From contig JBGPFC010000024.1 of assembly GCA_041483195.1 (NCBI GenBank), positions 1-64,000 on the forward strand: a stretch of 64,000 nucleotides of DNA. The letters run 5' to 3'. This document shows, in pieces, positions 1 to 64,000 of this stretch. Below the pieces are notes generated by a model. It was not told the origin of the DNA. It ran no database searches and saw only the letters and a list, made by a program, of their open reading frames with translations. Source of the DNA: Candidatus Eiseniibacteriota bacterium (GTDB taxonomy: Bacteria; Eisenbacteria; RBG-16-71-46). The position numbers and the translations under genes were made by a program. Position 1 is the first letter of the stretch. Every line of letters begins with the position of its first letter.

Positions 1-2
1 AA

Positions 3-113
3 CGGCCACGCTGGCGACCCGACGATCGGCATCCGCTCAAACGGCTCGCTCATCCCGAGGCGCTCGATCCGGAAACCCCCAACCGCACCCGGACAAAATC
101 ACTGCGGAGTTAA
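3..113 (+). CDS. C-terminal fragment of a putative transposase (5' end outside window)
   Basis: Frame 3 reads RPRWRPDDRHPLKRLAHPEALDPETPNRTRTKSLRS* with TAA at 111-113. The PxxxHPxK/R tail resembles the P..HPW C-terminal motif I associate with ISNCY/IS1202 transposases. Confidence 0.5.
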   Translation, partial: RPRWRPDDRHPLKRLAHPEALDPETPNRTRTKSLRS

Positions 114-131
114 CCGGACAGAATCACTGCG
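89..131. repeat. Tandem 18-bp direct repeat (1 mismatch, 25-bp period), likely transposase binding sites
   Basis: ccggacaaaatcactgcg (89-106) and ccggacagaatcactgcg (114-131). Confidence 0.85.
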
Positions 132-735
132 TGACAACACGGCGCACCCGAAGCGGGCGCGAGAGAGTTCATCGCACGGCGGGAACATCACGCGCGGCGA
201 GGGATCGAGCGCACCCACAGAGGGTGGGGCGCTCGCGGGCCGGGGGCCTGATCGCGGCAAGATCATGGGCCCCGTCCGCGGTGACTGGATGTCGTGCGCT
301 GAGGCGTCGCACCGCGGAATCGGGGCCCGTCAAAACGTTCCCCGCATCGACCGTGTACCGGGCCGTTAGACTCCTTCGCTCGCGATAGGGGGATCAGCCC
401 ACAGCCGGCCAATCACGAGTCGAGCAGGGAACACATCGTCATCGAGTTCGAGGCCGGCGGCGCCGATCGGTTGCAGCGCCCGTGTCGCGCGATCGCGACC
501 TCCGCCGTCTGGCTTCACGGGGAGTCATCGCAAGCGCGGTGCCCGCGGGGAGGCGCGGCTCGACGCCGGGTGAGCGACCGGGCGCGATCGGTTGTGGGAT
601 CAGGCCTTAGGGGATTGTGGCGACTCCGGGAAGCCGGATACGGCGGGATACGGGTTCGGCCCGGAGCGCGGCCGGTTGGGGTTTTTCACGGACGCCGCGC
701 GCAAACGTGGGGGAATTCGCGAAACCGCCCCAGGG

Positions 736-1753
736 TCAGGGCGTCGCGCCGCCCTGCGCGGCCGCGGCGGCCGCCGGCGCTTCGTTCACCACCTGCTCCG
801 CGAAATGACACGAGGCCCAGTGGCCCGGGCTCACCTCGCGCAGGAGCGGCTCTTCCTTCGCGCAGATCTCGCGCGCCATGAAGCAACGCGGATGAAATCG
901 GCAACCGCTGGGGGGGCGGGCGGGGCTCGGCACGTCGCCCTTCAGCACGATCCGCCGGCGCCTGCGATCCGGATCGGGCACGGGAATCGCCGAGAGCAGC
1001 GAGACCGTGTAGGGATGGCGCGGGCTGCGGTAGAGCTCCTCGCTGTTCGCGAGCTCCGCGATCCTGCCCAGATACATCACGGCCACCCGATCGCTGATGT
1101 GCTCGACGACCGAGAGATCGTGCGCCACGAACAGGTAGGTGAGATGCAGTCGCCTCTGCAGATCGCGCAGCAGATTGATGATCTGCGCCTGGATCGAAAC
1201 GTCGAGCGCCGAGACCGGTTCGTCCGCGACGATCAGCTTCGGATTGACCGAGAGCGCACGGGCCACGCCGATGCGCTGGCGCTGACCGCCGGAGAACTCG
1301 TGCGGGTATCGCCGCGCGTGATCGGGCGAGAGGCCGACCTGGACCAGCAGCTCCGCCACACGGTCGCGCGCCTTCGCCCCGGTCGCGAGGTGGTGGATCG
1401 CGAGGGCTTCGCCCAGCATGCTGCCCACCGTGAGCCGGGGGTTCAGACTCGAGTACGGATCCTGGAAGACGATCTGCATGTCGCGACGCAGGGCACGCAT
1501 CGCGCCGCGGCCGAGCCCCGTGATCTCGCGCCCTTCGAATCGCACGCTGCCCGCGGTGGGTTCGATCAGCCGCAGGATGCAGCGCCCGGTGGTGGTCTTC
1601 CCGCAGCCGCTCTCCCCCACCAGCCCCAGCACTTCGCCGCGCTCGATCGAGAACGACACGCCGTCCACGGCTCGAACCTGCCCCACCACGCGCGAGAGCA
1701 ATCCCTTCTTGATCGGGAAGTGCTTGGTGAGGCCCTCGACCTGCAGCAGCGGT

Positions 1754-1761
<8 letters not shown>
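736..1761 (-). CDS. oppF: Oligopeptide/dipeptide ABC transporter ATP-binding protein (OppF/AppF)
   Basis: Walker [27 protein letters not shown]-terminal GCRFHPRC oligo_HPY motif. Confidence 0.93.
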
Positions 1762-2772
<1,011 letters not shown>

Positions 2773-2776
<4 letters not shown>

Positions 2777-3918
2777 GCCGACTTCCCTCCCAGCACCTTG
2801 CGCGGGTCGAGCGCGTCGCGCAGTCCGTCGCCGAAGAAATTGAAGGCCATGACCGTGACGAAGATCGCCGCCCCGGGAGCGAACAACATCCACGGAAACG
2901 AGGTCAGCACGCGGATGCTGCGCGCCTGATTCAGCATGTTTCCCCACGAGGCGCTCGGCTCCTGCACCCCGACGCCCAGGAACGAGAGGAAGACCTCGCC
3001 CAGGATGAAGCTCGGGATCGAGATGGTGGCCGCCACGATCACGAACGAGAGCGTGTTCGGCAGGATGTGCCGGCGGATGATCCGCAGCCGGCTCATGCCC
3101 AGCGCCTCGGCGGCGGCGACGTACTCCTGGCGCCGAATCGACAGCACCATGCCGCGGATGATGCGCGCGAGCCCCGCCCAGCCGATGAACGCCAGGATCG
3201 CCACGATCCCCAGGTAGATCTGCTGGCTCGGCATGTTGCTGGGAAACACGCTGCGCAACGCGACGATCAGGTAGAGGCCCGGAATGGTGAGCAGCAGCTC
3301 GGTCGAGCGCATGATGACGGTGTCCACCCAGCCGCCGAAGTAACCCGAGATCCCGCCCAGCAGCAGGCCGATCGTGAACGAGATCGCGATTCCTACCAGG
3401 CCCACCGTGAGCGAGATCTGCCCCCCGAACAGCAGCCGCGAGAACTGGTCGCGCCCGAACGGATCGGTGCCCAGCAGGTAGATGCGGGTCGGCGGGTCGA
3501 CCCCGAACAGGTGGCGGTCGCTGGGAATCAGGCCCAGCCAGCGGTAGCGCGCCCCGTGCACGAAGAACCGCACCGGCGATCTGACCGTGCGGTCCTCGCG
3601 GTAGGTGAGGCTCGCGGGGTCCGAGAGCGTGGTGAGCCGCACGAACGGGATGATGTGAAACCCGCCGCGCTCGTCCACCCAGTGGAGCCGTTGGGGCGGG
3701 TGGAAGAATCGGGCGCGATCCATCTCGCCCTGCGAATAGGGCGCAACGAATGACGCGAACAACGCGAGCGCGTAAAGCGCCACCAGTAGCGCGCCGCCCA
3801 GGACGCCGAGGTCGCTCTTGCGGAACTCGCGCCAGAAGATGCGCCACGGCGACTGCGGCGGTGCGGCACGGCCCTCGTCCACGGCCGGAGGCGAGCTCAC
3901 GCGCTCGCGCTCAGTCAT
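2773..3918 (-). CDS. oppC: Oligopeptide ABC transporter permease (OppC)
   Basis: [19 protein letters not shown] (EAA motif), [23 protein letters not shown]. Confidence 0.93.
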
Positions 3919-4879
3919 ACGCGATCCGCGGGTCCGCGATCGCGAGCAGCAGGTCGGCGACCAGGTTCCCGATCACGAGCACGACGGCCGCCATCAACAC
4001 CGAGCCCATCACCAGGTACTGGTCCTTCGCGAGGATCGCGTCGAGCGTGATCCGCCCCAGCCCCGGCCATGCGAAGATGACCTCCGCCACGAACGATCCG
4101 GACACCAGCGCGCCGAGCGTGTACCCGAACAGGGTGATGAGCGGGTTGATCGCGTTGCGCAGCGCGTGCTTGAACACCACGGTGTTCTCGTCGAGTCCCT
4201 TGGCTCGAGCCGTGGTCACGTAGTCGAGACGCAGCACGTCGAGCAGGTTGCCCCGCATCTGGCGCATGCGTCCCGCGAGCGGGATCAGACCCACGACGAA
4301 GGCCGGCAGGACCAGGTGGCGCGAGAGATCGGCGAGCTTGCCCATCGCGTCCAGGTCGTCGTAGTCGAGCGAACGCATCCCGCCCACCGGAAACCACCCG
4401 GTCTTCGCCGCGAGGAACAGGAGCAGCAGGCCGGAGAGCACCTCGGGCACCGAGAGACCGAGGAAGGCGAACACCGAGAGCGACTTGTCGACCCACCCGT
4501 ATTGCCGCATCGCGGCCCACACCCCGAGCGGAATCGCGAGACCCCACGTGATCACCGCCGCCGCCGAGGCCAGCAACAGCGTGTTGGCGAGCCCCTCGCG
4601 CAATACCACGAACACCGGCTGATGCCGCGAGAACGACTCGCCGAAGTCGAAATGAAGGAAGAGGTTCTTCAAGTACAGGGCGTACTGCACCCACCACGGG
4701 CGGTCGAGGCCGAAACGGTGCCGCATCGCCTCGATGGTCTCTGCGGAGATCGCGGGGTTCTCGGCCATCGTGTTCAGGAAATCCCCCGGCGCCAGCTTGA
4801 GCACGAGAAAGGTCAGCGCCGAGACGCCCAGCAACAACGGAATGATCTGGAGCAGGCGCCTGAGGATGTAGATCCGCAT
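3911..4879 (-). CDS. oppB: Oligopeptide ABC transporter permease (OppB)
   Basis: YILRRLL, DFGES, DYVTTARAKGL, HALRNA, EVIFAWPGLG, DPRI. Confidence 0.93.
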   Translation of the reverse strand: MRIYILRRLLQIIPLLLGVSALTFLVLKLAPGDFLNTMAENPAISAETIEAMRHRFGLDRPWWVQYALYLKNLFLHFDFGESFSRHQPVFVVLREGLANTLLLASAAAVITWGLAIPLGVWAAMRQYGWVDKSLSVFAFLGLSVPEVLSGLLLLFLAAKTGWFPVGGMRSLDYDDLDAMGKLADLSRHLVLPAFVVGLIPLAGRMRQMRGNLLDVLRLDYVTTARAKGLDENTVVFKHALRNAINPLITLFGYTLGALVSGSFVAEVIFAWPGLGRITLDAILAKDQYLVMGSVLMAAVVLVIGNLVADLLLAIADPRIAYD

Positions 4880-4891
4880 CGCGCGGCCGGC

Positions 4892-6712
4892 TCAGGCTCG
4901 CGCGCCGCCCGGCTTCACGAACACCTGCTCGATGTTCCACAGCAGCCGGTGCGGGATGACCGAGGGATGGATGTTTCCGAAGCGGTTTCGCGCCGGCATC
5001 TTCTGGATCTGGGTCGGGAGCCAGATGAACCAGCACTGGTCGTTCATGATCGTCTGGATCCGGTCCCAGGTGCGGTGGCGCATCGCCATGTCGTTGCTCG
5101 AAACGTTTTCGGAGATGAGCCGGTCGATCTCGGCTTCCGCCGGGGACTCGGGCTTCGGCTGCTTGATGTTCCAGTAGTGCGTGAGCCCGCTCGAGCGGTA
5201 CACGTTCTGCCCCATACCCGGATCGGGGGGAACGCCGCTCTGCAATCCGAGCAGGATCGCCTCGTACTGGAAGTCCTGCCGGAGATTGGTGATCAGCGTG
5301 TTGAAGTCCACCGGGGTGGGATCGCAGCGGACGCCCACCTTGGCCAGGTCCGCCTGGATGAAATTGCACATCGCGGTGCGGACCTTGTTGTCGCTGTTCG
5401 TCTTCATCGTGAACTCGATGGTGTGGCCCTTCCCGTCCTCGAGGAATCCGTCGCCGTTCGTGTCCTTCCAGCCCAACGAGGCGAGCAGCGCCTTCGCCTT
5501 CACCGGGTCGTAGTCGAAGTGCGGGAGGTCGGGGTTGTACCAGATCTTGTTCCCGGCCGTGGTGTTGCTGAAGTTCTTGACCGCCGCTCCGTAATACGCG
5601 CTCTGGATGATCGCCTCGCGGTCCACCGCCATCGACATCGCGCGCCGGAACACCGGGTTGCTGAACCACGCGTACTTCACGGGATCCACGCGCGGCGATC
5701 CGATCGGCTTGCCGCCCTTCGCGTCACGCACCTTGTTGAGATTGAACCAGAAGAAGCTCGTGTTGAGCGATGGCCCGACGTCGTACAGCGTGTAGTTGCC
5801 GGTCCTCTGATTGTCCTCGTACCACTTGTAATTCTCGGGCTTGACGTTGTCGATCCCGTCGGATTCGCCGGCGCGAAACTTGAGATCCGCCGCGTCCTGG
5901 TCGGGCACGATCAGGAACACCAGCTCGTCGAGGTAGGGCAGCCGCTGGCCCTGCTCGTCGACGCCGAACCAGTAGGGGTTGCGCGTGATGACCGTCTTTT
6001 CGCCAGGGACGTACTGCTTGAGGCGCCACGGCCCGCTCGTCACCAGGCTGTCGGGATCGATGCTGACGGTGTAGGCCGACGCGAAATCGCCGCGCCGATA
6101 GCTGGGTTCCAGCACGTGCTTCGGCATGATGCGGAGCGAGCCCACCGCGGGAACCATCAGCGCGTATGGCCCCGCGAGCTTCGTGACCACCGTGTACGAA
6201 TCGGGCGCCGTGACCTCGAATTTCTTCCCGCCCACCTTCAGCAGGTCCTGGATCGAGGGGTGCAGCGTGTCGTCATACGCGACCTCGAACGAGAACAACA
6301 CGTCTTCCGCCGTGATGGGATGCCCGTCGGAGAACGCCGCGCCGTGTCGCAGGTGCCAGGTCCACGTGAGGCCATCCCCGCTCGTGTCCCAGGATCGCGC
6401 GAGCATCGGGCCGTCCTGCTGGGTGGCATTGTTGAAGTCCGCGAGGGTCGTGAACATCCGTTCGGTGACGTCGGTGGTGGAGGTCTCGTTCCCCATGATG
6501 GCATTGAAGGTCTTCGGGCCCGCGGTCTGGCTCAGCACGAACCGGCCGCCGTAGTGCCCGATCTCGGGGGCGGGCACGGTCATGGTGTCGGCGGGAAGGG
6601 GATGCGTGTCCTTGAACGCCGACCCCGCCTGGCCCGCCACGCCGCCGCATCCGCCGATGCCGCACGCCAACGCGAAGGCAGCTACGCCGCTCACCACGAT
6701 CCGCCTGACCAT
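4892..6712 (-). CDS. oppA: Peptide ABC transporter substrate-binding lipoprotein (SBP family 5)
   Basis: Signal peptide with lipobox-like Cys; LARSWDTSGDGLTWTWHLRHGAAFSDGHPITAEDVLFS family-5 signature; first gene of the oppABCDF set. Confidence 0.9.
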   Translation of the reverse strand: MVRRIVVSGVAAFALACGIGGCGGVAGQAGSAFKDTHPLPADTMTVPAPEIGHYGGRFVLSQTAGPKTFNAIMGNETSTTDVTERMFTTLADFNNATQQDGPMLARSWDTSGDGLTWTWHLRHGAAFSDGHPITAEDVLFSFEVAYDDTLHPSIQDLLKVGGKKFEVTAPDSYTVVTKLAGPYALMVPAVGSLRIMPKHVLEPSYRRGDFASAYTVSIDPDSLVTSGPWRLKQYVPGEKTVITRNPYWFGVDEQGQRLPYLDELVFLIVPDQDAADLKFRAGESDGIDNVKPENYKWYEDNQRTGNYTLYDVGPSLNTSFFWFNLNKVRDAKGGKPIGSPRVDPVKYAWFSNPVFRRAMSMAVDREAIIQSAYYGAAVKNFSNTTAGNKIWYNPDLPHFDYDPVKAKALLASLGWKDTNGDGFLEDGKGHTIEFTMKTNSDNKVRTAMCNFIQADLAKVGVRCDPTPVDFNTLITNLRQDFQYEAILLGLQSGVPPDPGMGQNVYRSSGLTHYWNIKQPKPESPAEAEIDRLISENVSSNDMAMRHRTWDRIQTIMNDQCWFIWLPTQIQKMPARNRFGNIHPSVIPHRLLWNIEQVFVKPGGARA

Positions 6713-6746
6713 GACCCGATTCCCCCCTGGAAGGTCGCCCCGGTCC

Positions 6747-7556
6747 TCACGAAGCCCGCGGAGTATAGGAACCGCGTTCCGCGGGGGTCAACTGAAACGC
6801 TCCGGCCGCGGCATCGAGTCGACGAGTGCCGGCCGGCAGCTCGGCCGCGAGCGCCTCGGCCCAGCGCTCGAGCGGCGGCGCCGCGCCGAGCCGGTCTCCC
6901 GCGTGCGCCGTCGAGGCTTCGAGCGAGCGCCGCGCCCGCTCGCGCGATGCATCCGGCATCGCGAGATAGTCCGCGAGCCGCAGATGGCCGGGTCCGAGCA
7001 ACACGCTCCCCTGCTGGAGCAGGGCGTGCGCGGTACGGCGCTGCGCGCTTCCCACCAGCTTCCGCCCTCCGAGCACGATCTCGTGGCGCGCGGTCGCGGC
7101 GAAGCATGCATCGGGAGCGCGCCCCGCGGGAGCGACCGACCGCCCGCCCGCGGCGAGCGATGCCGGAACTCCGAGCCGGACCAGCGAGCGCACGACCAGC
7201 GCGGAGGCGCGAGCGTAGGCCTCCGTGAGCGAGCCCCCCCATTCCGGATCCGCGATCGTCGCGGCGATCGAATACGTCCACTCGTCCGCGTGGAAGATCG
7301 CGCGTCCCCCGGTGGGACGCACCGCCCACGGCACCCCGGCGCGCTCGCAGCGCGCGAGGTCCAGGGTGCGAGCGGGGTCCTGCGAGCGACCGAGCGTGAT
7401 TCCGGGCGGCGCGAAGCGAAACACCCGGAGCACCGCCCCGATCCGCGCGGCGCCGCCGCCCTCGCCCCGCGCCGCGGCGTCCGCCGCCTCGAGCAGGGCG
7501 AGGTCGCGCCGCATGTTCTCGGCCGGATCGTGCCCGCCGTCACACCACAGGATCAT
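6747..7556 (-). CDS. Lipoate-protein ligase family, LipM-like octanoyltransferase
   Basis: ENMRRD, RPTGGRAIFH, ACF, GRKLVGSAQRR, QQGS. Single BPL/LplA catalytic domain without the LplA C-terminal domain. Confidence 0.82.
   Translation of the reverse strand: MILWCDGGHDPAENMRRDLALLEAADAAARGEGGGAARIGAVLRVFRFAPPGITLGRSQDPARTLDLARCERAGVPWAVRPTGGRAIFHADEWTYSIAATIADPEWGGSLTEAYARASALVVRSLVRLGVPASLAAGGRSVAPAGRAPDACFAATARHEIVLGGRKLVGSAQRRTAHALLQQGSVLLGPGHLRLADYLAMPDASRERARRSLEASTAHAGDRLGAAPPLERWAEALAAELPAGTRRLDAAAGAFQLTPAERGSYTPRAS
6762..6791 (-). promoter_or_regulatory. Sigma70-like promoter for the opp operon (inside 3' end of the lipM-like gene)
   Basis: TTGACC-N18-TATACT on the minus strand, about 50 nt upstream of the oppA ATG. 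Confidence 0.6.
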
Positions 7557-7626
7557 GCGGGCTTGCGGGGCGGCGATGGACTCGGGCGGCGCCTTAGGAT
7601 CGGGCGCGCGCGGCGCGCCGCGCGGC

Positions 7627-8319
7627 TCAGCGCGTGAAGCCGAGCCAGTCGTCGACCAGGAACTGGAGGCGTCCGATCAGGAGCGATACCCGCGACATCA
7701 CGGTGTATCCGTAGCCGGCGCCGAAGCCCACCATCAGGAAGAAGATCCCGAGCTTGGACGCGACGCCGAGCGCTCCCTTGTGCTCGCGGCTGAAGAAGAA
7801 GAACAGCAGCGAGCAGATGAGCCCCACCGTGAAGATGACAGCGCTCAGGCTGTCGCCGACGTTACCCGTCCACAGCGGCTGAAGGCTGGCCTGCGCCTGC
7901 GCGACCAGGTCGCCCTGAGCGAAGCCCGTGGTCTTGATGCCGGCGTACACGCCGATGATCACCGCGAGCGACCAGCGCGACAACCAGCCGATCTTTCCGA
8001 ACAGGCGGGTGAACAGCAGCACGCCGAGGATGCCGGGGATCACCAGCCACATGCGGTAGTCGCCCAGCTCGGCCGCCATCATCCCGGTCCGCGCCCCGTT
8101 GATGCCGTGGCCCCCCGCCGCGCGCGCCAGCGGCGACCAGAGATTGGGAACGATCACGGTCCAGTAGTTCAGGATGATGTAGTAGCCGGCCGACACGCCG
8201 ACGAACAGGTGCTCCGCGAACTTGTAGAACGGGTTGTCCTTGTAGAGGAAGCTGAAGATGCACAGCGTGAGCGCCGCGCCGATCCAGATGCCGAAGTCGT
8301 GCGAGGGATGGAGCGTCAT
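7627..8319 (-). CDS. Uncharacterised polytopic membrane protein (230 aa)
   Basis: ATG 8319 (MTLHPSHDFGIWIG) overlaps the upstream stop. About 6 hydrophobic segments; SFLYKDNPFYKFAEHLFVGVSAGY and FGAGYGYTVMSR motifs. Confidence 0.8.
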   Translation of the reverse strand: MTLHPSHDFGIWIGAALTLCIFSFLYKDNPFYKFAEHLFVGVSAGYYIILNYWTVIVPNLWSPLARAAGGHGINGARTGMMAAELGDYRMWLVIPGILGVLLFTRLFGKIGWLSRWSLAVIIGVYAGIKTTGFAQGDLVAQAQASLQPLWTGNVGDSLSAVIFTVGLICSLLFFFFSREHKGALGVASKLGIFFLMVGFGAGYGYTVMSRVSLLIGRLQFLVDDWLGFTR

Positions 8320-9149
8320 GCCTTCACCTCCCGGCTCTTGCTCCACTGCACCACGTTTCCGAGCAGGATGCAGAGCGCAACGAAGTAGTGCGCGAGAGAC
8401 TGGGCATCCATGCCGCGCGTGGCGGTGCCCTTCTCCTTGCGCGCCTTCTCGTATTCTGCGGCTCCCGCCATGCCGCCCAGCAGCCCGCGCAGCTGGTGCG
8501 ACTGGAGGTATGGGTAGTACTCGGGCGCGCTCACCGCGGTGACACCGGCCACCATCGGCAGATGGAAGCGGGCCTCGACCTGCTGCACCCACTCCTTGGT
8601 GCCCGGATAGCCCGCCGAGATGCTCACCAGCAGCGGAAAGCTCGAGTAGTCCCGCACCCCCTGCATGATCGGCATGGATCGCGTGTCGTCGCCCCTGTAA
8701 TCCTTCGGGAACGCGTTCACGATCCCCTGGCCCATCAGCACCATGACCGCTTCGTTGCCCGCCTTGTATCCGAGATTGACGTAGTCCACGCCGTACTTGA
8801 GCGTCGGATACTCCTGCTCGACGATCTGCCGCAGCACGCGATCGACGAGGCCCGGGCCGCCATTCCAGAGGACGGTGACGACCACCTTGCAGTGCTTGTC
8901 GAGCAGGTGCCGCAGCGCGGTCTTCGTCATCGGCACCACCTCGGGAATCGCGCCGGGATCGTAATCGCACGACATGAGCACCGTCGATCCGTTCGGAATC
9001 GCGTCCATCGCGTCGACGAAGCCCTGGACCGGGGGCGAAACGTAGAGCGGCAGCGCGAGCGGGAACAGCAGCGGCAGGAGCACCAGCAGGCCCATCGCGC
9101 CAAACAGCCAGCGCCGGTCCAGCTTTTCGATCGATTGCAGGAGGGACAC
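8316..9149 (-). CDS. Uncharacterised membrane-anchored protein (277 aa)
   Basis: N-terminal and C-terminal TM segments flank a soluble alpha/beta domain (DYDPG..PE, GVDYVNLGY, GLLGGMAGAAEYE). Tight spacing with neighbours. Confidence 0.8.
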   Translation of the reverse strand: MSLLQSIEKLDRRWLFGAMGLLVLLPLLFPLALPLYVSPPVQGFVDAMDAIPNGSTVLMSCDYDPGAIPEVVPMTKTALRHLLDKHCKVVVTVLWNGGPGLVDRVLRQIVEQEYPTLKYGVDYVNLGYKAGNEAVMVLMGQGIVNAFPKDYRGDDTRSMPIMQGVRDYSSFPLLVSISAGYPGTKEWVQQVEARFHLPMVAGVTAVSAPEYYPYLQSHQLRGLLGGMAGAAEYEKARKEKGTATRGMDAQSLAHYFVALCILLGNVVQWSKSREVKA

Positions 9150-9153
9150 GGGG

Positions 9154-9804
9154 TTACTCCTCGCCGCTCAGGTAGGAGCGCTCGATCCCGAGGATCACGC
9201 GCAGGCCGGTCGCCATCACCCCGAGCGCGGCACCCATCAGGATCGCGCGCTTCGACGCGTTCTGCGGAATCTCCATGATCCACTCCTGGATCGCCTGCAG
9301 CCGCAGCGGCTCCGGCACCCCGCTCATCAGCCAGTTCGTGAGCGGCACGCGCCCCAGCATCACGATCAGCGCGGCGGCCGCGAGCAGCCCGGCCTCGATC
9401 GTGCGAATTCGGAAGGCGCGGAAGGCGGCGGAGGCGATGAAGAACGCGAGCAGGGCGAACATCGTGGCCTGCATCGAGGAGTAGAGGTTGTCGTAGATCC
9501 ATTTCGAGCGGGTGCCCGGGTTCAGGAAGCCCTCGCCTTCGACCGCTCCGATGACCACCGTCGCGATCAGCGAGAACACCAGCACGATCTTGTACTGCCA
9601 CCCGGCCTGCCGCTTGTAGATGCCGTCGAAATTGACCCGCAGCGCGTTCGCGCCGCCCAGCACGTATCCGAACGCGACGAGGATCACGGCGCACTGCTGG
9701 AGGAAGTCGGCGGGCACGCTCACCACCTGATGCGGCACGAAGAACGACAGGATCATGAAGAGCCCGATCGCGGCGGTGATGAACAGCGGAACCTCGCGCT
9801 TCAT
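9154..9804 (-). CDS. Uncharacterised polytopic membrane protein (216 aa)
   Basis: About 6 TM segments; ATMFALLAFFIASAAFRAFR and LRVILGIERSYL motifs; RBS GAGGA. Confidence 0.8.
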   Translation of the reverse strand: MKREVPLFITAAIGLFMILSFFVPHQVVSVPADFLQQCAVILVAFGYVLGGANALRVNFDGIYKRQAGWQYKIVLVFSLIATVVIGAVEGEGFLNPGTRSKWIYDNLYSSMQATMFALLAFFIASAAFRAFRIRTIEAGLLAAAALIVMLGRVPLTNWLMSGVPEPLRLQAIQEWIMEIPQNASKRAILMGAALGVMATGLRVILGIERSYLSGEE

Positions 9805-9814
9805 GCGGGTCCTC

Positions 9815-11083
9815 TCACTGGGTCGCCATCCACTGGCTCAGCCAGTGGACATGGAAGGTCTCGAGGAAGCAGCCGATCAGCACCGCGACGATCACCGCGA
9901 GCTTGAGCAGATCCCCGCCCTTCAGGCTGCCGACCAGCTTGGGCTCGCCTGAGAGGTAGGCGCTCGCCGCGTAGAGTTCCTCGCCGATCAGGGTGTAGTC
10001 ACACGCCACGACGAAGAACGGAAGCTGGTGAACGTTGGCGGTGCCCGCCACCTGGATGGCGCCGGTGGCGAAGCCGGTCTCCGCGAGCAGCAGCGACTCC
10101 GCGAAGAACGCGCCCATGAAGATGTGGGCGGCCGGCCGGTCGCGCAGCATGATCCCGGTGATCGCGGCGACGTACGCGAACTGCTCGGGCGAGACGAACC
10201 GAACGCTGTCCGGGTTGTACTGATCGGGGCGCCCCGCGTGCAGGTAGCCGCCCTTGACCATTTCCTCGGCGATCGTGAACGGGATCGGGTACGCCACCGG
10301 CACGGTGATCGGGGTCTCGTACTTGGCGGTGAGCCGGGCGACGCTCTCGAGGATGACGAGGCCGGCCACGGTCTGGATGTCGTCGATGTCGGTGATGCCC
10401 GGGATGAAGAGCACCGGGCGGCCCATCTCGGTCGCGCGCCCGATCGCCTCCTCGATCGCGTCGATTCCGGGAATGCGCCGCACGAACGGCTTCTTGCCCG
10501 ACTGGGCGCTCGCGATGAAGTAGAGGACGAACGCGAAGAACGAGAGCAGGAACACCAGCACGCTCCAGCGCGTCTGATTGATCCACTCCGAGACCGCGCG
10601 CGCCGGCCCGGTCACGCTCAGCGCCGGGGTGCGTCCCCCCGGACCGGCGGCCGAGATGCGGTAGAAGTAGTCGACGTTGCGGCGGACCGACTGATCGGTC
10701 TTGTGCGACGCGCCCGCCGCGGCCGAGTCGACGTCCACCCACGGCCCGCCCGGTGCCTCGGAGCGCTCGATGAAGTAGGCAAGCACGCGGCCGCTGCTGT
10801 CATCGGGCGAGAGCGTCCAGGCCAGCTCGATCCCGCGGCCGGCGTCGTTGACCACGTCGTGCCAGAACAATCCGGAGGCGGGTGCCGGAGCCGGAATCGA
10901 GGCCGGAGGGGCCGCGTTCTGGGCGGAGGCGGCGGAGGTGAGGGTGGCGAGCAGGACGGCCGCGGCCAGCGCTTCGATGCGGATTCGCGGACGCGCCTCA
11001 CTCCGTGGCAACGGGACCCCCGTCTCGGTGCGATTCCAATCCCGCGGTCCGCCTGCGTGTGGATCCCGCGGCCTTCGATGCAC
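9815..11083 (-). CDS. Fibronectin type III-like domain plus DUF6754-like membrane protein; true start probably TTG at 11011
   Basis: Signal peptide (ALAAAVLLATLTSAASA), then FN3-like IELAW...YFIERS...YFYRISA, a TM segment, RRIPGIDAIEEAIGRATEMGRP...DYTLIGEELYAASAYL and a C-terminal TM. DUF6754 label is from memory. Confidence 0.72.
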   Translation of the reverse strand: MHRRPRDPHAGGPRDWNRTETGVPLPRSEARPRIRIEALAAAVLLATLTSAASAQNAAPPASIPAPAPASGLFWHDVVNDAGRGIELAWTLSPDDSSGRVLAYFIERSEAPGGPWVDVDSAAAGASHKTDQSVRRNVDYFYRISAAGPGGRTPALSVTGPARAVSEWINQTRWSVLVFLLSFFAFVLYFIASAQSGKKPFVRRIPGIDAIEEAIGRATEMGRPVLFIPGITDIDDIQTVAGLVILESVARLTAKYETPITVPVAYPIPFTIAEEMVKGGYLHAGRPDQYNPDSVRFVSPEQFAYVAAITGIMLRDRPAAHIFMGAFFAESLLLAETGFATGAIQVAGTANVHQLPFFVVACDYTLIGEELYAASAYLSGEPKLVGSLKGGDLLKLAVIVAVLIGCFLETFHVHWLSQWMATQ

Positions 11084-11095
11084 GCGAACCCGGCG

Positions 11096-11124
11096 AAGCT
11101 AGAACGCGGCGCGCGGCATGTCAA
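11096..11124 (-). promoter_or_regulatory. Sigma70-like promoter upstream of the four-gene membrane module
   Basis: TTGACA-N17-TAGCTT on the minus strand in the intergenic gap. Confidence 0.65.
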
Positions 11125-11148
11125 CGGAATTGCCGCGCCACCCGGGGC

Positions 11149-12273
11149 TCAGGAGGCGATCAGCTCCACGTTCGCGCGCGGCACGATCGCCCGGCTCCGG
11201 TCGTCCGCGAACTCGACCACCAGCACCCTCACGTGCGCCTCGCTGTCGAGCTCCTGCAGCTCGCTCGGCAGCTCGACCACGTTGCCGATGCGTCCGAAAT
11301 AGGGCTGGCGGATGACGCGCAGCAGCGAGCCGATCTCGAGCCCGGTCGAGACCCCGGCATCCGCGGTGCCCGCGGCCTGCGCCGCGCGCGGGATGATGAT
11401 CTCGGGCCGCATCACCCCCGCGCGGATCTGGGTGGCCCCGCTGACCGACGCCATCTGCCCGGCGTGGCCCGAGAGCATGCGATGGGTTCGCGCCGCCATC
11501 GGGATCCGCCCGAATCCCTCGGTGAGCACGAGCGTGAAGCCCAGCTCCTCGGCGCCCGTGATCGCGACCCCGAGGTCGCGCCCCAGCAGCTCGCGCAGGT
11601 CGCGATCGTCGAACCCGCCGACCACCACCGCGGCGACGCCCAGCTCGCGAGCGCGCATCAGCGTGCGGTGCGAGACGTAGGAGCCGCCCACCACCACCTT
11701 CCCGCGATGCGCGGGGACCAGCGCCGCGGCGAGCAGCTCGTCGTCCGGCTTCGTCACCGCGATCGCGATCTCGCCCCAGGTCTCGCCGCCGACGCCGAAG
11801 ATCCCCTGCATGAATGCGCCCTGGGTCTCGATCACGACGCCCTCGCCCGCGATGATCTCGGCCACGCGGCCCTGGACGAAGGCGTTGACCTCGACCGGGA
11901 TCGGCGGCTCGCGCAGGATGAGCTGCCCGGTGATGTGCGAGACGCTCTCGATCGTGCCGTCCGCTGGAGCGGTCACGGTGGTCTGAATGAGTCCGAACAG
12001 GCTCCGGCCGCGCGCGATGATCTCCCCGGAGCGCACCGCGGAGGCGATCGGACGAACCAGCGCGCCCGCGACCTGCGCGGGATCGAGCGAGAGCTTGCCC
12101 GCGACGTTCACGGTCTGAACGTTGCCCGGCAACTCGGTGCGCGCCACTACCGTCTCGGGCGTGACCTCCTGCCCGGGAGCCACCAGCACCTGGCCCTTGA
12201 GCGGGAGCCTGCGCTCGCGGCGCAGCACCGCGTAGTCGGTGACGCGCAGGCCCGGCGTGTAGGCGTGCGCCAT
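11149..12273 (-). CDS. Uncharacterised soluble protein (374 aa) with barrel-sandwich-hybrid-like N-terminus and KOW-like C-terminus
   Basis: Start re-called at ATG 12273 (MAHAYTPGL), 1 nt after the upstream stop. Motifs VLVAPGQEV, VRSGEIIA, VTAPADGTIESV, QGIFGVGGE, LTEGFG, TQIRAGVMRPE and IGSLLRVIRQPYFGRIGNV. Confidence 0.8.
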   Translation of the reverse strand: MAHAYTPGLRVTDYAVLRRERRLPLKGQVLVAPGQEVTPETVVARTELPGNVQTVNVAGKLSLDPAQVAGALVRPIASAVRSGEIIARGRSLFGLIQTTVTAPADGTIESVSHITGQLILREPPIPVEVNAFVQGRVAEIIAGEGVVIETQGAFMQGIFGVGGETWGEIAIAVTKPDDELLAAALVPAHRGKVVVGGSYVSHRTLMRARELGVAAVVVGGFDDRDLRELLGRDLGVAITGAEELGFTLVLTEGFGRIPMAARTHRMLSGHAGQMASVSGATQIRAGVMRPEIIIPRAAQAAGTADAGVSTGLEIGSLLRVIRQPYFGRIGNVVELPSELQELDSEAHVRVLVVEFADDRSRAIVPRANVELIAS

Positions 12274-12274
12274 C

Positions 12275-14086
12275 TCACACCTCCCGCGGGTACACGGCGA
12301 GCGCGCGATTCCACGCCCGCAGCCGCTGGATTCGCGTCGCGTGGTCGGCCGGCAGCGCGAACGGGCGGCGGCCACGGGTGTCGACGATCAGCCCCACCAC
12401 GCCGCCCGGGATCTCCGCGGTGAGCGGCCGGCCCTTGCCGAGCCCGAGGTCGAAGCCGCGCTCGGGTGCCCCCGTGAGCCGCGCGGTTCCATCCGGCGGC
12501 AGCGGAAGCAGCTCGAGCTCGCCGAAGGCGATCCGCCGCGTGACGCTCGCGCTCCCGGGCGCCGCGAGATCGACGGTGACGCACGGCTGACCGGGGCGGC
12601 CGCTCCCGACCGGAGCGAGCACCGCGCCGAGGCGGATCAGGCAGTCGCGCTCGAACACCTGGGTCGCGGCCTCCTCGTGAACGGTGGAGAGCACCCCGAG
12701 CTGGGGCGCCATGAAGATGCTGTCGACCGCGAGCTGCGTGAGCCCCTCGGGGAGAAACGCGTCCACCATCATGAACGCGGCCTGCACGCGACGCGGCGCG
12801 TGCGACAGCACGCCCCCCGAGCCCACGAGCAACCCGAGGTCGAGGAGGTTGACGAGCGATCCGCCGCTCTCGCTCTGGCTCATGATGTCGGAGATGGTGC
12901 GCTCGGTCTGCACGCCCTTGAGGCCCACCGCGAGCGACTTGTGCTGCTCGAACGCGAGCCGCAGCGCCTCGCGGGCGATGGCCTGCTCGATCACCAGGTC
13001 CTCGAGTGCCTGCGGGATGGTGGTGGGACGGATCATCTTGTTCTTGATCCGGTTGCGCAGCTCGACTTCGTCCACCTCGAACGGCACCCAGCGCAGGATG
13101 TTGTCGATCCCCGCCTCGGCCATCACGTTCGACACCGAATAGCTCATGCCGAGATTGGCGGAAACGGTGCGGTTGAAGACCTCCTGAAACACCGAGAACA
13201 CGTCGGTGGTCGCGCCGCCGATGTCCACCCCCACCACCGCCACCCGGTCCCGGCGCGCGACCTTCTCGATGATGATGCCGACCGCGCCCGGCGTCGGCAT
13301 GATCGGGACCGGCGACCAGGTCATGAGCTTCTTGTACCCCGGCGCGTGCGCCATGACGTGCTCCATGAACAGGTCGTGGATCGCGTCGCGCGCGGGTTTC
13401 AGGTTTTCCTGTTCGAGCCGCGGCCGCAGATTGGGAACCACCGAGAGCGCGGTGCTCCCCGCCAGGCACTCTCGGACGATGCCGGCCGCGTCCTTGTTCC
13501 CGGCGTAGATGACGGGCAGCTCGTAGCCCGCGCCGAGCCGGGCCTTGGGGTCGGCGGCCTTCAGGATCTCGGCCATCTCGGCGACGCGTTTCACGTCGCC
13601 CCCGTCGGTGCCACCCGACAGCAGGATCATGTCGGGGCGCAGCTGGCGGAGCCGCCGAATCTTCTCGTGCGGCCGCCGGCCGTCGTTGAGCGCGATGACA
13701 TCCATCACGATCGCCCCCGCCCCGAGCGCCGCGCGCTGGGCGCTCTCCCCCGTCATCTGCAGCACCAGCCCCGAGACCATCATCTGCAGACCGCCGCCCG
13801 CGCTCGAGGTCGAGACGTAGAGGTCGACCCCCGCGTTCCCATGCTGCGGGCTCACGATGCGTTCGCCGTCGAGGATCGGACGCCCCGCGAGCTCCTCGAC
13901 CTCGCGCACGGCGTTCAACACGCCGCGCGTGACATCTTCGAACGGGGCCTCCACGGTGGTCGGGGCCTCGCCGCGCACCACCAGATGGTAGCCGTCGTCC
14001 CGAAGCTCGATGAGGATCGCCTTGGTCGTGGTCGAGCCGCAATCGGTCGCGAGAATCGATCGGATCGGATTCGGCGGGGTCTGCAT
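12275..14086 (-). CDS. GlmL/MutL (glutamate mutase L)-like ASKHA-fold protein, 603 aa
   Basis: Two actin-like phosphate motifs ATDCGSTTTKA and GVDIGGATTDVF; SSAGGGL, ALGAGA, PDMILLSGGTDGG, MPTPGAV, RTVSANLGM, GSGGVLSH. Confidence 0.8.
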   Translation of the reverse strand: MQTPPNPIRSILATDCGSTTTKAILIELRDDGYHLVVRGEAPTTVEAPFEDVTRGVLNAVREVEELAGRPILDGERIVSPQHGNAGVDLYVSTSSAGGGLQMMVSGLVLQMTGESAQRAALGAGAIVMDVIALNDGRRPHEKIRRLRQLRPDMILLSGGTDGGDVKRVAEMAEILKAADPKARLGAGYELPVIYAGNKDAAGIVRECLAGSTALSVVPNLRPRLEQENLKPARDAIHDLFMEHVMAHAPGYKKLMTWSPVPIMPTPGAVGIIIEKVARRDRVAVVGVDIGGATTDVFSVFQEVFNRTVSANLGMSYSVSNVMAEAGIDNILRWVPFEVDEVELRNRIKNKMIRPTTIPQALEDLVIEQAIAREALRLAFEQHKSLAVGLKGVQTERTISDIMSQSESGGSLVNLLDLGLLVGSGGVLSHAPRRVQAAFMMVDAFLPEGLTQLAVDSIFMAPQLGVLSTVHEEAATQVFERDCLIRLGAVLAPVGSGRPGQPCVTVDLAAPGSASVTRRIAFGELELLPLPPDGTARLTGAPERGFDLGLGKGRPLTAEIPGGVVGLIVDTRGRRPFALPADHATRIQRLRAWNRALAVYPREV

Positions 14087-14097
14087 GCGATTCCGGG

Positions 14098-14418
14098 TCA
14101 GGACTTCCGCGCGGCGCGCGCGGCGCGCCGGGCTCGATGCGCTTCGTCGGCGCGCGCTTCGATGAGGGCGACCAGCCGGTCCACGGCGTCACGACGCTCG
14201 ACCAGCAGCGCGAAGCGCCGGTACCCGTCGAGCCGGAACAGAGCGGTGACGATCGGCTCGAAGAAGATGAGCGACTGGCTCGCGACCAGCGACAGCGGCC
14301 GCCCGCTCTCGAGCGCGAGGATCGACGGCACCTCGAGGTGCAGCTCGACCAGGCGCGCGGCGACGCGCTCGAGCAGCGCGAGGTCCTCGGGATCGAGCGG
14401 CGCGGGGCTAGAGGCCAT
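14098..14418 (-). CDS. Small hypothetical protein (106 aa)
   Basis: ATG 14418 overlaps the upstream gene end. Helical protein with PSILALESGRPLSLVASQ; natural amino-acid composition. Confidence 0.7.
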   Translation of the reverse strand: MASSPAPLDPEDLALLERVAARLVELHLEVPSILALESGRPLSLVASQSLIFFEPIVTALFRLDGYRRFALLVERRDAVDRLVALIEARADEAHRARRAARAARKS

Positions 14419-14878
14419 GCTGGGCCACGCGGCGGCGGAGCTCGGGCAGGAGGCGGGGGCGCTCGCCGCTCGGGACCGGCAGCCACAGGCCGCGGAACGA
14501 GGCGCGCAGTCCCGGCTCCGCGACCGGGGAAACGAACAGGCCATCGCGCGAGGTCACCGCGCGGCGAATCTCGGCCCACGCGCGGCGGTCCCATCCGAAC
14601 ACGATTCGCCGCCCCACGCCGGCGTCGTCGACGCGGCAGTGCGCGACCAGATAGGCGGGGCCGAGCGAAAACGCGAAGGCGAGCATCAGCAGCGCGCCCA
14701 TCACCGGGACCAGCCTGAGGCTCGCGAGGATCGCCCACACCAGGAGGATCACGAGGCTGCCGACCACGGCGCGGATCGTGTCCTGACGCCACGGATTGTA
14801 CGACCACTCGAGCGGCGCTTCGCTCGCGAGCGGCGCGATGGCCTGCTCCGCCCCGGCCGCCGGCGCCCGAGTCGTCAT
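14408..14878 (-). CDS. Hypothetical membrane protein (2 TM plus possible PH-like domain)
   Basis: ATGA overlap with the gcvPB stop; two hydrophobic helices followed by RVDDAGV...RRAWAEIRR. Confidence 0.7.
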   Translation of the reverse strand: MTTRAPAAGAEQAIAPLASEAPLEWSYNPWRQDTIRAVVGSLVILLVWAILASLRLVPVMGALLMLAFAFSLGPAYLVAHCRVDDAGVGRRIVFGWDRRAWAEIRRAVTSRDGLFVSPVAEPGLRASFRGLWLPVPSGERPRLLPELRRRVAQHGL

Positions 14879-16374
14879 CCGCGCGCGATCGGCTCGGGCG
14901 CGGGCTCGGCCGCGGCGCTCGGCACGGTCCAGCGCAGCTTGAGCTCACGCGCGGCGCGTCCCTCGTCGAGCCGGCGCGAGGGCGTCGTGTGCGGAGCGTC
15001 GAGCAGCAGCTGCGGCTCCACGCGCGCCTCCTCCGCGATCTGCTCCATCGCCGCCGCGAAGTGATCGAGCCGGTCGAGCGTCTCGGTTTCGGTGGGCTCG
15101 ATCATGAGCGCTTCCTCGACGATCAGCGGGAAGTAGACGGTCGGCGCGTGCACCCCGAAGTCGAGCAGCCGTTTCGCGACGTCGAGCGTCTTCACCCCGT
15201 ACTTGCGCAGATGACGGCCCGAGAGCACGAACTCGTGCATGCAGTGCTCCGGATGCGGCAGGTCGTAAACGCGCGCGAGGCGCCGCATCAGGTAGTTCGC
15301 GTTCAGGATCGCCGTGCGGCTCACGCGCAGCAGTCCCTCGGGACCGAGGTTCAGGATGTAGACGAGCGCGCGCACCAGGATGCCGAAGTTGCCGTAGTAG
15401 GAGTGCACGCGGCCGACCGACCGGGGCCGGTCGTAGTCGAGGCTCAGCATCCCGTCACGCTCCACGATCACCGGCACCGGGAGAAACGGCTCGAGGTGCG
15501 CCGCCACCGCCACCGGCCCGGCGCCGGGCCCGCCGCCGCCGTGCGGCGTGGAAAACGTCTTGTGCACGTTGATGTGCATGACGTCGAAGCCGAGGTCTCC
15601 GGGGCGCACCCGGCCGACCAGCGCGTTCAGATTGGCTCCGTCCATGTACACCTGCGCCCCGGCCTGGTGGGCGAGTCGCGTCACGGCGAGGATGTTGGGC
15701 TCGAACAGGCCGAGCGTGTTCGGCACGGTGAGCATCACGGCGGCGGCCCGGTCGTCGAGCGCCTCCTTCAGCGCATCGAGGCTGACCGTGGCGTGTTCGC
15801 CGGAGGGAATGGTCACCGTCTCGTAGCCCACGAGATGAACGCTCGCGGGATTGGTGCCGTGCGCGGAATCCGGAACGATCACCCGGCGGCGCCGCTCGCC
15901 CTCGCCGCGCGAGCGATGCCATGCGCGGATCAGCAGCAGGCCGGTGGTCTCGCCGTGGGCGCCGGCGGCGGGCTGGGTCGTGACCGCCGCGAACCCGGTG
16001 ATCGCCCCGAGGGTGTCCTGCAGCTCGCGCATGATGCGGATCGCGCCCTGCGAGTGCTCATCGCCGGCGAGCGGGTGGGCGCCCGCCAGGCCCGGCAACG
16101 ACGCGATCTCGTCGTTGATCTTCGGGTTGTGCTTCATCGTGCAGGACCCGAGCGGGTAGAGGCCGCGGTCGATGTGATGATTGAGGATGGAGAGCTCGAT
16201 GAAGTGGCGCACCACCTCGGGCTCGCTGACCTGCGGAAACCGCAGCGTCTCGCGCAGGCGCGCCCCCCGCAACAGCTCGCCGATCGGCATCGCCGGGACG
16301 TCGCACGCCGGCAGCTCCGGGCCGCGATGGCCCTCTCCACCCTGTTCGATCAGCAGCCGGCGCGCGAGGCTCAC
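14875..16374 (-). CDS. gcvPB: Glycine dehydrogenase (decarboxylating) subunit 2
   Basis: GTG 16374 overlaps the gcvPA stop. YPLGSCTMKHNP, QPAAGAHGE, SAHGTNPAS, YMDGANLNA, PLP lysine in HINVHKTFSTPHGGGGPG, IEPTETE. Confidence 0.95.
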   Translation of the reverse strand: MSLARRLLIEQGGEGHRGPELPACDVPAMPIGELLRGARLRETLRFPQVSEPEVVRHFIELSILNHHIDRGLYPLGSCTMKHNPKINDEIASLPGLAGAHPLAGDEHSQGAIRIMRELQDTLGAITGFAAVTTQPAAGAHGETTGLLLIRAWHRSRGEGERRRRVIVPDSAHGTNPASVHLVGYETVTIPSGEHATVSLDALKEALDDRAAAVMLTVPNTLGLFEPNILAVTRLAHQAGAQVYMDGANLNALVGRVRPGDLGFDVMHINVHKTFSTPHGGGGPGAGPVAVAAHLEPFLPVPVIVERDGMLSLDYDRPRSVGRVHSYYGNFGILVRALVYILNLGPEGLLRVSRTAILNANYLMRRLARVYDLPHPEHCMHEFVLSGRHLRKYGVKTLDVAKRLLDFGVHAPTVYFPLIVEEALMIEPTETETLDRLDHFAAAMEQIAEEARVEPQLLLDAPHTTPSRRLDEGRAARELKLRWTVPSAAAEPAPEPIARG

Positions 16375-17711
16375 GGGCGGGCCCCCGCGAGCTTCAACAC
16401 ATCGACCCAGCGGTCGATCTCCTCGCGGCTCCGCTGCTCCGTGACCGCGACCAGCAGCCAGCGCTTCCAGCCGGGGCGGAACTGGCCGAGGTCGACGCCC
16501 GCGAGGATGCCGCGTGGGACCCCGGCGCGCACCACCACCGCGGCGTCCACCGGGCACTCCAGCGCGAACTCGCGAAAGAAAGTTGCGTCGTGCACCAGGC
16601 GGAAGCCCGGCAGCGCGGCCGCGCGACGCGCCGCGTAATGGGAATTCTGAACGCACAGCTCCGCGACCTCGCGCATCCCATCGCGCCCCAGCAGCCCCAT
16701 GTGGATGGTCGCGCGCAGCGCGAGCAGACCCTGGTTGGTGCAGATGTTCGAGGTCGCCTTCTCGCGGCGGATGTGCTGCTCGCGGGTCTGGAGCGTGAGG
16801 ACGAAGCCGCGCTCGCCCCGGCGGTCCACGGTCTCCGCGGCGAGCCGTCCCGGCATGCGGCGCACCAGGTCCCTGCGGCACGCGAAGAAACCGAGCAGCG
16901 GTCCGCCGAAGCTGGGCGGGTTGCCGAGGCTCTGTCCCTCGCCCACCACGATGTCGGCCCCGGTCGCGCCGGGCGGCTCGAGCAACGCGAGCGCGATCGG
17001 GTCGCAGATCGCGACCGCGAGCGCACCCGCGGCGTGCACCCGCGCGTGGAGCTCGGCCGGGCTCTCGAGCAGACCGAAGAAGTTGGGGTGCTGATACAAC
17101 ACGCATGCGACATCGGGGCCGAGCGCCCGCTCGAGATCCGAAGGCGCGCAGCGACCGCCGGAGTCCGCGAGCAGCGTGAGATCACGCCCGTCGAGGTAGG
17201 TGTGCAGCACCTGAAGGATGTGGGGATGGATCGCCCCGGCCGCGACCACCCGGCTTCTGCCGGTCTGCGCGCGGCTCATGAGCACGCCTTCCACCGCCGC
17301 GGTCGCGCCGTCGTAGAGCGAGGCGTTCGCGACGTCGCAGCCGGTGAGCTCCGCGATCATGCTCTGGAACTCGAAGATCGCGGTGAGCGTGCCCTGCGCC
17401 ACCTCGGGCTGGTAGGGCGTGTAGGCGGTCGCGAACTCGGAGCGCATCGCCAGCGCGTTCACGGAGGCCGGAACGAAGTGGTCGTAGATCCCGGCGCCCA
17501 TGAACGACACCGCGCGGTCGGCGGCGTTCTCACGCGCGCGCGCGGCGAACCGCCGCCGCACCTCGATCTCGGAGAGCGGGCCATCGATGGCGGGCGGGGC
17601 CTCGAGCAGCACCTCGCGAGGCACCGACTCGAGGAGCGCGTCGAAGCGGTCCACGCCGATCGCGAGCAGCATGCGACGCTCTTCGTCCGGGGAGAGCCCA
17701 ACGAAGCTCAC
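16371..17711 (-). CDS. gcvPA: Glycine dehydrogenase (decarboxylating) subunit 1
   Basis: GTG 17711 overlaps the gcvH stop. FMGAGIYDH, TAYTPYQPEVAQG, NASLYDG, FGGP, TREQHIRREKATSNICTNQ. Confidence 0.95.
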   Translation of the reverse strand: MSFVGLSPDEERRMLLAIGVDRFDALLESVPREVLLEAPPAIDGPLSEIEVRRRFAARARENAADRAVSFMGAGIYDHFVPASVNALAMRSEFATAYTPYQPEVAQGTLTAIFEFQSMIAELTGCDVANASLYDGATAAVEGVLMSRAQTGRSRVVAAGAIHPHILQVLHTYLDGRDLTLLADSGGRCAPSDLERALGPDVACVLYQHPNFFGLLESPAELHARVHAAGALAVAICDPIALALLEPPGATGADIVVGEGQSLGNPPSFGGPLLGFFACRRDLVRRMPGRLAAETVDRRGERGFVLTLQTREQHIRREKATSNICTNQGLLALRATIHMGLLGRDGMREVAELCVQNSHYAARRAAALPGFRLVHDATFFREFALECPVDAAVVVRAGVPRGILAGVDLGQFRPGWKRWLLVAVTEQRSREEIDRWVDVLKLAGARP

Positions 17712-18097
17712 GCGTGCTGCTCCTCCACCAGCTTCTCGTAGTCCACGCTGCTCAGCAGCCGATCGAGGTCGGCGGGATTCACGGGCTTGAGGCGGATCAT
17801 CCAGCCCTCCCCGTACGGCTCCTGGTTCACCAGCGCGGGGTTGTCCGAGAGCGCGCCGTTGACCTCGATGACCTCGCCCGCCACCGGCGCGTAGAGATCG
17901 CTCACCGTCTTGACCGCCTCGACCACGCCGAACGCCTTCCCGGCCTCGAGCTTCTTTCCGACAGCTGGCAGCTCGACGAACACGATGTCTCCGAGCTGGT
18001 CGGTGGCATATCCGGTGATGCCCACCGTGACGATCCCGTGCTCGCCGCGCGCCCACTCGTGCTCGGACGTGTAACGCACATCCTCGGGGTAGCCCAC
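17708..18097 (-). CDS. gcvH: Glycine cleavage system H protein
   Basis: YTSEHEW, GITGYATDQLGDIVFVELP, lipoyl-Lys motif EAVKTVS, NQEPYGEGW. Confidence 0.96.
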   Translation of the reverse strand: MGYPEDVRYTSEHEWARGEHGIVTVGITGYATDQLGDIVFVELPAVGKKLEAGKAFGVVEAVKTVSDLYAPVAGEVIEVNGALSDNPALVNQEPYGEGWMIRLKPVNPADLDRLLSSVDYEKLVEEQHA

Positions 18098-18115
18098 CTC
18101 ATCCTCCTCTGGCGC

Positions 18116-19225
18116 TCACGCCCGGCGCGAGCCCCGCGTGTAGAACGGCCGCGCCGTAACCGATGCCGGCAGTCGCGTCTCGCCGGCGCGAATCTCGAGC
18201 GCGGTCCCCACGGCGGCCGCTGCGTGTTCGACGTATCCCATGCCGATCGGACGCCCGAGGCTGGGGCTGAACGTCCCGCTGGTCACCGTGCCGACCACGC
18301 GCCCGCGAGACTCGATGGGCATCCCGTGCCGCGGCACGCGGCGGCCATCCAGCGCGAATCCCGCGAGCCTGCGCGCCAGGCCGCGCTCCTTCTGGGCCAG
18401 GAGCGACTCGCGGCCGACGAACGCGCTCTTCCTGAGCTTGACCGTCCACCCGAGTCCGGCCTCGAGGGGCGAAGTCGTATCGTCGATGTCGTTCCCGTAG
18501 AGCATGTATCCGACTTCGAGCCTCAGCGTGTCGCGCGCCCCGAGACCCACCGGCTCGAGACCGACCCTGGCCCCGGCGGACACCAGTCCCCCCCAGACCG
18601 CGGCCCCCTCGCCGCTCTCGAAGTACAGCTCGAATCCGTCCTCGCCGGTGTAACCGGTGCGGGAGATCACGCAGTCCACGCCGAAGGCCGGGCCGCGCAT
18701 GAAGCGGTAGTAACCGAGATCGAGCGCGGCATCCGGCACGTGGCCGCGCAGCACCTCCTGGGACTTCGGCCCCTGCACGGCCAGCAGCGCCGTGCGATCC
18801 GACCGGTCCTCCAGTCGCACGCCGGGGGGGCAGTGGTCCTTCAGCCACGCGAAGTCCTTGCCGATGTTGCTGGCGTTCACGACCACCATGAAGTGATCGT
18901 CGAAACGGTAGACCAGCAAGTCGTCAACGATGCCCCCGTCGGGGCGGCACATGGGCGAATAGACGGCCTGGCCGGCCACCGCCGCCGCGAGATCGTTGGT
19001 GATCGCATGGTCGAGGAACCCGAGCGCTCCGTCGCCCGAGACGTGAAACTCGCCCATGTGGGAGATGTCGAAGAGCCCCGCCCGCTCGCGCACGCACTGA
19101 TGCTCACGCACGTCGCCGGTATAGCGCACCGGCATCTCGAAACCGGCGAACTCCACCATCTTCGCGCCCAGCGCGCGATGGAATTCGAAGAATGGAGTGT
19201 GCCGGATGGTCGCGGGACGCTGCAC
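18116..19225 (-). CDS. gcvT: Glycine cleavage system aminomethyltransferase T
   Basis: Start re-called at GTG 19225 after RBS AGGAG. FDISHMG, AVQGP, SRTGYTGEDGFE, GLGARDTLRLE, VTSGTFSP. Confidence 0.95.
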   Translation of the reverse strand: MQRPATIRHTPFFEFHRALGAKMVEFAGFEMPVRYTGDVREHQCVRERAGLFDISHMGEFHVSGDGALGFLDHAITNDLAAAVAGQAVYSPMCRPDGGIVDDLLVYRFDDHFMVVVNASNIGKDFAWLKDHCPPGVRLEDRSDRTALLAVQGPKSQEVLRGHVPDAALDLGYYRFMRGPAFGVDCVISRTGYTGEDGFELYFESGEGAAVWGGLVSAGARVGLEPVGLGARDTLRLEVGYMLYGNDIDDTTSPLEAGLGWTVKLRKSAFVGRESLLAQKERGLARRLAGFALDGRRVPRHGMPIESRGRVVGTVTSGTFSPSLGRPIGMGYVEHAAAAVGTALEIRAGETRLPASVTARPFYTRGSRRA

Positions 19226-19254
19226 GAAGGTCTCCTGGGGGTCGAAGCGCGCGA

Positions 19255-19283
19255 ACGTTATCCGAACCCTCACGGGCGGTCAA
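19255..19283 (-). promoter_or_regulatory. Sigma70-like promoter of the gcv operon
   Basis: TTGACC-N17-TAACGT on the minus strand, about 30 nt upstream of the gcvT start. Confidence 0.6.
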
Positions 19284-19351
19284 GGCACTCGACCGCGCCG
19301 CAGCGCGACGTTCGCGCGCGTGATCAACTGCGCGATTCGACTCGCGCCGCT

Positions 19352-20560
19352 TCACGATCGTGAGCGGCTCAGCACTCCCAGGTCCTGGCCGACGCGCGTG
19401 AAGGCGGAGACCGCCCGATCGATGTCCGCGATCTCGTGCGCCGCCGAGAGCTGCACGCGGATGCGCGCCTGGCCCTTCGGAACCACCGGGAACGAGAAGC
19501 CGATGACATAGATGCCCTCGTCGAGCAACCGCGCCGCCATCTCGTGGGCGAGCCGCTCGTCGTAGAGCATGATCGGGACGATCGGATGGAACCCCGGCCG
19601 GATGTCGAAACCGGCCGCCGCCATCGCCTGTCGGAAGCGCAGCGTGTTCGACTCGAGGCGATCGCGCAGGGCGGTGGTGCCGGACAGCAGGTCGAACACC
19701 GCGATGCTGGCGCCCACCACGTGGGGCGGAAGCGAGTTCGAGAACAGGTAGGGCCGCGAGCGCTGGCGCAGCAGCGCGACGATCTCGCGCCGCCCGCTGG
19801 TGAACCCGCCAATCGCGCCTCCCAGCGCCTTCCCGAGCGTGCCGGTCATGAGGTCCACCCGTCCCTTCACCCCCGCGTGCTCCACCGACCCGCGCCCGGT
19901 CGCGCCGACGAACCCGGTCGCGTGCGAATCGTCGACCATGACCACCGCGCGGTGGCGCTCCGCCAGGTCGCAGATCCTCCCGAGGTCCGCGAGCGTGCCG
20001 TCCATGCTGAAGACGCCGTCGGTCGCGATCAGCTTCTGTCGACAGCCCTTCGCGTCGGCCTCGCGCAGGCAGCGCTCGAGGTCGGCCATGTCGTTGTTCG
20101 CGTAGCGCCAGCGCTGCGCCTTGCACAGCCGCACGCCGTCGATGATCGACGCGTGATTGAGGGCGTCCGAGATGATCGCGTCGTCCTCGCCCAGCAGCGG
20201 CTCGAATACGCCGCCGTTCGCGTCGAAGCAGGCCGCGTACAGGATCGTGTCGTCGGTCCCGAGGAATTCCGAGATCTTCCGCTCCAGCGTGCGATGGAGA
20301 TCCTGCGTCCCGCAGATGAACCGCACCGATGACATGCCGTAACCGTGGCTGTCGAGCGCGCGGTGGGCGGCTGCGATGACGTCCGGATGGCTCGAGAGCC
20401 CCAGGTAGTTGTTGGCGCAGAACACCAGCATCTCGCGCCCGTCGGCGAGCCGCACGCGTGCGCCCTGCGGCGAGGCGAGCACGCGTTCCTCCTTCCACAA
20501 GCCGCCGTCACGGATCTTCTGGAGCTCGGCTTCGAGCAGCGGCTTCATCGTTTCGAACAT
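19352..20560 (-). CDS. kbl: Glycine C-acetyltransferase (2-amino-3-ketobutyrate CoA ligase)
   Basis: [68 protein letters not shown]. Confidence 0.95.
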
Positions 20561-20573
20561 GAGAGCCCCCTCC

Positions 20574-21683
20574 TCACGCGCTCTGCCCCCACGGCACCAG
20601 CACCACCTTCCCCGCCGACCCCGAGCGCAGCAGTCCGATCGCCTCCTCGAAGCGCTCCATCGGCATCACGTGCGTGATCGCCGGCCGCACGTCGAGGCGG
20701 CCGGTGCTCAGCAGATTGTCCATCTGGTACCAGGTCTGGTACATGCGCCGGCCGATGATGCCGTGGAGCGTCACGCCCTTGAAGATGAGCAGCCGGTTCC
20801 AGTCGAGATCGAACGGCTCCTTGGGCAGGCCGAGCAGCGAGAGCCGCCCGCCGTTGCGAAGCGCCGCGAGCCCGTCGCGCATCGCCTGCGGATTGCCCGA
20901 CATCTCGAGCACGCCGTCGAGTCCGCGGCCGGCGGTGAGCTCACGCACGCGATCGACGAAGCTCTCCTTCGACACGTCGACCACGGCATCGGCCTTCATC
21001 CGCCGCGCGAGCTCGAGCCGGTAGGCCGAGACGTCGCTCGCGATGACCTGGCACGCCCCGGCGGCGCGCGCGACCGCGATCGCGAACAGCCCGATCGGGC
21101 CGCAGCCCGTGACCGCGATCCGGCACCCCGAGAGATCGCCGGCGAAGGCGGTGTGCACGGCGTTGCCCAGCGGCTCCATGATGCCCTGCACCTCGATCGG
21201 GATGTTGGCCGGCGCGCGCCAGGCGTTCGAGACCGGCACGCACACGTACTCCGCGAACCCGCCGTTCACGTCGACGCCGAGAATCCTGGTGTTCTCGCAG
21301 ACGTGCCCGTTGCCGGTGCGGCACGCCGTGCAGTGCCCGCACACGATGTGGCTCTCGCACGACACCCGCTCGCCCAGCTCGAATTCGCTCACCCCCGCGC
21401 CGCGCTCGACGATCTCGCCGACGAACTCGTGGCCGAGGGTGACCGGCGGGCGGATGCGGCCCTGTGACCAGCGGTCCCAGGTGTGGATGTGGAGATCGGT
21501 GCCGCACACGCCGGCGCGGAGCACGCGGAGCAGCAGTTCGCCGGGGCCGCACGCGGGAACCGGAACTTCCCGGATCTCGGCGCCCGGCCCCGGCGCGGCC
21601 TTCACGACCGCCCGCATCGTGCGGGCTCGAACCGTATCGGAGGCTTTCAGGGTCTCGGTCACAGCGGGCAAAGTCGGATTCAT
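20574..21683 (-). CDS. tdh: L-threonine 3-dehydrogenase (Zn-dependent)
   Basis: [46 protein letters not shown]; adjacent to kbl. Alternative start at 21617. Confidence 0.93.
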
Positions 21684-24574
21684 GGTCTCAGCACCTGGCG
21701 CAGGGCCTCTCCCGTGTGAGACCCCCGCGCGCGCGCCACCGCTTCGGGAGTCCCCGCGGCCACCACGCTTCCGCCGCGATCACCACCCTCCGGGCCCAGA
21801 TCGATCAGCCAGTCGGCGCACTTGACGACGTCGAGCTGGTGCTCGATCACGACCACGGTGTTCCCCCGATCCACGAGCGCCTGCAGCACCTCCAGCAGCA
21901 CCCGGACATCCTCGAAATGGAGACCCGTGGTGGGCTCGTCGAGAATGTACAGCGTCCGGCCGGTGGCCACACGCGAGAGCTCGGTCGCGAGCTTGACACG
22001 CTGCGCCTCGCCCCCCGAGAGCGTGGTCGCCGACTGGCCGAGATGAATGTATCCCAGCCCGACGCCCTTCAGGGTCTCGAGCTTGCGCCGGATGGGCGGG
22101 ATCGCTCCCAGGAATTCGAGTCCCTCCTCGACCGTCATCTCGAGCACGTCGGCGATCGAGCGCCCGCGCATCATGACCTCGAGCGTCTCGCGGTTGTAGC
22201 GCCGCCCGTGGCACAGGTCGCATCGCACGAAGACGTCGGGCAGAAAGTGCATTTCGATCTTCTTCAGGCCGTCGCCCTGGCAGCCCTCGCAGCGTCCACC
22301 CTTCACGTTGAACGAGAAGCGGCCGGGGCCGTAACCGCGCACCTTCGCCTCCGGCAGCTTCGCGAACAGGTCGCGAATGAACCCGAAGGTTCCCGTGTAG
22401 GTCGCGGGATTCGAGCGCGGCGTGCGCCCGATCGGGCTCTGGTCGATCGCCACCACCTTGTCGAGGTGCTCGATTCCGCGGAGCGCGCGATGCGCGCCGG
22501 GCAGCGGCCCGCTGTCGCCGAAGTGACGACCGAGCGCGGCGAGCAGGATGTCGTTCACCAGCGTGCTCTTCCCGGAGCCCGAAACGCCGGTGACGCACAC
22601 GAAGGCTCCGAGCGGAAGGCGCACGTCGATGTCGCGCAGGTTGTGCGCGGTGGCGCCCTCGATCTCGATCGCGAAACCGTGGCCCGCGCGCCTGCGGCCG
22701 GGCACCGGGATGGTCCGCGCGCCCGTCAGGTAGCGGGCGGTGAGCGATGCTTCGACGCCGCGCACCGCCTCGGGCCTCCCGGCCGCGACCACCGTGCCGC
22801 CGTGCCGTCCGGCGCCCGGCCCGAGATCGACGAGCCAGTCCGCGGCCTCCATGGTGTCGCGATCGTGCTCCACCACCACCACGGTGTTGCCGAGATCGCG
22901 GAGCCGGAGCAGCGTCGCGAGCAACTTCTGATTGTCGCGGTGATGCAGGCCGATCGACGGCTCGTCGAGGATGTAGAGCACGCCGGTGAGCTGCGAGCCG
23001 ATCTGGGTCGCGAGCCGGATGCGCTGCGCCTCGCCCCCCGCGAGCGTCTGGGCCGGGCGATCGAGCGTGAGATACCCGAGGCCGACGTCCTCGAGGAACG
23101 CGAGCCGGCTCTGGAGCTCCTTGAGGACCGGCCGCGCGATGGTGGCCCGCGATCCCTCGAACGCGAGCGCGCCGATCTCACGGCGCGCAGCCTCGACCGG
23201 CAGGGCCGCCCAGTCCGAGATGTTGCGGTCCGCGATGCGAACCGCGAGGCTCTCCGGGCGCAGCCGCCTTCCGCCGCACGACGGGCAGGGGGTGGCGTGC
23301 ATCAGGCTCCCGATCCAGCGCCGCACGGATTCACTCGCGCTCGCCTTGTAGCGCCGCTCGAGATTGGGAATCACCCCCTCGAAGCGGCTCTTGTGAATGA
23401 AGGCCGAGCCCTTCGCGGTGCGGAACTCGAACCGCAACTCCTCGTCGCCGGATCCATGGAGCAGCAGCTTCTGAACGCGCGGGGCGAGCCGGCTCCACGG
23501 CCGCTTGAGCGAGAACTCGAAGCGCTTCGCGAGCGCCTTGAGCGTCCCCCCCACCCAGGTCCCACCCGCGTCGCCCCATGCCGCGATCGCTCCGCCCTCG
23601 ATGCTTCTGGTGGGGTCGGGCACGACCCGCGCGGGATCGATCTCGAGACGCGTGCCGAGGCCGTCGCACGACGCGCACGCGCCGTACGGCGAATTGAACG
23701 AGAAGCTCCGCGGCTCGAGCGTCTCGACGCTGGTGCCGCAGTTCGGGCAGACCGCGCCCTGGCTCAGGACCAGATCCTCCTGGCCTTCGCGCGCCGCGCT
23801 CGCCAGCCCGTTTCCCAGCTTGAGCGCCGCCTCGAGCGATTCCGCGAGCCGCGCCCGCGCCGCGAGGTCGACGGTCAGGCGGTCGACCACGATCTCGATG
23901 TCGTGCCGGAGCGTGCGCTTCAGTTTCGGAGGATCGTCGAGCTCCACCCACGCGCCGTCGATGCGCGCGCGCAGGTAGCCCTGGCGCAGGGCGCTCTCGA
24001 GCTCCTTGCGGTACTCGCCCTTGCGTCCCCTCACCAGCGGCGCCAGCAGCGTGACGCGCGCGCCCGCGTGGCGCTCGATCAGCAGGTCGGTCATCTCGTC
24101 CAGGCTCTGGCGGCTCATGCGGGTGTCGCACTTCGGGCAGTGCTGCACCCCGAGCCGCGCGAACAGCAGGCGGAGGTAGTCGTAGATCTCGGTGATGGTC
24201 GCGACGGTGGAACGCGGATTCGAGCCCGCGCTGCGCTGTTCGATCGCGATCGCGGGGCTCAGGCCCTCGATCGCGTCGACGTCCGGCTTCTCCATCTGTC
24301 CGAGAAACTGCCGCGCGTAAGCCGACAGCGACTCGACGTAGCGGCGCTGCCCCTCGGCGTAGAGCGTGTCGAAGGCGAGCGAGGACTTGCCGGAACCCGA
24401 GACCCCGGTGATCACGATCAGGCTCTGCCGCGGGAGCGTCAGCGAGATGTTGCGCAGATTGTGCTCGCGCGCGCCCCGGATCACGATGTCGGCGAGCCCC
24501 CGGACCCCCACCGGGCGGAGGGGGCCGGAGTGTGCCTCGGCCTGGGGCGGGTTCGGATCGAGGGATCGGGACAT
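21680..24574 (-). CDS. uvrA: Excinuclease ABC subunit A
   Basis: [30 protein letters not shown], Zn fingers, second Walker [24 protein letters not shown]. Confidence 0.97.
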
Positions 24575-24628
24575 GGCCGCGGAACTGTATCAGGTCGGGG
24601 AAGGCAGGGCCGCCCTTAGGCGCGGCGG

Positions 24629-25897
24629 TCACTCGTAGCGGAGCGAGTCGACCGGATCGAGACGCGAGGCGCGCATCGCGGGGTAGAAGCCGAAGAACAC
24701 GCCGACCGCGGCCGAGAACAGGATCGCGAGCACCACCGACCACGGGGACACGTAGGTCGGAAGCTTGCTGAGGGCGTGGACCAGCCACGAGACGCTCGCC
24801 CCGAGCAGGATGCCGAGCACTCCGCCGGCGGCGGTGAGGATGACGGCTTCGATCAGGAACTGGGTGAGAATCGCCTTGCGCGGGGCGCCCAGCGCCTTGC
24901 GGACCCCGATCTCGCGGGTGCGCTCCGTGACCGCCACCAGCATGATGTTCATGATGCCGATCCCGCCCACGATCAGCGAGATCGACGAGACCAGCGTCAT
25001 GAGCAGCACGATGCCCCCGGTGACGGCCTTGTAGATCCCCAGGAACGCGTCGTCTGTGAACACCACGAAATCGTTGTTCTTGTTGCTCGGCAGGTGCCGG
25101 CGGATGCGGAGCGCCTCCGTGATCTGGCGCTGCGCCTCCTCGCTCAGCTCTGGCGACACGGCGATCGCGTCGAGGAACAGCTCGCCGCGCTTCGGGAACC
25201 ACGGCGGCGCGTCGGCGGGAACCGCGAAATACTTGTCGATGGTGGTGTAGGGAATCGCGGCGACCTCGTCGAAGTTGTTCCCCAGCATCTTCCCCTTCTT
25301 CTCGAACTCGCCGATCACGACGAAGGGGATGGTACCGATGTGGATCATCTCCCCGATCCCGCTCCGGTCGCCGAACAGCGCCTCGCGGCTGTCCTTGCCC
25401 AGCACCACGACGCTGGCGTTGCGCCGCACCTCCTCCTCCGTGAAGAAGCGGCCGCGCGCGAGATCGTAACCGTGGGTGACGAGATAGTCCTGGCTGGTGC
25501 CGTAGATGAACGTGGTGCGGGTGAGCTTGCCGCGGTAGCCGAGCCGCAGATCGTCCCACGGCCACTTGAACGGGGCGATCGCCCTCACCGCCGGCGAGCG
25601 ATCGAGGATGGCGTGCGCGTCCTCCATCGTGAAGGCGCGGCGCTGCTTCAGGCTGTCGGGGATCCCGCCGTTGAACTGGATCCCGGGCCGGATCCGGCGG
25701 ATGTAGATGGTGTTGTTCCCGAGCGACTGGATGCTCTGCTGGAACGAGCGCTGGAATCCATTGATCAGCGCCACCATTCCGATCACGGTGCCGACGCCGA
25801 TCACGATGCCGAGCATCGCGAGGAACGAGCGCAGCCGGTTCGCGACCAGCGCGTTCGCCGACATGCCCAGCGCGTCCGAGATGCGGGTCAGGTCCAT
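24629..25897 (-). CDS. MacB/FtsX-family ABC transporter permease
   Basis: NRLRSFLAMLGIVIGV, GGIGIMNIMLVAVTERTREIGVRKALGA, LDPVDSLRYE. Confidence 0.92.
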   Translation of the reverse strand: MDLTRISDALGMSANALVANRLRSFLAMLGIVIGVGTVIGMVALINGFQRSFQQSIQSLGNNTIYIRRIRPGIQFNGGIPDSLKQRRAFTMEDAHAILDRSPAVRAIAPFKWPWDDLRLGYRGKLTRTTFIYGTSQDYLVTHGYDLARGRFFTEEEVRRNASVVVLGKDSREALFGDRSGIGEMIHIGTIPFVVIGEFEKKGKMLGNNFDEVAAIPYTTIDKYFAVPADAPPWFPKRGELFLDAIAVSPELSEEAQRQITEALRIRRHLPSNKNNDFVVFTDDAFLGIYKAVTGGIVLLMTLVSSISLIVGGIGIMNIMLVAVTERTREIGVRKALGAPRKAILTQFLIEAVILTAAGGVLGILLGASVSWLVHALSKLPTYVSPWSVVLAILFSAAVGVFFGFYPAMRASRLDPVDSLRYE

Positions 25898-25900
25898 GGC

Positions 25901-27121
25901 TTACTCGTAGCGCAGCGCTTCGATGGGATCGAGCCGCGCCGCGCGCATCGCGGGGTACGAACCGAAGAAGACGCCGATGGCGGTCGACATCACGATCCCC
26001 ATCACCACCGCCGGCCAGCTCACCGCGGCCGGCAGCGGGCTCAGCACGCCGACCAGCAGCGCGAGCGAGATGCCGGCGACGATGCCGATCGCCCCGCCGG
26101 TGAGCGAGAGGGTCGTCGACTCCACCAGGAATTGCGTGAGGATGTCGCGGCGCCGCGCGCCGAGCGCCTTGCGCACACCGATCTCCCGGGTGCGCTCCGT
26201 CACCGAGACCAGCATGATGTTCATGATGACGATCCCCCCCACCAGCAGCGAGATGGCCGCGACGCCGACCGTCACCACGAAGATGCCGCCCGTGAGGTTC
26301 TTCCACAGGTCCATCAGCGTGTCGGCGGTCGTGATCCCGAAATCGTCGGGCTTCCCGGCCGCGAGATGCCGGTGGCCGCGGAGCAGCGCGCGGATCTCCT
26401 GCTGCGCGAGCGCCAGCGACGCCTGATCGACGCTCTTGACCGCGACCGCGACCGAGCCCCGTTCGCGATTGTACTTCTCGAAGGTCTGGATCGGGATGTA
26501 CACGACGCGATCCTGGCTGCGGCCGAGCAGCTTGCCCTTCTCCTCGAGCACCCCCACGACTCGAAATTGCTGCGGCCCCACCCGGATCTGCTTGCCGAGC
26601 GGATCGATCCCGGGGAAGAACTCGTCGACGATCTCGGTCCCGATCACGCACACCAGCTCGCGGTGCTGGTCGTCGAGTTCGCCGAGATGGCGGCCGGACT
26701 CGATGGTGAGATCGTCCACCACGTCGTAGCCCGCCCCGCGGCCCATGACATCGACGCCCTTCAGCCGCTTGGAACGGTAGCGAACGTCGGCGCGCCCCTC
26801 GTCCATCGCCACCACCATCTCGACGTGAGGCAGCGACGCGCCCCGGATGAAATCGGCGTCGTACATCGTGATGTCCGGGCGCTTGAGCGCGTCGAGGTAT
26901 GCCTGCTGCGTGGCGATCAGTCCGAACTTGTCGACCCAGAACACGTTCGCGCCGGCGTTCAGGAGCTTGGTCGAGACGAAGCGATTGAGGCCCTCGACGA
27001 AGGAGAGCACGGCGATGACCGAGGCGACGCCGATGATGGTGCCCAGCAGGGTGAGGAAGGAACGCAGCTTGTTCGCGCGCAACGCGCCCAGTGCGATCCC
27101 GGAACTCTCGCGCAAGTTCAT
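25901..27121 (-). CDS. MacB/FtsX-family ABC transporter permease
   Basis: NKLRSFLTLLGTIIGV, GGIVIMNIMLVSVTERTREIG, LDPIEALRYE. Confidence 0.92.
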   Translation of the reverse strand: MNLRESSGIALGALRANKLRSFLTLLGTIIGVASVIAVLSFVEGLNRFVSTKLLNAGANVFWVDKFGLIATQQAYLDALKRPDITMYDADFIRGASLPHVEMVVAMDEGRADVRYRSKRLKGVDVMGRGAGYDVVDDLTIESGRHLGELDDQHRELVCVIGTEIVDEFFPGIDPLGKQIRVGPQQFRVVGVLEEKGKLLGRSQDRVVYIPIQTFEKYNRERGSVAVAVKSVDQASLALAQQEIRALLRGHRHLAAGKPDDFGITTADTLMDLWKNLTGGIFVVTVGVAAISLLVGGIVIMNIMLVSVTERTREIGVRKALGARRRDILTQFLVESTTLSLTGGAIGIVAGISLALLVGVLSPLPAAVSWPAVVMGIVMSTAIGVFFGSYPAMRAARLDPIEALRYE

Positions 27122-27157
27122 CGATTCCTCCCGCCGGCCTGGCCGGCGGCGGCCCGC

Positions 27158-27858
<701 letters not shown>

Positions 27859-27859
<1 letters not shown>

Positions 27860-29145
27860 CAGCCCTTCTTCTCTCGCGCGGCCGCGTTTTCCTGTTTGAC
27901 CTTGGTCTTGGGCTTCAGGTCCCTCAGCGCCTTGTACGGCCCCGCCACGATCGATTCCCCCTCCTTCAGATCGCCGAAGCATTCGATGTCGGTCTCGCTC
28001 GAAATCCCGGTGCGCACCGGCACGAACACGGCGACGCCCTGGCGGACCACGAACAGGCCGGTGATCTCCTTGTCCTTGCGCCCGACCGTGTCCTCATCGG
28101 CGGCGACCACCGCCGCGCTCCGCGGGCGCCGCGGCGGCGCACCCTTCCGGTTGGCGCGTTCGAGCTCGCGCTCGGTGCGCACCACGACCGCCTGGATCGG
28201 GACTCCGAGGGTCTTCGGGTGCGTCGCGGTCTCGATCTCGACGTCGGCGGTCATGCCCGGGCGAACCGCGGGAACATTCGCGTCGAACACCACCTTGACC
28301 TCGAAGTTCGTCTGCCCCTCGACCGTGGAGGTGATCGACCGCTTCGCGGTGCTCCCGATCTCGGTCACGGTGCCGGCAAACGTCGTGTCGGGCTGCGCGT
28401 CCACCGAGATCTTCGCCTTCTGTCCCAGCTTCATCTCCACCACGTCGGTCTCGTCGACATCCGCGCGCACCAGCATGCGCGACAGGTCCGAAACCACCAG
28501 GATCTGCGTCCCGGGATTGTTCATGGTTCCGGTGATGACGTTTTCGCCCTGCTCCACGTTCAGCGCGCTCACCACCCCGTCGAACGGAGCCAGGAAGCGG
28601 CACTTGCTCAGGTTGTCGCTCGCCCCCTCGTACGCGGCCTGGGAGCGGGCCACCTCCTCGCGCGCCGTCGCGACCGCGACCCGAGCCGATTCGTAATTCG
28701 AGCTCGCCTGGTCCCATTCGGCCTGGGAAAGCAGGTGCTGATCGAACAGCGCCCGCTGCCGCGAGTAGTTCGCGTCGACGACCTTGAGGGTGGCCTCCAC
28801 GTCGCGGAGCCGGGCCTCGGCGGAGGCGTGGGCGGCGCGCGCCTGCGCCGTCGCGGAGCGGTATTGGGTGTCGTCGAGCTGCAGCAGCAGCTGCCCCTTG
28901 CGCACCCGATCCCCTTCCTTGATCGGCAGCGCCGTGATCTTGCCCATGACGTCCGCGCTGACCTTGACCTGGGTGCGCGGCTCGATCTTGCCGGGCGCGC
29001 GCACCCGCGAGGTGATGTCCTCGCGGCGCACGCGCGAGAACTGCACCGAGACCATCTTGCCGCCCGCCTGCCGCACCACGCTGACGACGACCAGCGCGAG
29101 GGTCAGCACGACGGCCAGCCCGATCCAGATCCATTTCTTCTTCAT
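27859..29145 (-). CDS. MacA-like periplasmic adaptor (membrane fusion protein)
   Basis: N-terminal [15 protein letters not shown], coiled coil, APFDGVV, VDETDV, RPGMTA. Confidence 0.92.
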
Positions 29146-29170
29146 GGGACGAGGGTTCCTCTCGAGCGGA

Positions 29171-30541
29171 TCACTCGGCGTGCCCGCGGACGCGGTCGAC
29201 CTGCGCTTCTCCGACGCGGATCGCGGCGAGTGCAGAGACCCCGTCGCTTCGGGCCTGCTGGAGCTGCACCTGGGCGTCGATGAGCTCGAGAATCGTCGCG
29301 GAACCCACGCTGTACTTCTGCTGGGTCAGCTTGAGGTTTTCGGTCGCGCTGTCGATCGCGCGCTGTGCGACGTTGTAGCCCACCACCACCTCGCGATAGG
29401 TCAGCAGCGTCTGGCGCACCTCGCCCGCGAGGTTGCGCTGCAGCAGCCCGAACGAGTCCTGGGCGCGCAGCAGCCGGGCGCGCGCGTGGGCGATCCCCGA
29501 CTCGGTCGCGAGCCCGTTGAACGGATTCCAGGTGATCGAGATGTCCGCCCGGTAATCGCGATGGAGCTCGCTCCGGCCCGAGCTCTCGATCGGCTTCGGG
29601 AGCTTCACGCCGACCGTGTCGAACGTGGTGGTCGTGAAGCTGGATTTCGGATTCAGGTCCGCCGACCCCGAGACCGAGAGGTACGGCAGCCGCGCGAAGT
29701 TCGCGGCCCGCAGCCCGGCGCGCGCGGCCTTGAGCTCGGCCTCGGCCGCCATGAGATCCGGCCGCGACTTCTGGGCCTCGGCCAGCACCGCCCCCTCGTC
29801 ATAGTCCTGCGCGGTGAAGGTGATGACGGTGTCGACGTCGCTCAATTGGCCCTCGTCGATGCCGAGCGCGGTCGAGAGGTTGATGCGCTGCTGGCTGATC
29901 TGGTTGTGCTTCCCGAGCGAGTCGAGCTCGCTCTGTGCCGTGCGCACCTGGGCCTTCAGCACGTCGCTGCGCGAAACGGATCCCACCTCGAACAGCGCAC
30001 GCACCCGGTGCTCGTTGTCGCGCGAGAGCCGCAGCGCGTCGCTCGAGACCCCCGCCAGCTGTACCGCCTTCACGACCTCGTAGTACTTCCGCCTCGCGTC
30101 CAGCGCCACGTCCTGGCGCGCCGCGCGCCGCGAGAGTTGCGCGGCCTTGAGTCCCAGCCGCGACGAAGACAGCCCGGTGAGGGAGGAGAGGTTCAGGACC
30201 GTCCACGATGCCGAGACCGACGGCGAGCTCGAGTACTGCTCGAGGTCCTGGGTGTTCCCCGGCACGACGAAGCCCGCGAACGCCCGGCTTCCGCTGCGAT
30301 GATCTTCCTTGTAGAGGCTGCGCGAGAAATCGGCGGAGAGCCGCGGCAGCATCTGGGAATAGCTCGTGTAGAGACCGCCGCGCGCGTCGAGGACGGAAGC
30401 CTCGGCCTGCACCACCTGCGCGTTGTTCGCGAGGGCCATCTGGACGGCCCGATCCACCGTCAGGGTCTCCGCCGCGCTCGAAGCCGTCCACAGCCCGGCC
30501 GCCGCGAGCGCCAGCGGCACCGCTCGCCCCATGCTCGTCAT
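29171..30541 (-). CDS. TolC-family outer membrane efflux protein
   Basis: Start re-called at ATG 30541 after RBS GGAGG. Signal peptide, LTVDRAVQMALANN, FEVGSVSRSDVL, RPDL, YSVGSATILELIDAQ. Confidence 0.9.
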   Translation of the reverse strand: MTSMGRAVPLALAAAGLWTASSAAETLTVDRAVQMALANNAQVVQAEASVLDARGGLYTSYSQMLPRLSADFSRSLYKEDHRSGSRAFAGFVVPGNTQDLEQYSSSPSVSASWTVLNLSSLTGLSSSRLGLKAAQLSRRAARQDVALDARRKYYEVVKAVQLAGVSSDALRLSRDNEHRVRALFEVGSVSRSDVLKAQVRTAQSELDSLGKHNQISQQRINLSTALGIDEGQLSDVDTVITFTAQDYDEGAVLAEAQKSRPDLMAAEAELKAARAGLRAANFARLPYLSVSGSADLNPKSSFTTTTFDTVGVKLPKPIESSGRSELHRDYRADISITWNPFNGLATESGIAHARARLLRAQDSFGLLQRNLAGEVRQTLLTYREVVVGYNVAQRAIDSATENLKLTQQKYSVGSATILELIDAQVQLQQARSDGVSALAAIRVGEAQVDRVRGHAE

Positions 30542-30627
30542 GCATCCCTCCATCGTGGTCGCCGGCGGGCACGATCCCCGGGCGTGCTGGCTCCTACGCA
30601 TCCGTGTCAAATTGGTTTCGGGCGCCA

Positions 30628-31392
30628 TCAGGCGCCTGGCGCGAACAACCCCGCGAGCGCCGAAACGAAGAGCGTGATCGCCAGGTACAATCCGATGAGC
30701 ACCCACGCGACCGACTTTCGCGGCGCGCCGGCCAGCGCGGACGCCCCGAGAATCGCGACCGCCAGATGCCAGACCGAGAACGGGCCCAGCGCGTCGAGGA
30801 ACGCGCCGAGCGCTGTGATCATCTTGCTGGGCGGATCGGGGTCGGGCAGCAGCGCTCCGAACCCGACGTGGACCCCGTGATAGCTCTGTTTGAACCACGC
30901 GAGGACGAGCGTCACCAGATACGCGGGAAGGGTGACCAGCCCCGCCCACGCGCTCACTTCGAGCCCGAGCCGGTAACCGAAGGGCTTGCCCAGCACGAAT
31001 CCCACTCCGAACCACACCACCAGCCCCATGACCAGCAGGATCAGCCCGTAGCTCAGGGTTCCGATTCCCACCGTCATCGCCACGCCCGCCGGCGCCGAGT
31101 AGAAGTTTTCGATCTTCTCGAGCTGCTCGGCCGGCATCTGGCCATTCGCGACCTGGGTCTCGAGCGCCTCGATCATGGTCGGAAGCTGGGCGCGATGGTA
31201 GAGGACCAGCGATCCGGTCCCCGACACCACCATCGTCAGCACGAGCGGGAACCACCACTGGCTGCGCTCACGCAACCCGCCCCACGCGTCGGCCGGCCGC
31301 GCGAAGATCGCGATCGTTCTCTGCAGCAGGGAGAGGCTCGGAGCGTCCGGTGCAGACGCGCTGCTCGTCTCGGGCGGGGCGGACGATTCCAT
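30628..31392 (-). CDS. Yip1-family membrane protein (YknW-like)
   Basis: IFARPADAW...W N-terminal pattern and about 5 TM segments; directly upstream of the TolC-MacA-ABC genes. Confidence 0.72.
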   Translation of the reverse strand: MESSAPPETSSASAPDAPSLSLLQRTIAIFARPADAWGGLRERSQWWFPLVLTMVVSGTGSLVLYHRAQLPTMIEALETQVANGQMPAEQLEKIENFYSAPAGVAMTVGIGTLSYGLILLVMGLVVWFGVGFVLGKPFGYRLGLEVSAWAGLVTLPAYLVTLVLAWFKQSYHGVHVGFGALLPDPDPPSKMITALGAFLDALGPFSVWHLAVAILGASALAGAPRKSVAWVLIGLYLAITLFVSALAGLFAPGA

Positions 31393-31438
31393 ACGTGTCT
31401 CCTGGGGAAGGCGGCCGGGATCGGAGTCAGGGGAGCGG

Positions 31439-31468
31439 AGACTAGAAAGTCCGCGCCGCCCCCGTCAA
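31439..31468 (-). promoter_or_regulatory. Possible sigma70-like promoter of the Yip1-TolC-ABC operon
   Basis: TTGACG-N18-TAGTCT on the minus strand. Confidence 0.45.
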
Positions 31469-31558
31469 ATCGGTCGGGACCGGCGCGGACAATCAACCCC
31501 CCGGCGCGGCGGCGCGAGCCGCCCGGCCCGCGCGGGCGGGAACGGCGTGGCCCGGAGG

Positions 31559-32275
31559 CTAGTGGAGGGAGAACCTCACCGGCACGGCCACCCACACCGC
31601 CACCGGCTTGTTGTTGGAGAGCGCTGGCTTGAACACCCATTGCTTGACCGCCGCGACCGCGGCCTCATCCAGCATCGCGATCGACTTGACGACCCGCGTG
31701 TCCTTGACCCGCCCATCCTTGCCGACCAGCGCCTGCACCACGACCTGCCCGTCCACCCCCGCCTCGCGCGCGAGATCGGGATAGCTGGGCGGCACCTTGG
31801 TGATCGCTTCCGGAAGCTCTTCGACGTACACGTAGTCGCCGAACTTCGGCAGCTCGTCCTCGGACGGAGGCTGGACGACGATGTCGCCCTTGCCCTGCTC
31901 GACGCCGGGCGTGACCTGCGCGATCTCCTCCTGCGAAGCGATGGTCTGCTCGGGCGGCGCCTGCGCGTCCGGCACCGGAACCGCGACGCCGATGGTAGGC
32001 GGCGCGACCGGCTGCGCGATCGCCACCTGCGGAGGCGGCGCGTTCTGCGTGAGCGGCGGAGGCGCCGCGAGCTCACGGTACGGAACCACGATGACACTGG
32101 TCTCGTGGCTGCGGTGGCTCAGGAGCGCCGAGGTGCCGAACGACAGCGAGAACGCGAGGATCCAGCCCAGGCTCGCGATCCCCACGGCGCGGAACATGTA
32201 CTTCTTGGCGACTTCCTTGAGCTCGGGGGCCCCGTAGGGCATGAACTCATACAGCGAAATCGTGGGTGAGCTCAC
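31559..32275 (-). CDS. tonB: TonB-family energy transducer
   Basis: YGAPELK N-terminus, TM, Pro-rich linker, C-terminal PSYPDLAREAGVDGQVVV...WVFKPA...VPVRF. Confidence 0.9.
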   Translation of the reverse strand: MSSPTISLYEFMPYGAPELKEVAKKYMFRAVGIASLGWILAFSLSFGTSALLSHRSHETSVIVVPYRELAAPPPLTQNAPPPQVAIAQPVAPPTIGVAVPVPDAQAPPEQTIASQEEIAQVTPGVEQGKGDIVVQPPSEDELPKFGDYVYVEELPEAITKVPPSYPDLAREAGVDGQVVVQALVGKDGRVKDTRVVKSIAMLDEAAVAAVKQWVFKPALSNNKPVAVWVAVPVRFSLH

Positions 32276-32772
32276 AGCGTCTCGACCTCCTTCTTCTCCT
32301 GGGGCGTCAGCGTGCCCAGCGAGAAGCGGCTGAGATCGGCGAGATCGAGATCGTCGATGATCTTGACCATGTTGTTGAACTTCGCGTCGCGGTCGATCTT
32401 GATCACGACCACCAGGTCCTTGTTCGCGCGCCAGGGCTTGAACACCCCGGCCAGCCCGCCCAGGTCGGTACGCGCCCAGGGATCGGTCCCGTGCTTCCAG
32501 TACGCGCGATCGTCCGGCAGCACCCGCACGCTCAGCACTTTCGACTCCGCCACCTCGATCTTCACGTTTTCATCCGGCGGCAGGTTGATCTCGAGCGCCT
32601 GCGGCGTGCGGAACACCGTCGTCACCATGAAGAAGATCAGCAGCAGGAACGCGACGTCCACCATCGGGGTCATGTCGATCCGGACTCCGACGCGGCGCTT
32701 GGGCCGATGGACTCCTCCGCCCTTTTTCTTGCCGCCCTTTGCCTGTCGTTGCGGGGTGTCTACCGCACCCAT
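32272..32772 (-). CDS. exbD: ExbD/TolR family protein
   Basis: IDMTPMVDVAFLLLIFFMV with the conserved TM Asp. Confidence 0.9.
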   Translation of the reverse strand: MGAVDTPQRQAKGGKKKGGGVHRPKRRVGVRIDMTPMVDVAFLLLIFFMVTTVFRTPQALEINLPPDENVKIEVAESKVLSVRVLPDDRAYWKHGTDPWARTDLGGLAGVFKPWRANKDLVVVIKIDRDAKFNNMVKIIDDLDLADLSRFSLGTLTPQEKKEVETL

Positions 32773-32793
32773 GGTCGATCGCCTCCTCGCCGA

Positions 32794-33300
32794 CTACTGC
32801 GTCTGCGCCCCCGCGGCGGCCTTCCGCTTGAAGAGGCCGCCCGAGCCCGCAAGATCGGTCTGAACGTTGAAGCGCGATGCCTTCGCTTGCTGCAGCGCGC
32901 TCATCAAATCCGCCATGACACCGTAGGTCGCGTTCTTGTCCATCTTCACGATGACGCGCGCCGACGGATTGGCGGCGCGGGCGTTGCTGAGCACCGTCCC
33001 CATGTCGCTCCTGATGGCCTCCGGCAGGACCTCCCGGGAGACTTCCTGCCCCGCCTGCCGGTACACCACCCGCACGTGCGACTGATTGGCGAACTCGGGC
33101 CGGGCTTCCGTCACCGCGATCGTGATGATCTCGGACTCCGGCGACTTCGCCTCGGAGTTCGACTCGGGCAGCGTGATCTTGTCCTTCTCCGGCGGCTTGA
33201 ACTGGGTGGTGCACATGAAGAAGATGAGGAGCAGGAACGCCACGTCCACCATCGGCGTCATGTCGATGCTGACCCCGATGCGGCGTTTCTTCTTGAGCAT
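32794..33300 (-). CDS. exbD: ExbD/TolR family protein
   Basis: IDMTPMVDVAFLLLIFFMC; VKMDKNATYG. Confidence 0.9.
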   Translation of the reverse strand: MLKKKRRIGVSIDMTPMVDVAFLLLIFFMCTTQFKPPEKDKITLPESNSEAKSPESEIITIAVTEARPEFANQSHVRVVYRQAGQEVSREVLPEAIRSDMGTVLSNARAANPSARVIVKMDKNATYGVMADLMSALQQAKASRFNVQTDLAGSGGLFKRKAAAGAQTQ

Positions 33301-33312
33301 CGTCCCGCTCCC

Positions 33313-34053
33313 TTACTTGCGCTCGATGGCCGAGGCGGAGAGCAGCTGCACCGCTTCGTAAGACGCCTCGTCCATCATGTAGTTGAAGTTGTCCACGCGC
33401 GTCACGAACACGTTGTAGGCGACGATGCCCGAGATCGCGACGAACAGGCCGCCCGCGGTGTTGATGAGCGCCTCGGAGATCCCGACGGCGAGCTTCGAAG
33501 CATCCACCGCTCCGGTGTGCCCGAGGGCCGCGAACGAGCGGATCATCCCGATCACGGTTCCGAGCAGGCCGACCATGGTCGCGATCGAGGCGATGGTCGA
33601 GAGGGCGATGAGGTTCCGCTCGAGCAGCGGGACTTCGAGGCCGTTCGCTTCCTGGATGGCGGCCTGAGTCTCGGCCACGATCTTCTCCTTGGTGGCGCCT
33701 TCCGACCGCAGCTGGAGATACCGCTCGAGCCCGGCGCGGATCACGTTGGCGGCCGAGCCGCGTTGCGCGGCGCACGCCTTGATCGCGCCGTCGACGTCGC
33801 CGGTGTGGAGGCGCTTGCGCACCTCGTTGAGGAAGCCGGGCAGGGAGCCCCTGCCCTGGGCCTTCTTGAGGCTCCAGATCCGCTCGATGATGAACGAGGT
33901 CTGCAGGATGGCGAGCATGATGAGTCCCGCGACCAGGTAGCCGCCCAGCTTCATCTGCTCACCGAAGGGGCCGAGCAGGGGCAGGTAGTACCACAGCGTG
34001 ACCGAGATCACAGCAGCCAGGAAGAATCCGATGGGAACGATGTACCGACTCAT
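33313..34053 (-). CDS. exbB: MotA/TolQ/ExbB proton channel protein
   Basis: LSTIASIATMVGLLGTVIGMIRSF, GISEALINTAGGL. Start taken at ATG 34053 after GGAGG (34071 is an alternative). Confidence 0.92.
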   Translation of the reverse strand: MSRYIVPIGFFLAAVISVTLWYYLPLLGPFGEQMKLGGYLVAGLIMLAILQTSFIIERIWSLKKAQGRGSLPGFLNEVRKRLHTGDVDGAIKACAAQRGSAANVIRAGLERYLQLRSEGATKEKIVAETQAAIQEANGLEVPLLERNLIALSTIASIATMVGLLGTVIGMIRSFAALGHTGAVDASKLAVGISEALINTAGGLFVAISGIVAYNVFVTRVDNFNYMMDEASYEAVQLLSASAIERK

Positions 34054-34222
34054 TGCGTGACGATCCTCCATGCCCGGCGGCGGCGATCACGATGATCGAC
34101 GGGCCGGCCGGTGCGTGCCGTGCAGCGGGCGGACGCTGCTGTCTCGAGCCTCGCCGCGCCCCAACCGGGCCGGGCCAGGCTGCCTTCGACGATACCGCGC
34201 GACATCTCGATGCGCTCTGCTC

Positions 34223-34573
34223 TCACTCGACCTCCACCGCGAACGCCGAGACGGCCTGCTCCTCGGTGTCGTGGTGGTCGAACACCATGATCAGCTTCGT
34301 CATCGTGAAGAGGTCACGAAGGCGCTTGCCGAGCCCGCACAACTTGATCTCCCCACCGCGGCTCCGGTAGTTCGCGAATCCCCGCATCAGCACCCCGATG
34401 GCGATCGAGTTGAGCGCGAGGCACTCCGTCAGATTCAACACCAGCCGCGTGTTTCCGGTGGCGGCCTCGTCCATGATGGCCTTCTGAAGCTCGTCGGTCT
34501 CGCCGTCTCCGAAGAAGTTGCCCTTCGGATGGAGCACGACGACGCTTCGGACCTGCCTGCGCCGAATGGCCAC
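34223..34573 (-). CDS. STAS-domain anti-sigma factor antagonist (RsbV/SpoIIAA-like)
   Basis: LVLNLTECLALNSIAIGVL with the phosphoacceptor Ser, GGEIKL, FTMTKL. Confidence 0.88.
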   Translation of the reverse strand: MAIRRRQVRSVVVLHPKGNFFGDGETDELQKAIMDEAATGNTRLVLNLTECLALNSIAIGVLMRGFANYRSRGGEIKLCGLGKRLRDLFTMTKLIMVFDHHDTEEQAVSAFAVEVE

Positions 34574-34601
34574 CCCCGTCCTCCGTACCGGCCCCGGCCG
34601 G

Positions 34602-34949
34602 CTAGACCGATTCCCGTTCCGCGAAGCTGGCGATCGCCTGCTCTTCGTTCGGATACACGTCGAACACGAGCGACAGCTTCGTGATCACGAAGATGTTCTC
34701 GATCCGCTTGTCCACCGAGCAGAGCTTCATCTGCCCGGTGCGGCGAACGTAATTCGAATGGGCCGAGATCAGCACGCCGAGCGCGGTCGAGTTGAGGTGC
34801 TGCGTTTCGCCCAGGTTGATGATGAGGTTCTTGTTTCCCTTCTCGACGAGGGCCTTGATCCCACGCTCCAGCTCCTCGGTCTCATCGCCCCCGGTGAGAT
34901 AACCCTTGGGCGTCACGATCGTGATGTCTCCCACCTCGCGCGTCTTCAT
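34602..34949 (-). CDS. STAS-domain anti-sigma factor antagonist (RsbV/SpoIIAA-like)
   Basis: LIINLGETQHLNSTALGVL, GQMKL, FVITKL, EEQAIASF. Confidence 0.88.
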   Translation of the reverse strand: MKTREVGDITIVTPKGYLTGGDETEELERGIKALVEKGNKNLIINLGETQHLNSTALGVLISAHSNYVRRTGQMKLCSVDKRIENIFVITKLSLVFDVYPNEEQAIASFAERESV

Positions 34950-36763
34950 GGTGCACCTCCCTCCCGCGGAGCTGCGGCTCCGAGACTCTGGATTCCCTTC
35001 AGTGCGTCCGCCTGCTTCGCGTCGAGCGCGAGCGCCCGCCGATAGCCCTCGATCGCCTTGCCACGATTGCCGCTGTTCTGATACGCCTGCCCGAGCCAGA
35101 TCCAGCTCTGAACGTCCTTGTCGTTCAACTGGCTGGCGCGATCGAGGAGGCGGATCGCCTCCGGATAATCGCGGTCCAGTAGACGGTAGAAGCCGAGCTG
35201 GCGCAGGGCGACGCTCGCGAACGTCCCGGTCGAATCGATCTCCAGAGAGCGCTGAAGCGAGCGGCGCGCCTCGGAGACCGAGTCGAGCTGGGCGTACAGG
35301 ATTCCCAGCCAGAACTGCCGGTCGGCCTTGTCCGGGGACAGCGTCGCCGCCTGCTGGAGCGCCGTCAGCGCCTCAGGGTAGCGCTTCATCTCCTTGTACG
35401 ACAAACCAATGTAGTAGTAAGCCTCGTCGCTGGCCGGGTCAAGCGCGATTCGCCGCTGAAGCGTGGCGAGGGCCCCCGGGTAGTCCTGCTGCCGGAAGCG
35501 CAGCTTGCCCAACTCGTTGAGCGCAAACCGCGCGTCGCCCGAAGTGGAATCGCGCGCGATGATCGCCCGGTAGATCGAGTCCGCCCTGGCCAGCTCCCCG
35601 TTGAACACCGATACCTGACCGATGAGCAGCAGGTCGCGGGCGGAGGGCTCGCCCTTCGCGAAGGCCTCGAGCGATTCCTTCCACTCCTTCCGCTCGGCGC
35701 GAAGCCGGCCCAGCACGGTATACATTTCCTTCGAAGCGCCGCCCGTCTGCTCCGCCTTCTGCAGCGCCGCGAGCGCCTCGTCGCGCATTCGCAGGTAGAA
35801 GTAGGTCCGCCCGAGCAGGCTCCAGCCCTTGCCGTCTTCGGGGAGGAGCTGGGTGTACTTCTCGAGCGGGCCCCGCGCGTCGAGGTAGCGTCGCGGGTCG
35901 GCCGGGCCGGAGAGGTAGTACAAGTTCCCGAGTGCGAGCTGGCCCTGCGCGAACTCCGGATCGTGGGAGACGACCCACCGGTACTCGTCGAGGGCGTCGT
36001 TGTAGCGCTGTCCGCGGAACAGTCCCTGGGCAAGCGCGAAATGCAGGTCGACATCCGATGAATCGAGTGAGACCGCGGCCTGGTATTCGGGGATCGCGAG
36101 CTCCGCGATCCCGCGCTGCTGCAGATAGAAGTCACCGAGCGCCTTGCGTGGCGCCGGATCCTCTGGAGCCTCTTCCCGGGCCTGCGTGTAGTACACGCTG
36201 GCCGACCGCAGCGAATCGCGCGCGAGCTCCGTGTTTCCCAGCGCGACCAGGAATCGGGGCCGCCACCTGGGACCCCACTTGAGACCCTGGCTCAAAGCCG
36301 CGAGCGCCGGATCGATGCGCTTGAGCGCCGTGAGGCATTCCCCGAGCGCCAGCTGCGCCTCGGGAAATTTCCGATCCAGATCGGTCGCCTTCTGGAGGAG
36401 CGGCACCGCCGCCTCGCACTTGCCCTGACGGAGCAGCACCACGCCCTCGCCGTAGTAGCCCCACGCGAAGATCGGGTCCATCTTCTGCGCGGTCTGAAAC
36501 GCCTCGAGCGCCTTCGCGTTCTGCCGGCGCTTGAGCCAGACCTGGCCGACGCCGGCGCGGCCCTCTGCGGAGCCCTCCCCCGCCGCCTTCTCGAACAGCC
36601 GGAGCGCGTCATCGAGCTGCCCGGCCTGAAGCGCGGTCTTGGCGTCTCTCAGCGCGTCCGCTCGCAGCGGCGAAGGGAGCGCGAGGGTGAGCGCGAGCAG
36701 CGACAGCCCCAGCAGGGGCACGCGAAGGTTCATTCTCGAGTTGCTCATCGTGTCGAAGGTCAT
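34946..36763 (-). CDS. Exported multi-TPR protein
   Basis: Signal peptide followed by many TPR-like repeats (for example AQLALGECL, AYYYIGLSY, WIWLGQAY). Start may be 36748 or 36733. Confidence 0.85.
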   Translation of the reverse strand: MTFDTMSNSRMNLRVPLLGLSLLALTLALPSPLRADALRDAKTALQAGQLDDALRLFEKAAGEGSAEGRAGVGQVWLKRRQNAKALEAFQTAQKMDPIFAWGYYGEGVVLLRQGKCEAAVPLLQKATDLDRKFPEAQLALGECLTALKRIDPALAALSQGLKWGPRWRPRFLVALGNTELARDSLRSASVYYTQAREEAPEDPAPRKALGDFYLQQRGIAELAIPEYQAAVSLDSSDVDLHFALAQGLFRGQRYNDALDEYRWVVSHDPEFAQGQLALGNLYYLSGPADPRRYLDARGPLEKYTQLLPEDGKGWSLLGRTYFYLRMRDEALAALQKAEQTGGASKEMYTVLGRLRAERKEWKESLEAFAKGEPSARDLLLIGQVSVFNGELARADSIYRAIIARDSTSGDARFALNELGKLRFRQQDYPGALATLQRRIALDPASDEAYYYIGLSYKEMKRYPEALTALQQAATLSPDKADRQFWLGILYAQLDSVSEARRSLQRSLEIDSTGTFASVALRQLGFYRLLDRDYPEAIRLLDRASQLNDKDVQSWIWLGQAYQNSGNRGKAIEGYRRALALDAKQADALKGIQSLGAAAPREGGAP

Positions 36764-36769
36764 CTCCTG

Positions 36770-37765
36770 TCAGTGGCTCTGCAGCATCGGGGAGCGGCGT
36801 ACGAATCGCACCGGAATCGCGGTCGGCACCAGCCCGGCCTCGTGGACGATCTGCTGGCCGTCCCGGCTGGTCACGAACGTGGTCACCCCTCCGGCCAGCG
36901 CGGCGCCCTTCGAGCGCACGAAGCACGTCACGAAGCGCGTGAGCGGATACTCACCCTTGTACACGGCTTCGGGGTCCGGTTTCCAGTACGGAAGCCCGGT
37001 CAGCGTGGAAAGCCGCAGCGCGCGCGTTCCCTCGGTCACCCCGGTCATGCTGACGTAGCCGATCGCCCCCGGATCCTGCGCCACGATCGCCGCCACGGCC
37101 GAATCGGACGTGGCGTAGATGGACCGCGCGCCAATCGCTTCACCGTTCATGACGTCCTGCTCGAAGTAGTCCGTGATGTCGGACTCCGGCGACTGAATCA
37201 CGACGTGAATGGGACGGTCTTCGCCGCCTACCTGAGACCAGCGAGCGAACTCGCCACGATAGATCTTCCGCAGGTCGTTCATCGCGAGATTCTCGACCGG
37301 GTTCTTCCCATGGACGATCGCGATGACCGCGTCGCGCGCCACTCGATATCCCTCCAATTCCAGCCGGCCCCTGACCGCGGCGGTGCGCTCCTCGGGTTCC
37401 AACTCGCGTGTGATGACGGCGAGATCACACTCCCCAGCGAACAACGCGCGCACCGCTTCGCGCGACGATCCATCGCGGATCTGCAGGCTGGCCTGGGGGT
37501 ACAGCGCGCGGAACTGCGAACACTCCCGGTTCATGAGGTTCCGCGCCTCCGGCGCGCATACGATCGAGATACGCCCGCTGGTGATGGAATCTTCCACCCG
37601 GTCGGGAGAGGACCGGGGGGAGCAGCCGCTCACGCACGCAGCCGCGAGCACGAGCCGCGGCAGCGCGACCGACAAACCGCGCCGAACCGCTCCCTGCACA
37701 ACGAAGTACACGAATTTTAGAAGCCCGGCGCGACGGTTGTCAATCACTGCGTTGGCCGCCCCCAC
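36770..37765 (-). CDS. PstS-like (PBP type 2) substrate-binding lipoprotein
   Basis: Lipobox-like VSGC, GSSREAV, VARDAVIAIVH..NPV, IYRGEFARWSQVGG, PGAIGYVS, GEYPLTR. True start probably somewhat downstream of 37765. Confidence 0.8.
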   Translation of the reverse strand: MGAANAVIDNRRAGLLKFVYFVVQGAVRRGLSVALPRLVLAAACVSGCSPRSSPDRVEDSITSGRISIVCAPEARNLMNRECSQFRALYPQASLQIRDGSSREAVRALFAGECDLAVITRELEPEERTAAVRGRLELEGYRVARDAVIAIVHGKNPVENLAMNDLRKIYRGEFARWSQVGGEDRPIHVVIQSPESDITDYFEQDVMNGEAIGARSIYATSDSAVAAIVAQDPGAIGYVSMTGVTEGTRALRLSTLTGLPYWKPDPEAVYKGEYPLTRFVTCFVRSKGAALAGGVTTFVTSRDGQQIVHEAGLVPTAIPVRFVRRSPMLQSH

Positions 37766-37822
37766 ATCCGGATTGCAGCCCCCGGGAACGCTCTCCGGTC
37801 GGACGGCGGAGAGCAGCGCGGC

Positions 37823-37851
37823 ACGTTAGGTAGTCACCCGAGGGGTGTCAA
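37823..37851 (-). promoter_or_regulatory. Sigma70-like promoter for the PstS-like/TPR/STAS/Exb/TonB genes
   Basis: TTGACA-N17-TAACGT on the minus strand. Confidence 0.65.
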
Positions 37852-37875
37852 GAACAGCGCGTGCACCCCGGCGGC

Positions 37876-37905
37876 TTGCTCACGCGTCTCGTGATTCCTT
37901 AGACT
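37876..37905 (+). promoter_or_regulatory. Possible divergent sigma70-like promoter for the GT-C-like gene
   Basis: TTGCTC-N18-TAGACT. Confidence 0.45.
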
Positions 37906-38002
37906 GGTGGATCGGATCAATCCTTCTTTCGCTGGCGGACGCGTCAGCTCGACGCATCGGGCCCCGATCGCCGGCCCGCTCCCCCCAATTCACTGGAACC
38001 CC

Positions 38003-39556
38003 TTGACCAAGCGCGCTCCTCCAGGCACCTCCCGCGCCGCCCCGCGGCCCGCCGCACGCGCCGAATCGCGCGCGGGCGAGGCCGGTCCGAACCCGCCGCT
38101 GCTGCCGGCGTGGAGAGAGATCGTCGATCCCTCCCTGCCGTTCCTACTGCCGCTGCTCCTGCTCGCGGTGGGCCGCTTCGTCTTCTGGTTGTACCTGCCG
38201 TTCGCCTCCGAGGACGCGTACATCACGTTCCGCTACGCGCGAAACCTGGTCGCGGGCAACGGTCTCGTGTTCAATCCCGGCGAGCGTGTGATGGGATTCA
38301 CATCGGCTCCCTGGACGCTCTGGACTTCGCTCGGATACGCGCTGCTCAGGGACACGGTGTTGTGGACGAGGGTCTGGACGATGCTGGGCGATGTCACGAC
38401 GCTGCTCGTGCTCGGCACGCTGCTGCGCCGGCACGCGTCCCCGGCGGCCGCGTGGTGCTTCAATTTCTTCTTCGCGGCATGGCCGTACGTCGCAGCGGTC
38501 GGCGTCTCCGGCATGGAGAACAGCCTGATGGTCACGCTGATCGTTCTCGCCGCGGCGCTCTCGGCCCGCCGCAGCGCCGCGAGCGGTCCGGTGCTGGGGC
38601 TGCTCGCGCTCTGGCGTCCCGAGGGCGTCGCGGCTGCCGCGATCATCGGGCTCGGTGCGCTGTGGCGCGATCGGCTGGTGGCGCTGGCGATCCTGATCGC
38701 GGGTGCCCTCGCGCTGGCGGGCTACTACGGATCGCCCATTCCGCAGAGCCTGTTCGCCAAGTCCCAGATGTACGGAACGCCGGGGCCATGGCTCGGCCGC
38801 CATTGGTGGGAGTGGCTCTCGCCATTCTCCTTCGGCCGCTGGCCGATCGCGTCGGAGGCCAACAACCTGCTGCCGCTCACCGTGCTGCTCGCACCGGCGC
38901 TGGTGCGCGGCGTGCCCGAAATGTGGCGGGCGCGGAGCAGCGGCCTGGCGCTCGCGATCGCGGGCGCGCTCACCGTGTGGCTCGGCTACGCGCTGCTCGG
39001 GGTCGCCTACTTCAACTGGTACATGATCGTGCCGCTCGCCGGCATCGTCGCGCTCGCGGCGGTCGGGGCGCCCCACATCGTGCGCGGACGCGGCCTGTAC
39101 GTTTCCGCCGCGCTGTTCGTCGTTGGGATGTGGACCCTCGCCCCGAACCTCTACCTGGGCCGCGCGAAGGCCGAGTACTTCGGCTTCGGCGTCATCGCCG
39201 ACTATCTGCTGCAGCACGCCCGGCCCGGCGAGAAGGTGATGCTCGAGCCGATCGGACTGATCGGCTATCACGCCCCGCTGCGGGTCGTGGACGAGGTGGG
39301 CCTGGTGTCGCCGCAGGTCGCGCGCCGACGGCTGCAGGGATCGGGGTGGTACACCGATATCGCGAATCAGGAACGCCCCGAATGGCTGGTGGTCCGGCGC
39401 AACGTGCTGAAGACCGGGGAGGCGTGGGCGGGGGCCGGCGCACCGTTCCGGAGCGACGTTGAACGCGACTCGCTGCTCGCCCATTATCGGACGATGACCG
39501 GCACCGATGAGGAAGCCGGCGACCTGTCGATGGTGGTGTTGCGCCGCATCCGCTGA
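38003..39556 (+). CDS. Polytopic membrane protein, GT-C-like (lipid-linked sugar) glycosyltransferase
   Basis: EDAYITFRYARNL..GNGLVFN.GE...GFTS after the first TM, SGMENSL, RPEG, VVDEVGL; 10 or more TM segments. Start uncertain (TTG 38003 or GTG 37907). Confidence 0.65.
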   Translation: MTKRAPPGTSRAAPRPAARAESRAGEAGPNPPLLPAWREIVDPSLPFLLPLLLLAVGRFVFWLYLPFASEDAYITFRYARNLVAGNGLVFNPGERVMGFTSAPWTLWTSLGYALLRDTVLWTRVWTMLGDVTTLLVLGTLLRRHASPAAAWCFNFFFAAWPYVAAVGVSGMENSLMVTLIVLAAALSARRSAASGPVLGLLALWRPEGVAAAAIIGLGALWRDRLVALAILIAGALALAGYYGSPIPQSLFAKSQMYGTPGPWLGRHWWEWLSPFSFGRWPIASEANNLLPLTVLLAPALVRGVPEMWRARSSGLALAIAGALTVWLGYALLGVAYFNWYMIVPLAGIVALAAVGAPHIVRGRGLYVSAALFVVGMWTLAPNLYLGRAKAEYFGFGVIADYLLQHARPGEKVMLEPIGLIGYHAPLRVVDEVGLVSPQVARRRLQGSGWYTDIANQERPEWLVVRRNVLKTGEAWAGAGAPFRSDVERDSLLAHYRTMTGTDEEAGDLSMVVLRRIR

Positions 39557-39587
39557 GGACCGCGCGGGGCGCCGCGCGACCGGGCGC

Positions 39588-40907
39588 TCAGGGACGAAGG
39601 CGATAGAGCATGCGCGGAAACGGGATGCTCTCCCGCACGTGGTCGAGTCCCGCGATCCACGCGAGCGTGCGCTCCACGCCGATTCCGAATCCAGAATGCG
39701 GCACGCTGCCGTAGCGCCGCAGGTCCTTGTACCACTCGAACGCCTCCTGCGGCAGCCCGTGCTCGTCGATGCGCCGCGTCAGCATCTCGAGCGAGGCCAT
39801 GCGTTGCCCGCCGCCGACGATCTCGCCGTAGCCTTCGGGGGCGAGGCAGTCGCAGGACAGGCAGAGCCGCGGGTCATCGGGATCCGGTTCCATGTAGAAC
39901 GCCTTCACGGCGGCCGGATAGTGTGTGACGAAGATCGGCGTCTCGAACTGCTGCGAGAGCACGGTCTCGTCCGCCGCTCCAAAATCCCCGCCCCATTCGA
40001 AAGCCTGGCCGGCTTCGTGGAGTCGGTTCACAGCATCGTTGTAATGAATGCGCGGGAACGGTCCCTTCACCCGCTCGAGCTTCGACGCGTCGCGTTCCGC
40101 GACCTTCAGATCCTCCGCCCGCGCCTCGAGCACGCGGCCCACGGTGTAGACCAGCAGCCGTTCCTCGAGCGCGATCACGTCGGCGAGCGTGGCGTAGGCC
40201 CATTCCGGCTCCATCATCCAGAACTCGATGAGGTGACGCCGCGTCTTGCTCTTTTCTGCGCGGAACGCCGGGCCGAAGCAGTACACGCGCCCGAACGCCA
40301 TCGCGGCCGCCTCGTTGTACAGCTGGCCGCTCTGCGTCAGGTACGCCTTCTGATCGAAGTACTCCGTTTCGAAGAGGGTCGTCGTTCCCTCGCAGGCGTT
40401 GGGGGTGAAGATCGGGGTGTCGACCAGCAGGAAACCCTCGCCGTCCATGAAATCCCTGAACGCGCCCACCACCTCGGCGCGGATTCGCAGGATGGACTGC
40501 TGGCGCTGCGATCGCAGCCAGAGGTGGCGGTGGTCCATCAGGAAATCGGTGCCGTGCTCCTTGGGCGTGATCGGATACCTCTCGGCGATCGAAACCGCCT
40601 CGACAGCCTGCAGCCCCATCTCGACCCCGCCCGGTGAGCGGGCGTCCGACCGCAGCGTGCCACGCACGATGACCGCCGATTCCTGCGTGAGGCGCTCGCA
40701 GGTCTCCCATTGCGCGGCGGCCAGGTCCCGCACGCCCGCCACGCACTGCATGAGACCGCTCCCGTCGCGCACCACGAGGAATTGCACCTTGCCGCTCGAG
40801 CGCCGGTGGGTGAGCCACCCGCGCAACTCGACGGCCTGGCCGACGAACGAAGCGGCCTCGGCCACACGGATCCACGGAACGGCGCTCGCCGCGGGCGCGA
40901 TGCTCAT
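39588..40907 (-). CDS. asnS: Asparagine--tRNA ligase
   Basis: [10 protein letters not shown] domain, [49 protein letters not shown]. Start re-called at ATG 40907. Confidence 0.93.
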
Positions 40908-41066
40908 GGGAGGCGTCTCCATCAGGGGTTCAAGGCGTGCCGTGCCGCGGCCGATCACCACGGGACGGGGAGGCGACGGCCCGATGGCCGCGCGGGCCAC
41001 GGGGGCGCGCCCGAAAGCACTTCAGCCGCGAGCGATCGGGGACGATAACGCCCATTGACCCGCAGC

Positions 41067-41096
41067 ACGTTAGGTTCGCCGCCAGCGCACTGTCAA
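41067..41096 (-). promoter_or_regulatory. Sigma70-like promoter for asnS
   Basis: TTGACA-N18-TAACGT on the minus strand. Confidence 0.6.
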
Positions 41097-41215
41097 GGGA
41101 TGGCACCCGCATGGCCAGCACGCACGGACGTCTCCACGCAATCGGCCTGGGCCGCGCGTGGGGCGCGCCCGGTGCGGGTCTCTGCCCGCGTCACCTCGGA
41201 GTCAGCACCGGAGTC

Positions 41216-43177
41216 ATGAGAGTCGCCACGTTCCTGATCGTCGCAACGCTGACGTGGGCCCCCGCCGCGCGTCCCGCGGACGCGCTTCCCCCGACGGACG
41301 GCACCCTGGCGAGCGAGCCCGCCCCAGCCCCGGCGGCCGTCGCGCCGGCGCCCGCGCTTTCGCCAGGCGAACCCCCTCACGATCTCTCCGACCTTCCGGG
41401 CTGGCTCGACTATCGCTCGCGCAGTCACGCCATCGCGCTTCCGCTCGAGGCCCGCATCTTCTACCGTCGCGGCCTGTTCGCGCACGAATCGGGAATGCTC
41501 GACGAAGGCGTGCGCTGGGTGAGAGGCGCGGCCGAGCTCGATCCCTCCTACGTGGCGCCCCATCTCACGCTCGCGGCATGGGCGCTGTTCCGCGAGCCGA
41601 GCCAGGCGCTCCTGCAGTACGCGACGGTGCTCGACCTGGCCCGCGGGAACTTTCTCCTCCAGCTGGCGGTCATGGGCAACGTGCTCTACGTGGGGTTCGG
41701 GGCGCTGGTCCTCGCGCTGCTCGCGGCGGGGTGCCTGATCGTCCTGCTGAGGATCCAGGAGCTCCGTCATCCGCTGCTGGAAAAGCTCTCGCGAGTGGTC
41801 TCCCCGGGCTCGGCCCGGGCGTGGTCGCTGGCCCTCGTCCTGCTGCCCTATGCCGCAGGCTTCGGCCCGGCGCTCCCCACCGTCGCGCTGCTCGGATTCC
41901 TGTGGTGCGTGCTCCGCGGCCGCGAACGCGTGCTGTTCGTCACCCTCACGCTGGTGCTCGCGGCGCTGCCCTGGATGTCGTCGATGCTGGACCGCATGGC
42001 CACGCCGCTCGACGAGGCGCGTGCCCCGCTCCACGGCGTTCCGCTGTTGGAAGGCGAGCCCTGGAGCCGCGAGCGTCAGGACCGCATGACCGCGCTGGCC
42101 GCACGGCACCCGGACAATCCGTTCGTGCGGTTCGGCCTCGGCTGGATCGCGCGCCGCGGCGGCGATCTCGTCACCGCGGAGGCCGCGTACCGCCGCGTGC
42201 TGCAGACCTGGCCGGACGACGATCGAGTCTTGAACGACCTGGGTAACGTGCTGGCGATGCAGGGGCGCACGGTCGAGGCGCTCACCCTTTACGATCGCGC
42301 GAACGCGAAGCTGCACGCGAACGCAGCCGCCTACTTCAACTCCTCGCAGCTCTACACGCAGCGATTCGAGTATCGCGCGGCGACCGAGGCCCTCTCGCGC
42401 GCCTCTTCGCTGGACTTCGACATGGTGCGGAACTACCAGTCGCAATCCACCGAGGACGGAATGCTGCCGCTGGTCGATCAGTGGATCGCGCCACGGGCCT
42501 TCTGGCTGGCACTGATGCGCGAGCCGCTGCCGCTGGGCGGGGCTCATTCCCTGCCGCCCGCCTGGCGGACGCGCATCGAGGCCTCGGGCTGGCCGTTCAG
42601 CCTCGCGGCCGTCATCCTCGCGCTGCTCGGCGTGAGCTTCAGCCTGGTGCAGCACGGCGGCATGCCGTTGCGGGCCTGCAGCAACTGCGGACACGTCGTG
42701 TGCCGGCGTTGCGCGCAGCGCCGGCGCGAGCTCGCGCTGTGCCCGGCGTGCGCAGCGCTCGAGTCGCGTGCCGAGAATCCCGATTTCGCCCGCGTGCTGC
42801 TGCTCCAGCATCAGCGTCAGCTGCTCAATCGCGAGCACCTGGTGCGCACCGCGGCGGCCGCGGTCGTTCCAGGCTTCGGATTGCTCGCGTTCCGAAGAGT
42901 CTTCACGCCGGTCGTCCTGCTCGCGCTCACCACGCTGCTCGCGGCTCAGTGGTTCGGGAGTTCGCTGCCGTTCGAGTTCGAACCGAGGCTCGCCCTCGCT
43001 CCGTCGTTCATCCCGGTCCCTCTGGCGCTCGCTCTGTGGGGCGCCATCTACGCGGCATCCCTGTTCGGGTACTTCGAACAGGTCGCCCGCGCGCGCGCGC
43101 AGGCCTCATCGCTCGCGGCGCCGGTCCGGAGCCGGAGCGTGCAGGCCACCCGGCGCACGCCCGCGGCCGCGGCCTAG
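41216..43177 (+). CDS. Membrane protein with TPR repeats and a Cys-rich (B-box-like) Zn-finger
   Basis: Start re-called at ATG 41216. Signal peptide, TPRs (VLNDLGNVL, AYFNSSQLY), several TM segments, CSNCGHVVCRRC...LCPAC. Confidence 0.78.
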   Translation: MRVATFLIVATLTWAPAARPADALPPTDGTLASEPAPAPAAVAPAPALSPGEPPHDLSDLPGWLDYRSRSHAIALPLEARIFYRRGLFAHESGMLDEGVRWVRGAAELDPSYVAPHLTLAAWALFREPSQALLQYATVLDLARGNFLLQLAVMGNVLYVGFGALVLALLAAGCLIVLLRIQELRHPLLEKLSRVVSPGSARAWSLALVLLPYAAGFGPALPTVALLGFLWCVLRGRERVLFVTLTLVLAALPWMSSMLDRMATPLDEARAPLHGVPLLEGEPWSRERQDRMTALAARHPDNPFVRFGLGWIARRGGDLVTAEAAYRRVLQTWPDDDRVLNDLGNVLAMQGRTVEALTLYDRANAKLHANAAAYFNSSQLYTQRFEYRAATEALSRASSLDFDMVRNYQSQSTEDGMLPLVDQWIAPRAFWLALMREPLPLGGAHSLPPAWRTRIEASGWPFSLAAVILALLGVSFSLVQHGGMPLRACSNCGHVVCRRCAQRRRELALCPACAALESRAENPDFARVLLLQHQRQLLNREHLVRTAAAAVVPGFGLLAFRRVFTPVVLLALTTLLAAQWFGSSLPFEFEPRLALAPSFIPVPLALALWGAIYAASLFGYFEQVARARAQASSLAAPVRSRSVQATRRTPAAAA

Positions 43178-43186
43178 GAGAACGCG

Positions 43187-44272
43187 ATGGCGCTCCAGGG
43201 CAGTCTCCGCGACTTCTCGGCGACGGAAATCCTTCAGCTGCTCGGCACCCAGAAGAAGACCGGGTGCCTGACCCTCGAGTGGAACACCGAGCGCGCGGTG
43301 ATCTACGTCCAGGAAGGCCGAGTCGTCTCCACGCGCAATCCGGGCATGCAGCGCGACGACCCCCTGCTCGCGTTCCTGCGGCACGTCAAGCGACTGTCCG
43401 ACGAGCAGGTGCGCGGGATCCTCACCATCCAGAAGGAGTCAGGGCGAGATCTCGAGGACCTGCTCGTGAACGGCCGCTACCTCGACGCGGAAGAGCTCGG
43501 GAGTTACCTCGAGCGCCAGATTCTCGCCGACCTCATGCGACTGGTGGGCTGGGAGAACGGCACCTATCGCTTCGACCCGCACAATCGCTGGCCCCATCAG
43601 CCGCTGGTGCGACTCAGCAGCGAGGGCGCGCTGATCGAAGCCGCGCGCCGCGGCGACGAGCAGAAACGGTACGTCTCGGTCTTCAAGGACCCGCATCAGT
43701 TGCTCGGGGTGCGCGACCTGCCCGATCCCAACGACCCGCTCTCCGAAGAGGAACGCGAGTTGTTCGGGCTGATCGACGGCAAGCATACCGTCCAGGAAAT
43801 CGTGGCGAGCGCCCCGCTCTCCGAGTACGAGGCCTACGAGGCGCTCAACCGAATGCTGGAGTCGAACTGGATCGAATTCGTCGGACGACGCGATCCCAGT
43901 CAGCCGGACGGGCCGCGCGAGACTCGTTCATCGGCCCCGGGGGCGGGGCGGAGTCCGATCGTTCGCGAGCTGGCGGTGGCCGCGCTGGTGGTGGCGGCGT
44001 TCCTCGGGCTCCGGTACGCCGGCACGCGACGGTCTCCCGCCGGCGCGCAACTGGGCGCGAGGGACGTGTTCGCGGCCGCCCAGGTGCGCGACCTGCGCCT
44101 CGCGCTCGATCTCTACCGCCGCGAGCGCGGTTCGTACCCCGCGCACCTCGAGCAACTGGTCGACGCGCGCTGGGTCACGCCCGAGCAGGCACACGTCGCG
44201 GGCTACGTGCTCAACTACCACCCGCTCCCCGGCGCGCAGGACTACGTGTTCGACCTGCAGCCCGATCGCTGA
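43187..44272 (+). CDS. DUF4388 (PatA-N-like) protein with TM and a C-terminal pseudopilin/GspG-like segment
   Basis: RBS AGGAG; MALQGSLRDFSATEILQLL...KKTGCL, LVGWENGTYRF; HTH-like IDGKHTVQEIV; TM; LRLALDLYRRERGSYPAHLEQLV. Confidence 0.78.
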   Translation: MALQGSLRDFSATEILQLLGTQKKTGCLTLEWNTERAVIYVQEGRVVSTRNPGMQRDDPLLAFLRHVKRLSDEQVRGILTIQKESGRDLEDLLVNGRYLDAEELGSYLERQILADLMRLVGWENGTYRFDPHNRWPHQPLVRLSSEGALIEAARRGDEQKRYVSVFKDPHQLLGVRDLPDPNDPLSEEERELFGLIDGKHTVQEIVASAPLSEYEAYEALNRMLESNWIEFVGRRDPSQPDGPRETRSSAPGAGRSPIVRELAVAALVVAAFLGLRYAGTRRSPAGAQLGARDVFAAAQVRDLRLALDLYRRERGSYPAHLEQLVDARWVTPEQAHVAGYVLNYHPLPGAQDYVFDLQPDR

Positions 44273-44282
44273 CGCGTCGCGC

Positions 44283-45359
44283 TCAGATCTCGCCCGCGTC
44301 TCCGCGGGCGAGGACGAATGACGCGGCTTCGTCGAGCCCGTCGCACACCGCGTCGGGCTGCGGACTCGGCCCGCCGGCCGCGATCGACCGTTCCGCTTCG
44401 CGTCCGTAGCCGGTGCGCACCAGGATTCCGAGCGTACCCGCGCGCCGGCCGGTTTCGACATCGAGCAGCTTGTCCCCCACCATCGCCGATCCGCGCCTCG
44501 TGAGGAGCAGGTCCTCGATGGCCCGATCGATCAGCGCGATCCCCGGCTTGCGGCAGGCGCAGCCCGCTTCGGGACGGTGCGGGCAGAAGTAGATGGCGTC
44601 CAGCTCCACGCCGCTCGCGCGCAGGATGGCTCGAAGCCTCGCCATGGCCTCGTGCACCTGTGCGGCCGGAAACAGGCCGCGGCCGACGCCCGACTGGTTC
44701 GAGATCACGACCAGCGCGAATCCGGCCGACCGCAGCCGCCGCAGCGCGTGGGCGACGCCCGGCAGCAACTCGATGTCCCCGGCATCCGTGAGGTAGCCGC
44801 GCTCGACCACCAGCGTCCCGTCGCGGTCCAGGAACATCGCGGAACGCGGGGCGTGCGCGCGTTGCCTCGCCAGCGCGCGTTCGCTTGCGCGCTCCAGGAT
44901 CTCGGTGTCGGGGTGCGCGCTTTCCGGTCCAGCGGGGACCCTCTCGGACGACCAGAACGCGAGCCGCTCGAGCGGGATCGGGCGCCGCCCCGCGCGCAGC
45001 GCGTCCTCCTCGCGGGGATCGACCAGCCCCATCGCGTAGATCGATCGCAATGCCCATTGCGCGCCGCGGCCAAGACCCTCGAGGTCGGAGGCGGCGAGTC
45101 CGAGCACCATCGCTCGCGCTCGGGTGAGCCAGCCCAGGCCCGCCACCCGCGCTGGCGAACCGCCGGCTCCAATGACGACATCCACCTCGAGCCTCGCCAC
45201 GGCGAGGCCGCGAGGCGCGGCGAGCAGACCGGCGCCGCCACCTGGCGGCACGGGTCCCCACCAGTGCACGCGATGTCCGCGAAGCGCGAGGCCGCGTGCC
45301 GCGCACAGCACGCGTTCCCGCTGCGCGCCGGGCGCCGACGCATGGATCAGCACCCGCAT
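44283..45359 (-). CDS. gmhB: HAD-IIIA D,D-heptose-1,7-bisphosphate phosphatase (GmhB-like) with an N-terminal extension
   Basis: C-terminal half has FLDRDGTL, ISNQSGVGRG, CPH...CACRKP, MVGDKLLDV, VRTGYG. About 170 extra N-terminal residues. Start re-called at ATG 45359. Confidence 0.82.
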   Translation of the reverse strand: MRVLIHASAPGAQRERVLCAARGLALRGHRVHWWGPVPPGGGAGLLAAPRGLAVARLEVDVVIGAGGSPARVAGLGWLTRARAMVLGLAASDLEGLGRGAQWALRSIYAMGLVDPREEDALRAGRRPIPLERLAFWSSERVPAGPESAHPDTEILERASERALARQRAHAPRSAMFLDRDGTLVVERGYLTDAGDIELLPGVAHALRRLRSAGFALVVISNQSGVGRGLFPAAQVHEAMARLRAILRASGVELDAIYFCPHRPEAGCACRKPGIALIDRAIEDLLLTRRGSAMVGDKLLDVETGRRAGTLGILVRTGYGREAERSIAAGGPSPQPDAVCDGLDEAASFVLARGDAGEI

Positions 45360-45375
45360 CGAGCGCCCGCGTCGT

Positions 45376-46446
45376 TCACGACGCCACCGCGCGGCACGCG
45401 GCCAGCGCATCGTCCACCCCGATCGCCGTCATGCACCGGTAGCCGATCCGGCACGTTCGCTCGAAACAGGGCGAGCACACCGGGGCACGCTGGATGACGC
45501 GCACCCGGGGACCGAGCGGCGCGGTCCACGCGCTGCTGGTGGACCCGAAGATCGCGACCGTCGGCGCGCCGACCGCCGCCGCGAGGTGCGCGAGCCCCGA
45601 ATCGTTGCACACCGCGAGCCCGGCCAGCGCGCACAGAGCGGCCTGCGTCTCGAGGTCGGTGTCGCCGGCGAGCACGCGGCTCGCGGCCCCGGCCCCGCGC
45701 GCGACCGTCTCCGCCGTATTGCGCTCGGCGGGCGCGCCGCACACCAGCACCGACCAGCCGTCCCGCGCCAGCGCCGCTCCGAGCTCCGCGAATCGGGCCT
45801 CACCCCAGCATTTCGCGGGCCCGTACGCCGCGCCCGGCCCGAGGATGGCGATGCGCCGGGAGCGAACGCCTCGCGCATCCAGCAGCGCGCGCGCCGCGCG
45901 CACCGCATCGGCCCGGGGCTCGAGCAGCGGAACCGCGGTCTCCTCGATTCCGAGTGCCCGGCCCAGGTCCAGGTATTCATCGCTCAGGTGCCGCTCGCCG
46001 CGCGCCACGCGGCGCATCGAGCGGGTGAGCAGCACGCCGCGCCCCTCGTGCGCGAACCCCACGCGGATCGCGGCGCCGCTCCGCCATGCAAACCATGCGC
46101 TCGAGAACGACGGGGGCAGCACCAGCGCGGCATCCGGACGAAAGGCGCGAAGCGCGCGGCCCAGCGCCCGGCGCGCGTCGGAGCCAGCGGGCCACGGCTC
46201 CCAGTGATCGACCACCGGGTCGCTCGCGAGCAGCGCGGCGAGCGGCGCGGGGGCGACCGCGCGAATCTCCGCGCGGGGATGGGCGCGGCGCAGCGCGTGC
46301 AGCAGCGGGCGCGCGAGCAGCGCGTCGCCGAGCCAGTTCGAGACCCGGACCAGGATGCGATCCAGCGCCCGCGCCTCGCCCCCGCGATCGCGCACGCCGT
46401 CGGTCGCACGACGTCCGTCCTCCGTGACCCGCTGCGTTACGGCCAT
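45376..46446 (-). CDS. waaF: GT9 LPS heptosyltransferase II (WaaF-like)
   Basis: NWLGDAL, LPPSFSSA, GPGAAYGPAKCW, NDSGLAHLAAA, FGST, CSPCF..C. Start re-called at ATG 46446 after GAGG. Confidence 0.85.
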   Translation of the reverse strand: MAVTQRVTEDGRRATDGVRDRGGEARALDRILVRVSNWLGDALLARPLLHALRRAHPRAEIRAVAPAPLAALLASDPVVDHWEPWPAGSDARRALGRALRAFRPDAALVLPPSFSSAWFAWRSGAAIRVGFAHEGRGVLLTRSMRRVARGERHLSDEYLDLGRALGIEETAVPLLEPRADAVRAARALLDARGVRSRRIAILGPGAAYGPAKCWGEARFAELGAALARDGWSVLVCGAPAERNTAETVARGAGAASRVLAGDTDLETQAALCALAGLAVCNDSGLAHLAAAVGAPTVAIFGSTSSAWTAPLGPRVRVIQRAPVCSPCFERTCRIGYRCMTAIGVDDALAACRAVAS

Positions 46447-46534
46447 GACATCCCTCGACGTGTGCTCCATCGCGAGGCCCGCTCGGAGTCCCGGGCGCGG
46501 CCCGCGCCGCGGAAGAGCACGCGGGAAGCGCGGG

Positions 46535-46564
46535 AGTATAGGGGGAGCCATCGCGGGCGCTCAA
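46535..46564 (-). promoter_or_regulatory. Sigma70-like promoter for waaF-gmhB
   Basis: TTGAGC-N18-TATACT on the minus strand. Confidence 0.55.
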
Positions 46565-46590
46565 GCCGGCCGCGGCCGCGCGACCCGCGC

Positions 46591-47646
46591 TCAGCCCGCC
46601 GCGGCCGGGACCACGGTGTCGATCGCGCCCAGCACCTGGTCCGCGCCGATCTCCGCCATGCAGCGAAAATGGCGCATCGGGCACGCCGGCCGTCCATGGA
46701 GCGTGCACGGCTGGCAGGGCTCGTGCCGCCGCATCACGACGTGTCCCTCGCCGGCCGGCGCGAATCCCAGCTCGGGGACGGTGCTTCCGAACAGCGCGAC
46801 GACCCGCAGGCCGCGCGCGGCGGCGAGGTGCATGAGCCCGCTGTCGCAGGTCACGGCCGCCGCGCAGCACCCGAGCAGCGCCGTGATGCGCGGCAGCGGT
46901 TCGACGCACCAGCGCGCGGCGGGATCGCCCGCGACGCGCGCGGCGAGCGAGGGCATCGCATCCCGTTCACGCGCGAGCGAAAAATACAGGCGCGGCGTGC
47001 CGCGCGCCGCGAGCGCGTCGTGAAGCGCGACCCAGTGAGACTCCGGCCAGCGCTTGGTGAAGTGTCGCGCGCCGGGGCAGAGCGCGAGCGGCGCCGCCGC
47101 GGGACGCCACGCGTCCATCCACGGGACGGCCCATGCCTCCGCCTCCTCCCCGGCCTCGGCGCGTGGGAGGAGTTCCGTCTGCAGACCGAGCGGCGCGAGT
47201 GCCGCAGCGTAGCGGGCCAGCGCGTGCGGCGCGGGAGGCGGGGCGCTCCAGCGCGCGTGCACCCAGCGCGCCCGGGTCAGCCGCGTGGACGGGACTCGGA
47301 GCACCGGTGCCCGCTGGCGAAACGTGAGCACGCGCGAGCGCACGCTGCGATGCAGGTCGACGATCAGGTCGCAGTCCTCGAGCTCGGCGCCCATCGCGAT
47401 CAGATCCTCGATGCGCCGCGCGTCTGGGTCCAGCGCACGCACGTGTGCGATGGCCGGATCGAAACGCACCGCGTCCGCGAACTCCTGCTTCGTCCAGTAA
47501 TGGATCTCGGCCGCCGGGAACGCCTGCTTCAGGGCGTGCACCACCGGAATCGTGAGCACGACGTCGCCCAGCGACGAGAGCCGCAGGATCGCGATGCGAC
47601 GGAAGCCGCCGCCCGGCACCCGGATCGGCCGAGCACGCCCCGCCAT
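46591..47646 (-). CDS. GT9 LPS heptosyltransferase family protein
   Basis: RLSSLGDVVL, DLH, PGARHFTKRW, DSGLMHLAAA, FGST, CQPC. Start ATG 47646 lies 1 nt after the msbA stop. Confidence 0.87.
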   Translation of the reverse strand: MAGRARPIRVPGGGFRRIAILRLSSLGDVVLTIPVVHALKQAFPAAEIHYWTKQEFADAVRFDPAIAHVRALDPDARRIEDLIAMGAELEDCDLIVDLHRSVRSRVLTFRQRAPVLRVPSTRLTRARWVHARWSAPPPAPHALARYAAALAPLGLQTELLPRAEAGEEAEAWAVPWMDAWRPAAAPLALCPGARHFTKRWPESHWVALHDALAARGTPRLYFSLARERDAMPSLAARVAGDPAARWCVEPLPRITALLGCCAAAVTCDSGLMHLAAARGLRVVALFGSTVPELGFAPAGEGHVVMRRHEPCQPCTLHGRPACPMRHFRCMAEIGADQVLGAIDTVVPAAAG

Positions 47647-47647
47647 C

Positions 47648-49501
47648 TCAGGCCACGAACTGGAGGTCGTACAGGCGCCGGTAGAGACCGTCCTGCTCGA
47701 GCAGCTCGGCGTGCGCCCCGCTCGCGACCACCCGCCCGCGTTCCAGCACGACGATGCGGTCGGCATGCTGGACCGTCGAGAGACGGTGGGCGATGACGAG
47801 CACCGTGCGATCCCGCATCAGGCGCTCGAGCGCATCCTGCACCAGGCGCTCGCTCTCGGTGTCGAGCGACGACGTCGCTTCGTCCAGCAGCAGCAGCGGC
47901 GGATTCTTGAGCAGCGCCCGGGCGATCGCGAGGCGCTGCCGCTCGCCGCCGGAGAGCTTCAGTCCGCGCTCGCCGATCACCGTCGCGTACCCCTGAGGCA
48001 TGCGCGTGACGAATTCGTGCGCGTGAGCCGCCTCGGCTGCCGCCTGCACCGAAGCATCGCTCGCTTCGGTCATGCCGTACGCGATGTTGTTGCGCACGGT
48101 GTCGTGAAACAGAATGGTCTCCTGCGTCACGATGCCCAGCCGGGCGCGCAGCGATGCCAGCGTGAGCTCTCGAAGGTCGACGCCGTCGATCGTGATCCGG
48201 CCGGCGGCCGGGTCGTAGAAGCGGCCGAGCAGGTCCATCGTGGTGCTCTTCCCCGCGCCGCTCGCGCCCACCAGCGCCACCACCTCTCCACGGGCGAGCT
48301 CGAAGCTCACGTCGCGCAGCACCGGGACGCCGGGCTGGTAGTCGAAGCTCACGTTGTCGTAGCGCACCGCTCGCGAGAACCCGGCGAGCGGGCGGGCATG
48401 CGGCGCGTCAACGACGGTGGGAACCGTGTCGAGCAGCTGAAACACCCGGGTCGCGGCGGCCACCCCCTGCTGCACGTTGGCGTTGACCTCGGAGAGGCTC
48501 TTCAGGGGCGAGATCGTGGAGAGCAGCGCCGTCACGAACAGCACGAATTGCTGCGGCTCGAGCGAGCGATGTTCGAAGATCTCGCGGCCGCCGAACCACA
48601 GCATTGCGACCGCGACCATCACGACCGCGTACTCGCTCACCGGACGCGCCGCCGCCGAGACCCGCCGCAGGTGCACGAACGCCCGATAGAAACCGAAATT
48701 GGCCGCGTCGAACTTGCGCTGCTCGAACGCTTCCATGCCGAACGCCTTGACCACGCGGGCTCCCGCGATGGTCTCCTGCAGGATGCCGGTGAGTTCCCCC
48801 ATCCGCTCCTGCGCGCGTGTCGATCGCTTGCGCATCTTGCGCCCGATCGAGACCAGCGCGAATGCGACCGGCGGGAGCACGACCAGCGAGAACAGCGCCA
48901 TGTGCCACGACGCCACGAACACCCAGGCCAGGCACCCGATCAGGGTGAGCGAATCCTTGACCAGATTGCTGATCCCGGCGGCGAGCGAGGCACGCAGGAA
49001 CTCGATGTCGTTCGTGATCCGCGACACCAGGGTCCCGGTGCGCCGTCCGTGGTAGAAGTCGAGCGACATGCGCTGCAGATGCGCGTACAGCGCGCTGCGC
49101 AGATCGCGGATCGCGGCCTGTTCGACGGAGACCATGAGAAATGCCTGCAGGTAGTCCGCGGCGTTCTTGAGGAGCAGCACGATCAGGATGAAGATGCAGA
49201 GTCGCTCCAGCGCCACGATCGGCCGCGCGTCGTGCAGCGCGCGCTCCGCCCACGCGCGGAGCGGGGCGGGCCAACCCGAGGTGCGCCCGGCGTGCGGCGG
49301 CGCGGGATGCGCAGGCGGAGCGGGCGCCGATGCAACCGCCGTCGCCGGCGCGGAGCGTTCGAACAGCACGCGCATCGCGGGCGCGATCAACCCGAGCGAG
49401 ATCGCGGCCATCGCGGCGTACACCACCATGCAACCGATCGCCGCCGCGAGTCGCACCCGATACGGGCGCAGGTAACCGAGCAGCCTCAGGTAGGTGCGCA
49501 T
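47648..49501 (-). CDS. msbA: Lipid A export ABC transporter (MsbA-like)
   Basis: ABC TM domain plus GASGAGKST, LSGGERQR, LDEATSSLD, IAHRLST; located in the lipid A cluster. Confidence 0.88.
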   Translation of the reverse strand: MRTYLRLLGYLRPYRVRLAAAIGCMVVYAAMAAISLGLIAPAMRVLFERSAPATAVASAPAPPAHPAPPHAGRTSGWPAPLRAWAERALHDARPIVALERLCIFILIVLLLKNAADYLQAFLMVSVEQAAIRDLRSALYAHLQRMSLDFYHGRRTGTLVSRITNDIEFLRASLAAGISNLVKDSLTLIGCLAWVFVASWHMALFSLVVLPPVAFALVSIGRKMRKRSTRAQERMGELTGILQETIAGARVVKAFGMEAFEQRKFDAANFGFYRAFVHLRRVSAAARPVSEYAVVMVAVAMLWFGGREIFEHRSLEPQQFVLFVTALLSTISPLKSLSEVNANVQQGVAAATRVFQLLDTVPTVVDAPHARPLAGFSRAVRYDNVSFDYQPGVPVLRDVSFELARGEVVALVGASGAGKSTTMDLLGRFYDPAAGRITIDGVDLRELTLASLRARLGIVTQETILFHDTVRNNIAYGMTEASDASVQAAAEAAHAHEFVTRMPQGYATVIGERGLKLSGGERQRLAIARALLKNPPLLLLDEATSSLDTESERLVQDALERLMRDRTVLVIAHRLSTVQHADRIVVLERGRVVASGAHAELLEQDGLYRRLYDLQFVA

Positions 49502-49599
49502 GAAGCTAGCGGGCGGCGCCGCGGGCGCGACCGCGGAGCGGCCTCGCGACCGTGCGCCGGCATGCGCGGCCTAAGGCATCCATGCGTCAGGCCACGGTC

Positions 49600-50043
49600 C
49601 TAGGGCCAGCTTCGGGTGCGGCCCGCCCCCGGGCGGGAGCCGCGGGCTGGACCGAACTCGAGTCGGGCGCCGAGCGCGCCCGCGAGCTCTCCGGCGTCGC
49701 GAAAATCCTGAATCGAGTCCTCGGGCCGGGCGCTCAGCTGTCCGCTCTCGACCAGCGCGAACACGATTCGGCCGACGTCTTCGCCGGTGGACACGCCCCA
49801 TTCGGCGAACACCATCCGCGCGAGCTGACCGAACTCCGCGCGCGCGAGCCGGACCACGCCCTCCAGTAATTCCTGCCCGCTCAGGTGGCGCCGTTCGGGA
49901 TCGCGACGCCGCTCGGCGGGCAGCGCCTGAACCGTGATGCCGAGCGCGGCCATGATGAATCCATACGCCTCCCGCCGGTAGCGCGGCTCGCGCTGCCGGA
50001 TCGCGTCTACCACATCCCAGAACGTCATCTCGCCAGCGCTCAT
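49600..50043 (-). CDS. Conserved hypothetical protein (Minf_1886-like)
   Basis: PRYRREAYGF, HLSGQELL, EFGQLARMVFAEWGV...DVGRIVFALVE...DSIQDF. Family label is from memory. Confidence 0.7.
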   Translation of the reverse strand: MSAGEMTFWDVVDAIRQREPRYRREAYGFIMAALGITVQALPAERRRDPERRHLSGQELLEGVVRLARAEFGQLARMVFAEWGVSTGEDVGRIVFALVESGQLSARPEDSIQDFRDAGELAGALGARLEFGPARGSRPGAGRTRSWP

Positions 50044-50073
50044 CGTTCTCCCGCCGTTCGCGGCTCCGCGCGA

Positions 50074-51717
50074 CTATAGGGCCGTCGCCGCGGAGCGGGC
50101 AAGCCGCCGCCCCCCGGTCGCGATCGGGCGCACGCGGCGCAGCACGATCGGATGCCGGCCTCGAGTCCCGGCCGATCGCGGATGATCGAGGTTGAAGTGG
50201 AGTCCGCGGCTCTCACGACGACGGCGGGCGCTCGCGACGATCAGGCTCCCCACGAGCGCGATGTTGCGCAGCTCGATCAGGTCGGGGGACAGCTCGAGCC
50301 GCGCGTAGTCGGTCTCGATCTCCTCGCCCAGCAGCGCGAGCCGGCGCGCAGCCGCGGCCAGCCGCTGATCGGTGCGCACGATCCCCACCAGATCCCACAT
50401 GACGCGACGCACCGCGTCCCAGTTGTGATCGAACACGCCGGTCTCGAGCGGCGGACGTGCTCCCCGCGCGCGCCAGCTCGCCGCGCGTGGCGCGCGGCTC
50501 ACGCCCTCGAGGCGGAGGCGGACCTCCTCGGCGCCGTGGTGGGCGCTCACCAGCGCCTCGAGCAGCGAGTTGCTCGCGAGGCGGTTCGCGCCGTGCAGCC
50601 CGGTGCACGCGACTTCCCCGAGCGCGAGCAGGCCACGCAGGGCGGTGCGCCCCGAGAGCGTGGCCGCCACGCCGCCGCACATGTAGTGGGCGGCGGGCAC
50701 CACCGGGATCGGCTCGCGCGTCAGATCGAAGCCGAAGCTCTGCAGCGCCGCGCGGATGTTGGGAAATCTCCGGCGGATGTCGGCGGCGCGCCGATGACTG
50801 ATGTCGAGGTACACGTGGGGCTCGCCGCGCCGCTTCATCTCTCGATCGATCGCGCGCGCCACCACGTCGCGCGGTGCCAGCTCCGCCTGTGGATGCACCG
50901 CCGGCATGAAGCGGGTGCCATCGAGGGTGCGCAGCACGGCGCCCTCGCCGCGCAGCGCCTCGCTCAGCAGGAACGCCTTCGCGCGCGGATGGTAGAGACA
51001 GGTGGGATGGAACTGCACGAACTCGAGATTGGAGACCGGGGCGCCGGCGCGGTACGCCATCGCGAGCCCGTCTCCGGTCGCGACGTCCGGATTGCTGGTG
51101 TAGAGGTAGACCTTCCCGGACCCGCCGGTCGCGAGCACGGTGAGTCGCGCCGTGACCGGCCGGATCGCGCCAGAGGCCCGATCCATGACGTACGCGCCCC
51201 AGCAGGTGTCGCGCCCTGTCGCACGCCGCCTCCGCAGGCGCGAATCCAGGATCAGGTCGACCGCGAGCTGATTCTCGACCACCTGGACGCGCGGGTGCCG
51301 GCGCGCCTGCTCGAGCAGCGCCGCTTCGATCGCGCGGCCGGTGAAGTCGCTCGCGTGCACGATCCGGCGGCGCGAGTGGCCGCCCTCGCGACCGAGCGCG
51401 TACCCGCGCGCCGTGCGGTTGAATCCCACCCCGAGCGATTCGAGCTCGCGCACGCGGTCCGGCGCCTCGTGCACGACGCGAGCCACGACCTCGGGATCAC
51501 ACAGTCCGGCGCCGGTGCGCAGGGTATCGCGCGCGTGATCGCGAAACGAATCGTGGGAATCGAAGACCGCCGCGATTCCGCCCTGCGCGTAGTTCGTATT
51601 GGTCTCTTCGGCCCGCTTCTTCGTGAGCACCAGCACCTGGCCGAACCGGGCGGCCTTGAGCGCGAGCATGAGCCCGGCGATCCCGCTTCCCAGCACCAGC
51701 ACATCGGGTTCGATCAC
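50074..51717 (-). CDS. nadB: L-aspartate oxidase
   Basis: GTG 51717 overlaps the lpxK stop. GSGIAG, NTNYAQGGIA, REGGHSRRRIVH, FVQFHPT, SEALRGEG, PAAHYMCGG, GLHGANRLASNSL, ESRGLH. Confidence 0.94.
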   Translation of the reverse strand: MIEPDVLVLGSGIAGLMLALKAARFGQVLVLTKKRAEETNTNYAQGGIAAVFDSHDSFRDHARDTLRTGAGLCDPEVVARVVHEAPDRVRELESLGVGFNRTARGYALGREGGHSRRRIVHASDFTGRAIEAALLEQARRHPRVQVVENQLAVDLILDSRLRRRRATGRDTCWGAYVMDRASGAIRPVTARLTVLATGGSGKVYLYTSNPDVATGDGLAMAYRAGAPVSNLEFVQFHPTCLYHPRAKAFLLSEALRGEGAVLRTLDGTRFMPAVHPQAELAPRDVVARAIDREMKRRGEPHVYLDISHRRAADIRRRFPNIRAALQSFGFDLTREPIPVVPAAHYMCGGVAATLSGRTALRGLLALGEVACTGLHGANRLASNSLLEALVSAHHGAEEVRLRLEGVSRAPRAASWRARGARPPLETGVFDHNWDAVRRVMWDLVGIVRTDQRLAAAARRLALLGEEIETDYARLELSPDLIELRNIALVGSLIVASARRRRESRGLHFNLDHPRSAGTRGRHPIVLRRVRPIATGGRRLARSAATAL

Positions 51718-52700
51718 GCGGGCATCACCCCCTCGAGGATTCGCGCCTCGACCTCGGCGCCTCCGCACACCCACTCCCACACCACATCGAGCCGGGCCAC
51801 GCCATCGGTGTTCGACCCCGCCGGCCAGCGCACCGCGTCCTTCGCAGTCAGCAGCGGCACCGCCCGCTCGCGCGCCGCCCGCTCCCGCTCGCGCGCCAGT
51901 CCGGCCGCGTCCCACCAGTGATGGTCGCGGAAGACCGAGAGGCCAACGACCTCGAGGCCCGCCTCGCGGGCGCTGCGCTCGACCGCCGCCGGATTCCCGG
52001 TCGCGGTCACGATCCACACGCGCTCGCCCTCCGGCACCGAGGTGCCGTCCATCCACCGCGCGCCCGTCACGCGGTGCCGCGCGCCGGCGAGCAACGCGGC
52101 CGGAGCATAGCGCTTCGCGTCCGCGAGGCGAGGATCCGGGTCCTCGCCCGGCGCGAGCCGCGTCACGACCACGATGTCCGCGCGCTGCAACGCGCGCCGC
52201 GGCTCGCGCAGCCGCCCCGCCGGCAGCAGCCGCGCCCCGCCCCACATGTCCTGCGAATCGAGCAACACGACGTCGAGATCGCGCGCGAGATTCCACGTCG
52301 AGAACCCGTCGTCCACCAAGATCAGCGGGTACCCGCGGGCGGCGGCCAGCGCCGCGAGCGAGCGCTTGCGGTCGCCGACGAACACCTCGTTCCCGCCGAA
52401 CGCGCGCTGGTACATGAGACGCTCGTCGCCCGCGCCGGCCGGCCCCGGCCGGTAGTTGCGTGCGACCACCGTGGCGCGAACGCCGCGCGAGCGCGCGAGC
52501 GCCACCAGATGGAGCACGAGCGTGGTCTTGCCGGTGCCGCCCACCGTGAGGTTGCCGATGCTGACGACCCGCGATGCGACAGCGTGCGGCCGCGCCCAGC
52601 CACCCGCATAGGCTCGCCGCTTCGCCTCCCACCCGGCCCCGTACAGCGCGGCGGCCGCCCCCGCCAGCGCGCGCATCAGCGGGGCGGCCACAGATCCCAC
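51714..52700 (-). CDS. lpxK: Tetraacyldisaccharide 4'-kinase
   Basis: SIGNLTVGGTGKT, GDE, DDGF, LLPAGRLREP, FRDHH, TAKDAVR. Confidence 0.88.
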   Translation of the reverse strand: MGSVAAPLMRALAGAAAALYGAGWEAKRRAYAGGWARPHAVASRVVSIGNLTVGGTGKTTLVLHLVALARSRGVRATVVARNYRPGPAGAGDERLMYQRAFGGNEVFVGDRKRSLAALAAARGYPLILVDDGFSTWNLARDLDVVLLDSQDMWGGARLLPAGRLREPRRALQRADIVVVTRLAPGEDPDPRLADAKRYAPAALLAGARHRVTGARWMDGTSVPEGERVWIVTATGNPAAVERSAREAGLEVVGLSVFRDHHWWDAAGLARERERAARERAVPLLTAKDAVRWPAGSNTDGVARLDVVWEWVCGGAEVEARILEGVMPA

Positions 52701-53929
52701 TCCGCGAGACGGGTCACCGCGCGCCGTGCGCCGCCGCGCAACCCATCGACGACCTCCCGCGCGATGCCCGACTGGCGTGCCCGCGCCGCGTCGTCACCGA
52801 GCAACTCCGCCATCGCGCGCAGCAATTCGTCCTCGGTGCTGGCCACCTGAACCCCCCCGCGGCGCTCGAGCGCCAGCACGCCCTCGCGCTGCGCGTGATG
52901 ATGCGAGCCGACGATGACCGCGGCTCCGCACGCCGCCGGCTCGAGCGGGTTGTGCCCGCCGTAAGGCAGGAGGCTCCCTCCCACGAACGCCACCTCGGCC
53001 GCCGCGTAATACGCGTTGAGCACACCGAGCCGGTCGTCCCATCGCCAGGCTCCCTCGAGTGGAGCGCCGGCATCGATCAGACACACGCGCGCGGCCTTCG
53101 CCTCGGCTCGCAGGTCGGCCGAAGCGCGCGGGTGACGGGGCAAAGCGGTCACCTGCCAGCTCGCGCGCAGCGCATCGGGGAGTCGCAGCCACGCGCGCGC
53201 CAGCAATCGAGCCTCGCCCGGCCGCACGCTGCCCAACACCAGCAACGGGCGCCCGGGATCGAGGCCCAGCGCGTCACGCGCCTGCCCCCGGCTCGCCGCC
53301 GGGTGCGGCAGCGCGTCGTTCTTGAGGTTGCCAACGACCTCGGTGCGCTCCCGCCGCGAACCGAGCGCGAGCCAGCGGCGCGCGTCCTCATCACTCTGGC
53401 AGAGCACCGCCGAGAGGCCGCCCACCAGCCCGCGCAATGTCCCGCCCAGCGCACCGTAGCGCCGCACCGAACGCTCGCTGAGCCGCGCGCTCACGATCGC
53501 GACCGGCACCCCGGCCGCGGCGGCCCGCAGCAGCCAGTGGGGCCAGAGCTCGGTCTCGACGATGAACAGCCGCCGCGGGCGGGCCCGCGCGAAGAACCGC
53601 TCGACCGCCTGCGGCGAATCGATCGGGGCCAGCGATACCGGCGCCCCGAGCGCCCCGAGGCGCGCGCGCCCGGAGCGCGTGGTCGCGGTGAGCCGCAAGC
53701 GCGCCCCGGGTTGCAGCGCCAGCAGTTCGCGCGCGAGCGGGCCGACGGCGGTCGCTTCGCCGAGCGACGCGGCATGCACCCACGCGTCGCACGCATCGAG
53801 GGGTTCGACCGCTCCCATGCGCTCGCTCCAGAACCGCCGCTCCGCCGGGGAAGCGAACACCCACGCGGCGGGAGCCACCGCGCCCAGCGCCGGCGCGATC
53901 ATTCGATAGGCGACCCAGGCCGCGTTCAC
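52676..53929 (-). CDS. waaA: Kdo transferase
   Basis: GTG 53929 overlaps the upstream stop. WVHAASLGE, ETELWP, GNLK, FVGGSL, GGHNPLEPA. Confidence 0.92.
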   Translation of the reverse strand: MNAAWVAYRMIAPALGAVAPAAWVFASPAERRFWSERMGAVEPLDACDAWVHAASLGEATAVGPLARELLALQPGARLRLTATTRSGRARLGALGAPVSLAPIDSPQAVERFFARARPRRLFIVETELWPHWLLRAAAAGVPVAIVSARLSERSVRRYGALGGTLRGLVGGLSAVLCQSDEDARRWLALGSRRERTEVVGNLKNDALPHPAASRGQARDALGLDPGRPLLVLGSVRPGEARLLARAWLRLPDALRASWQVTALPRHPRASADLRAEAKAARVCLIDAGAPLEGAWRWDDRLGVLNAYYAAAEVAFVGGSLLPYGGHNPLEPAACGAAVIVGSHHHAQREGVLALERRGGVQVASTEDELLRAMAELLGDDAARARQSGIAREVVDGLRGGARRAVTRLAEWDLWPPR

Positions 53930-54591
53930 GCCGGCTCGCCCGCGAGGCGGCGCACCCGTTCGGTGTGCTCGCGCAACGCGCGCTCGATCCGCCCGCGCCA
54001 CGACTCGAGCGCCTCGGCATCGAGCGCGGGAGGCACCACGATCGGCGCCCCGTACGCGACCCGGACCCGCGCGAACGGGAGCGGCACGCGAAAACGGTCC
54101 CACGAGCGCATGACCCACGCCGCGCGCGCCGCGCTCGCCACCGGCACCACCGGCAGACCGGTGCGGCTCGCGAGATACACGAGCCCGGCCTTGAGCGCCT
54201 CACGCGGGCCGCGCGGGCCGTCGGGCGTGATCGCGAGGGCGCGGCCCGCCTGCGCGAGGCTCAGCATCTCCATGGCCCCCTCCTCGCCTCCGCGCGTGCT
54301 CGATCCGCGGGCGGCCACGTATCCGAGACGCTCGATGATGCGCGTGATGATCTCCCCATCGCGATGACGGCTCACCAGCACCCCGACGCCCCGTCCGCGA
54401 TGCGTGTAGACGAGGGGAAGCAGGCAGGCGTGCCAGAGCGCGAAGATACACCGATCGCCGCGCGCGAAGCCGGGCTCGAGCGCCATCAGACCCTCGCGAT
54501 CGAGACGCCACGAGCCGCCGAGCGCGCGCAGCAGCGCGGCGCCCGCGATCCCGGCGGGCTCCATCCACCATGGAAATCCGCCCGGCTTCAC
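53926..54591 (-). CDS. DUF374 / LpxJ-like lipid A secondary acyltransferase
   Basis: GTG 54591 overlaps the lpxB stop. ALWH, VSRHRDGE, RGSS, TPDGPRGP, SWDRFRVPLPF. Confidence 0.78.
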   Translation of the reverse strand: MKPGGFPWWMEPAGIAGAALLRALGGSWRLDREGLMALEPGFARGDRCIFALWHACLLPLVYTHRGRGVGVLVSRHRDGEIITRIIERLGYVAARGSSTRGGEEGAMEMLSLAQAGRALAITPDGPRGPREALKAGLVYLASRTGLPVVPVASAARAAWVMRSWDRFRVPLPFARVRVAYGAPIVVPPALDAEALESWRGRIERALREHTERVRRLAGEPA

Positions 54592-55724
54592 GAGAGCATT
54601 CCACACAGCAACGAAGCCGCGCGCTCCGAAGCGCCGGGACCGCCCAGCCGATCGCGCACCACCGAGAGCCGCCCTGCGCTCTCCGTCCGCCGCCGCGGAT
54701 CGTCGAGCAGTGGCGCGAGCGCCGCGCTCAGTCGTTCCGGCGTCAGGTCATCCTGGACCAGCTCGGGCGCCACCTCGCGGCCGGCCACGATGTTGGGGAG
54801 ACCGATGTGCCGCAGCTTCACGACGCGCCGGGCGATGGCGTAGTTCAGGCGCCCGACCCGGTAGGCGATCACCAGCGGCGTGCCGAACAACGCGGTCTCG
54901 AGGGTCGCGGTCCCGGAGGCGACGGCGCACGCCGTCGCGTGCGCCTGAATCGCGTGCGTGCGGTCGCGGACGATCCGCACCGAGCCGCGGCGACGCGCGG
55001 GCGCGAAGCACGCGTCGTCGAGGCCGGGGGCGGCGGCCACCACCGCGCACAGATCGGGCCGGTCGCGCGCGAGCCGCGCGGCCGCGGCTCGCATCGGCTC
55101 GAGCACGTGCCGCACCTCCTGCTCGCGGCTCCCGGGCAGCAATCCGAGCACGGGCTGTCCGCTCGCGAGCCCCAGCTCCTCGCGGAAGCGCGCGGCGTCG
55201 ACCTCCGGCTCCAGCGCGTCGAGCAACGGGTGCCCGACGAACGCGACCGGAACTCCCGCCGCCTTGAAGATCTCCTCTTCGAACGGGAAGACGACCGCCA
55301 GCTGATCCACCCAGCGCGCCATCGCGGCCGCGCGCTCCGGGTGCCACGCCCAGACCTGCGGGGCGATGTAGTAGAAGATCCGCACGCCGCGTCGCTTGAG
55401 CTCCGGCCCGATGCGCAGGTTGAAGCCGGGGTAGTCGACCAGCACCGCGGCGTGGGGACGGAATCGTTCGCACTCATCGAGCAGGCGCGCGCGCGCCCTC
55501 AACAACGCCGGGATGCGGCCGATGATCTCGGCGAAGCCCAGCACCGCGAGCCGCTCCATCGCGACGACCGGCACGACCCCCGCCGCGCGCAGCGCGGGCC
55601 CGACCACGCCCCGCACGTCCCACGCACCGCGGGCGCGGAGCGCGCGCGTGAGGCGCGCGGCGTGGGCGTCGCCCGAGGGCTCGCCCGCGACGATCAGGAC
55701 ACGGCGCTGATTCGGGTCGGCCAC
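54588..55724 (-). CDS. lpxB: Lipid A disaccharide synthase
   Basis: AGEPSGD, DYPGFN, YIAPQVWAW, FPFE, VGHP, LPGSR, SGTATLE, LPNI, PELVQ. Start re-called at GTG 55724. Confidence 0.94.
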   Translation of the reverse strand: MADPNQRRVLIVAGEPSGDAHAARLTRALRARGAWDVRGVVGPALRAAGVVPVVAMERLAVLGFAEIIGRIPALLRARARLLDECERFRPHAAVLVDYPGFNLRIGPELKRRGVRIFYYIAPQVWAWHPERAAAMARWVDQLAVVFPFEEEIFKAAGVPVAFVGHPLLDALEPEVDAARFREELGLASGQPVLGLLPGSREQEVRHVLEPMRAAAARLARDRPDLCAVVAAAPGLDDACFAPARRRGSVRIVRDRTHAIQAHATACAVASGTATLETALFGTPLVIAYRVGRLNYAIARRVVKLRHIGLPNIVAGREVAPELVQDDLTPERLSAALAPLLDDPRRRTESAGRLSVVRDRLGGPGASERAASLLCGMLS

Positions 55725-56674
55725 GAGAGTGTGCGGCGTTTCATCTCGGTCCGCACCGCCTCGGCGACCCGCAGTGCCAGGCATCCGGCCTCCGCCGATG
55801 CCGCCCCGGCGCCCTCGCCGCGCAGCGAGCGCAGGAAGGCCCGGAGCTCGAGCGCGAGCGGCTCACCGGTTTCCACCGCGAGCCTCGACTTGGCGATCGC
55901 TTCGTGCGGGGCCTCTGGACGAAACCGCGACACATCCACCCGCAGCAGGTCCGCGGTCTTCTCGAGGAGATCGACCGAGAGGTAGGCGTCCGACTGGAAG
56001 AACCGGATGCGCCGCAGCCGGTCCTGCGAAACGCGGCTGGCGGTGAGGTTGGCCACGCAGCCTCCGGGGAATTCCAACCTCGCGTTGGCGATGTCTTCGT
56101 TTCCCGAGAGCACGGCGACGCCGACCGCCGACACCTGGGAAGGCGCGGCGCCGACCGAGTCGAGCACCGCATCGATGTCGTGGATCATGAGGTCGAATAC
56201 CACGTCGATGTCGAGCGAACGCGGCTGAAACTGCGCGAGCCGGTGCGCCTCAATGAACTTCGGCTCGCGTACGAACGGGCGCGAGGCGAGCAACGCCGGA
56301 TTGAACCGCTCCACGTGTCCGACCTGGAGCTGGACGCCGGCGCGCGTGGCCGCGCCCCGCATCGCTTCGGCATCCGCGACCGTCGGCGCCACCGGCTTCT
56401 CGACCAGCACGTGCCGTCCCGCGGCGACCGCCTGCTCGACCGCTTCGCGGTGCGCGAGCGTGGGGGTCGCGACCGAGACGGCTTCGCACGCGGCCAGCAT
56501 CGCCGCCGCGCTCTCGAACGCCCGCGTCGCGTGGCGGGCGGCGACCTCGGCGGCACGCGCCGGATCGGTGTCGAAGACGCCGACCAGCTCCGCCTCGGGG
56601 AGCGCATGATAGACGCGGGCGTGCTTCTCGCCCCAGGTTCCCACCCCCCACACGCCCACCCGGAACGCAGGCAT
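55694..56674 (-). CDS. Gfo/Idh/MocA oxidoreductase, GnnA-like (UDP-GlcNAc 3-dehydrogenase candidate)
   Basis: GVGTWG Rossmann motif, HVLVEKP, VGHVERFNP, DLMIHDID, DIANARLEF, ASRVS; located between lpxA and lpxB. Confidence 0.8.
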   Translation of the reverse strand: MPAFRVGVWGVGTWGEKHARVYHALPEAELVGVFDTDPARAAEVAARHATRAFESAAAMLAACEAVSVATPTLAHREAVEQAVAAGRHVLVEKPVAPTVADAEAMRGAATRAGVQLQVGHVERFNPALLASRPFVREPKFIEAHRLAQFQPRSLDIDVVFDLMIHDIDAVLDSVGAAPSQVSAVGVAVLSGNEDIANARLEFPGGCVANLTASRVSQDRLRRIRFFQSDAYLSVDLLEKTADLLRVDVSRFRPEAPHEAIAKSRLAVETGEPLALELRAFLRSLRGEGAGAASAEAGCLALRVAEAVRTEMKRRTLSWPTRISAVS

Positions 56675-56680
56675 CGCCGG

Positions 56681-57457
56681 CTACCGCGTGAGCCCGCGGG
56701 CCGAGGTCTCGGCGAAGCGCGCGAGATGTTCCACCTCGGCGATGCCTGACAACGTCTCGCGCATCGCCTTCACGGCGTCCGCCACCGTGAGCTGCCGGCG
56801 AAACAGGATGCGATACGCCTGGTCGAGCGCGTGCCGGGTCTCGGGGGTGAAACCACGCCGCTCGAGCCCCACCGCGTTGATGCCGGCATTGCGGGGCGGG
56901 CTCCCCGCGGTCTTCACGTAGGGCGCAACGTCCTGCGGGATGCGGGAGCCCCCGCCGATGATCGAGTGACACCCGATTCGCACGAACTGGTGCACGACCG
57001 TGCCGCCCCCCACGATCGCCCAGTCTTCGACGGTGACGAAGCCCGCGAACTGCACGGCGTTCGCGATGATGACGTGCGCGCCGAGCTGGCAGTCGTGCGC
57101 GACGTGCGCGTAGGCCATCAGCAGGCAATGGTCCCCGATCCGGGTGGGCTGATCCGGCTGGGTGGCGAGATTCGCCGTCACGTACTCGCGGATCTCGGTG
57201 TGGTCGCCGATCTGAAGCTCGGTGCGCTCGCCGTGATACTTGAGGTCCTGCGGCGGACTGCCCAGCACCGCGCCGTGATGGATGCGGCAGTCGCTGCCGA
57301 TCCGGGTCCAGCCGGTCAGGAGCGCGTGACTCCCCACCGAGGTGCGATCGCCGATCCGCACGTCGGGCCCGATCACGGCCCCGGGTCCGATCGTGACATC
57401 CCTGCCGAGCTGGGCGCGATCGTCCACGAACGCGCCGGGGTGGACGGCGCTGCTCAC
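56681..57457 (-). CDS. lpxA: UDP-N-acetylglucosamine acyltransferase
   Basis: GTG 57457 overlaps the upstream stop. Hexapeptide repeats, PQDLKY, IREYVT, MAYAHVAHDC, HQFVRIG, NAVGLERRGF. Confidence 0.94.
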   Translation of the reverse strand: MSSAVHPGAFVDDRAQLGRDVTIGPGAVIGPDVRIGDRTSVGSHALLTGWTRIGSDCRIHHGAVLGSPPQDLKYHGERTELQIGDHTEIREYVTANLATQPDQPTRIGDHCLLMAYAHVAHDCQLGAHVIIANAVQFAGFVTVEDWAIVGGGTVVHQFVRIGCHSIIGGGSRIPQDVAPYVKTAGSPPRNAGINAVGLERRGFTPETRHALDQAYRILFRRQLTVADAVKAMRETLSGIAEVEHLARFAETSARGLTR

Positions 57458-58776
57458 GCCGGACGCCGATCCACGACCGTGGCGAGCAGCTCGGCTTCCG
57501 CGACCAGCTGGTCGTCGACGTAGGCCTCGCCGCGCATCTTCGAGGTGCCGCTGCGAAGCTTGAGCAGGGTCAGCTTGAATCGAAGCTGGTCGCCGGGCGT
57601 CACCGGGCGGCGAAAGCGCGCCCCATCCACGCCCATGAAGTACATGAGCTTGTTGTTGGGATCCTCGACCGAGTTGAGCAGCAGCAGCCCGCCGACCTGC
57701 GCCATCGCCTCGATGATGAGCACCGCTGGCATGATCGGATGTCCGGGGAAGTGTCCCTGGAAGAACGGCTCGTTGATGGTCACGTTCTTCAGCCCCTCGA
57801 TCGAGTGCCCCTCCTCGATGCGGGTGATCCGATCCACCAGCAGGAACGGATACCGGTGGGGCATGATGTCCATGATCGCGGTGATGTCCCATTCCTCCGG
57901 CGGACCGCCCGCGCGCCGGCCCGGAAGCGGCAGCGTCTCCTTGAGGCACTTGACGAAGGCGACGTGACTCTGGTGCCCGGCCCGCAGCGCGGTGACGTGG
58001 CCGAGCAGCGGGCCCCCGAGCAGGTAGAGGTCGCCGAGCAGGTCGAGCACCTTGTGGCGTGCGAATTCGTCGGGGAAGCGCAGCGGCTCCTGGTTCCTGA
58101 GACCGCGCTCGCCCACCACCACGGCGCTCTCGATGCGCCCGCCCTTGATCCAGCCGGCCTGCCGCAGCACCTCGAGATCGCGCTCCAGCACGAAGGTTCG
58201 CGCCGGCGCGATTTCGCGAAGGAACGTCTCGTCGTCGATGTCGAACGAAACGGTCTGGCGCCCGACCAGCGGATGGTCGTAGTCGATCGTGAAGGTGATG
58301 CGCAGCCCGCGGTACGGCACCGCGCTGATCTCGACCCCGTTCGCGCTCCAGTGCACGGGCTTCGTCACCTTGATGTGGCGCTTGGGACGGTCCTGGGTCT
58401 CGAAGCCGGCGTCGCGCAGCAGCAGGGCGATCGGCAGCGCGCTGCCGTCGGCGGGCTCGGGAATCTCCATCGTGCTGGTCTCGATGACGAGGTTGTCGAT
58501 GCCGAGCCCCGCGACGGCGGCCAGCACGTGCTCCATGGTGTGGATCTGCACCCCGTTCTGCTGGAGGATGGTCCGGCGTCCCGCGCGCGGATCGAAGTGC
58601 GCGTGCTCGGGGCGCACCGTCACCGACGGCTGCCCCGCGAGATCGGTGCGCACGAAGCGCACGCCGGTGCTCGCGGGTGCCGGGCGCATGGTCACCGTGC
58701 CGATCTCGCCGGTGTGGAGCCCCACGCCCTCGAAGCCGGTGGCGCGAGCCAGGGTGCGCTGCATCACGGGGGTCAA
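57454..58776 (-). CDS. lpxC-fabZ: Bifunctional LpxC deacetylase / FabZ dehydratase
   Basis: GVGLHTG, TMEHVLAA, IAPARTF, RHKVLDLLGD (LpxC), then PHRYPFLLVD, EPFFQGHFP, EAMAQ, PGDQL (FabZ). Start TTG 58776 or ATG 58764. Confidence 0.94.
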   Translation of the reverse strand: MTPVMQRTLARATGFEGVGLHTGEIGTVTMRPAPASTGVRFVRTDLAGQPSVTVRPEHAHFDPRAGRRTILQQNGVQIHTMEHVLAAVAGLGIDNLVIETSTMEIPEPADGSALPIALLLRDAGFETQDRPKRHIKVTKPVHWSANGVEISAVPYRGLRITFTIDYDHPLVGRQTVSFDIDDETFLREIAPARTFVLERDLEVLRQAGWIKGGRIESAVVVGERGLRNQEPLRFPDEFARHKVLDLLGDLYLLGGPLLGHVTALRAGHQSHVAFVKCLKETLPLPGRRAGGPPEEWDITAIMDIMPHRYPFLLVDRITRIEEGHSIEGLKNVTINEPFFQGHFPGHPIMPAVLIIEAMAQVGGLLLLNSVEDPNNKLMYFMGVDGARFRRPVTPGDQLRFKLTLLKLRSGTSKMRGEAYVDDQLVAEAELLATVVDRRPA

Positions 58777-59822
58777 CGCACCTCCTCGCGCTCTTCCTGG
58801 CGCTCGAGGCGTCCCACCCGGTCCTCCAGCGCGCGCGTGCGCTGGAACAATTGCGGCAGCTTCTGCACGAACGCGCTGAGCCGCTTCCAGAGGCCATGCG
58901 GCACCGCGGGATAGCCGCTCCAGACTTCGCCCGCCGGGATCGACTTGGTCACTCCGCTCTGCCCGCCGACCATCGCGCGCTCCCCGATGCGGATGTGCCC
59001 CGCGACCCCCGCCTGCCCGCCGAGCGTCACGTAGTCCTCGATCTGGGTGCTGCCCGAGATCCCGACCTGAGCGACGATGATGCAGTGTCGGCCGATCACG
59101 ACGTTGTGCCCGATCTGGACCAGGTTGTCGATCTTGGTTCCGTCGCCGATGCGCGTGCTGTCGGTGGTCGCGCGATCGATCGTGGTGTTGGCGCCGATCT
59201 CGACGTCGTCGCCCACGATCACGTTGCCCACCTGCGGGACCTTGTGGTAGCGCCCGGCGTCGAACGCGAAACCGAACCCGTCGCTCCCGATCACCACCCC
59301 GGGATGCAGGATGGCGCGGGCCCCGATCTCGCACTCCTCGCGCAGCGTGACGGCCGGGTAGAGGAAGCTGTCATCCCCGATGCGCGCGAGCTTGCCAACG
59401 TAGCACCCCGCCATCAGCACGGTGCGCGCGCCGATGTGCGCGCCGCCCTCGATGACGCAGTGGGCTCCGATCGACACGCCTTCGCCGAGCACGGCGTCGA
59501 GCGACACGATCGCGGTCGCGTGAACCCCGGGCTCGGGCAGGTAGGGATCGGGCCGGAACACGCGCACCACGCGCTGAAACGCCAGGTAGGGATTGTCCAC
59601 CTGGAGCAGCGGCACCGGGGCGATCCGTGACTCGCGCGAGCAGATCACGGCCGAGGCTCGCGTCTCGTTGAGGTACGCGTCGTAGCGGGCATTCGCGAGG
59701 AACGTGATGTCGCCGGGCATCGCCTCCCGAATTCCGGCGACGCCGCGGATCACCGTGGCACCGTCGCCCACCACCTCGCCGTTCAGCTCGACCGCCAGTT
59801 CTGCCAGGGTACGCACGATCAT
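58773..59822 (-). CDS. lpxD: UDP-3-O-acylglucosamine N-acyltransferase
   Basis: GSDGFGF, KVPQVG, EIGANTTIDRA, KIDNLVQIGHNV, AQVGISGS. Confidence 0.95.
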   Translation of the reverse strand: MIVRTLAELAVELNGEVVGDGATVIRGVAGIREAMPGDITFLANARYDAYLNETRASAVICSRESRIAPVPLLQVDNPYLAFQRVVRVFRPDPYLPEPGVHATAIVSLDAVLGEGVSIGAHCVIEGGAHIGARTVLMAGCYVGKLARIGDDSFLYPAVTLREECEIGARAILHPGVVIGSDGFGFAFDAGRYHKVPQVGNVIVGDDVEIGANTTIDRATTDSTRIGDGTKIDNLVQIGHNVVIGRHCIIVAQVGISGSTQIEDYVTLGGQAGVAGHIRIGERAMVGGQSGVTKSIPAGEVWSGYPAVPHGLWKRLSAFVQKLPQLFQRTRALEDRVGRLERQEEREEVR

Positions 59823-59835
59823 CGCTGCCGCCTTC

Positions 59836-60393
59836 CTAGCGCGCGGGTCCCGCCTGCAACCGCGCAGCGAGCTCCAGCAATACCTCCGACGTCAGATCCA
59901 GATTGTGGTCGGCCCACAGGATGAAACCCCCGGCCGAGTCCAGAACCATCGCCACACCCTTGTCGGTCGCGACCTTCTCCACCGCCGAGCGGATCTGCTC
60001 GACGACCTGCCCGGTCGCCTGCTCGTTCTCGCGGACCGCGCGGCCCTGCGGCCCCCAGATGTCCTGAACGAAGCGCTCGTAGTCGCTGATCGCGCGCTGC
60101 AGCGCCTCTTCCTTCTCCTGGCGCTTGAGGGTCGAGAGAATCGGCGCCTGGTCGCGGACCTCGGCCTTGAGCTGATCCACGAGGGTCTGCTTCTCGGTCG
60201 ATTGCGTGCGCCAGCTCTCGACCTTTCGGTCGAACTCGGCCTGCGCATCCTGGGCCACCTTGTACTCCTGGAAGATGCGACCGGAGTCAATATAGCCGAT
60301 CCGGACGTCGGTGGCCGCATCGACCGGGCGCGGGGCGAAACCCAGCGCCAGCGCACAGCATGCCGCGAAGCGCAGCGCCGCTCGGGTCGTCAC
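59836..60393 (-). CDS. skp: OmpH/Skp periplasmic chaperone
   Basis: Signal peptide, IGYIDS, coiled coil, DLTSEVL; located between bamA and lpxD. Confidence 0.88.
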   Translation of the reverse strand: MTTRAALRFAACCALALGFAPRPVDAATDVRIGYIDSGRIFQEYKVAQDAQAEFDRKVESWRTQSTEKQTLVDQLKAEVRDQAPILSTLKRQEKEEALQRAISDYERFVQDIWGPQGRAVRENEQATGQVVEQIRSAVEKVATDKGVAMVLDSAGGFILWADHNLDLTSEVLLELAARLQAGPAR

Positions 60394-60412
60394 ATGGCCT
60401 CCGTCATCACCG

Positions 60413-62803
60413 CTAGAAGTTCACGTTGCCGATCAGGAAGTGCCCGACGGCGCGGGGTCCGTCGTCCCGATTGAAGCCGTACCCGTAGTCGAAGCCGACG
60501 TTGCCCAGCAGCGGGATCTCGAGGCGGATGCCCGCCCCGACGCTCGTCTTCAGGTCCCAGAGCTTGATCTCCTGCCACCGGTCCCACACGTTACCAGCAT
60601 CGAAGAAGAGCACACCGTGCAGCGGGTGAACAATGGGAAACTGCTGCTCGAGCGTGTAGGCGACGTAGGTGCGGCCGCCCGGATAGCGGATGCGCGCGGA
60701 CGTGGTGTCGTACACCGTGCTGTCGTGCACGGTGGGCAGCGTCACGCTGATCACCTGCGACGCGATGCTGGTGACGATCTGGTCGAATTTTCCGGGCACG
60801 AGCTGGTAGTCGTCGTAGCCGCGCAGCGGATCCGGCGTGGTGCCGCCCCCGAGGCGGAATTTCTCGTAGGGCGGGATCGAGCTGTTCTGGTCCGGGTACT
60901 CGCCGATCAGGCCCACCCGCGCCTTCAGCATGGTCGTCATTCCCTTCAGCAACGACGGCATGTAGAGCCGCCCCTCGAACCGATGCTTGTGGAAATTGAC
61001 GGAGCCGCCGAACGGCCCCCCCGCGAACTCGTCGGTCGCCGAGAGCCTCGTGCCGCGCGTGGGATAGAACGCGGCGTCCGTGCTGTTCCGCAGGAAGCTG
61101 GTCTGCACGCTGCTGGTCAGCACCCCCCGCCCGGGCGTGAGGCCGGCGAGGGCGATCTCCTGCTCGGCGGTGAGGGTGCCGCTGAGCCGCGAGATCGTCA
61201 CCTTCTCGAGCTGGTATGAAATCGAGCCGCGCGAATAGTCGGGCCACGGGAGCGGGCGCCCGATCCGGCCCGATCCGCCCACCTGCTTCTGCTTGTAGAG
61301 GTCCAGATCTCGGCTGCTGTTGAACAGCGAAAATCCGAGCAGCGTCGGCGTGTCGCGAAACCAGGGCTCCGTGAAGCTCGCGGTGTAGTCCTCGGTCTTG
61401 GCACCGCGCTCCAGATGAAGCGCCAGACTCTGCCCGTTTCCCATGACGTTGTTGTGGCCGAGCTCGACGTAGCCGGTGATGCCGCTCTGGCTGGTGAATC
61501 CCGCCCCGGCCGACGCAGTGCCCACCTGCTTCTCCTTCACCTTGAGCAGGATGTCCACGTCGGTGCTCTCGGCGGGCACGAAGTCGATCCCGACGTCTTC
61601 GAACAGCCCGAGCCGCGAGATGTTGTCGCGGGTCCGCATCAGGCGCGAGCGCCGGAAGCGGTCGCCCTCGTGGATGTCCATCTCGCGGCGGATGACCTTC
61701 TCGCGAGTGTTCTTGTTGCCGCTGATCGTGACCAGCCGCACCGTCTCCGGCAGGCCCTCGGTCACCACGAACGCGAGGTCGACCACCGAGTCACGGACAG
61801 TCTCACGCGGCTCGACCTGCAGGTAGAGGTAGCCTCGTTCCGCGTATTCCGCGAATGCGTCCGCCTGCGCCTTCTCGATGCGCGATACGTCGTAGACCGG
61901 GCCGCCGCGGCGGGGCCAGAACTTCTCGATCTCGGCGGCGGAGATGACCTGGTTGCCGGTCCAGCTCACGTTTCCCATCAGGTAGCGCGGGCCCGGGTCG
62001 ATCGTGATCTTCAGCACCAGACGATTGGGTGCGCTCCCCGGCACCAGCTCCTCCGAAACGACGCGCGCGTCGCGGTATCCGCGGGTGCGGCAGAAGTGTT
62101 CGAGCTTCTCCCGGTCCTCCGGAAACTGCTCCTCCTTCACGTCGCCGCCCCCGAAGAACCCGCGCGCCTTGGTCTTGAGCTGCTTGCGCAGCTTCTTCGC
62201 TGGGAACGCGGACGCGCCTACGAACTGCACGCGTTCGATCTTCACCCGCTCCCCTTCGCGCACCACGAAGCGGATCCCCACGTCGTTGCCGGAAGCCAGC
62301 GTGTCGCTCAGGGCGTCGATGCTCGCGCGCGCGTACCCGTCGTCGTGGTAGAGCTTGAGGAGCGAGTCCACCTGGGTACGCAACGTCGTCGGCGAGTAGG
62401 TCTCCCCGACCCTGATGAAGAGCTTCTTCTCGAGATCGGAGGACTCCTTCTTCTTGTTGCCGCTGAATTCGATCTTCGAGATGCGCGGCCGCTCCTTCAC
62501 GTGGATCACGAGATCCACGCGATCGTCGTGGGGCCGGTACGACACGGTGATGTCGTCGAACAGCCCGAGCGCGAACAGCTTTCGGATGCCGCGGCGCACC
62601 GCGTCTTCTGAGAAGCGCATCCCCGCCGGCACCTCGAAGGAACGCAGGATGCGCGTCGAGTCGACGGTGGCGTTGCCGTCCACCGACACGCGGCCGATCA
62701 CGGCAATCGGGGCGGCCTCCTGGCCCACGGAATCGGCAGGGGCCGACGGCGCCGGCTGAGAGGCAGCCGGCGTCGCGAGCAACGCAATCAACAGGAGGAG
62801 AAT
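60413..62803 (-). CDS. bamA: Outer membrane protein assembly factor BamA (start codon uncertain)
   Basis: Five POTRA-like repeats (for example SGNKNTREKVIRRE), FTEPW, FYPTRG, LRGY loop-6 motif, FFDAGNVW, terminal Phe. Confidence 0.93.
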   Translation of the reverse strand: MLLLLIALLATPAASQPAPSAPADSVGQEAAPIAVIGRVSVDGNATVDSTRILRSFEVPAGMRFSEDAVRRGIRKLFALGLFDDITVSYRPHDDRVDLVIHVKERPRISKIEFSGNKKKESSDLEKKLFIRVGETYSPTTLRTQVDSLLKLYHDDGYARASIDALSDTLASGNDVGIRFVVREGERVKIERVQFVGASAFPAKKLRKQLKTKARGFFGGGDVKEEQFPEDREKLEHFCRTRGYRDARVVSEELVPGSAPNRLVLKITIDPGPRYLMGNVSWTGNQVISAAEIEKFWPRRGGPVYDVSRIEKAQADAFAEYAERGYLYLQVEPRETVRDSVVDLAFVVTEGLPETVRLVTISGNKNTREKVIRREMDIHEGDRFRRSRLMRTRDNISRLGLFEDVGIDFVPAESTDVDILLKVKEKQVGTASAGAGFTSQSGITGYVELGHNNVMGNGQSLALHLERGAKTEDYTASFTEPWFRDTPTLLGFSLFNSSRDLDLYKQKQVGGSGRIGRPLPWPDYSRGSISYQLEKVTISRLSGTLTAEQEIALAGLTPGRGVLTSSVQTSFLRNSTDAAFYPTRGTRLSATDEFAGGPFGGSVNFHKHRFEGRLYMPSLLKGMTTMLKARVGLIGEYPDQNSSIPPYEKFRLGGGTTPDPLRGYDDYQLVPGKFDQIVTSIASQVISVTLPTVHDSTVYDTTSARIRYPGGRTYVAYTLEQQFPIVHPLHGVLFFDAGNVWDRWQEIKLWDLKTSVGAGIRLEIPLLGNVGFDYGYGFNRDDGPRAVGHFLIGNVNF

Positions 62804-62807
62804 CGCT

Positions 62808-64000
62808 TCAACTCCTCGGGGAGGCGGGGGTGGGAGCCGGAGCGGGCTCGGATGCGAGCACCGGCTCGAACGCGAGTTCGTCGGCCGTGCGGGTGACCTC
62901 GATACGGGCCCCGGCCGGAAGCTGTCCGCGCAGGATGAACTCCGCGAGCGGATCCTCGAGCAGGCGCTGAATGGCCCGCTTGAGCGGGCGCGCCCCGAGC
63001 GAGGGGTCGAAACCGCGCTCGATGAGCAGCTCGGTGGCCTCGGTCGTGATGTCGAGCACGATCTCCTGCGCACTCAGTCGCTCCTTGAGCTGGCCGAAGA
63101 GGATTTGAACGATCTTCCGCATGTCGTCGCGCGAAAGCGCGTGGAACACGATGACGTCGTCGATGCGATTGAGGAATTCGGGATTGAACGCGCGCTTGAG
63201 CTCATCCTGGACCGTGCTCTTGATCGCGGCGAACTGCTGTGCGCCGCCCTCCGCCTGCTTGAAGCCCAGATTCCGCCCGCCGCTCACGATCTGGCGCCCG
63301 CCCAGGTTCGAGGTCATGATGATGACCGTATTCTTGAAATCCACGCGACGCCTCGAGCTGTCGGTGAGCACGCCGTCGTCGAGCACCTGCAGCAGCACAT
63401 TGAACACGTCCGGGTGCGCCTTTTCAATCTCGTCCAGCAGCACGACCGAATAGGGCTTCCGGCGCACCTTCTCGGTGAGCTGGCCGCCCTCTTCATACCC
63501 CACGTACCCCGGGGGCGCTCCCACCAGTCTCGAGACCGAAAACTTCTCCATGTACTCGGACATGTCGATCCGGATCAGCGCGTCGTCGTCGTCGAACAGG
63601 AACGCGGCCAGCGCACGCGCCAGCTCGGTCTTGCCCACCCCGGTCGGCCCCAGGAACACGAACGACCCGATCGGACGCTTGGGATCGCGCAATCCCACGC
63701 GATTGCGCCGCACCGCGCGCGACACCGCGGCGAGCGCCTCGTCCTGTCCCACCACCCGCTTGCGGATCTCGTCTTCCATCCGCAGCAGCTTTCGCGTCTC
63801 CTCCTCGGCCAGCTTGACCACCGGAATGCCGGTCATGACCGACAGCACCGAGGCGATCAAGTCCTCGTCCACCTGGACTTCCTTGTCGCGCTTGGACTCC
63901 GACCACGTCTTCTTGAGCTCGTTCTTGCGCGAGCGCAGCTCCTTTTCGCGGTCCCGCAGCCGGGCCGCCTTCTCGTACTCCTGGCCCCGGATCGCCGCCT
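62808..64000 (-). CDS. clpC: ATP-dependent Clp protease ATP-binding subunit ClpC (3' part; 5' end outside window)
   Basis: UVR-like [57 protein letters not shown]. Confidence 0.93.

Follow-up and report, generated by a model that had tools for sequence, protein, structure and literature searches.

The 64,000-nucleotide window analysed here, from a Candidatus Eiseniibacteriota bacterium, holds eight consecutive genes (g1 to g8) placed between gcvPB and a lipoyl ligase gene, and the locus raises the question of what such a set does inside a glycine cleavage region. The initial annotation had read the genes as a self-contained ATP-dependent membrane machine, either a transporter or an energy-transducing complex, tied to peptide and amino-acid catabolism. 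A check of the open-reading frames recovered all eight on the minus strand, with the sizes and spacings first described, bearing out the picture of co-directional genes with tight junctions. The gcvPB and g1 frames overlap by 4 nt (ATGA) and g1 and g2 by 11 nt, followed by gaps of 11 nt (g2/g3), 1 nt (g3/g4), 137 nt (g4/g5), 10 nt (g5/g6) and 4 nt (g6/g7), a 4-nt overlap of g7 and g8, and 70 nt between g8 and the ligase gene, which was identified by family search (LplA-B_cat). The TTG start of g5 was selected in this analysis as giving a signal-peptide-like N-terminus. Two proteins are now described differently: g7, previously called a membrane-anchored alpha/beta protein, does contain the alpha/beta domain, with a helix at each end rather than a single anchor, and g1, previously only a small protein, is specified as having two membrane helices and a PH-like domain of bacterial type. 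All eight genes have homologues in other genomes, where the gene order is mostly kept. No RNA element was listed for the stretch.

Table 1 Features of the eight-gene locus (positions are those of the window)
Feature	Coordinates	Strand	Description
g1	14408..14878	-	156 aa; two membrane helices and bacterial PH-like domain; accessory, patchy presence
g2	14098..14418	-	106 aa; small helical protein; candidate adaptor
g3	12275..14086	-	603 aa; long-form MutL/GlmL-family ASKHA ATPase
g4	11149..12273	-	374 aa; barrel-sandwich-hybrid, swivelling beta/beta/alpha and KOW/SH3-like domains; constant g3 partner
Sigma70-type promoter-like site	11096..11124	-	TTGACA, 17 nt, TAGCTT; 5′ of membrane cassette
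g5	9815..11011	-	398 aa; signal peptide-like start, outer FN3, helix, cytoplasmic DUF6754, C-terminal helix
g6	9154..9804	-	216 aa; six-helix membrane protein, N-in; conserved cytoplasmic SAAxRAFR motif
g7	8316..9149	-	277 aa; helix, outer Rossmann-like alpha/beta domain, helix (in-out-in); candidate substrate-capture subunit
g8	7627..8319	-	230 aa; about six helices, N-out, opposite to g6

The eight genes are two modules. Genes g1-g4 constitute the soluble one, and g5-g8 a membrane cassette preceded by a conserved promoter of its own. The promoter reported earlier in one intergenic gap is present at 11124-11096, between g4 and g5; its -10 element matches 3 of 6 positions only and the site is missing from the output of a consensus promoter scan. 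TTGAC was found within 200 nt past the g4 stop codon in 17/17 related loci, which as kin are not independent, compared to 52/1130 background windows.

The ATPase g3 matches PF13941 (E 2.7e-123), and its phosphate-1 (DCGSTTTK) and phosphate-2 (DIGGATTD) motifs are intact and invariant in the family. The ASKHA core and nucleotide motifs are common to g3, GlmL/MutL (NF040745, TIGR01319), Or-4 (NF040744) and PF13941, and g3 might accordingly be taken for a normal reactivase of the GlmL/Or-4 type whose B12 client enzyme is encoded at another locus, with unrelated neighbours, a reading to which the methylmalonyl-CoA mutase and other B12-binding proteins of the genome would lend themselves. Unlike those families, however, g3 carries a 120-aa C-terminal extension, has g4 as a partner and no B12 mutase as a neighbour, and scores below all three NCBIfam cut-offs (217/475 bits for GlmL, 202/600 for Or-4 and 157/204 for TIGR01319). 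PF09043 (B12 aminomutase), which the search finds elsewhere, is absent from the host genome (96.8% complete), and PF06368/GlmE is absent from this genome and 50 others, with controls that were weak or unmatched. With neither glutamate mutase nor B12 aminomutase in the genome, g3 is therefore not a GlmL reactivase, and the absence of such mutases first noted for the window extends to the whole genome. Furthermore, the complete genome G048 has a short g3 homologue beside oraS/oraE in addition to its long ones, placed on a very long separate branch outside the long clade in a quick tree with long branches. The reactivase reading is largely refuted, and we consider it extremely improbable.

The partner protein, g4, has a predicted structure (pLDDT 89.6) with a barrel-sandwich-hybrid domain at residues 49-123, a swivelling domain at about 150-299 and a KOW/SH3-like domain at 310-374. 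Its fold matches by VIA-align were PTS enzyme I (Z 9.6), RraA (8.8), KOW (8.7) and RnfC (7.7), while PDB sequence searches gave weak NusG/Spt5/RraA matches only for g4 and nothing significant for g3. At least 8000 g4 relatives exist (8000 scored). In diol/glycerol dehydratase reactivases (DdrA/GdrA), an ATPase and a swivelling domain are described as displacing a partner subunit (PMC7674605), and both domain types are supplied here in two chains, by g3 and g4. The differences are that g4 adds the hybrid and KOW domains and that no dehydratase occurs here; a dehydratase reactivase was not among the 50 g4 fold matches listed, so that any homology to g4 is conjectural. As for the small proteins of this module, bPH_6 is matched by 7/29 members of the g1 family, and g2, which adjoins g3 in most loci, elsewhere lies directly 5′ of the cassette (before g5 in L028, L058, L133, L142 and L044).

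These folds bear on a possible group translocation or ATP-dependent activation, in which g3 would be a hydantoinase-A-like kinase whose phosphate passes either to the incoming amide substrate or, through g4, to DUF6754, a PTS-like scheme running on ATP. Hydantoinase_A (the hydantoinase A/oxoprolinase ATP-binding subunit) is the nearest other Pfam family of g3, weakly matched by 44/46 family members, and the g4 middle domain shares its fold with the phospho-His domain of PTS enzyme I, which is its best match. In addition, g4 Thr239 and Thr281 are invariant, a DUF6754 Cys-Asp is nearly invariant, and the use of common soluble components (enzyme I/HPr) by many membrane units (enzyme II) is PTS logic too. 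However, only 12/74 sequences have His at the enzyme-I-like position and the domain lacks any conserved His, on which grounds phospho-His in g4 was rejected; folds that are not phosphorylated, such as RraA, score on a par with enzyme I; there is no PEP-binding barrel; and the gene neighbours are ordinary amide hydrolases rather than sugar-phosphate enzymes, with no need for a phosphorylated substrate. Group translocation is thus distinctly unlikely. A hydantoinase B partner was not recognised beside g3 in annotated loci and neighbour subsets.

In the membrane cassette, g5 matches PF20539 (E 7.9e-114) and FN3, and no Pfam/NCBIfam family was found for g6. PDB sequence searches with g6, g7, g8 and DUF6754 gave nothing significant. 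The predicted g7 structure (pLDDT 97.3) has MT0777 as its top fold match (Z 10.3) and also resembles RCK-type ligand-binding folds (Z 8.5-8.7); Foldseek returned nothing for g7 at E 0.001, and Atlas look-alikes were unnamed clusters only for g7, with no usable match for DUF6754. At 50% identity, g7 forms 5432 clusters. Sequence statistics place the g6 N-terminus inside and the g8 N-terminus outside (five g8 helices exceed the threshold and the sixth is inferred), suggesting two oppositely oriented halves. This predicted topology is backed by natural fusions of g7 to g8, joined by an additional hydrophobic linker (3/24 long proteins), and by the outer domains fused to g5, namely FN3, PQQ-like propeller and OmpA, with a g7-like domain in 3/120. 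Among paralogues, g5 is the best-conserved subunit (48% compared to 38-39%) and its cytoplasmic domain the best-conserved part of the cassette; no DUF6754 fusion to g1-g4 was seen among the 120 longest-class matches listed. Polar residues are conserved in or near the helices of g8 (E36, R210, R217), g7 (H254, N265) and g5 (D367, K370), and no Cys is conserved in g6, g7 or g8. An origin of g5/g7 and g6/g8 as inverted paralogues is a guess only, because their profile comparisons were not significant (E 0.011-0.16), although one such comparison aligns 94 columns at matching positions.

The expectation that these genes co-occur beyond the host genome was confirmed across phyla, as 50/50 genomes selected for g4 contained g3 and 49/50 contained g7. 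In one phylum sample (151 genomes), g4 and g7 were found in the identical 18 genomes and in one operon there; in a second sample (201 genomes), they were found in 13 and 14 genomes, with 12 in common, often on different contigs. The system is carried by 90/101 genomes of the host's own phylum, and at least 439 matching stretches occur in species genomes. DUF6754 was not matched in 14 well-known control genomes, and a plasmid collection gave no match for g4 or DUF6754. The two modules also differ in number. Across the 50 genomes, g7 matches outnumbered g3 matches in 27, equalled them in 20 and were fewer in 3; 18 genomes combined a single g3 with at least two g7. Cassettes reach 30 copies per genome, and g3 itself is multiplied to as many as 5-6 matches. 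In G048, the complete genome of locus L082, 14 g7 matches accompany 5 long g3, and each of the 11 regions examined contains a complete stand-alone cassette; the genome also encodes ordinary peptide ABC importers, and its organism is predicted to ferment peptides and amino acids (PMC10215811). The view of the eight genes as a self-contained unit was consequently abandoned in favor of two modules that are often unlinked and unequal in copy number.

Taken together, the system may be an importer of amino acids or small peptides in which exchangeable cassettes work on one ASKHA ATPase, a reading to which we assign a probability of roughly 0.45. The genes, their families, the modelled g4 and g7 folds, the co-occurrence, the copy-number asymmetry and the neighbourhoods are documented here; complex formation, contact between the modules, coupling to ATP, the direction of transport and the substrates are conjectured. 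The subunits g5-g6-g7-g8 would assemble in the membrane, with about 16 helices in two oppositely oriented halves, with the g7 Rossmann-like domain outside and the g5 DUF6754 domain inside. Each cassette paralogue would be dedicated to importing a particular substrate, whether an amino acid, an N-acyl amino acid or a small peptide, that the adjoining hydrolases use, and one or a few soluble g3-g4 modules (with g2 and g1) would serve all cassettes in the cell. Hydrolysis of ATP by g3 would let the g4 swivelling domain grip and release the cytoplasmic DUF6754 face, resetting the transporter much as the ASKHA ATPase and swivelling domain of B12 reactivases displace a partner subunit. In favor of this reading are the co-occurrence, the excess of cassettes over ATPases, the hydrolase genes near Bacillota cassettes, the separate cassette promoter and the high conservation of the cytoplasmic g5 domain; against it count the weak statistics of those neighbourhoods, the multiplication of g3 itself, the peptide ABC importers of G048, the non-significant homology of the two halves and the Memo-family rather than catabolic neighbours in Nitrospirota. 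The ATP-linked membrane machine tied to amino-acid and peptide use that was first proposed stands as the best reading, with ATP-driven transport as its conjectural part.

To our knowledge, ATP-driven importers rely on ABC or P-type ATPases, and we know of no transporter driven by an ASKHA ATPase; such an importer, if real, would be a new transport mechanism. Group II ECF transporters are described as having exchangeable membrane units on one ATP-hydrolysing module (PMC7755397). The likeness is one of logic alone, with several stand-alone cassettes per g3-g4 module judged by gene counts only; the exchangeable cassette here has four subunits with soluble domains on both faces, and none of the eight proteins has a Pfam/NCBIfam match to the ABC ATPase/EcfA/A′, EcfT or S-component families. 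We hold somewhat more tentatively the wider claim of an unrecognised primary-active importer superfamily, an ASKHA (actin/Hsp70-fold) ATPase and swivelling partner driving exchangeable four-subunit cassettes of inverted topology, which would be near-universal in some phyla and a main amino-acid and peptide route in fermenters with 10-30 cassettes. The claim that no functional description exists was upheld, in that no Pfam/NCBIfam family, PDB entry or openly accessible paper was found to describe the system (0 papers for DUF6754), although supplementary tables could still list the genes. Large families are thus still unnamed, and the family name of g3 implies a B12 chemistry that it lacks. If correct, the importer reading would supply a function now missing when the metabolism of Eisenbacteria, WOR-3, Poribacteria, Nitrospirota and digester Bacillota is modelled, and multi-cassette genomes make it testable, since a substrate can be predicted from the neighbours of each cassette.

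Transport could also be powered otherwise, with the cassette as an ion-gradient-driven secondary carrier of inverted topology and g3-g4 as a chaperone or regulator that remodels it at the expense of ATP, during assembly, gating or repair, in the way that reactivases serve B12 enzymes. The opposed halves of the predicted topology and the conserved polar residues would suit such a carrier, and the role of a reactivating chaperone is attributed to MutL (PMC4682846). In Bacillota, divergent g3-g4 paralogues share operons with FtsX/MacB-type ABC systems, which have their own ATPase and need no extra motor, and g3 therefore need not be a motor. The near-obligate co-occurrence and a g3 sequence that is very strongly conserved (56-88% identical between phyla), however, better suit a core catalytic step, and secondary carriers rarely require four subunits and an ATPase. 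We consider this arrangement unlikely.

The neighbours of the cassettes, on which the importer reading partly rests, were compared to random windows. In Bacillota, amide or peptide hydrolases lay within 4.2 kb of 13/20 cassettes versus 3/20 random windows (p = 0.003), the family list having been chosen post hoc from 82/140 flanking ORFs; when any peptidase was counted, the result was 13/20 versus 8/20 (p = 0.2). A repeat in nine other genomes with criteria fixed beforehand gave 7/20 versus 3/20 (p = 0.27, not significant), or 9/20 (p = 0.08) with two LexA-type S24 matches counted. The listed hydrolase families accompanied 5/20 cassettes in genome G038 (short flanks, no matched control) and 0/14 cassette loci in diderm genomes (subset of flanking ORFs). 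Co-directional neighbours include M20, S9, D-aminoacylase-like, creatininase, beta-lactamase-like and tdh-kbl genes, and several catabolic neighbourhoods carry their own IclR/RpiR/GntR-type regulator. The latter bears on a receptor array, in which g7 would sense a nutrient, DUF6754 would signal to a common g3-g4 transducer and the KOW domain would act on transcription or translation. The many membrane units per few soluble modules, the NusG/Spt5-like KOW domain at the g4 C-terminus and the similarity of g7 to RCK-type folds would fit such an array, but the cassettes are co-directional within catabolic operons that already have regulators, about 16 membrane helices exceed what a receptor requires, and KOW/SH3 barrels are common interaction domains, making a receptor array quite improbable.

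The location of the locus also suggested an energy-conserving or lipoate-linked complex acting with glycine cleavage or 2-oxoacid dehydrogenases. A lipoyl ligase gene lies 3′ of the cassette in 22/80 loci, gcvH lies beside g4, before the cassette, in 18/80, a lipoyl synthase gene lies 5′ of the cassette in 4 Nitrospirales loci, and the lipoyl-like hybrid domain of g4 occurs also in RnfC/NqrA. However, lipoylation of g4 was rejected, as it has no conserved Lys, and a role in replacing dihydrolipoamide dehydrogenase was rejected, as the genome has two LpdA over the cut-off; a LipA-like gene was adjacent in only 2/17 further Nitrospirota loci, judged by eye. With Rnf/Nqr, only the g4 hybrid fold is in common, the eight proteins having no family match to these complexes and no Cys/FMN-binding or other redox-cofactor motifs. 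A transporter is more probable than the energy-conserving complex that had been offered as one option, since a single genome can contain as many as 30 cassette paralogues, a number implausible for an ion pump, and we regard the whole energy-conserving or lipoate-linked reading as very improbable. The tie to glycine cleavage did not hold up as a general feature, as no Nitrospirales, Bacillota, WOR-3 or Poribacteria locus had gcvH beside g4, indicating that the link is lineage-specific. Under the importer reading, the single cassette of the host genome would feed the adjoining Thr-to-Gly and glycine-cleavage pathway. In Nitrospirota, it is a Memo-family gene, not catabolic genes, that lies 3′ of the operon in 16/17 loci.

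The eight open-reading frames of the initial annotation were confirmed in position, as was their tight spacing, with junctions of -4, -11, 11, 1, 137, 10, 4 and -4 nt and the lipoyl ligase gene 70 nt on. The source genome, G000 (4.17 Mb, 70% GC, 96.8% complete; the window is G000:C24), carries each of g1-g8 once, and the closest named homologues are from Ca. Eisenbacteria. Family matches among the eight proteins were limited to g3 (PF13941), the ASKHA ATPase of the soluble module g1-g4, and to g5 (PF20539, or DUF6754, and FN3) of the membrane cassette g5-g8. The promoter proposed for the one long gap was recovered as a promoter-like site, kept in all 17 of the related loci that were examined, which allows separate transcription of g5-g8. 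Judged by similarity to OppA, 20 of 80 loci keep the Opp/Dpp importer in synteny next to the lipoyl ligase, the relatives L013, L017, L020, L023, L027 and L041 keep gcvT-gcvH and lack gcvPA/PB at the locus, and tdh-kbl also precedes a Bacillota cassette (L090).

Coordinates of features in the window and in loci of other genomes (L numbers)
Sequence	Coordinates	Strand	Feature
Window	736-6712	-	Complete Opp/Dpp-type ABC peptide importer, after the lipoyl ligase gene
Window	7627..14878	-	g1-g8
Window	14875-21683	-	tdh-kbl-gcvT-gcvH-gcvPA-gcvPB
L038	11134-13594		Two or three Tll0287-like (PF11845) secreted proteins between g4 and g5
L045	4622-6182		Two or three Tll0287-like (PF11845) secreted proteins between g4 and g5
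L054	201-3038		g4 separate from g3, directly after a TMEM260-like glycosyltransferase gene
L095 (genome G048)	13440-14826		Decayed cassette copy in fragments, adjoining an intact cassette
L185	7269-10034		921-aa protein, MutL domain at 74-512 plus ~400 residues without a Pfam family

A scan of species genomes for g4, the swivelling-domain partner of g3, gave at least 439 stretches. Eighty were kept as loci, with sources that include Eisenbacteria, WOR-3, Zixibacteria, Nitrospirota, Planctomycetota, Poribacteria, Armatimonadota, Myxococcota and Bacillota. Many of these loci end at contig ends, and tblastn over the 80 found g3 at 57, g5 at 39, g8 at 31, the lipoyl ligase at 22 and gcvH at 18. 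Co-occurrence was borne out at genome level for 50 of the 80, with g3 in 50/50 and g7 in 49/50. In even samples, g4 and g7 were both found in the same 18 of 151 genomes of the L031 phylum, and in 13 and 14 of 201 genomes of the L082 phylum (12 in common); g7 was present in 90 of 101 genomes of the source phylum. Since related genomes are not independent, no weight is placed on co-occurrence p-values. No paper mentioning DUF6754 by name was found in a literature search, nor any description of the system in the literature searched, with subscription journals and supplements outside the search. The eight-gene system is real, widespread and undescribed. New in the present analysis are the controlled comparison of cassette multiplication, the promoter of the cassette, the evidence on topology and the paralogues linked to ABC systems.

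Assignment of g3 as a GlmL reactivase was rejected, with scores under the GlmL, Or-4 and TIGR01319 cut-offs. PF06368 and PF09043 had no match in the 96.8% complete source genome, extending genome-wide the earlier observation that no B12-dependent glutamate or ornithine mutase lies in the window. Of 5 other genomes used as positive controls, 4 gave a match in the PF09043 search, while PF06368 was found in 0 of 50 other genomes, a softer result because its controls were weak or silent. In the complete genome G048, a short g3 homologue directly adjoins oraS/oraE and five long forms lie elsewhere; a quick tree placed the short form outside the long forms, its branch measuring 8 changes per column. 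ATP-binding motifs are intact throughout the core g3 family. The ATPase-plus-swivel design of g3-g4 would resemble that of B12 reactivases (PMC7674605), but the pair is probably not a member of that group, and a B12 reactivase role for g3 is extremely improbable. The genome with the 921-aa MutL-domain protein also carries a normal g3.

The confidently predicted fold of g4 combines a barrel-sandwich hybrid, a swivelling beta/beta/alpha domain and a KOW barrel. Its loops GVAITG and ATQIRAG are the most conserved and have lower model confidence, a pattern often seen in binding loops, which they may be. The family alignment holds no conserved phospho-His and no conserved lipoyl-Lys; group translocation is quite improbable as the function of the system, and a lipoate or energy complex markedly more so. 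The g7 model (pLDDT 97) is a helix, a Rossmann-like domain and a second helix, with a top fold match, MT0777 (Z 10.3), that is uninformative on function. Charge bias across alignments predicts g5 as out-in-out, g7 as in-out-in, g6 as N-in and g8 as N-out. This topology agrees with the extra hydrophobic linker in natural g7-g8 fusions (3 of 24 long proteins) and with the exchange of the g5 outer end among FN3, a PQQ-like propeller, OmpA and a g7-like domain. Profile comparisons for an inverted-paralogue relation between the cassette halves were not significant.

Copy number shows the central pattern of the system. Across 50 genomes, g7 matches outnumbered g3 matches in 27, equalled them in 20 and were fewer in 3, with g3 counts inflated in some genomes by fragmented or frameshifted assemblies. 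One g3 accompanies two to five g7 in 18 genomes, and g7 matches reach 14 in G048, 12 in G050 and 30 in G038. Each of the 11 regions fetched from G048 contains a complete g5-g6-g7-g8 cassette that stands alone and lacks FN3, and these paralogues share 38-48% identity. The organism is a predicted fermenter of peptides and amino acids in the accessible part of PMC10215811, where the cassette genes are not mentioned. We put at about 0.45 the probability that the system is an importer with exchangeable cassettes and one common ASKHA module, their contact being hypothetical; the g3-g4 module would energise several interchangeable g5-g8 cassettes for import. Its logic would be like that of group II ECF transporters (PMC7755397), although g1-g8 is not a member. 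That the multiplied cassettes form a receptor array is quite improbable. Two or three diverged cassettes stand in tandem at L024, L051, L086, L144, L145, L168, L202 and L207.

In Bacillota, operons that contain divergent g3-g4 paralogues also encode FtsX/MacB-type ABC components, as shown by Pfam in L130, L187, L188 and L193, by Pfam for the ATPase only in L186, and as judged by eye in L191, L192 and L194. This links g3-g4 to a further membrane machine, unrelated to the cassette and equipped with its own ATPase, so the pair may be a remodeller or regulator rather than a motor. This favours an alternative, unlikely overall, in which the cassette would be an ion-driven carrier and g3-g4 its ATPase chaperone. 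Besides an ABC ATPase and two FtsX-type permeases, these operons in one case encode an HlyD-like protein; some of their g3-g4 paralogues have degenerate phosphate motifs, and XRE-TPR regulators often adjoin. Tandem second g3-g4 pairs occur in the Bacillota loci L049, L056, L078, L080, L082 and L087, the second g4 carrying an extra hybrid repeat of ~77 residues. The PF11845 insertion is found in some Nitrospirales, and ten other WOR-3-type loci share the L054 arrangement.

Under the importer reading, the neighbours of Bacillota cassettes point, with moderate strength, to amino acids or peptides as candidate substrates. Of 20 cassettes of G048 and G050, 13 had an amide or peptide hydrolase within 4.2 kb, as did 3 of 20 windows taken at random (p 0.003), with the hydrolase list chosen post hoc and 82 of 140 flanking ORFs against 136 of 136 control ORFs scanned; counting any peptidase instead gave 13 versus 8. 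Other cassettes of these genomes follow tdh-kbl or lie next to DHDPS-family and oxidase genes. With the short flanks of G038, 5 of 20 cassettes had a listed hydrolase, or 6 with one match just beyond threshold. In a pre-set repeat, 7 of 20 cassette regions of nine other genomes had a listed hydrolase, against 3 of 20 control windows drawn from eight of those genomes (p 0.27); the figures became 12 versus 4 once amino-acid catabolic enzymes were added post hoc. The listed families were absent at 14 of 14 diderm cassette loci, among the subset of flanking ORFs annotated, and the Nitrospirota operon ends in a Memo-family gene, not in catabolic genes, at 16 of 17 loci. The control, repeat, diderm and Nitrospirota results keep the substrate assignment moderate and resting on Bacillota. 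The Nitrospirota Memo-family gene is co-directional after g2-g8 and has an N-terminal extension (L148-L164, L031, L035, L037, L038 and L045).
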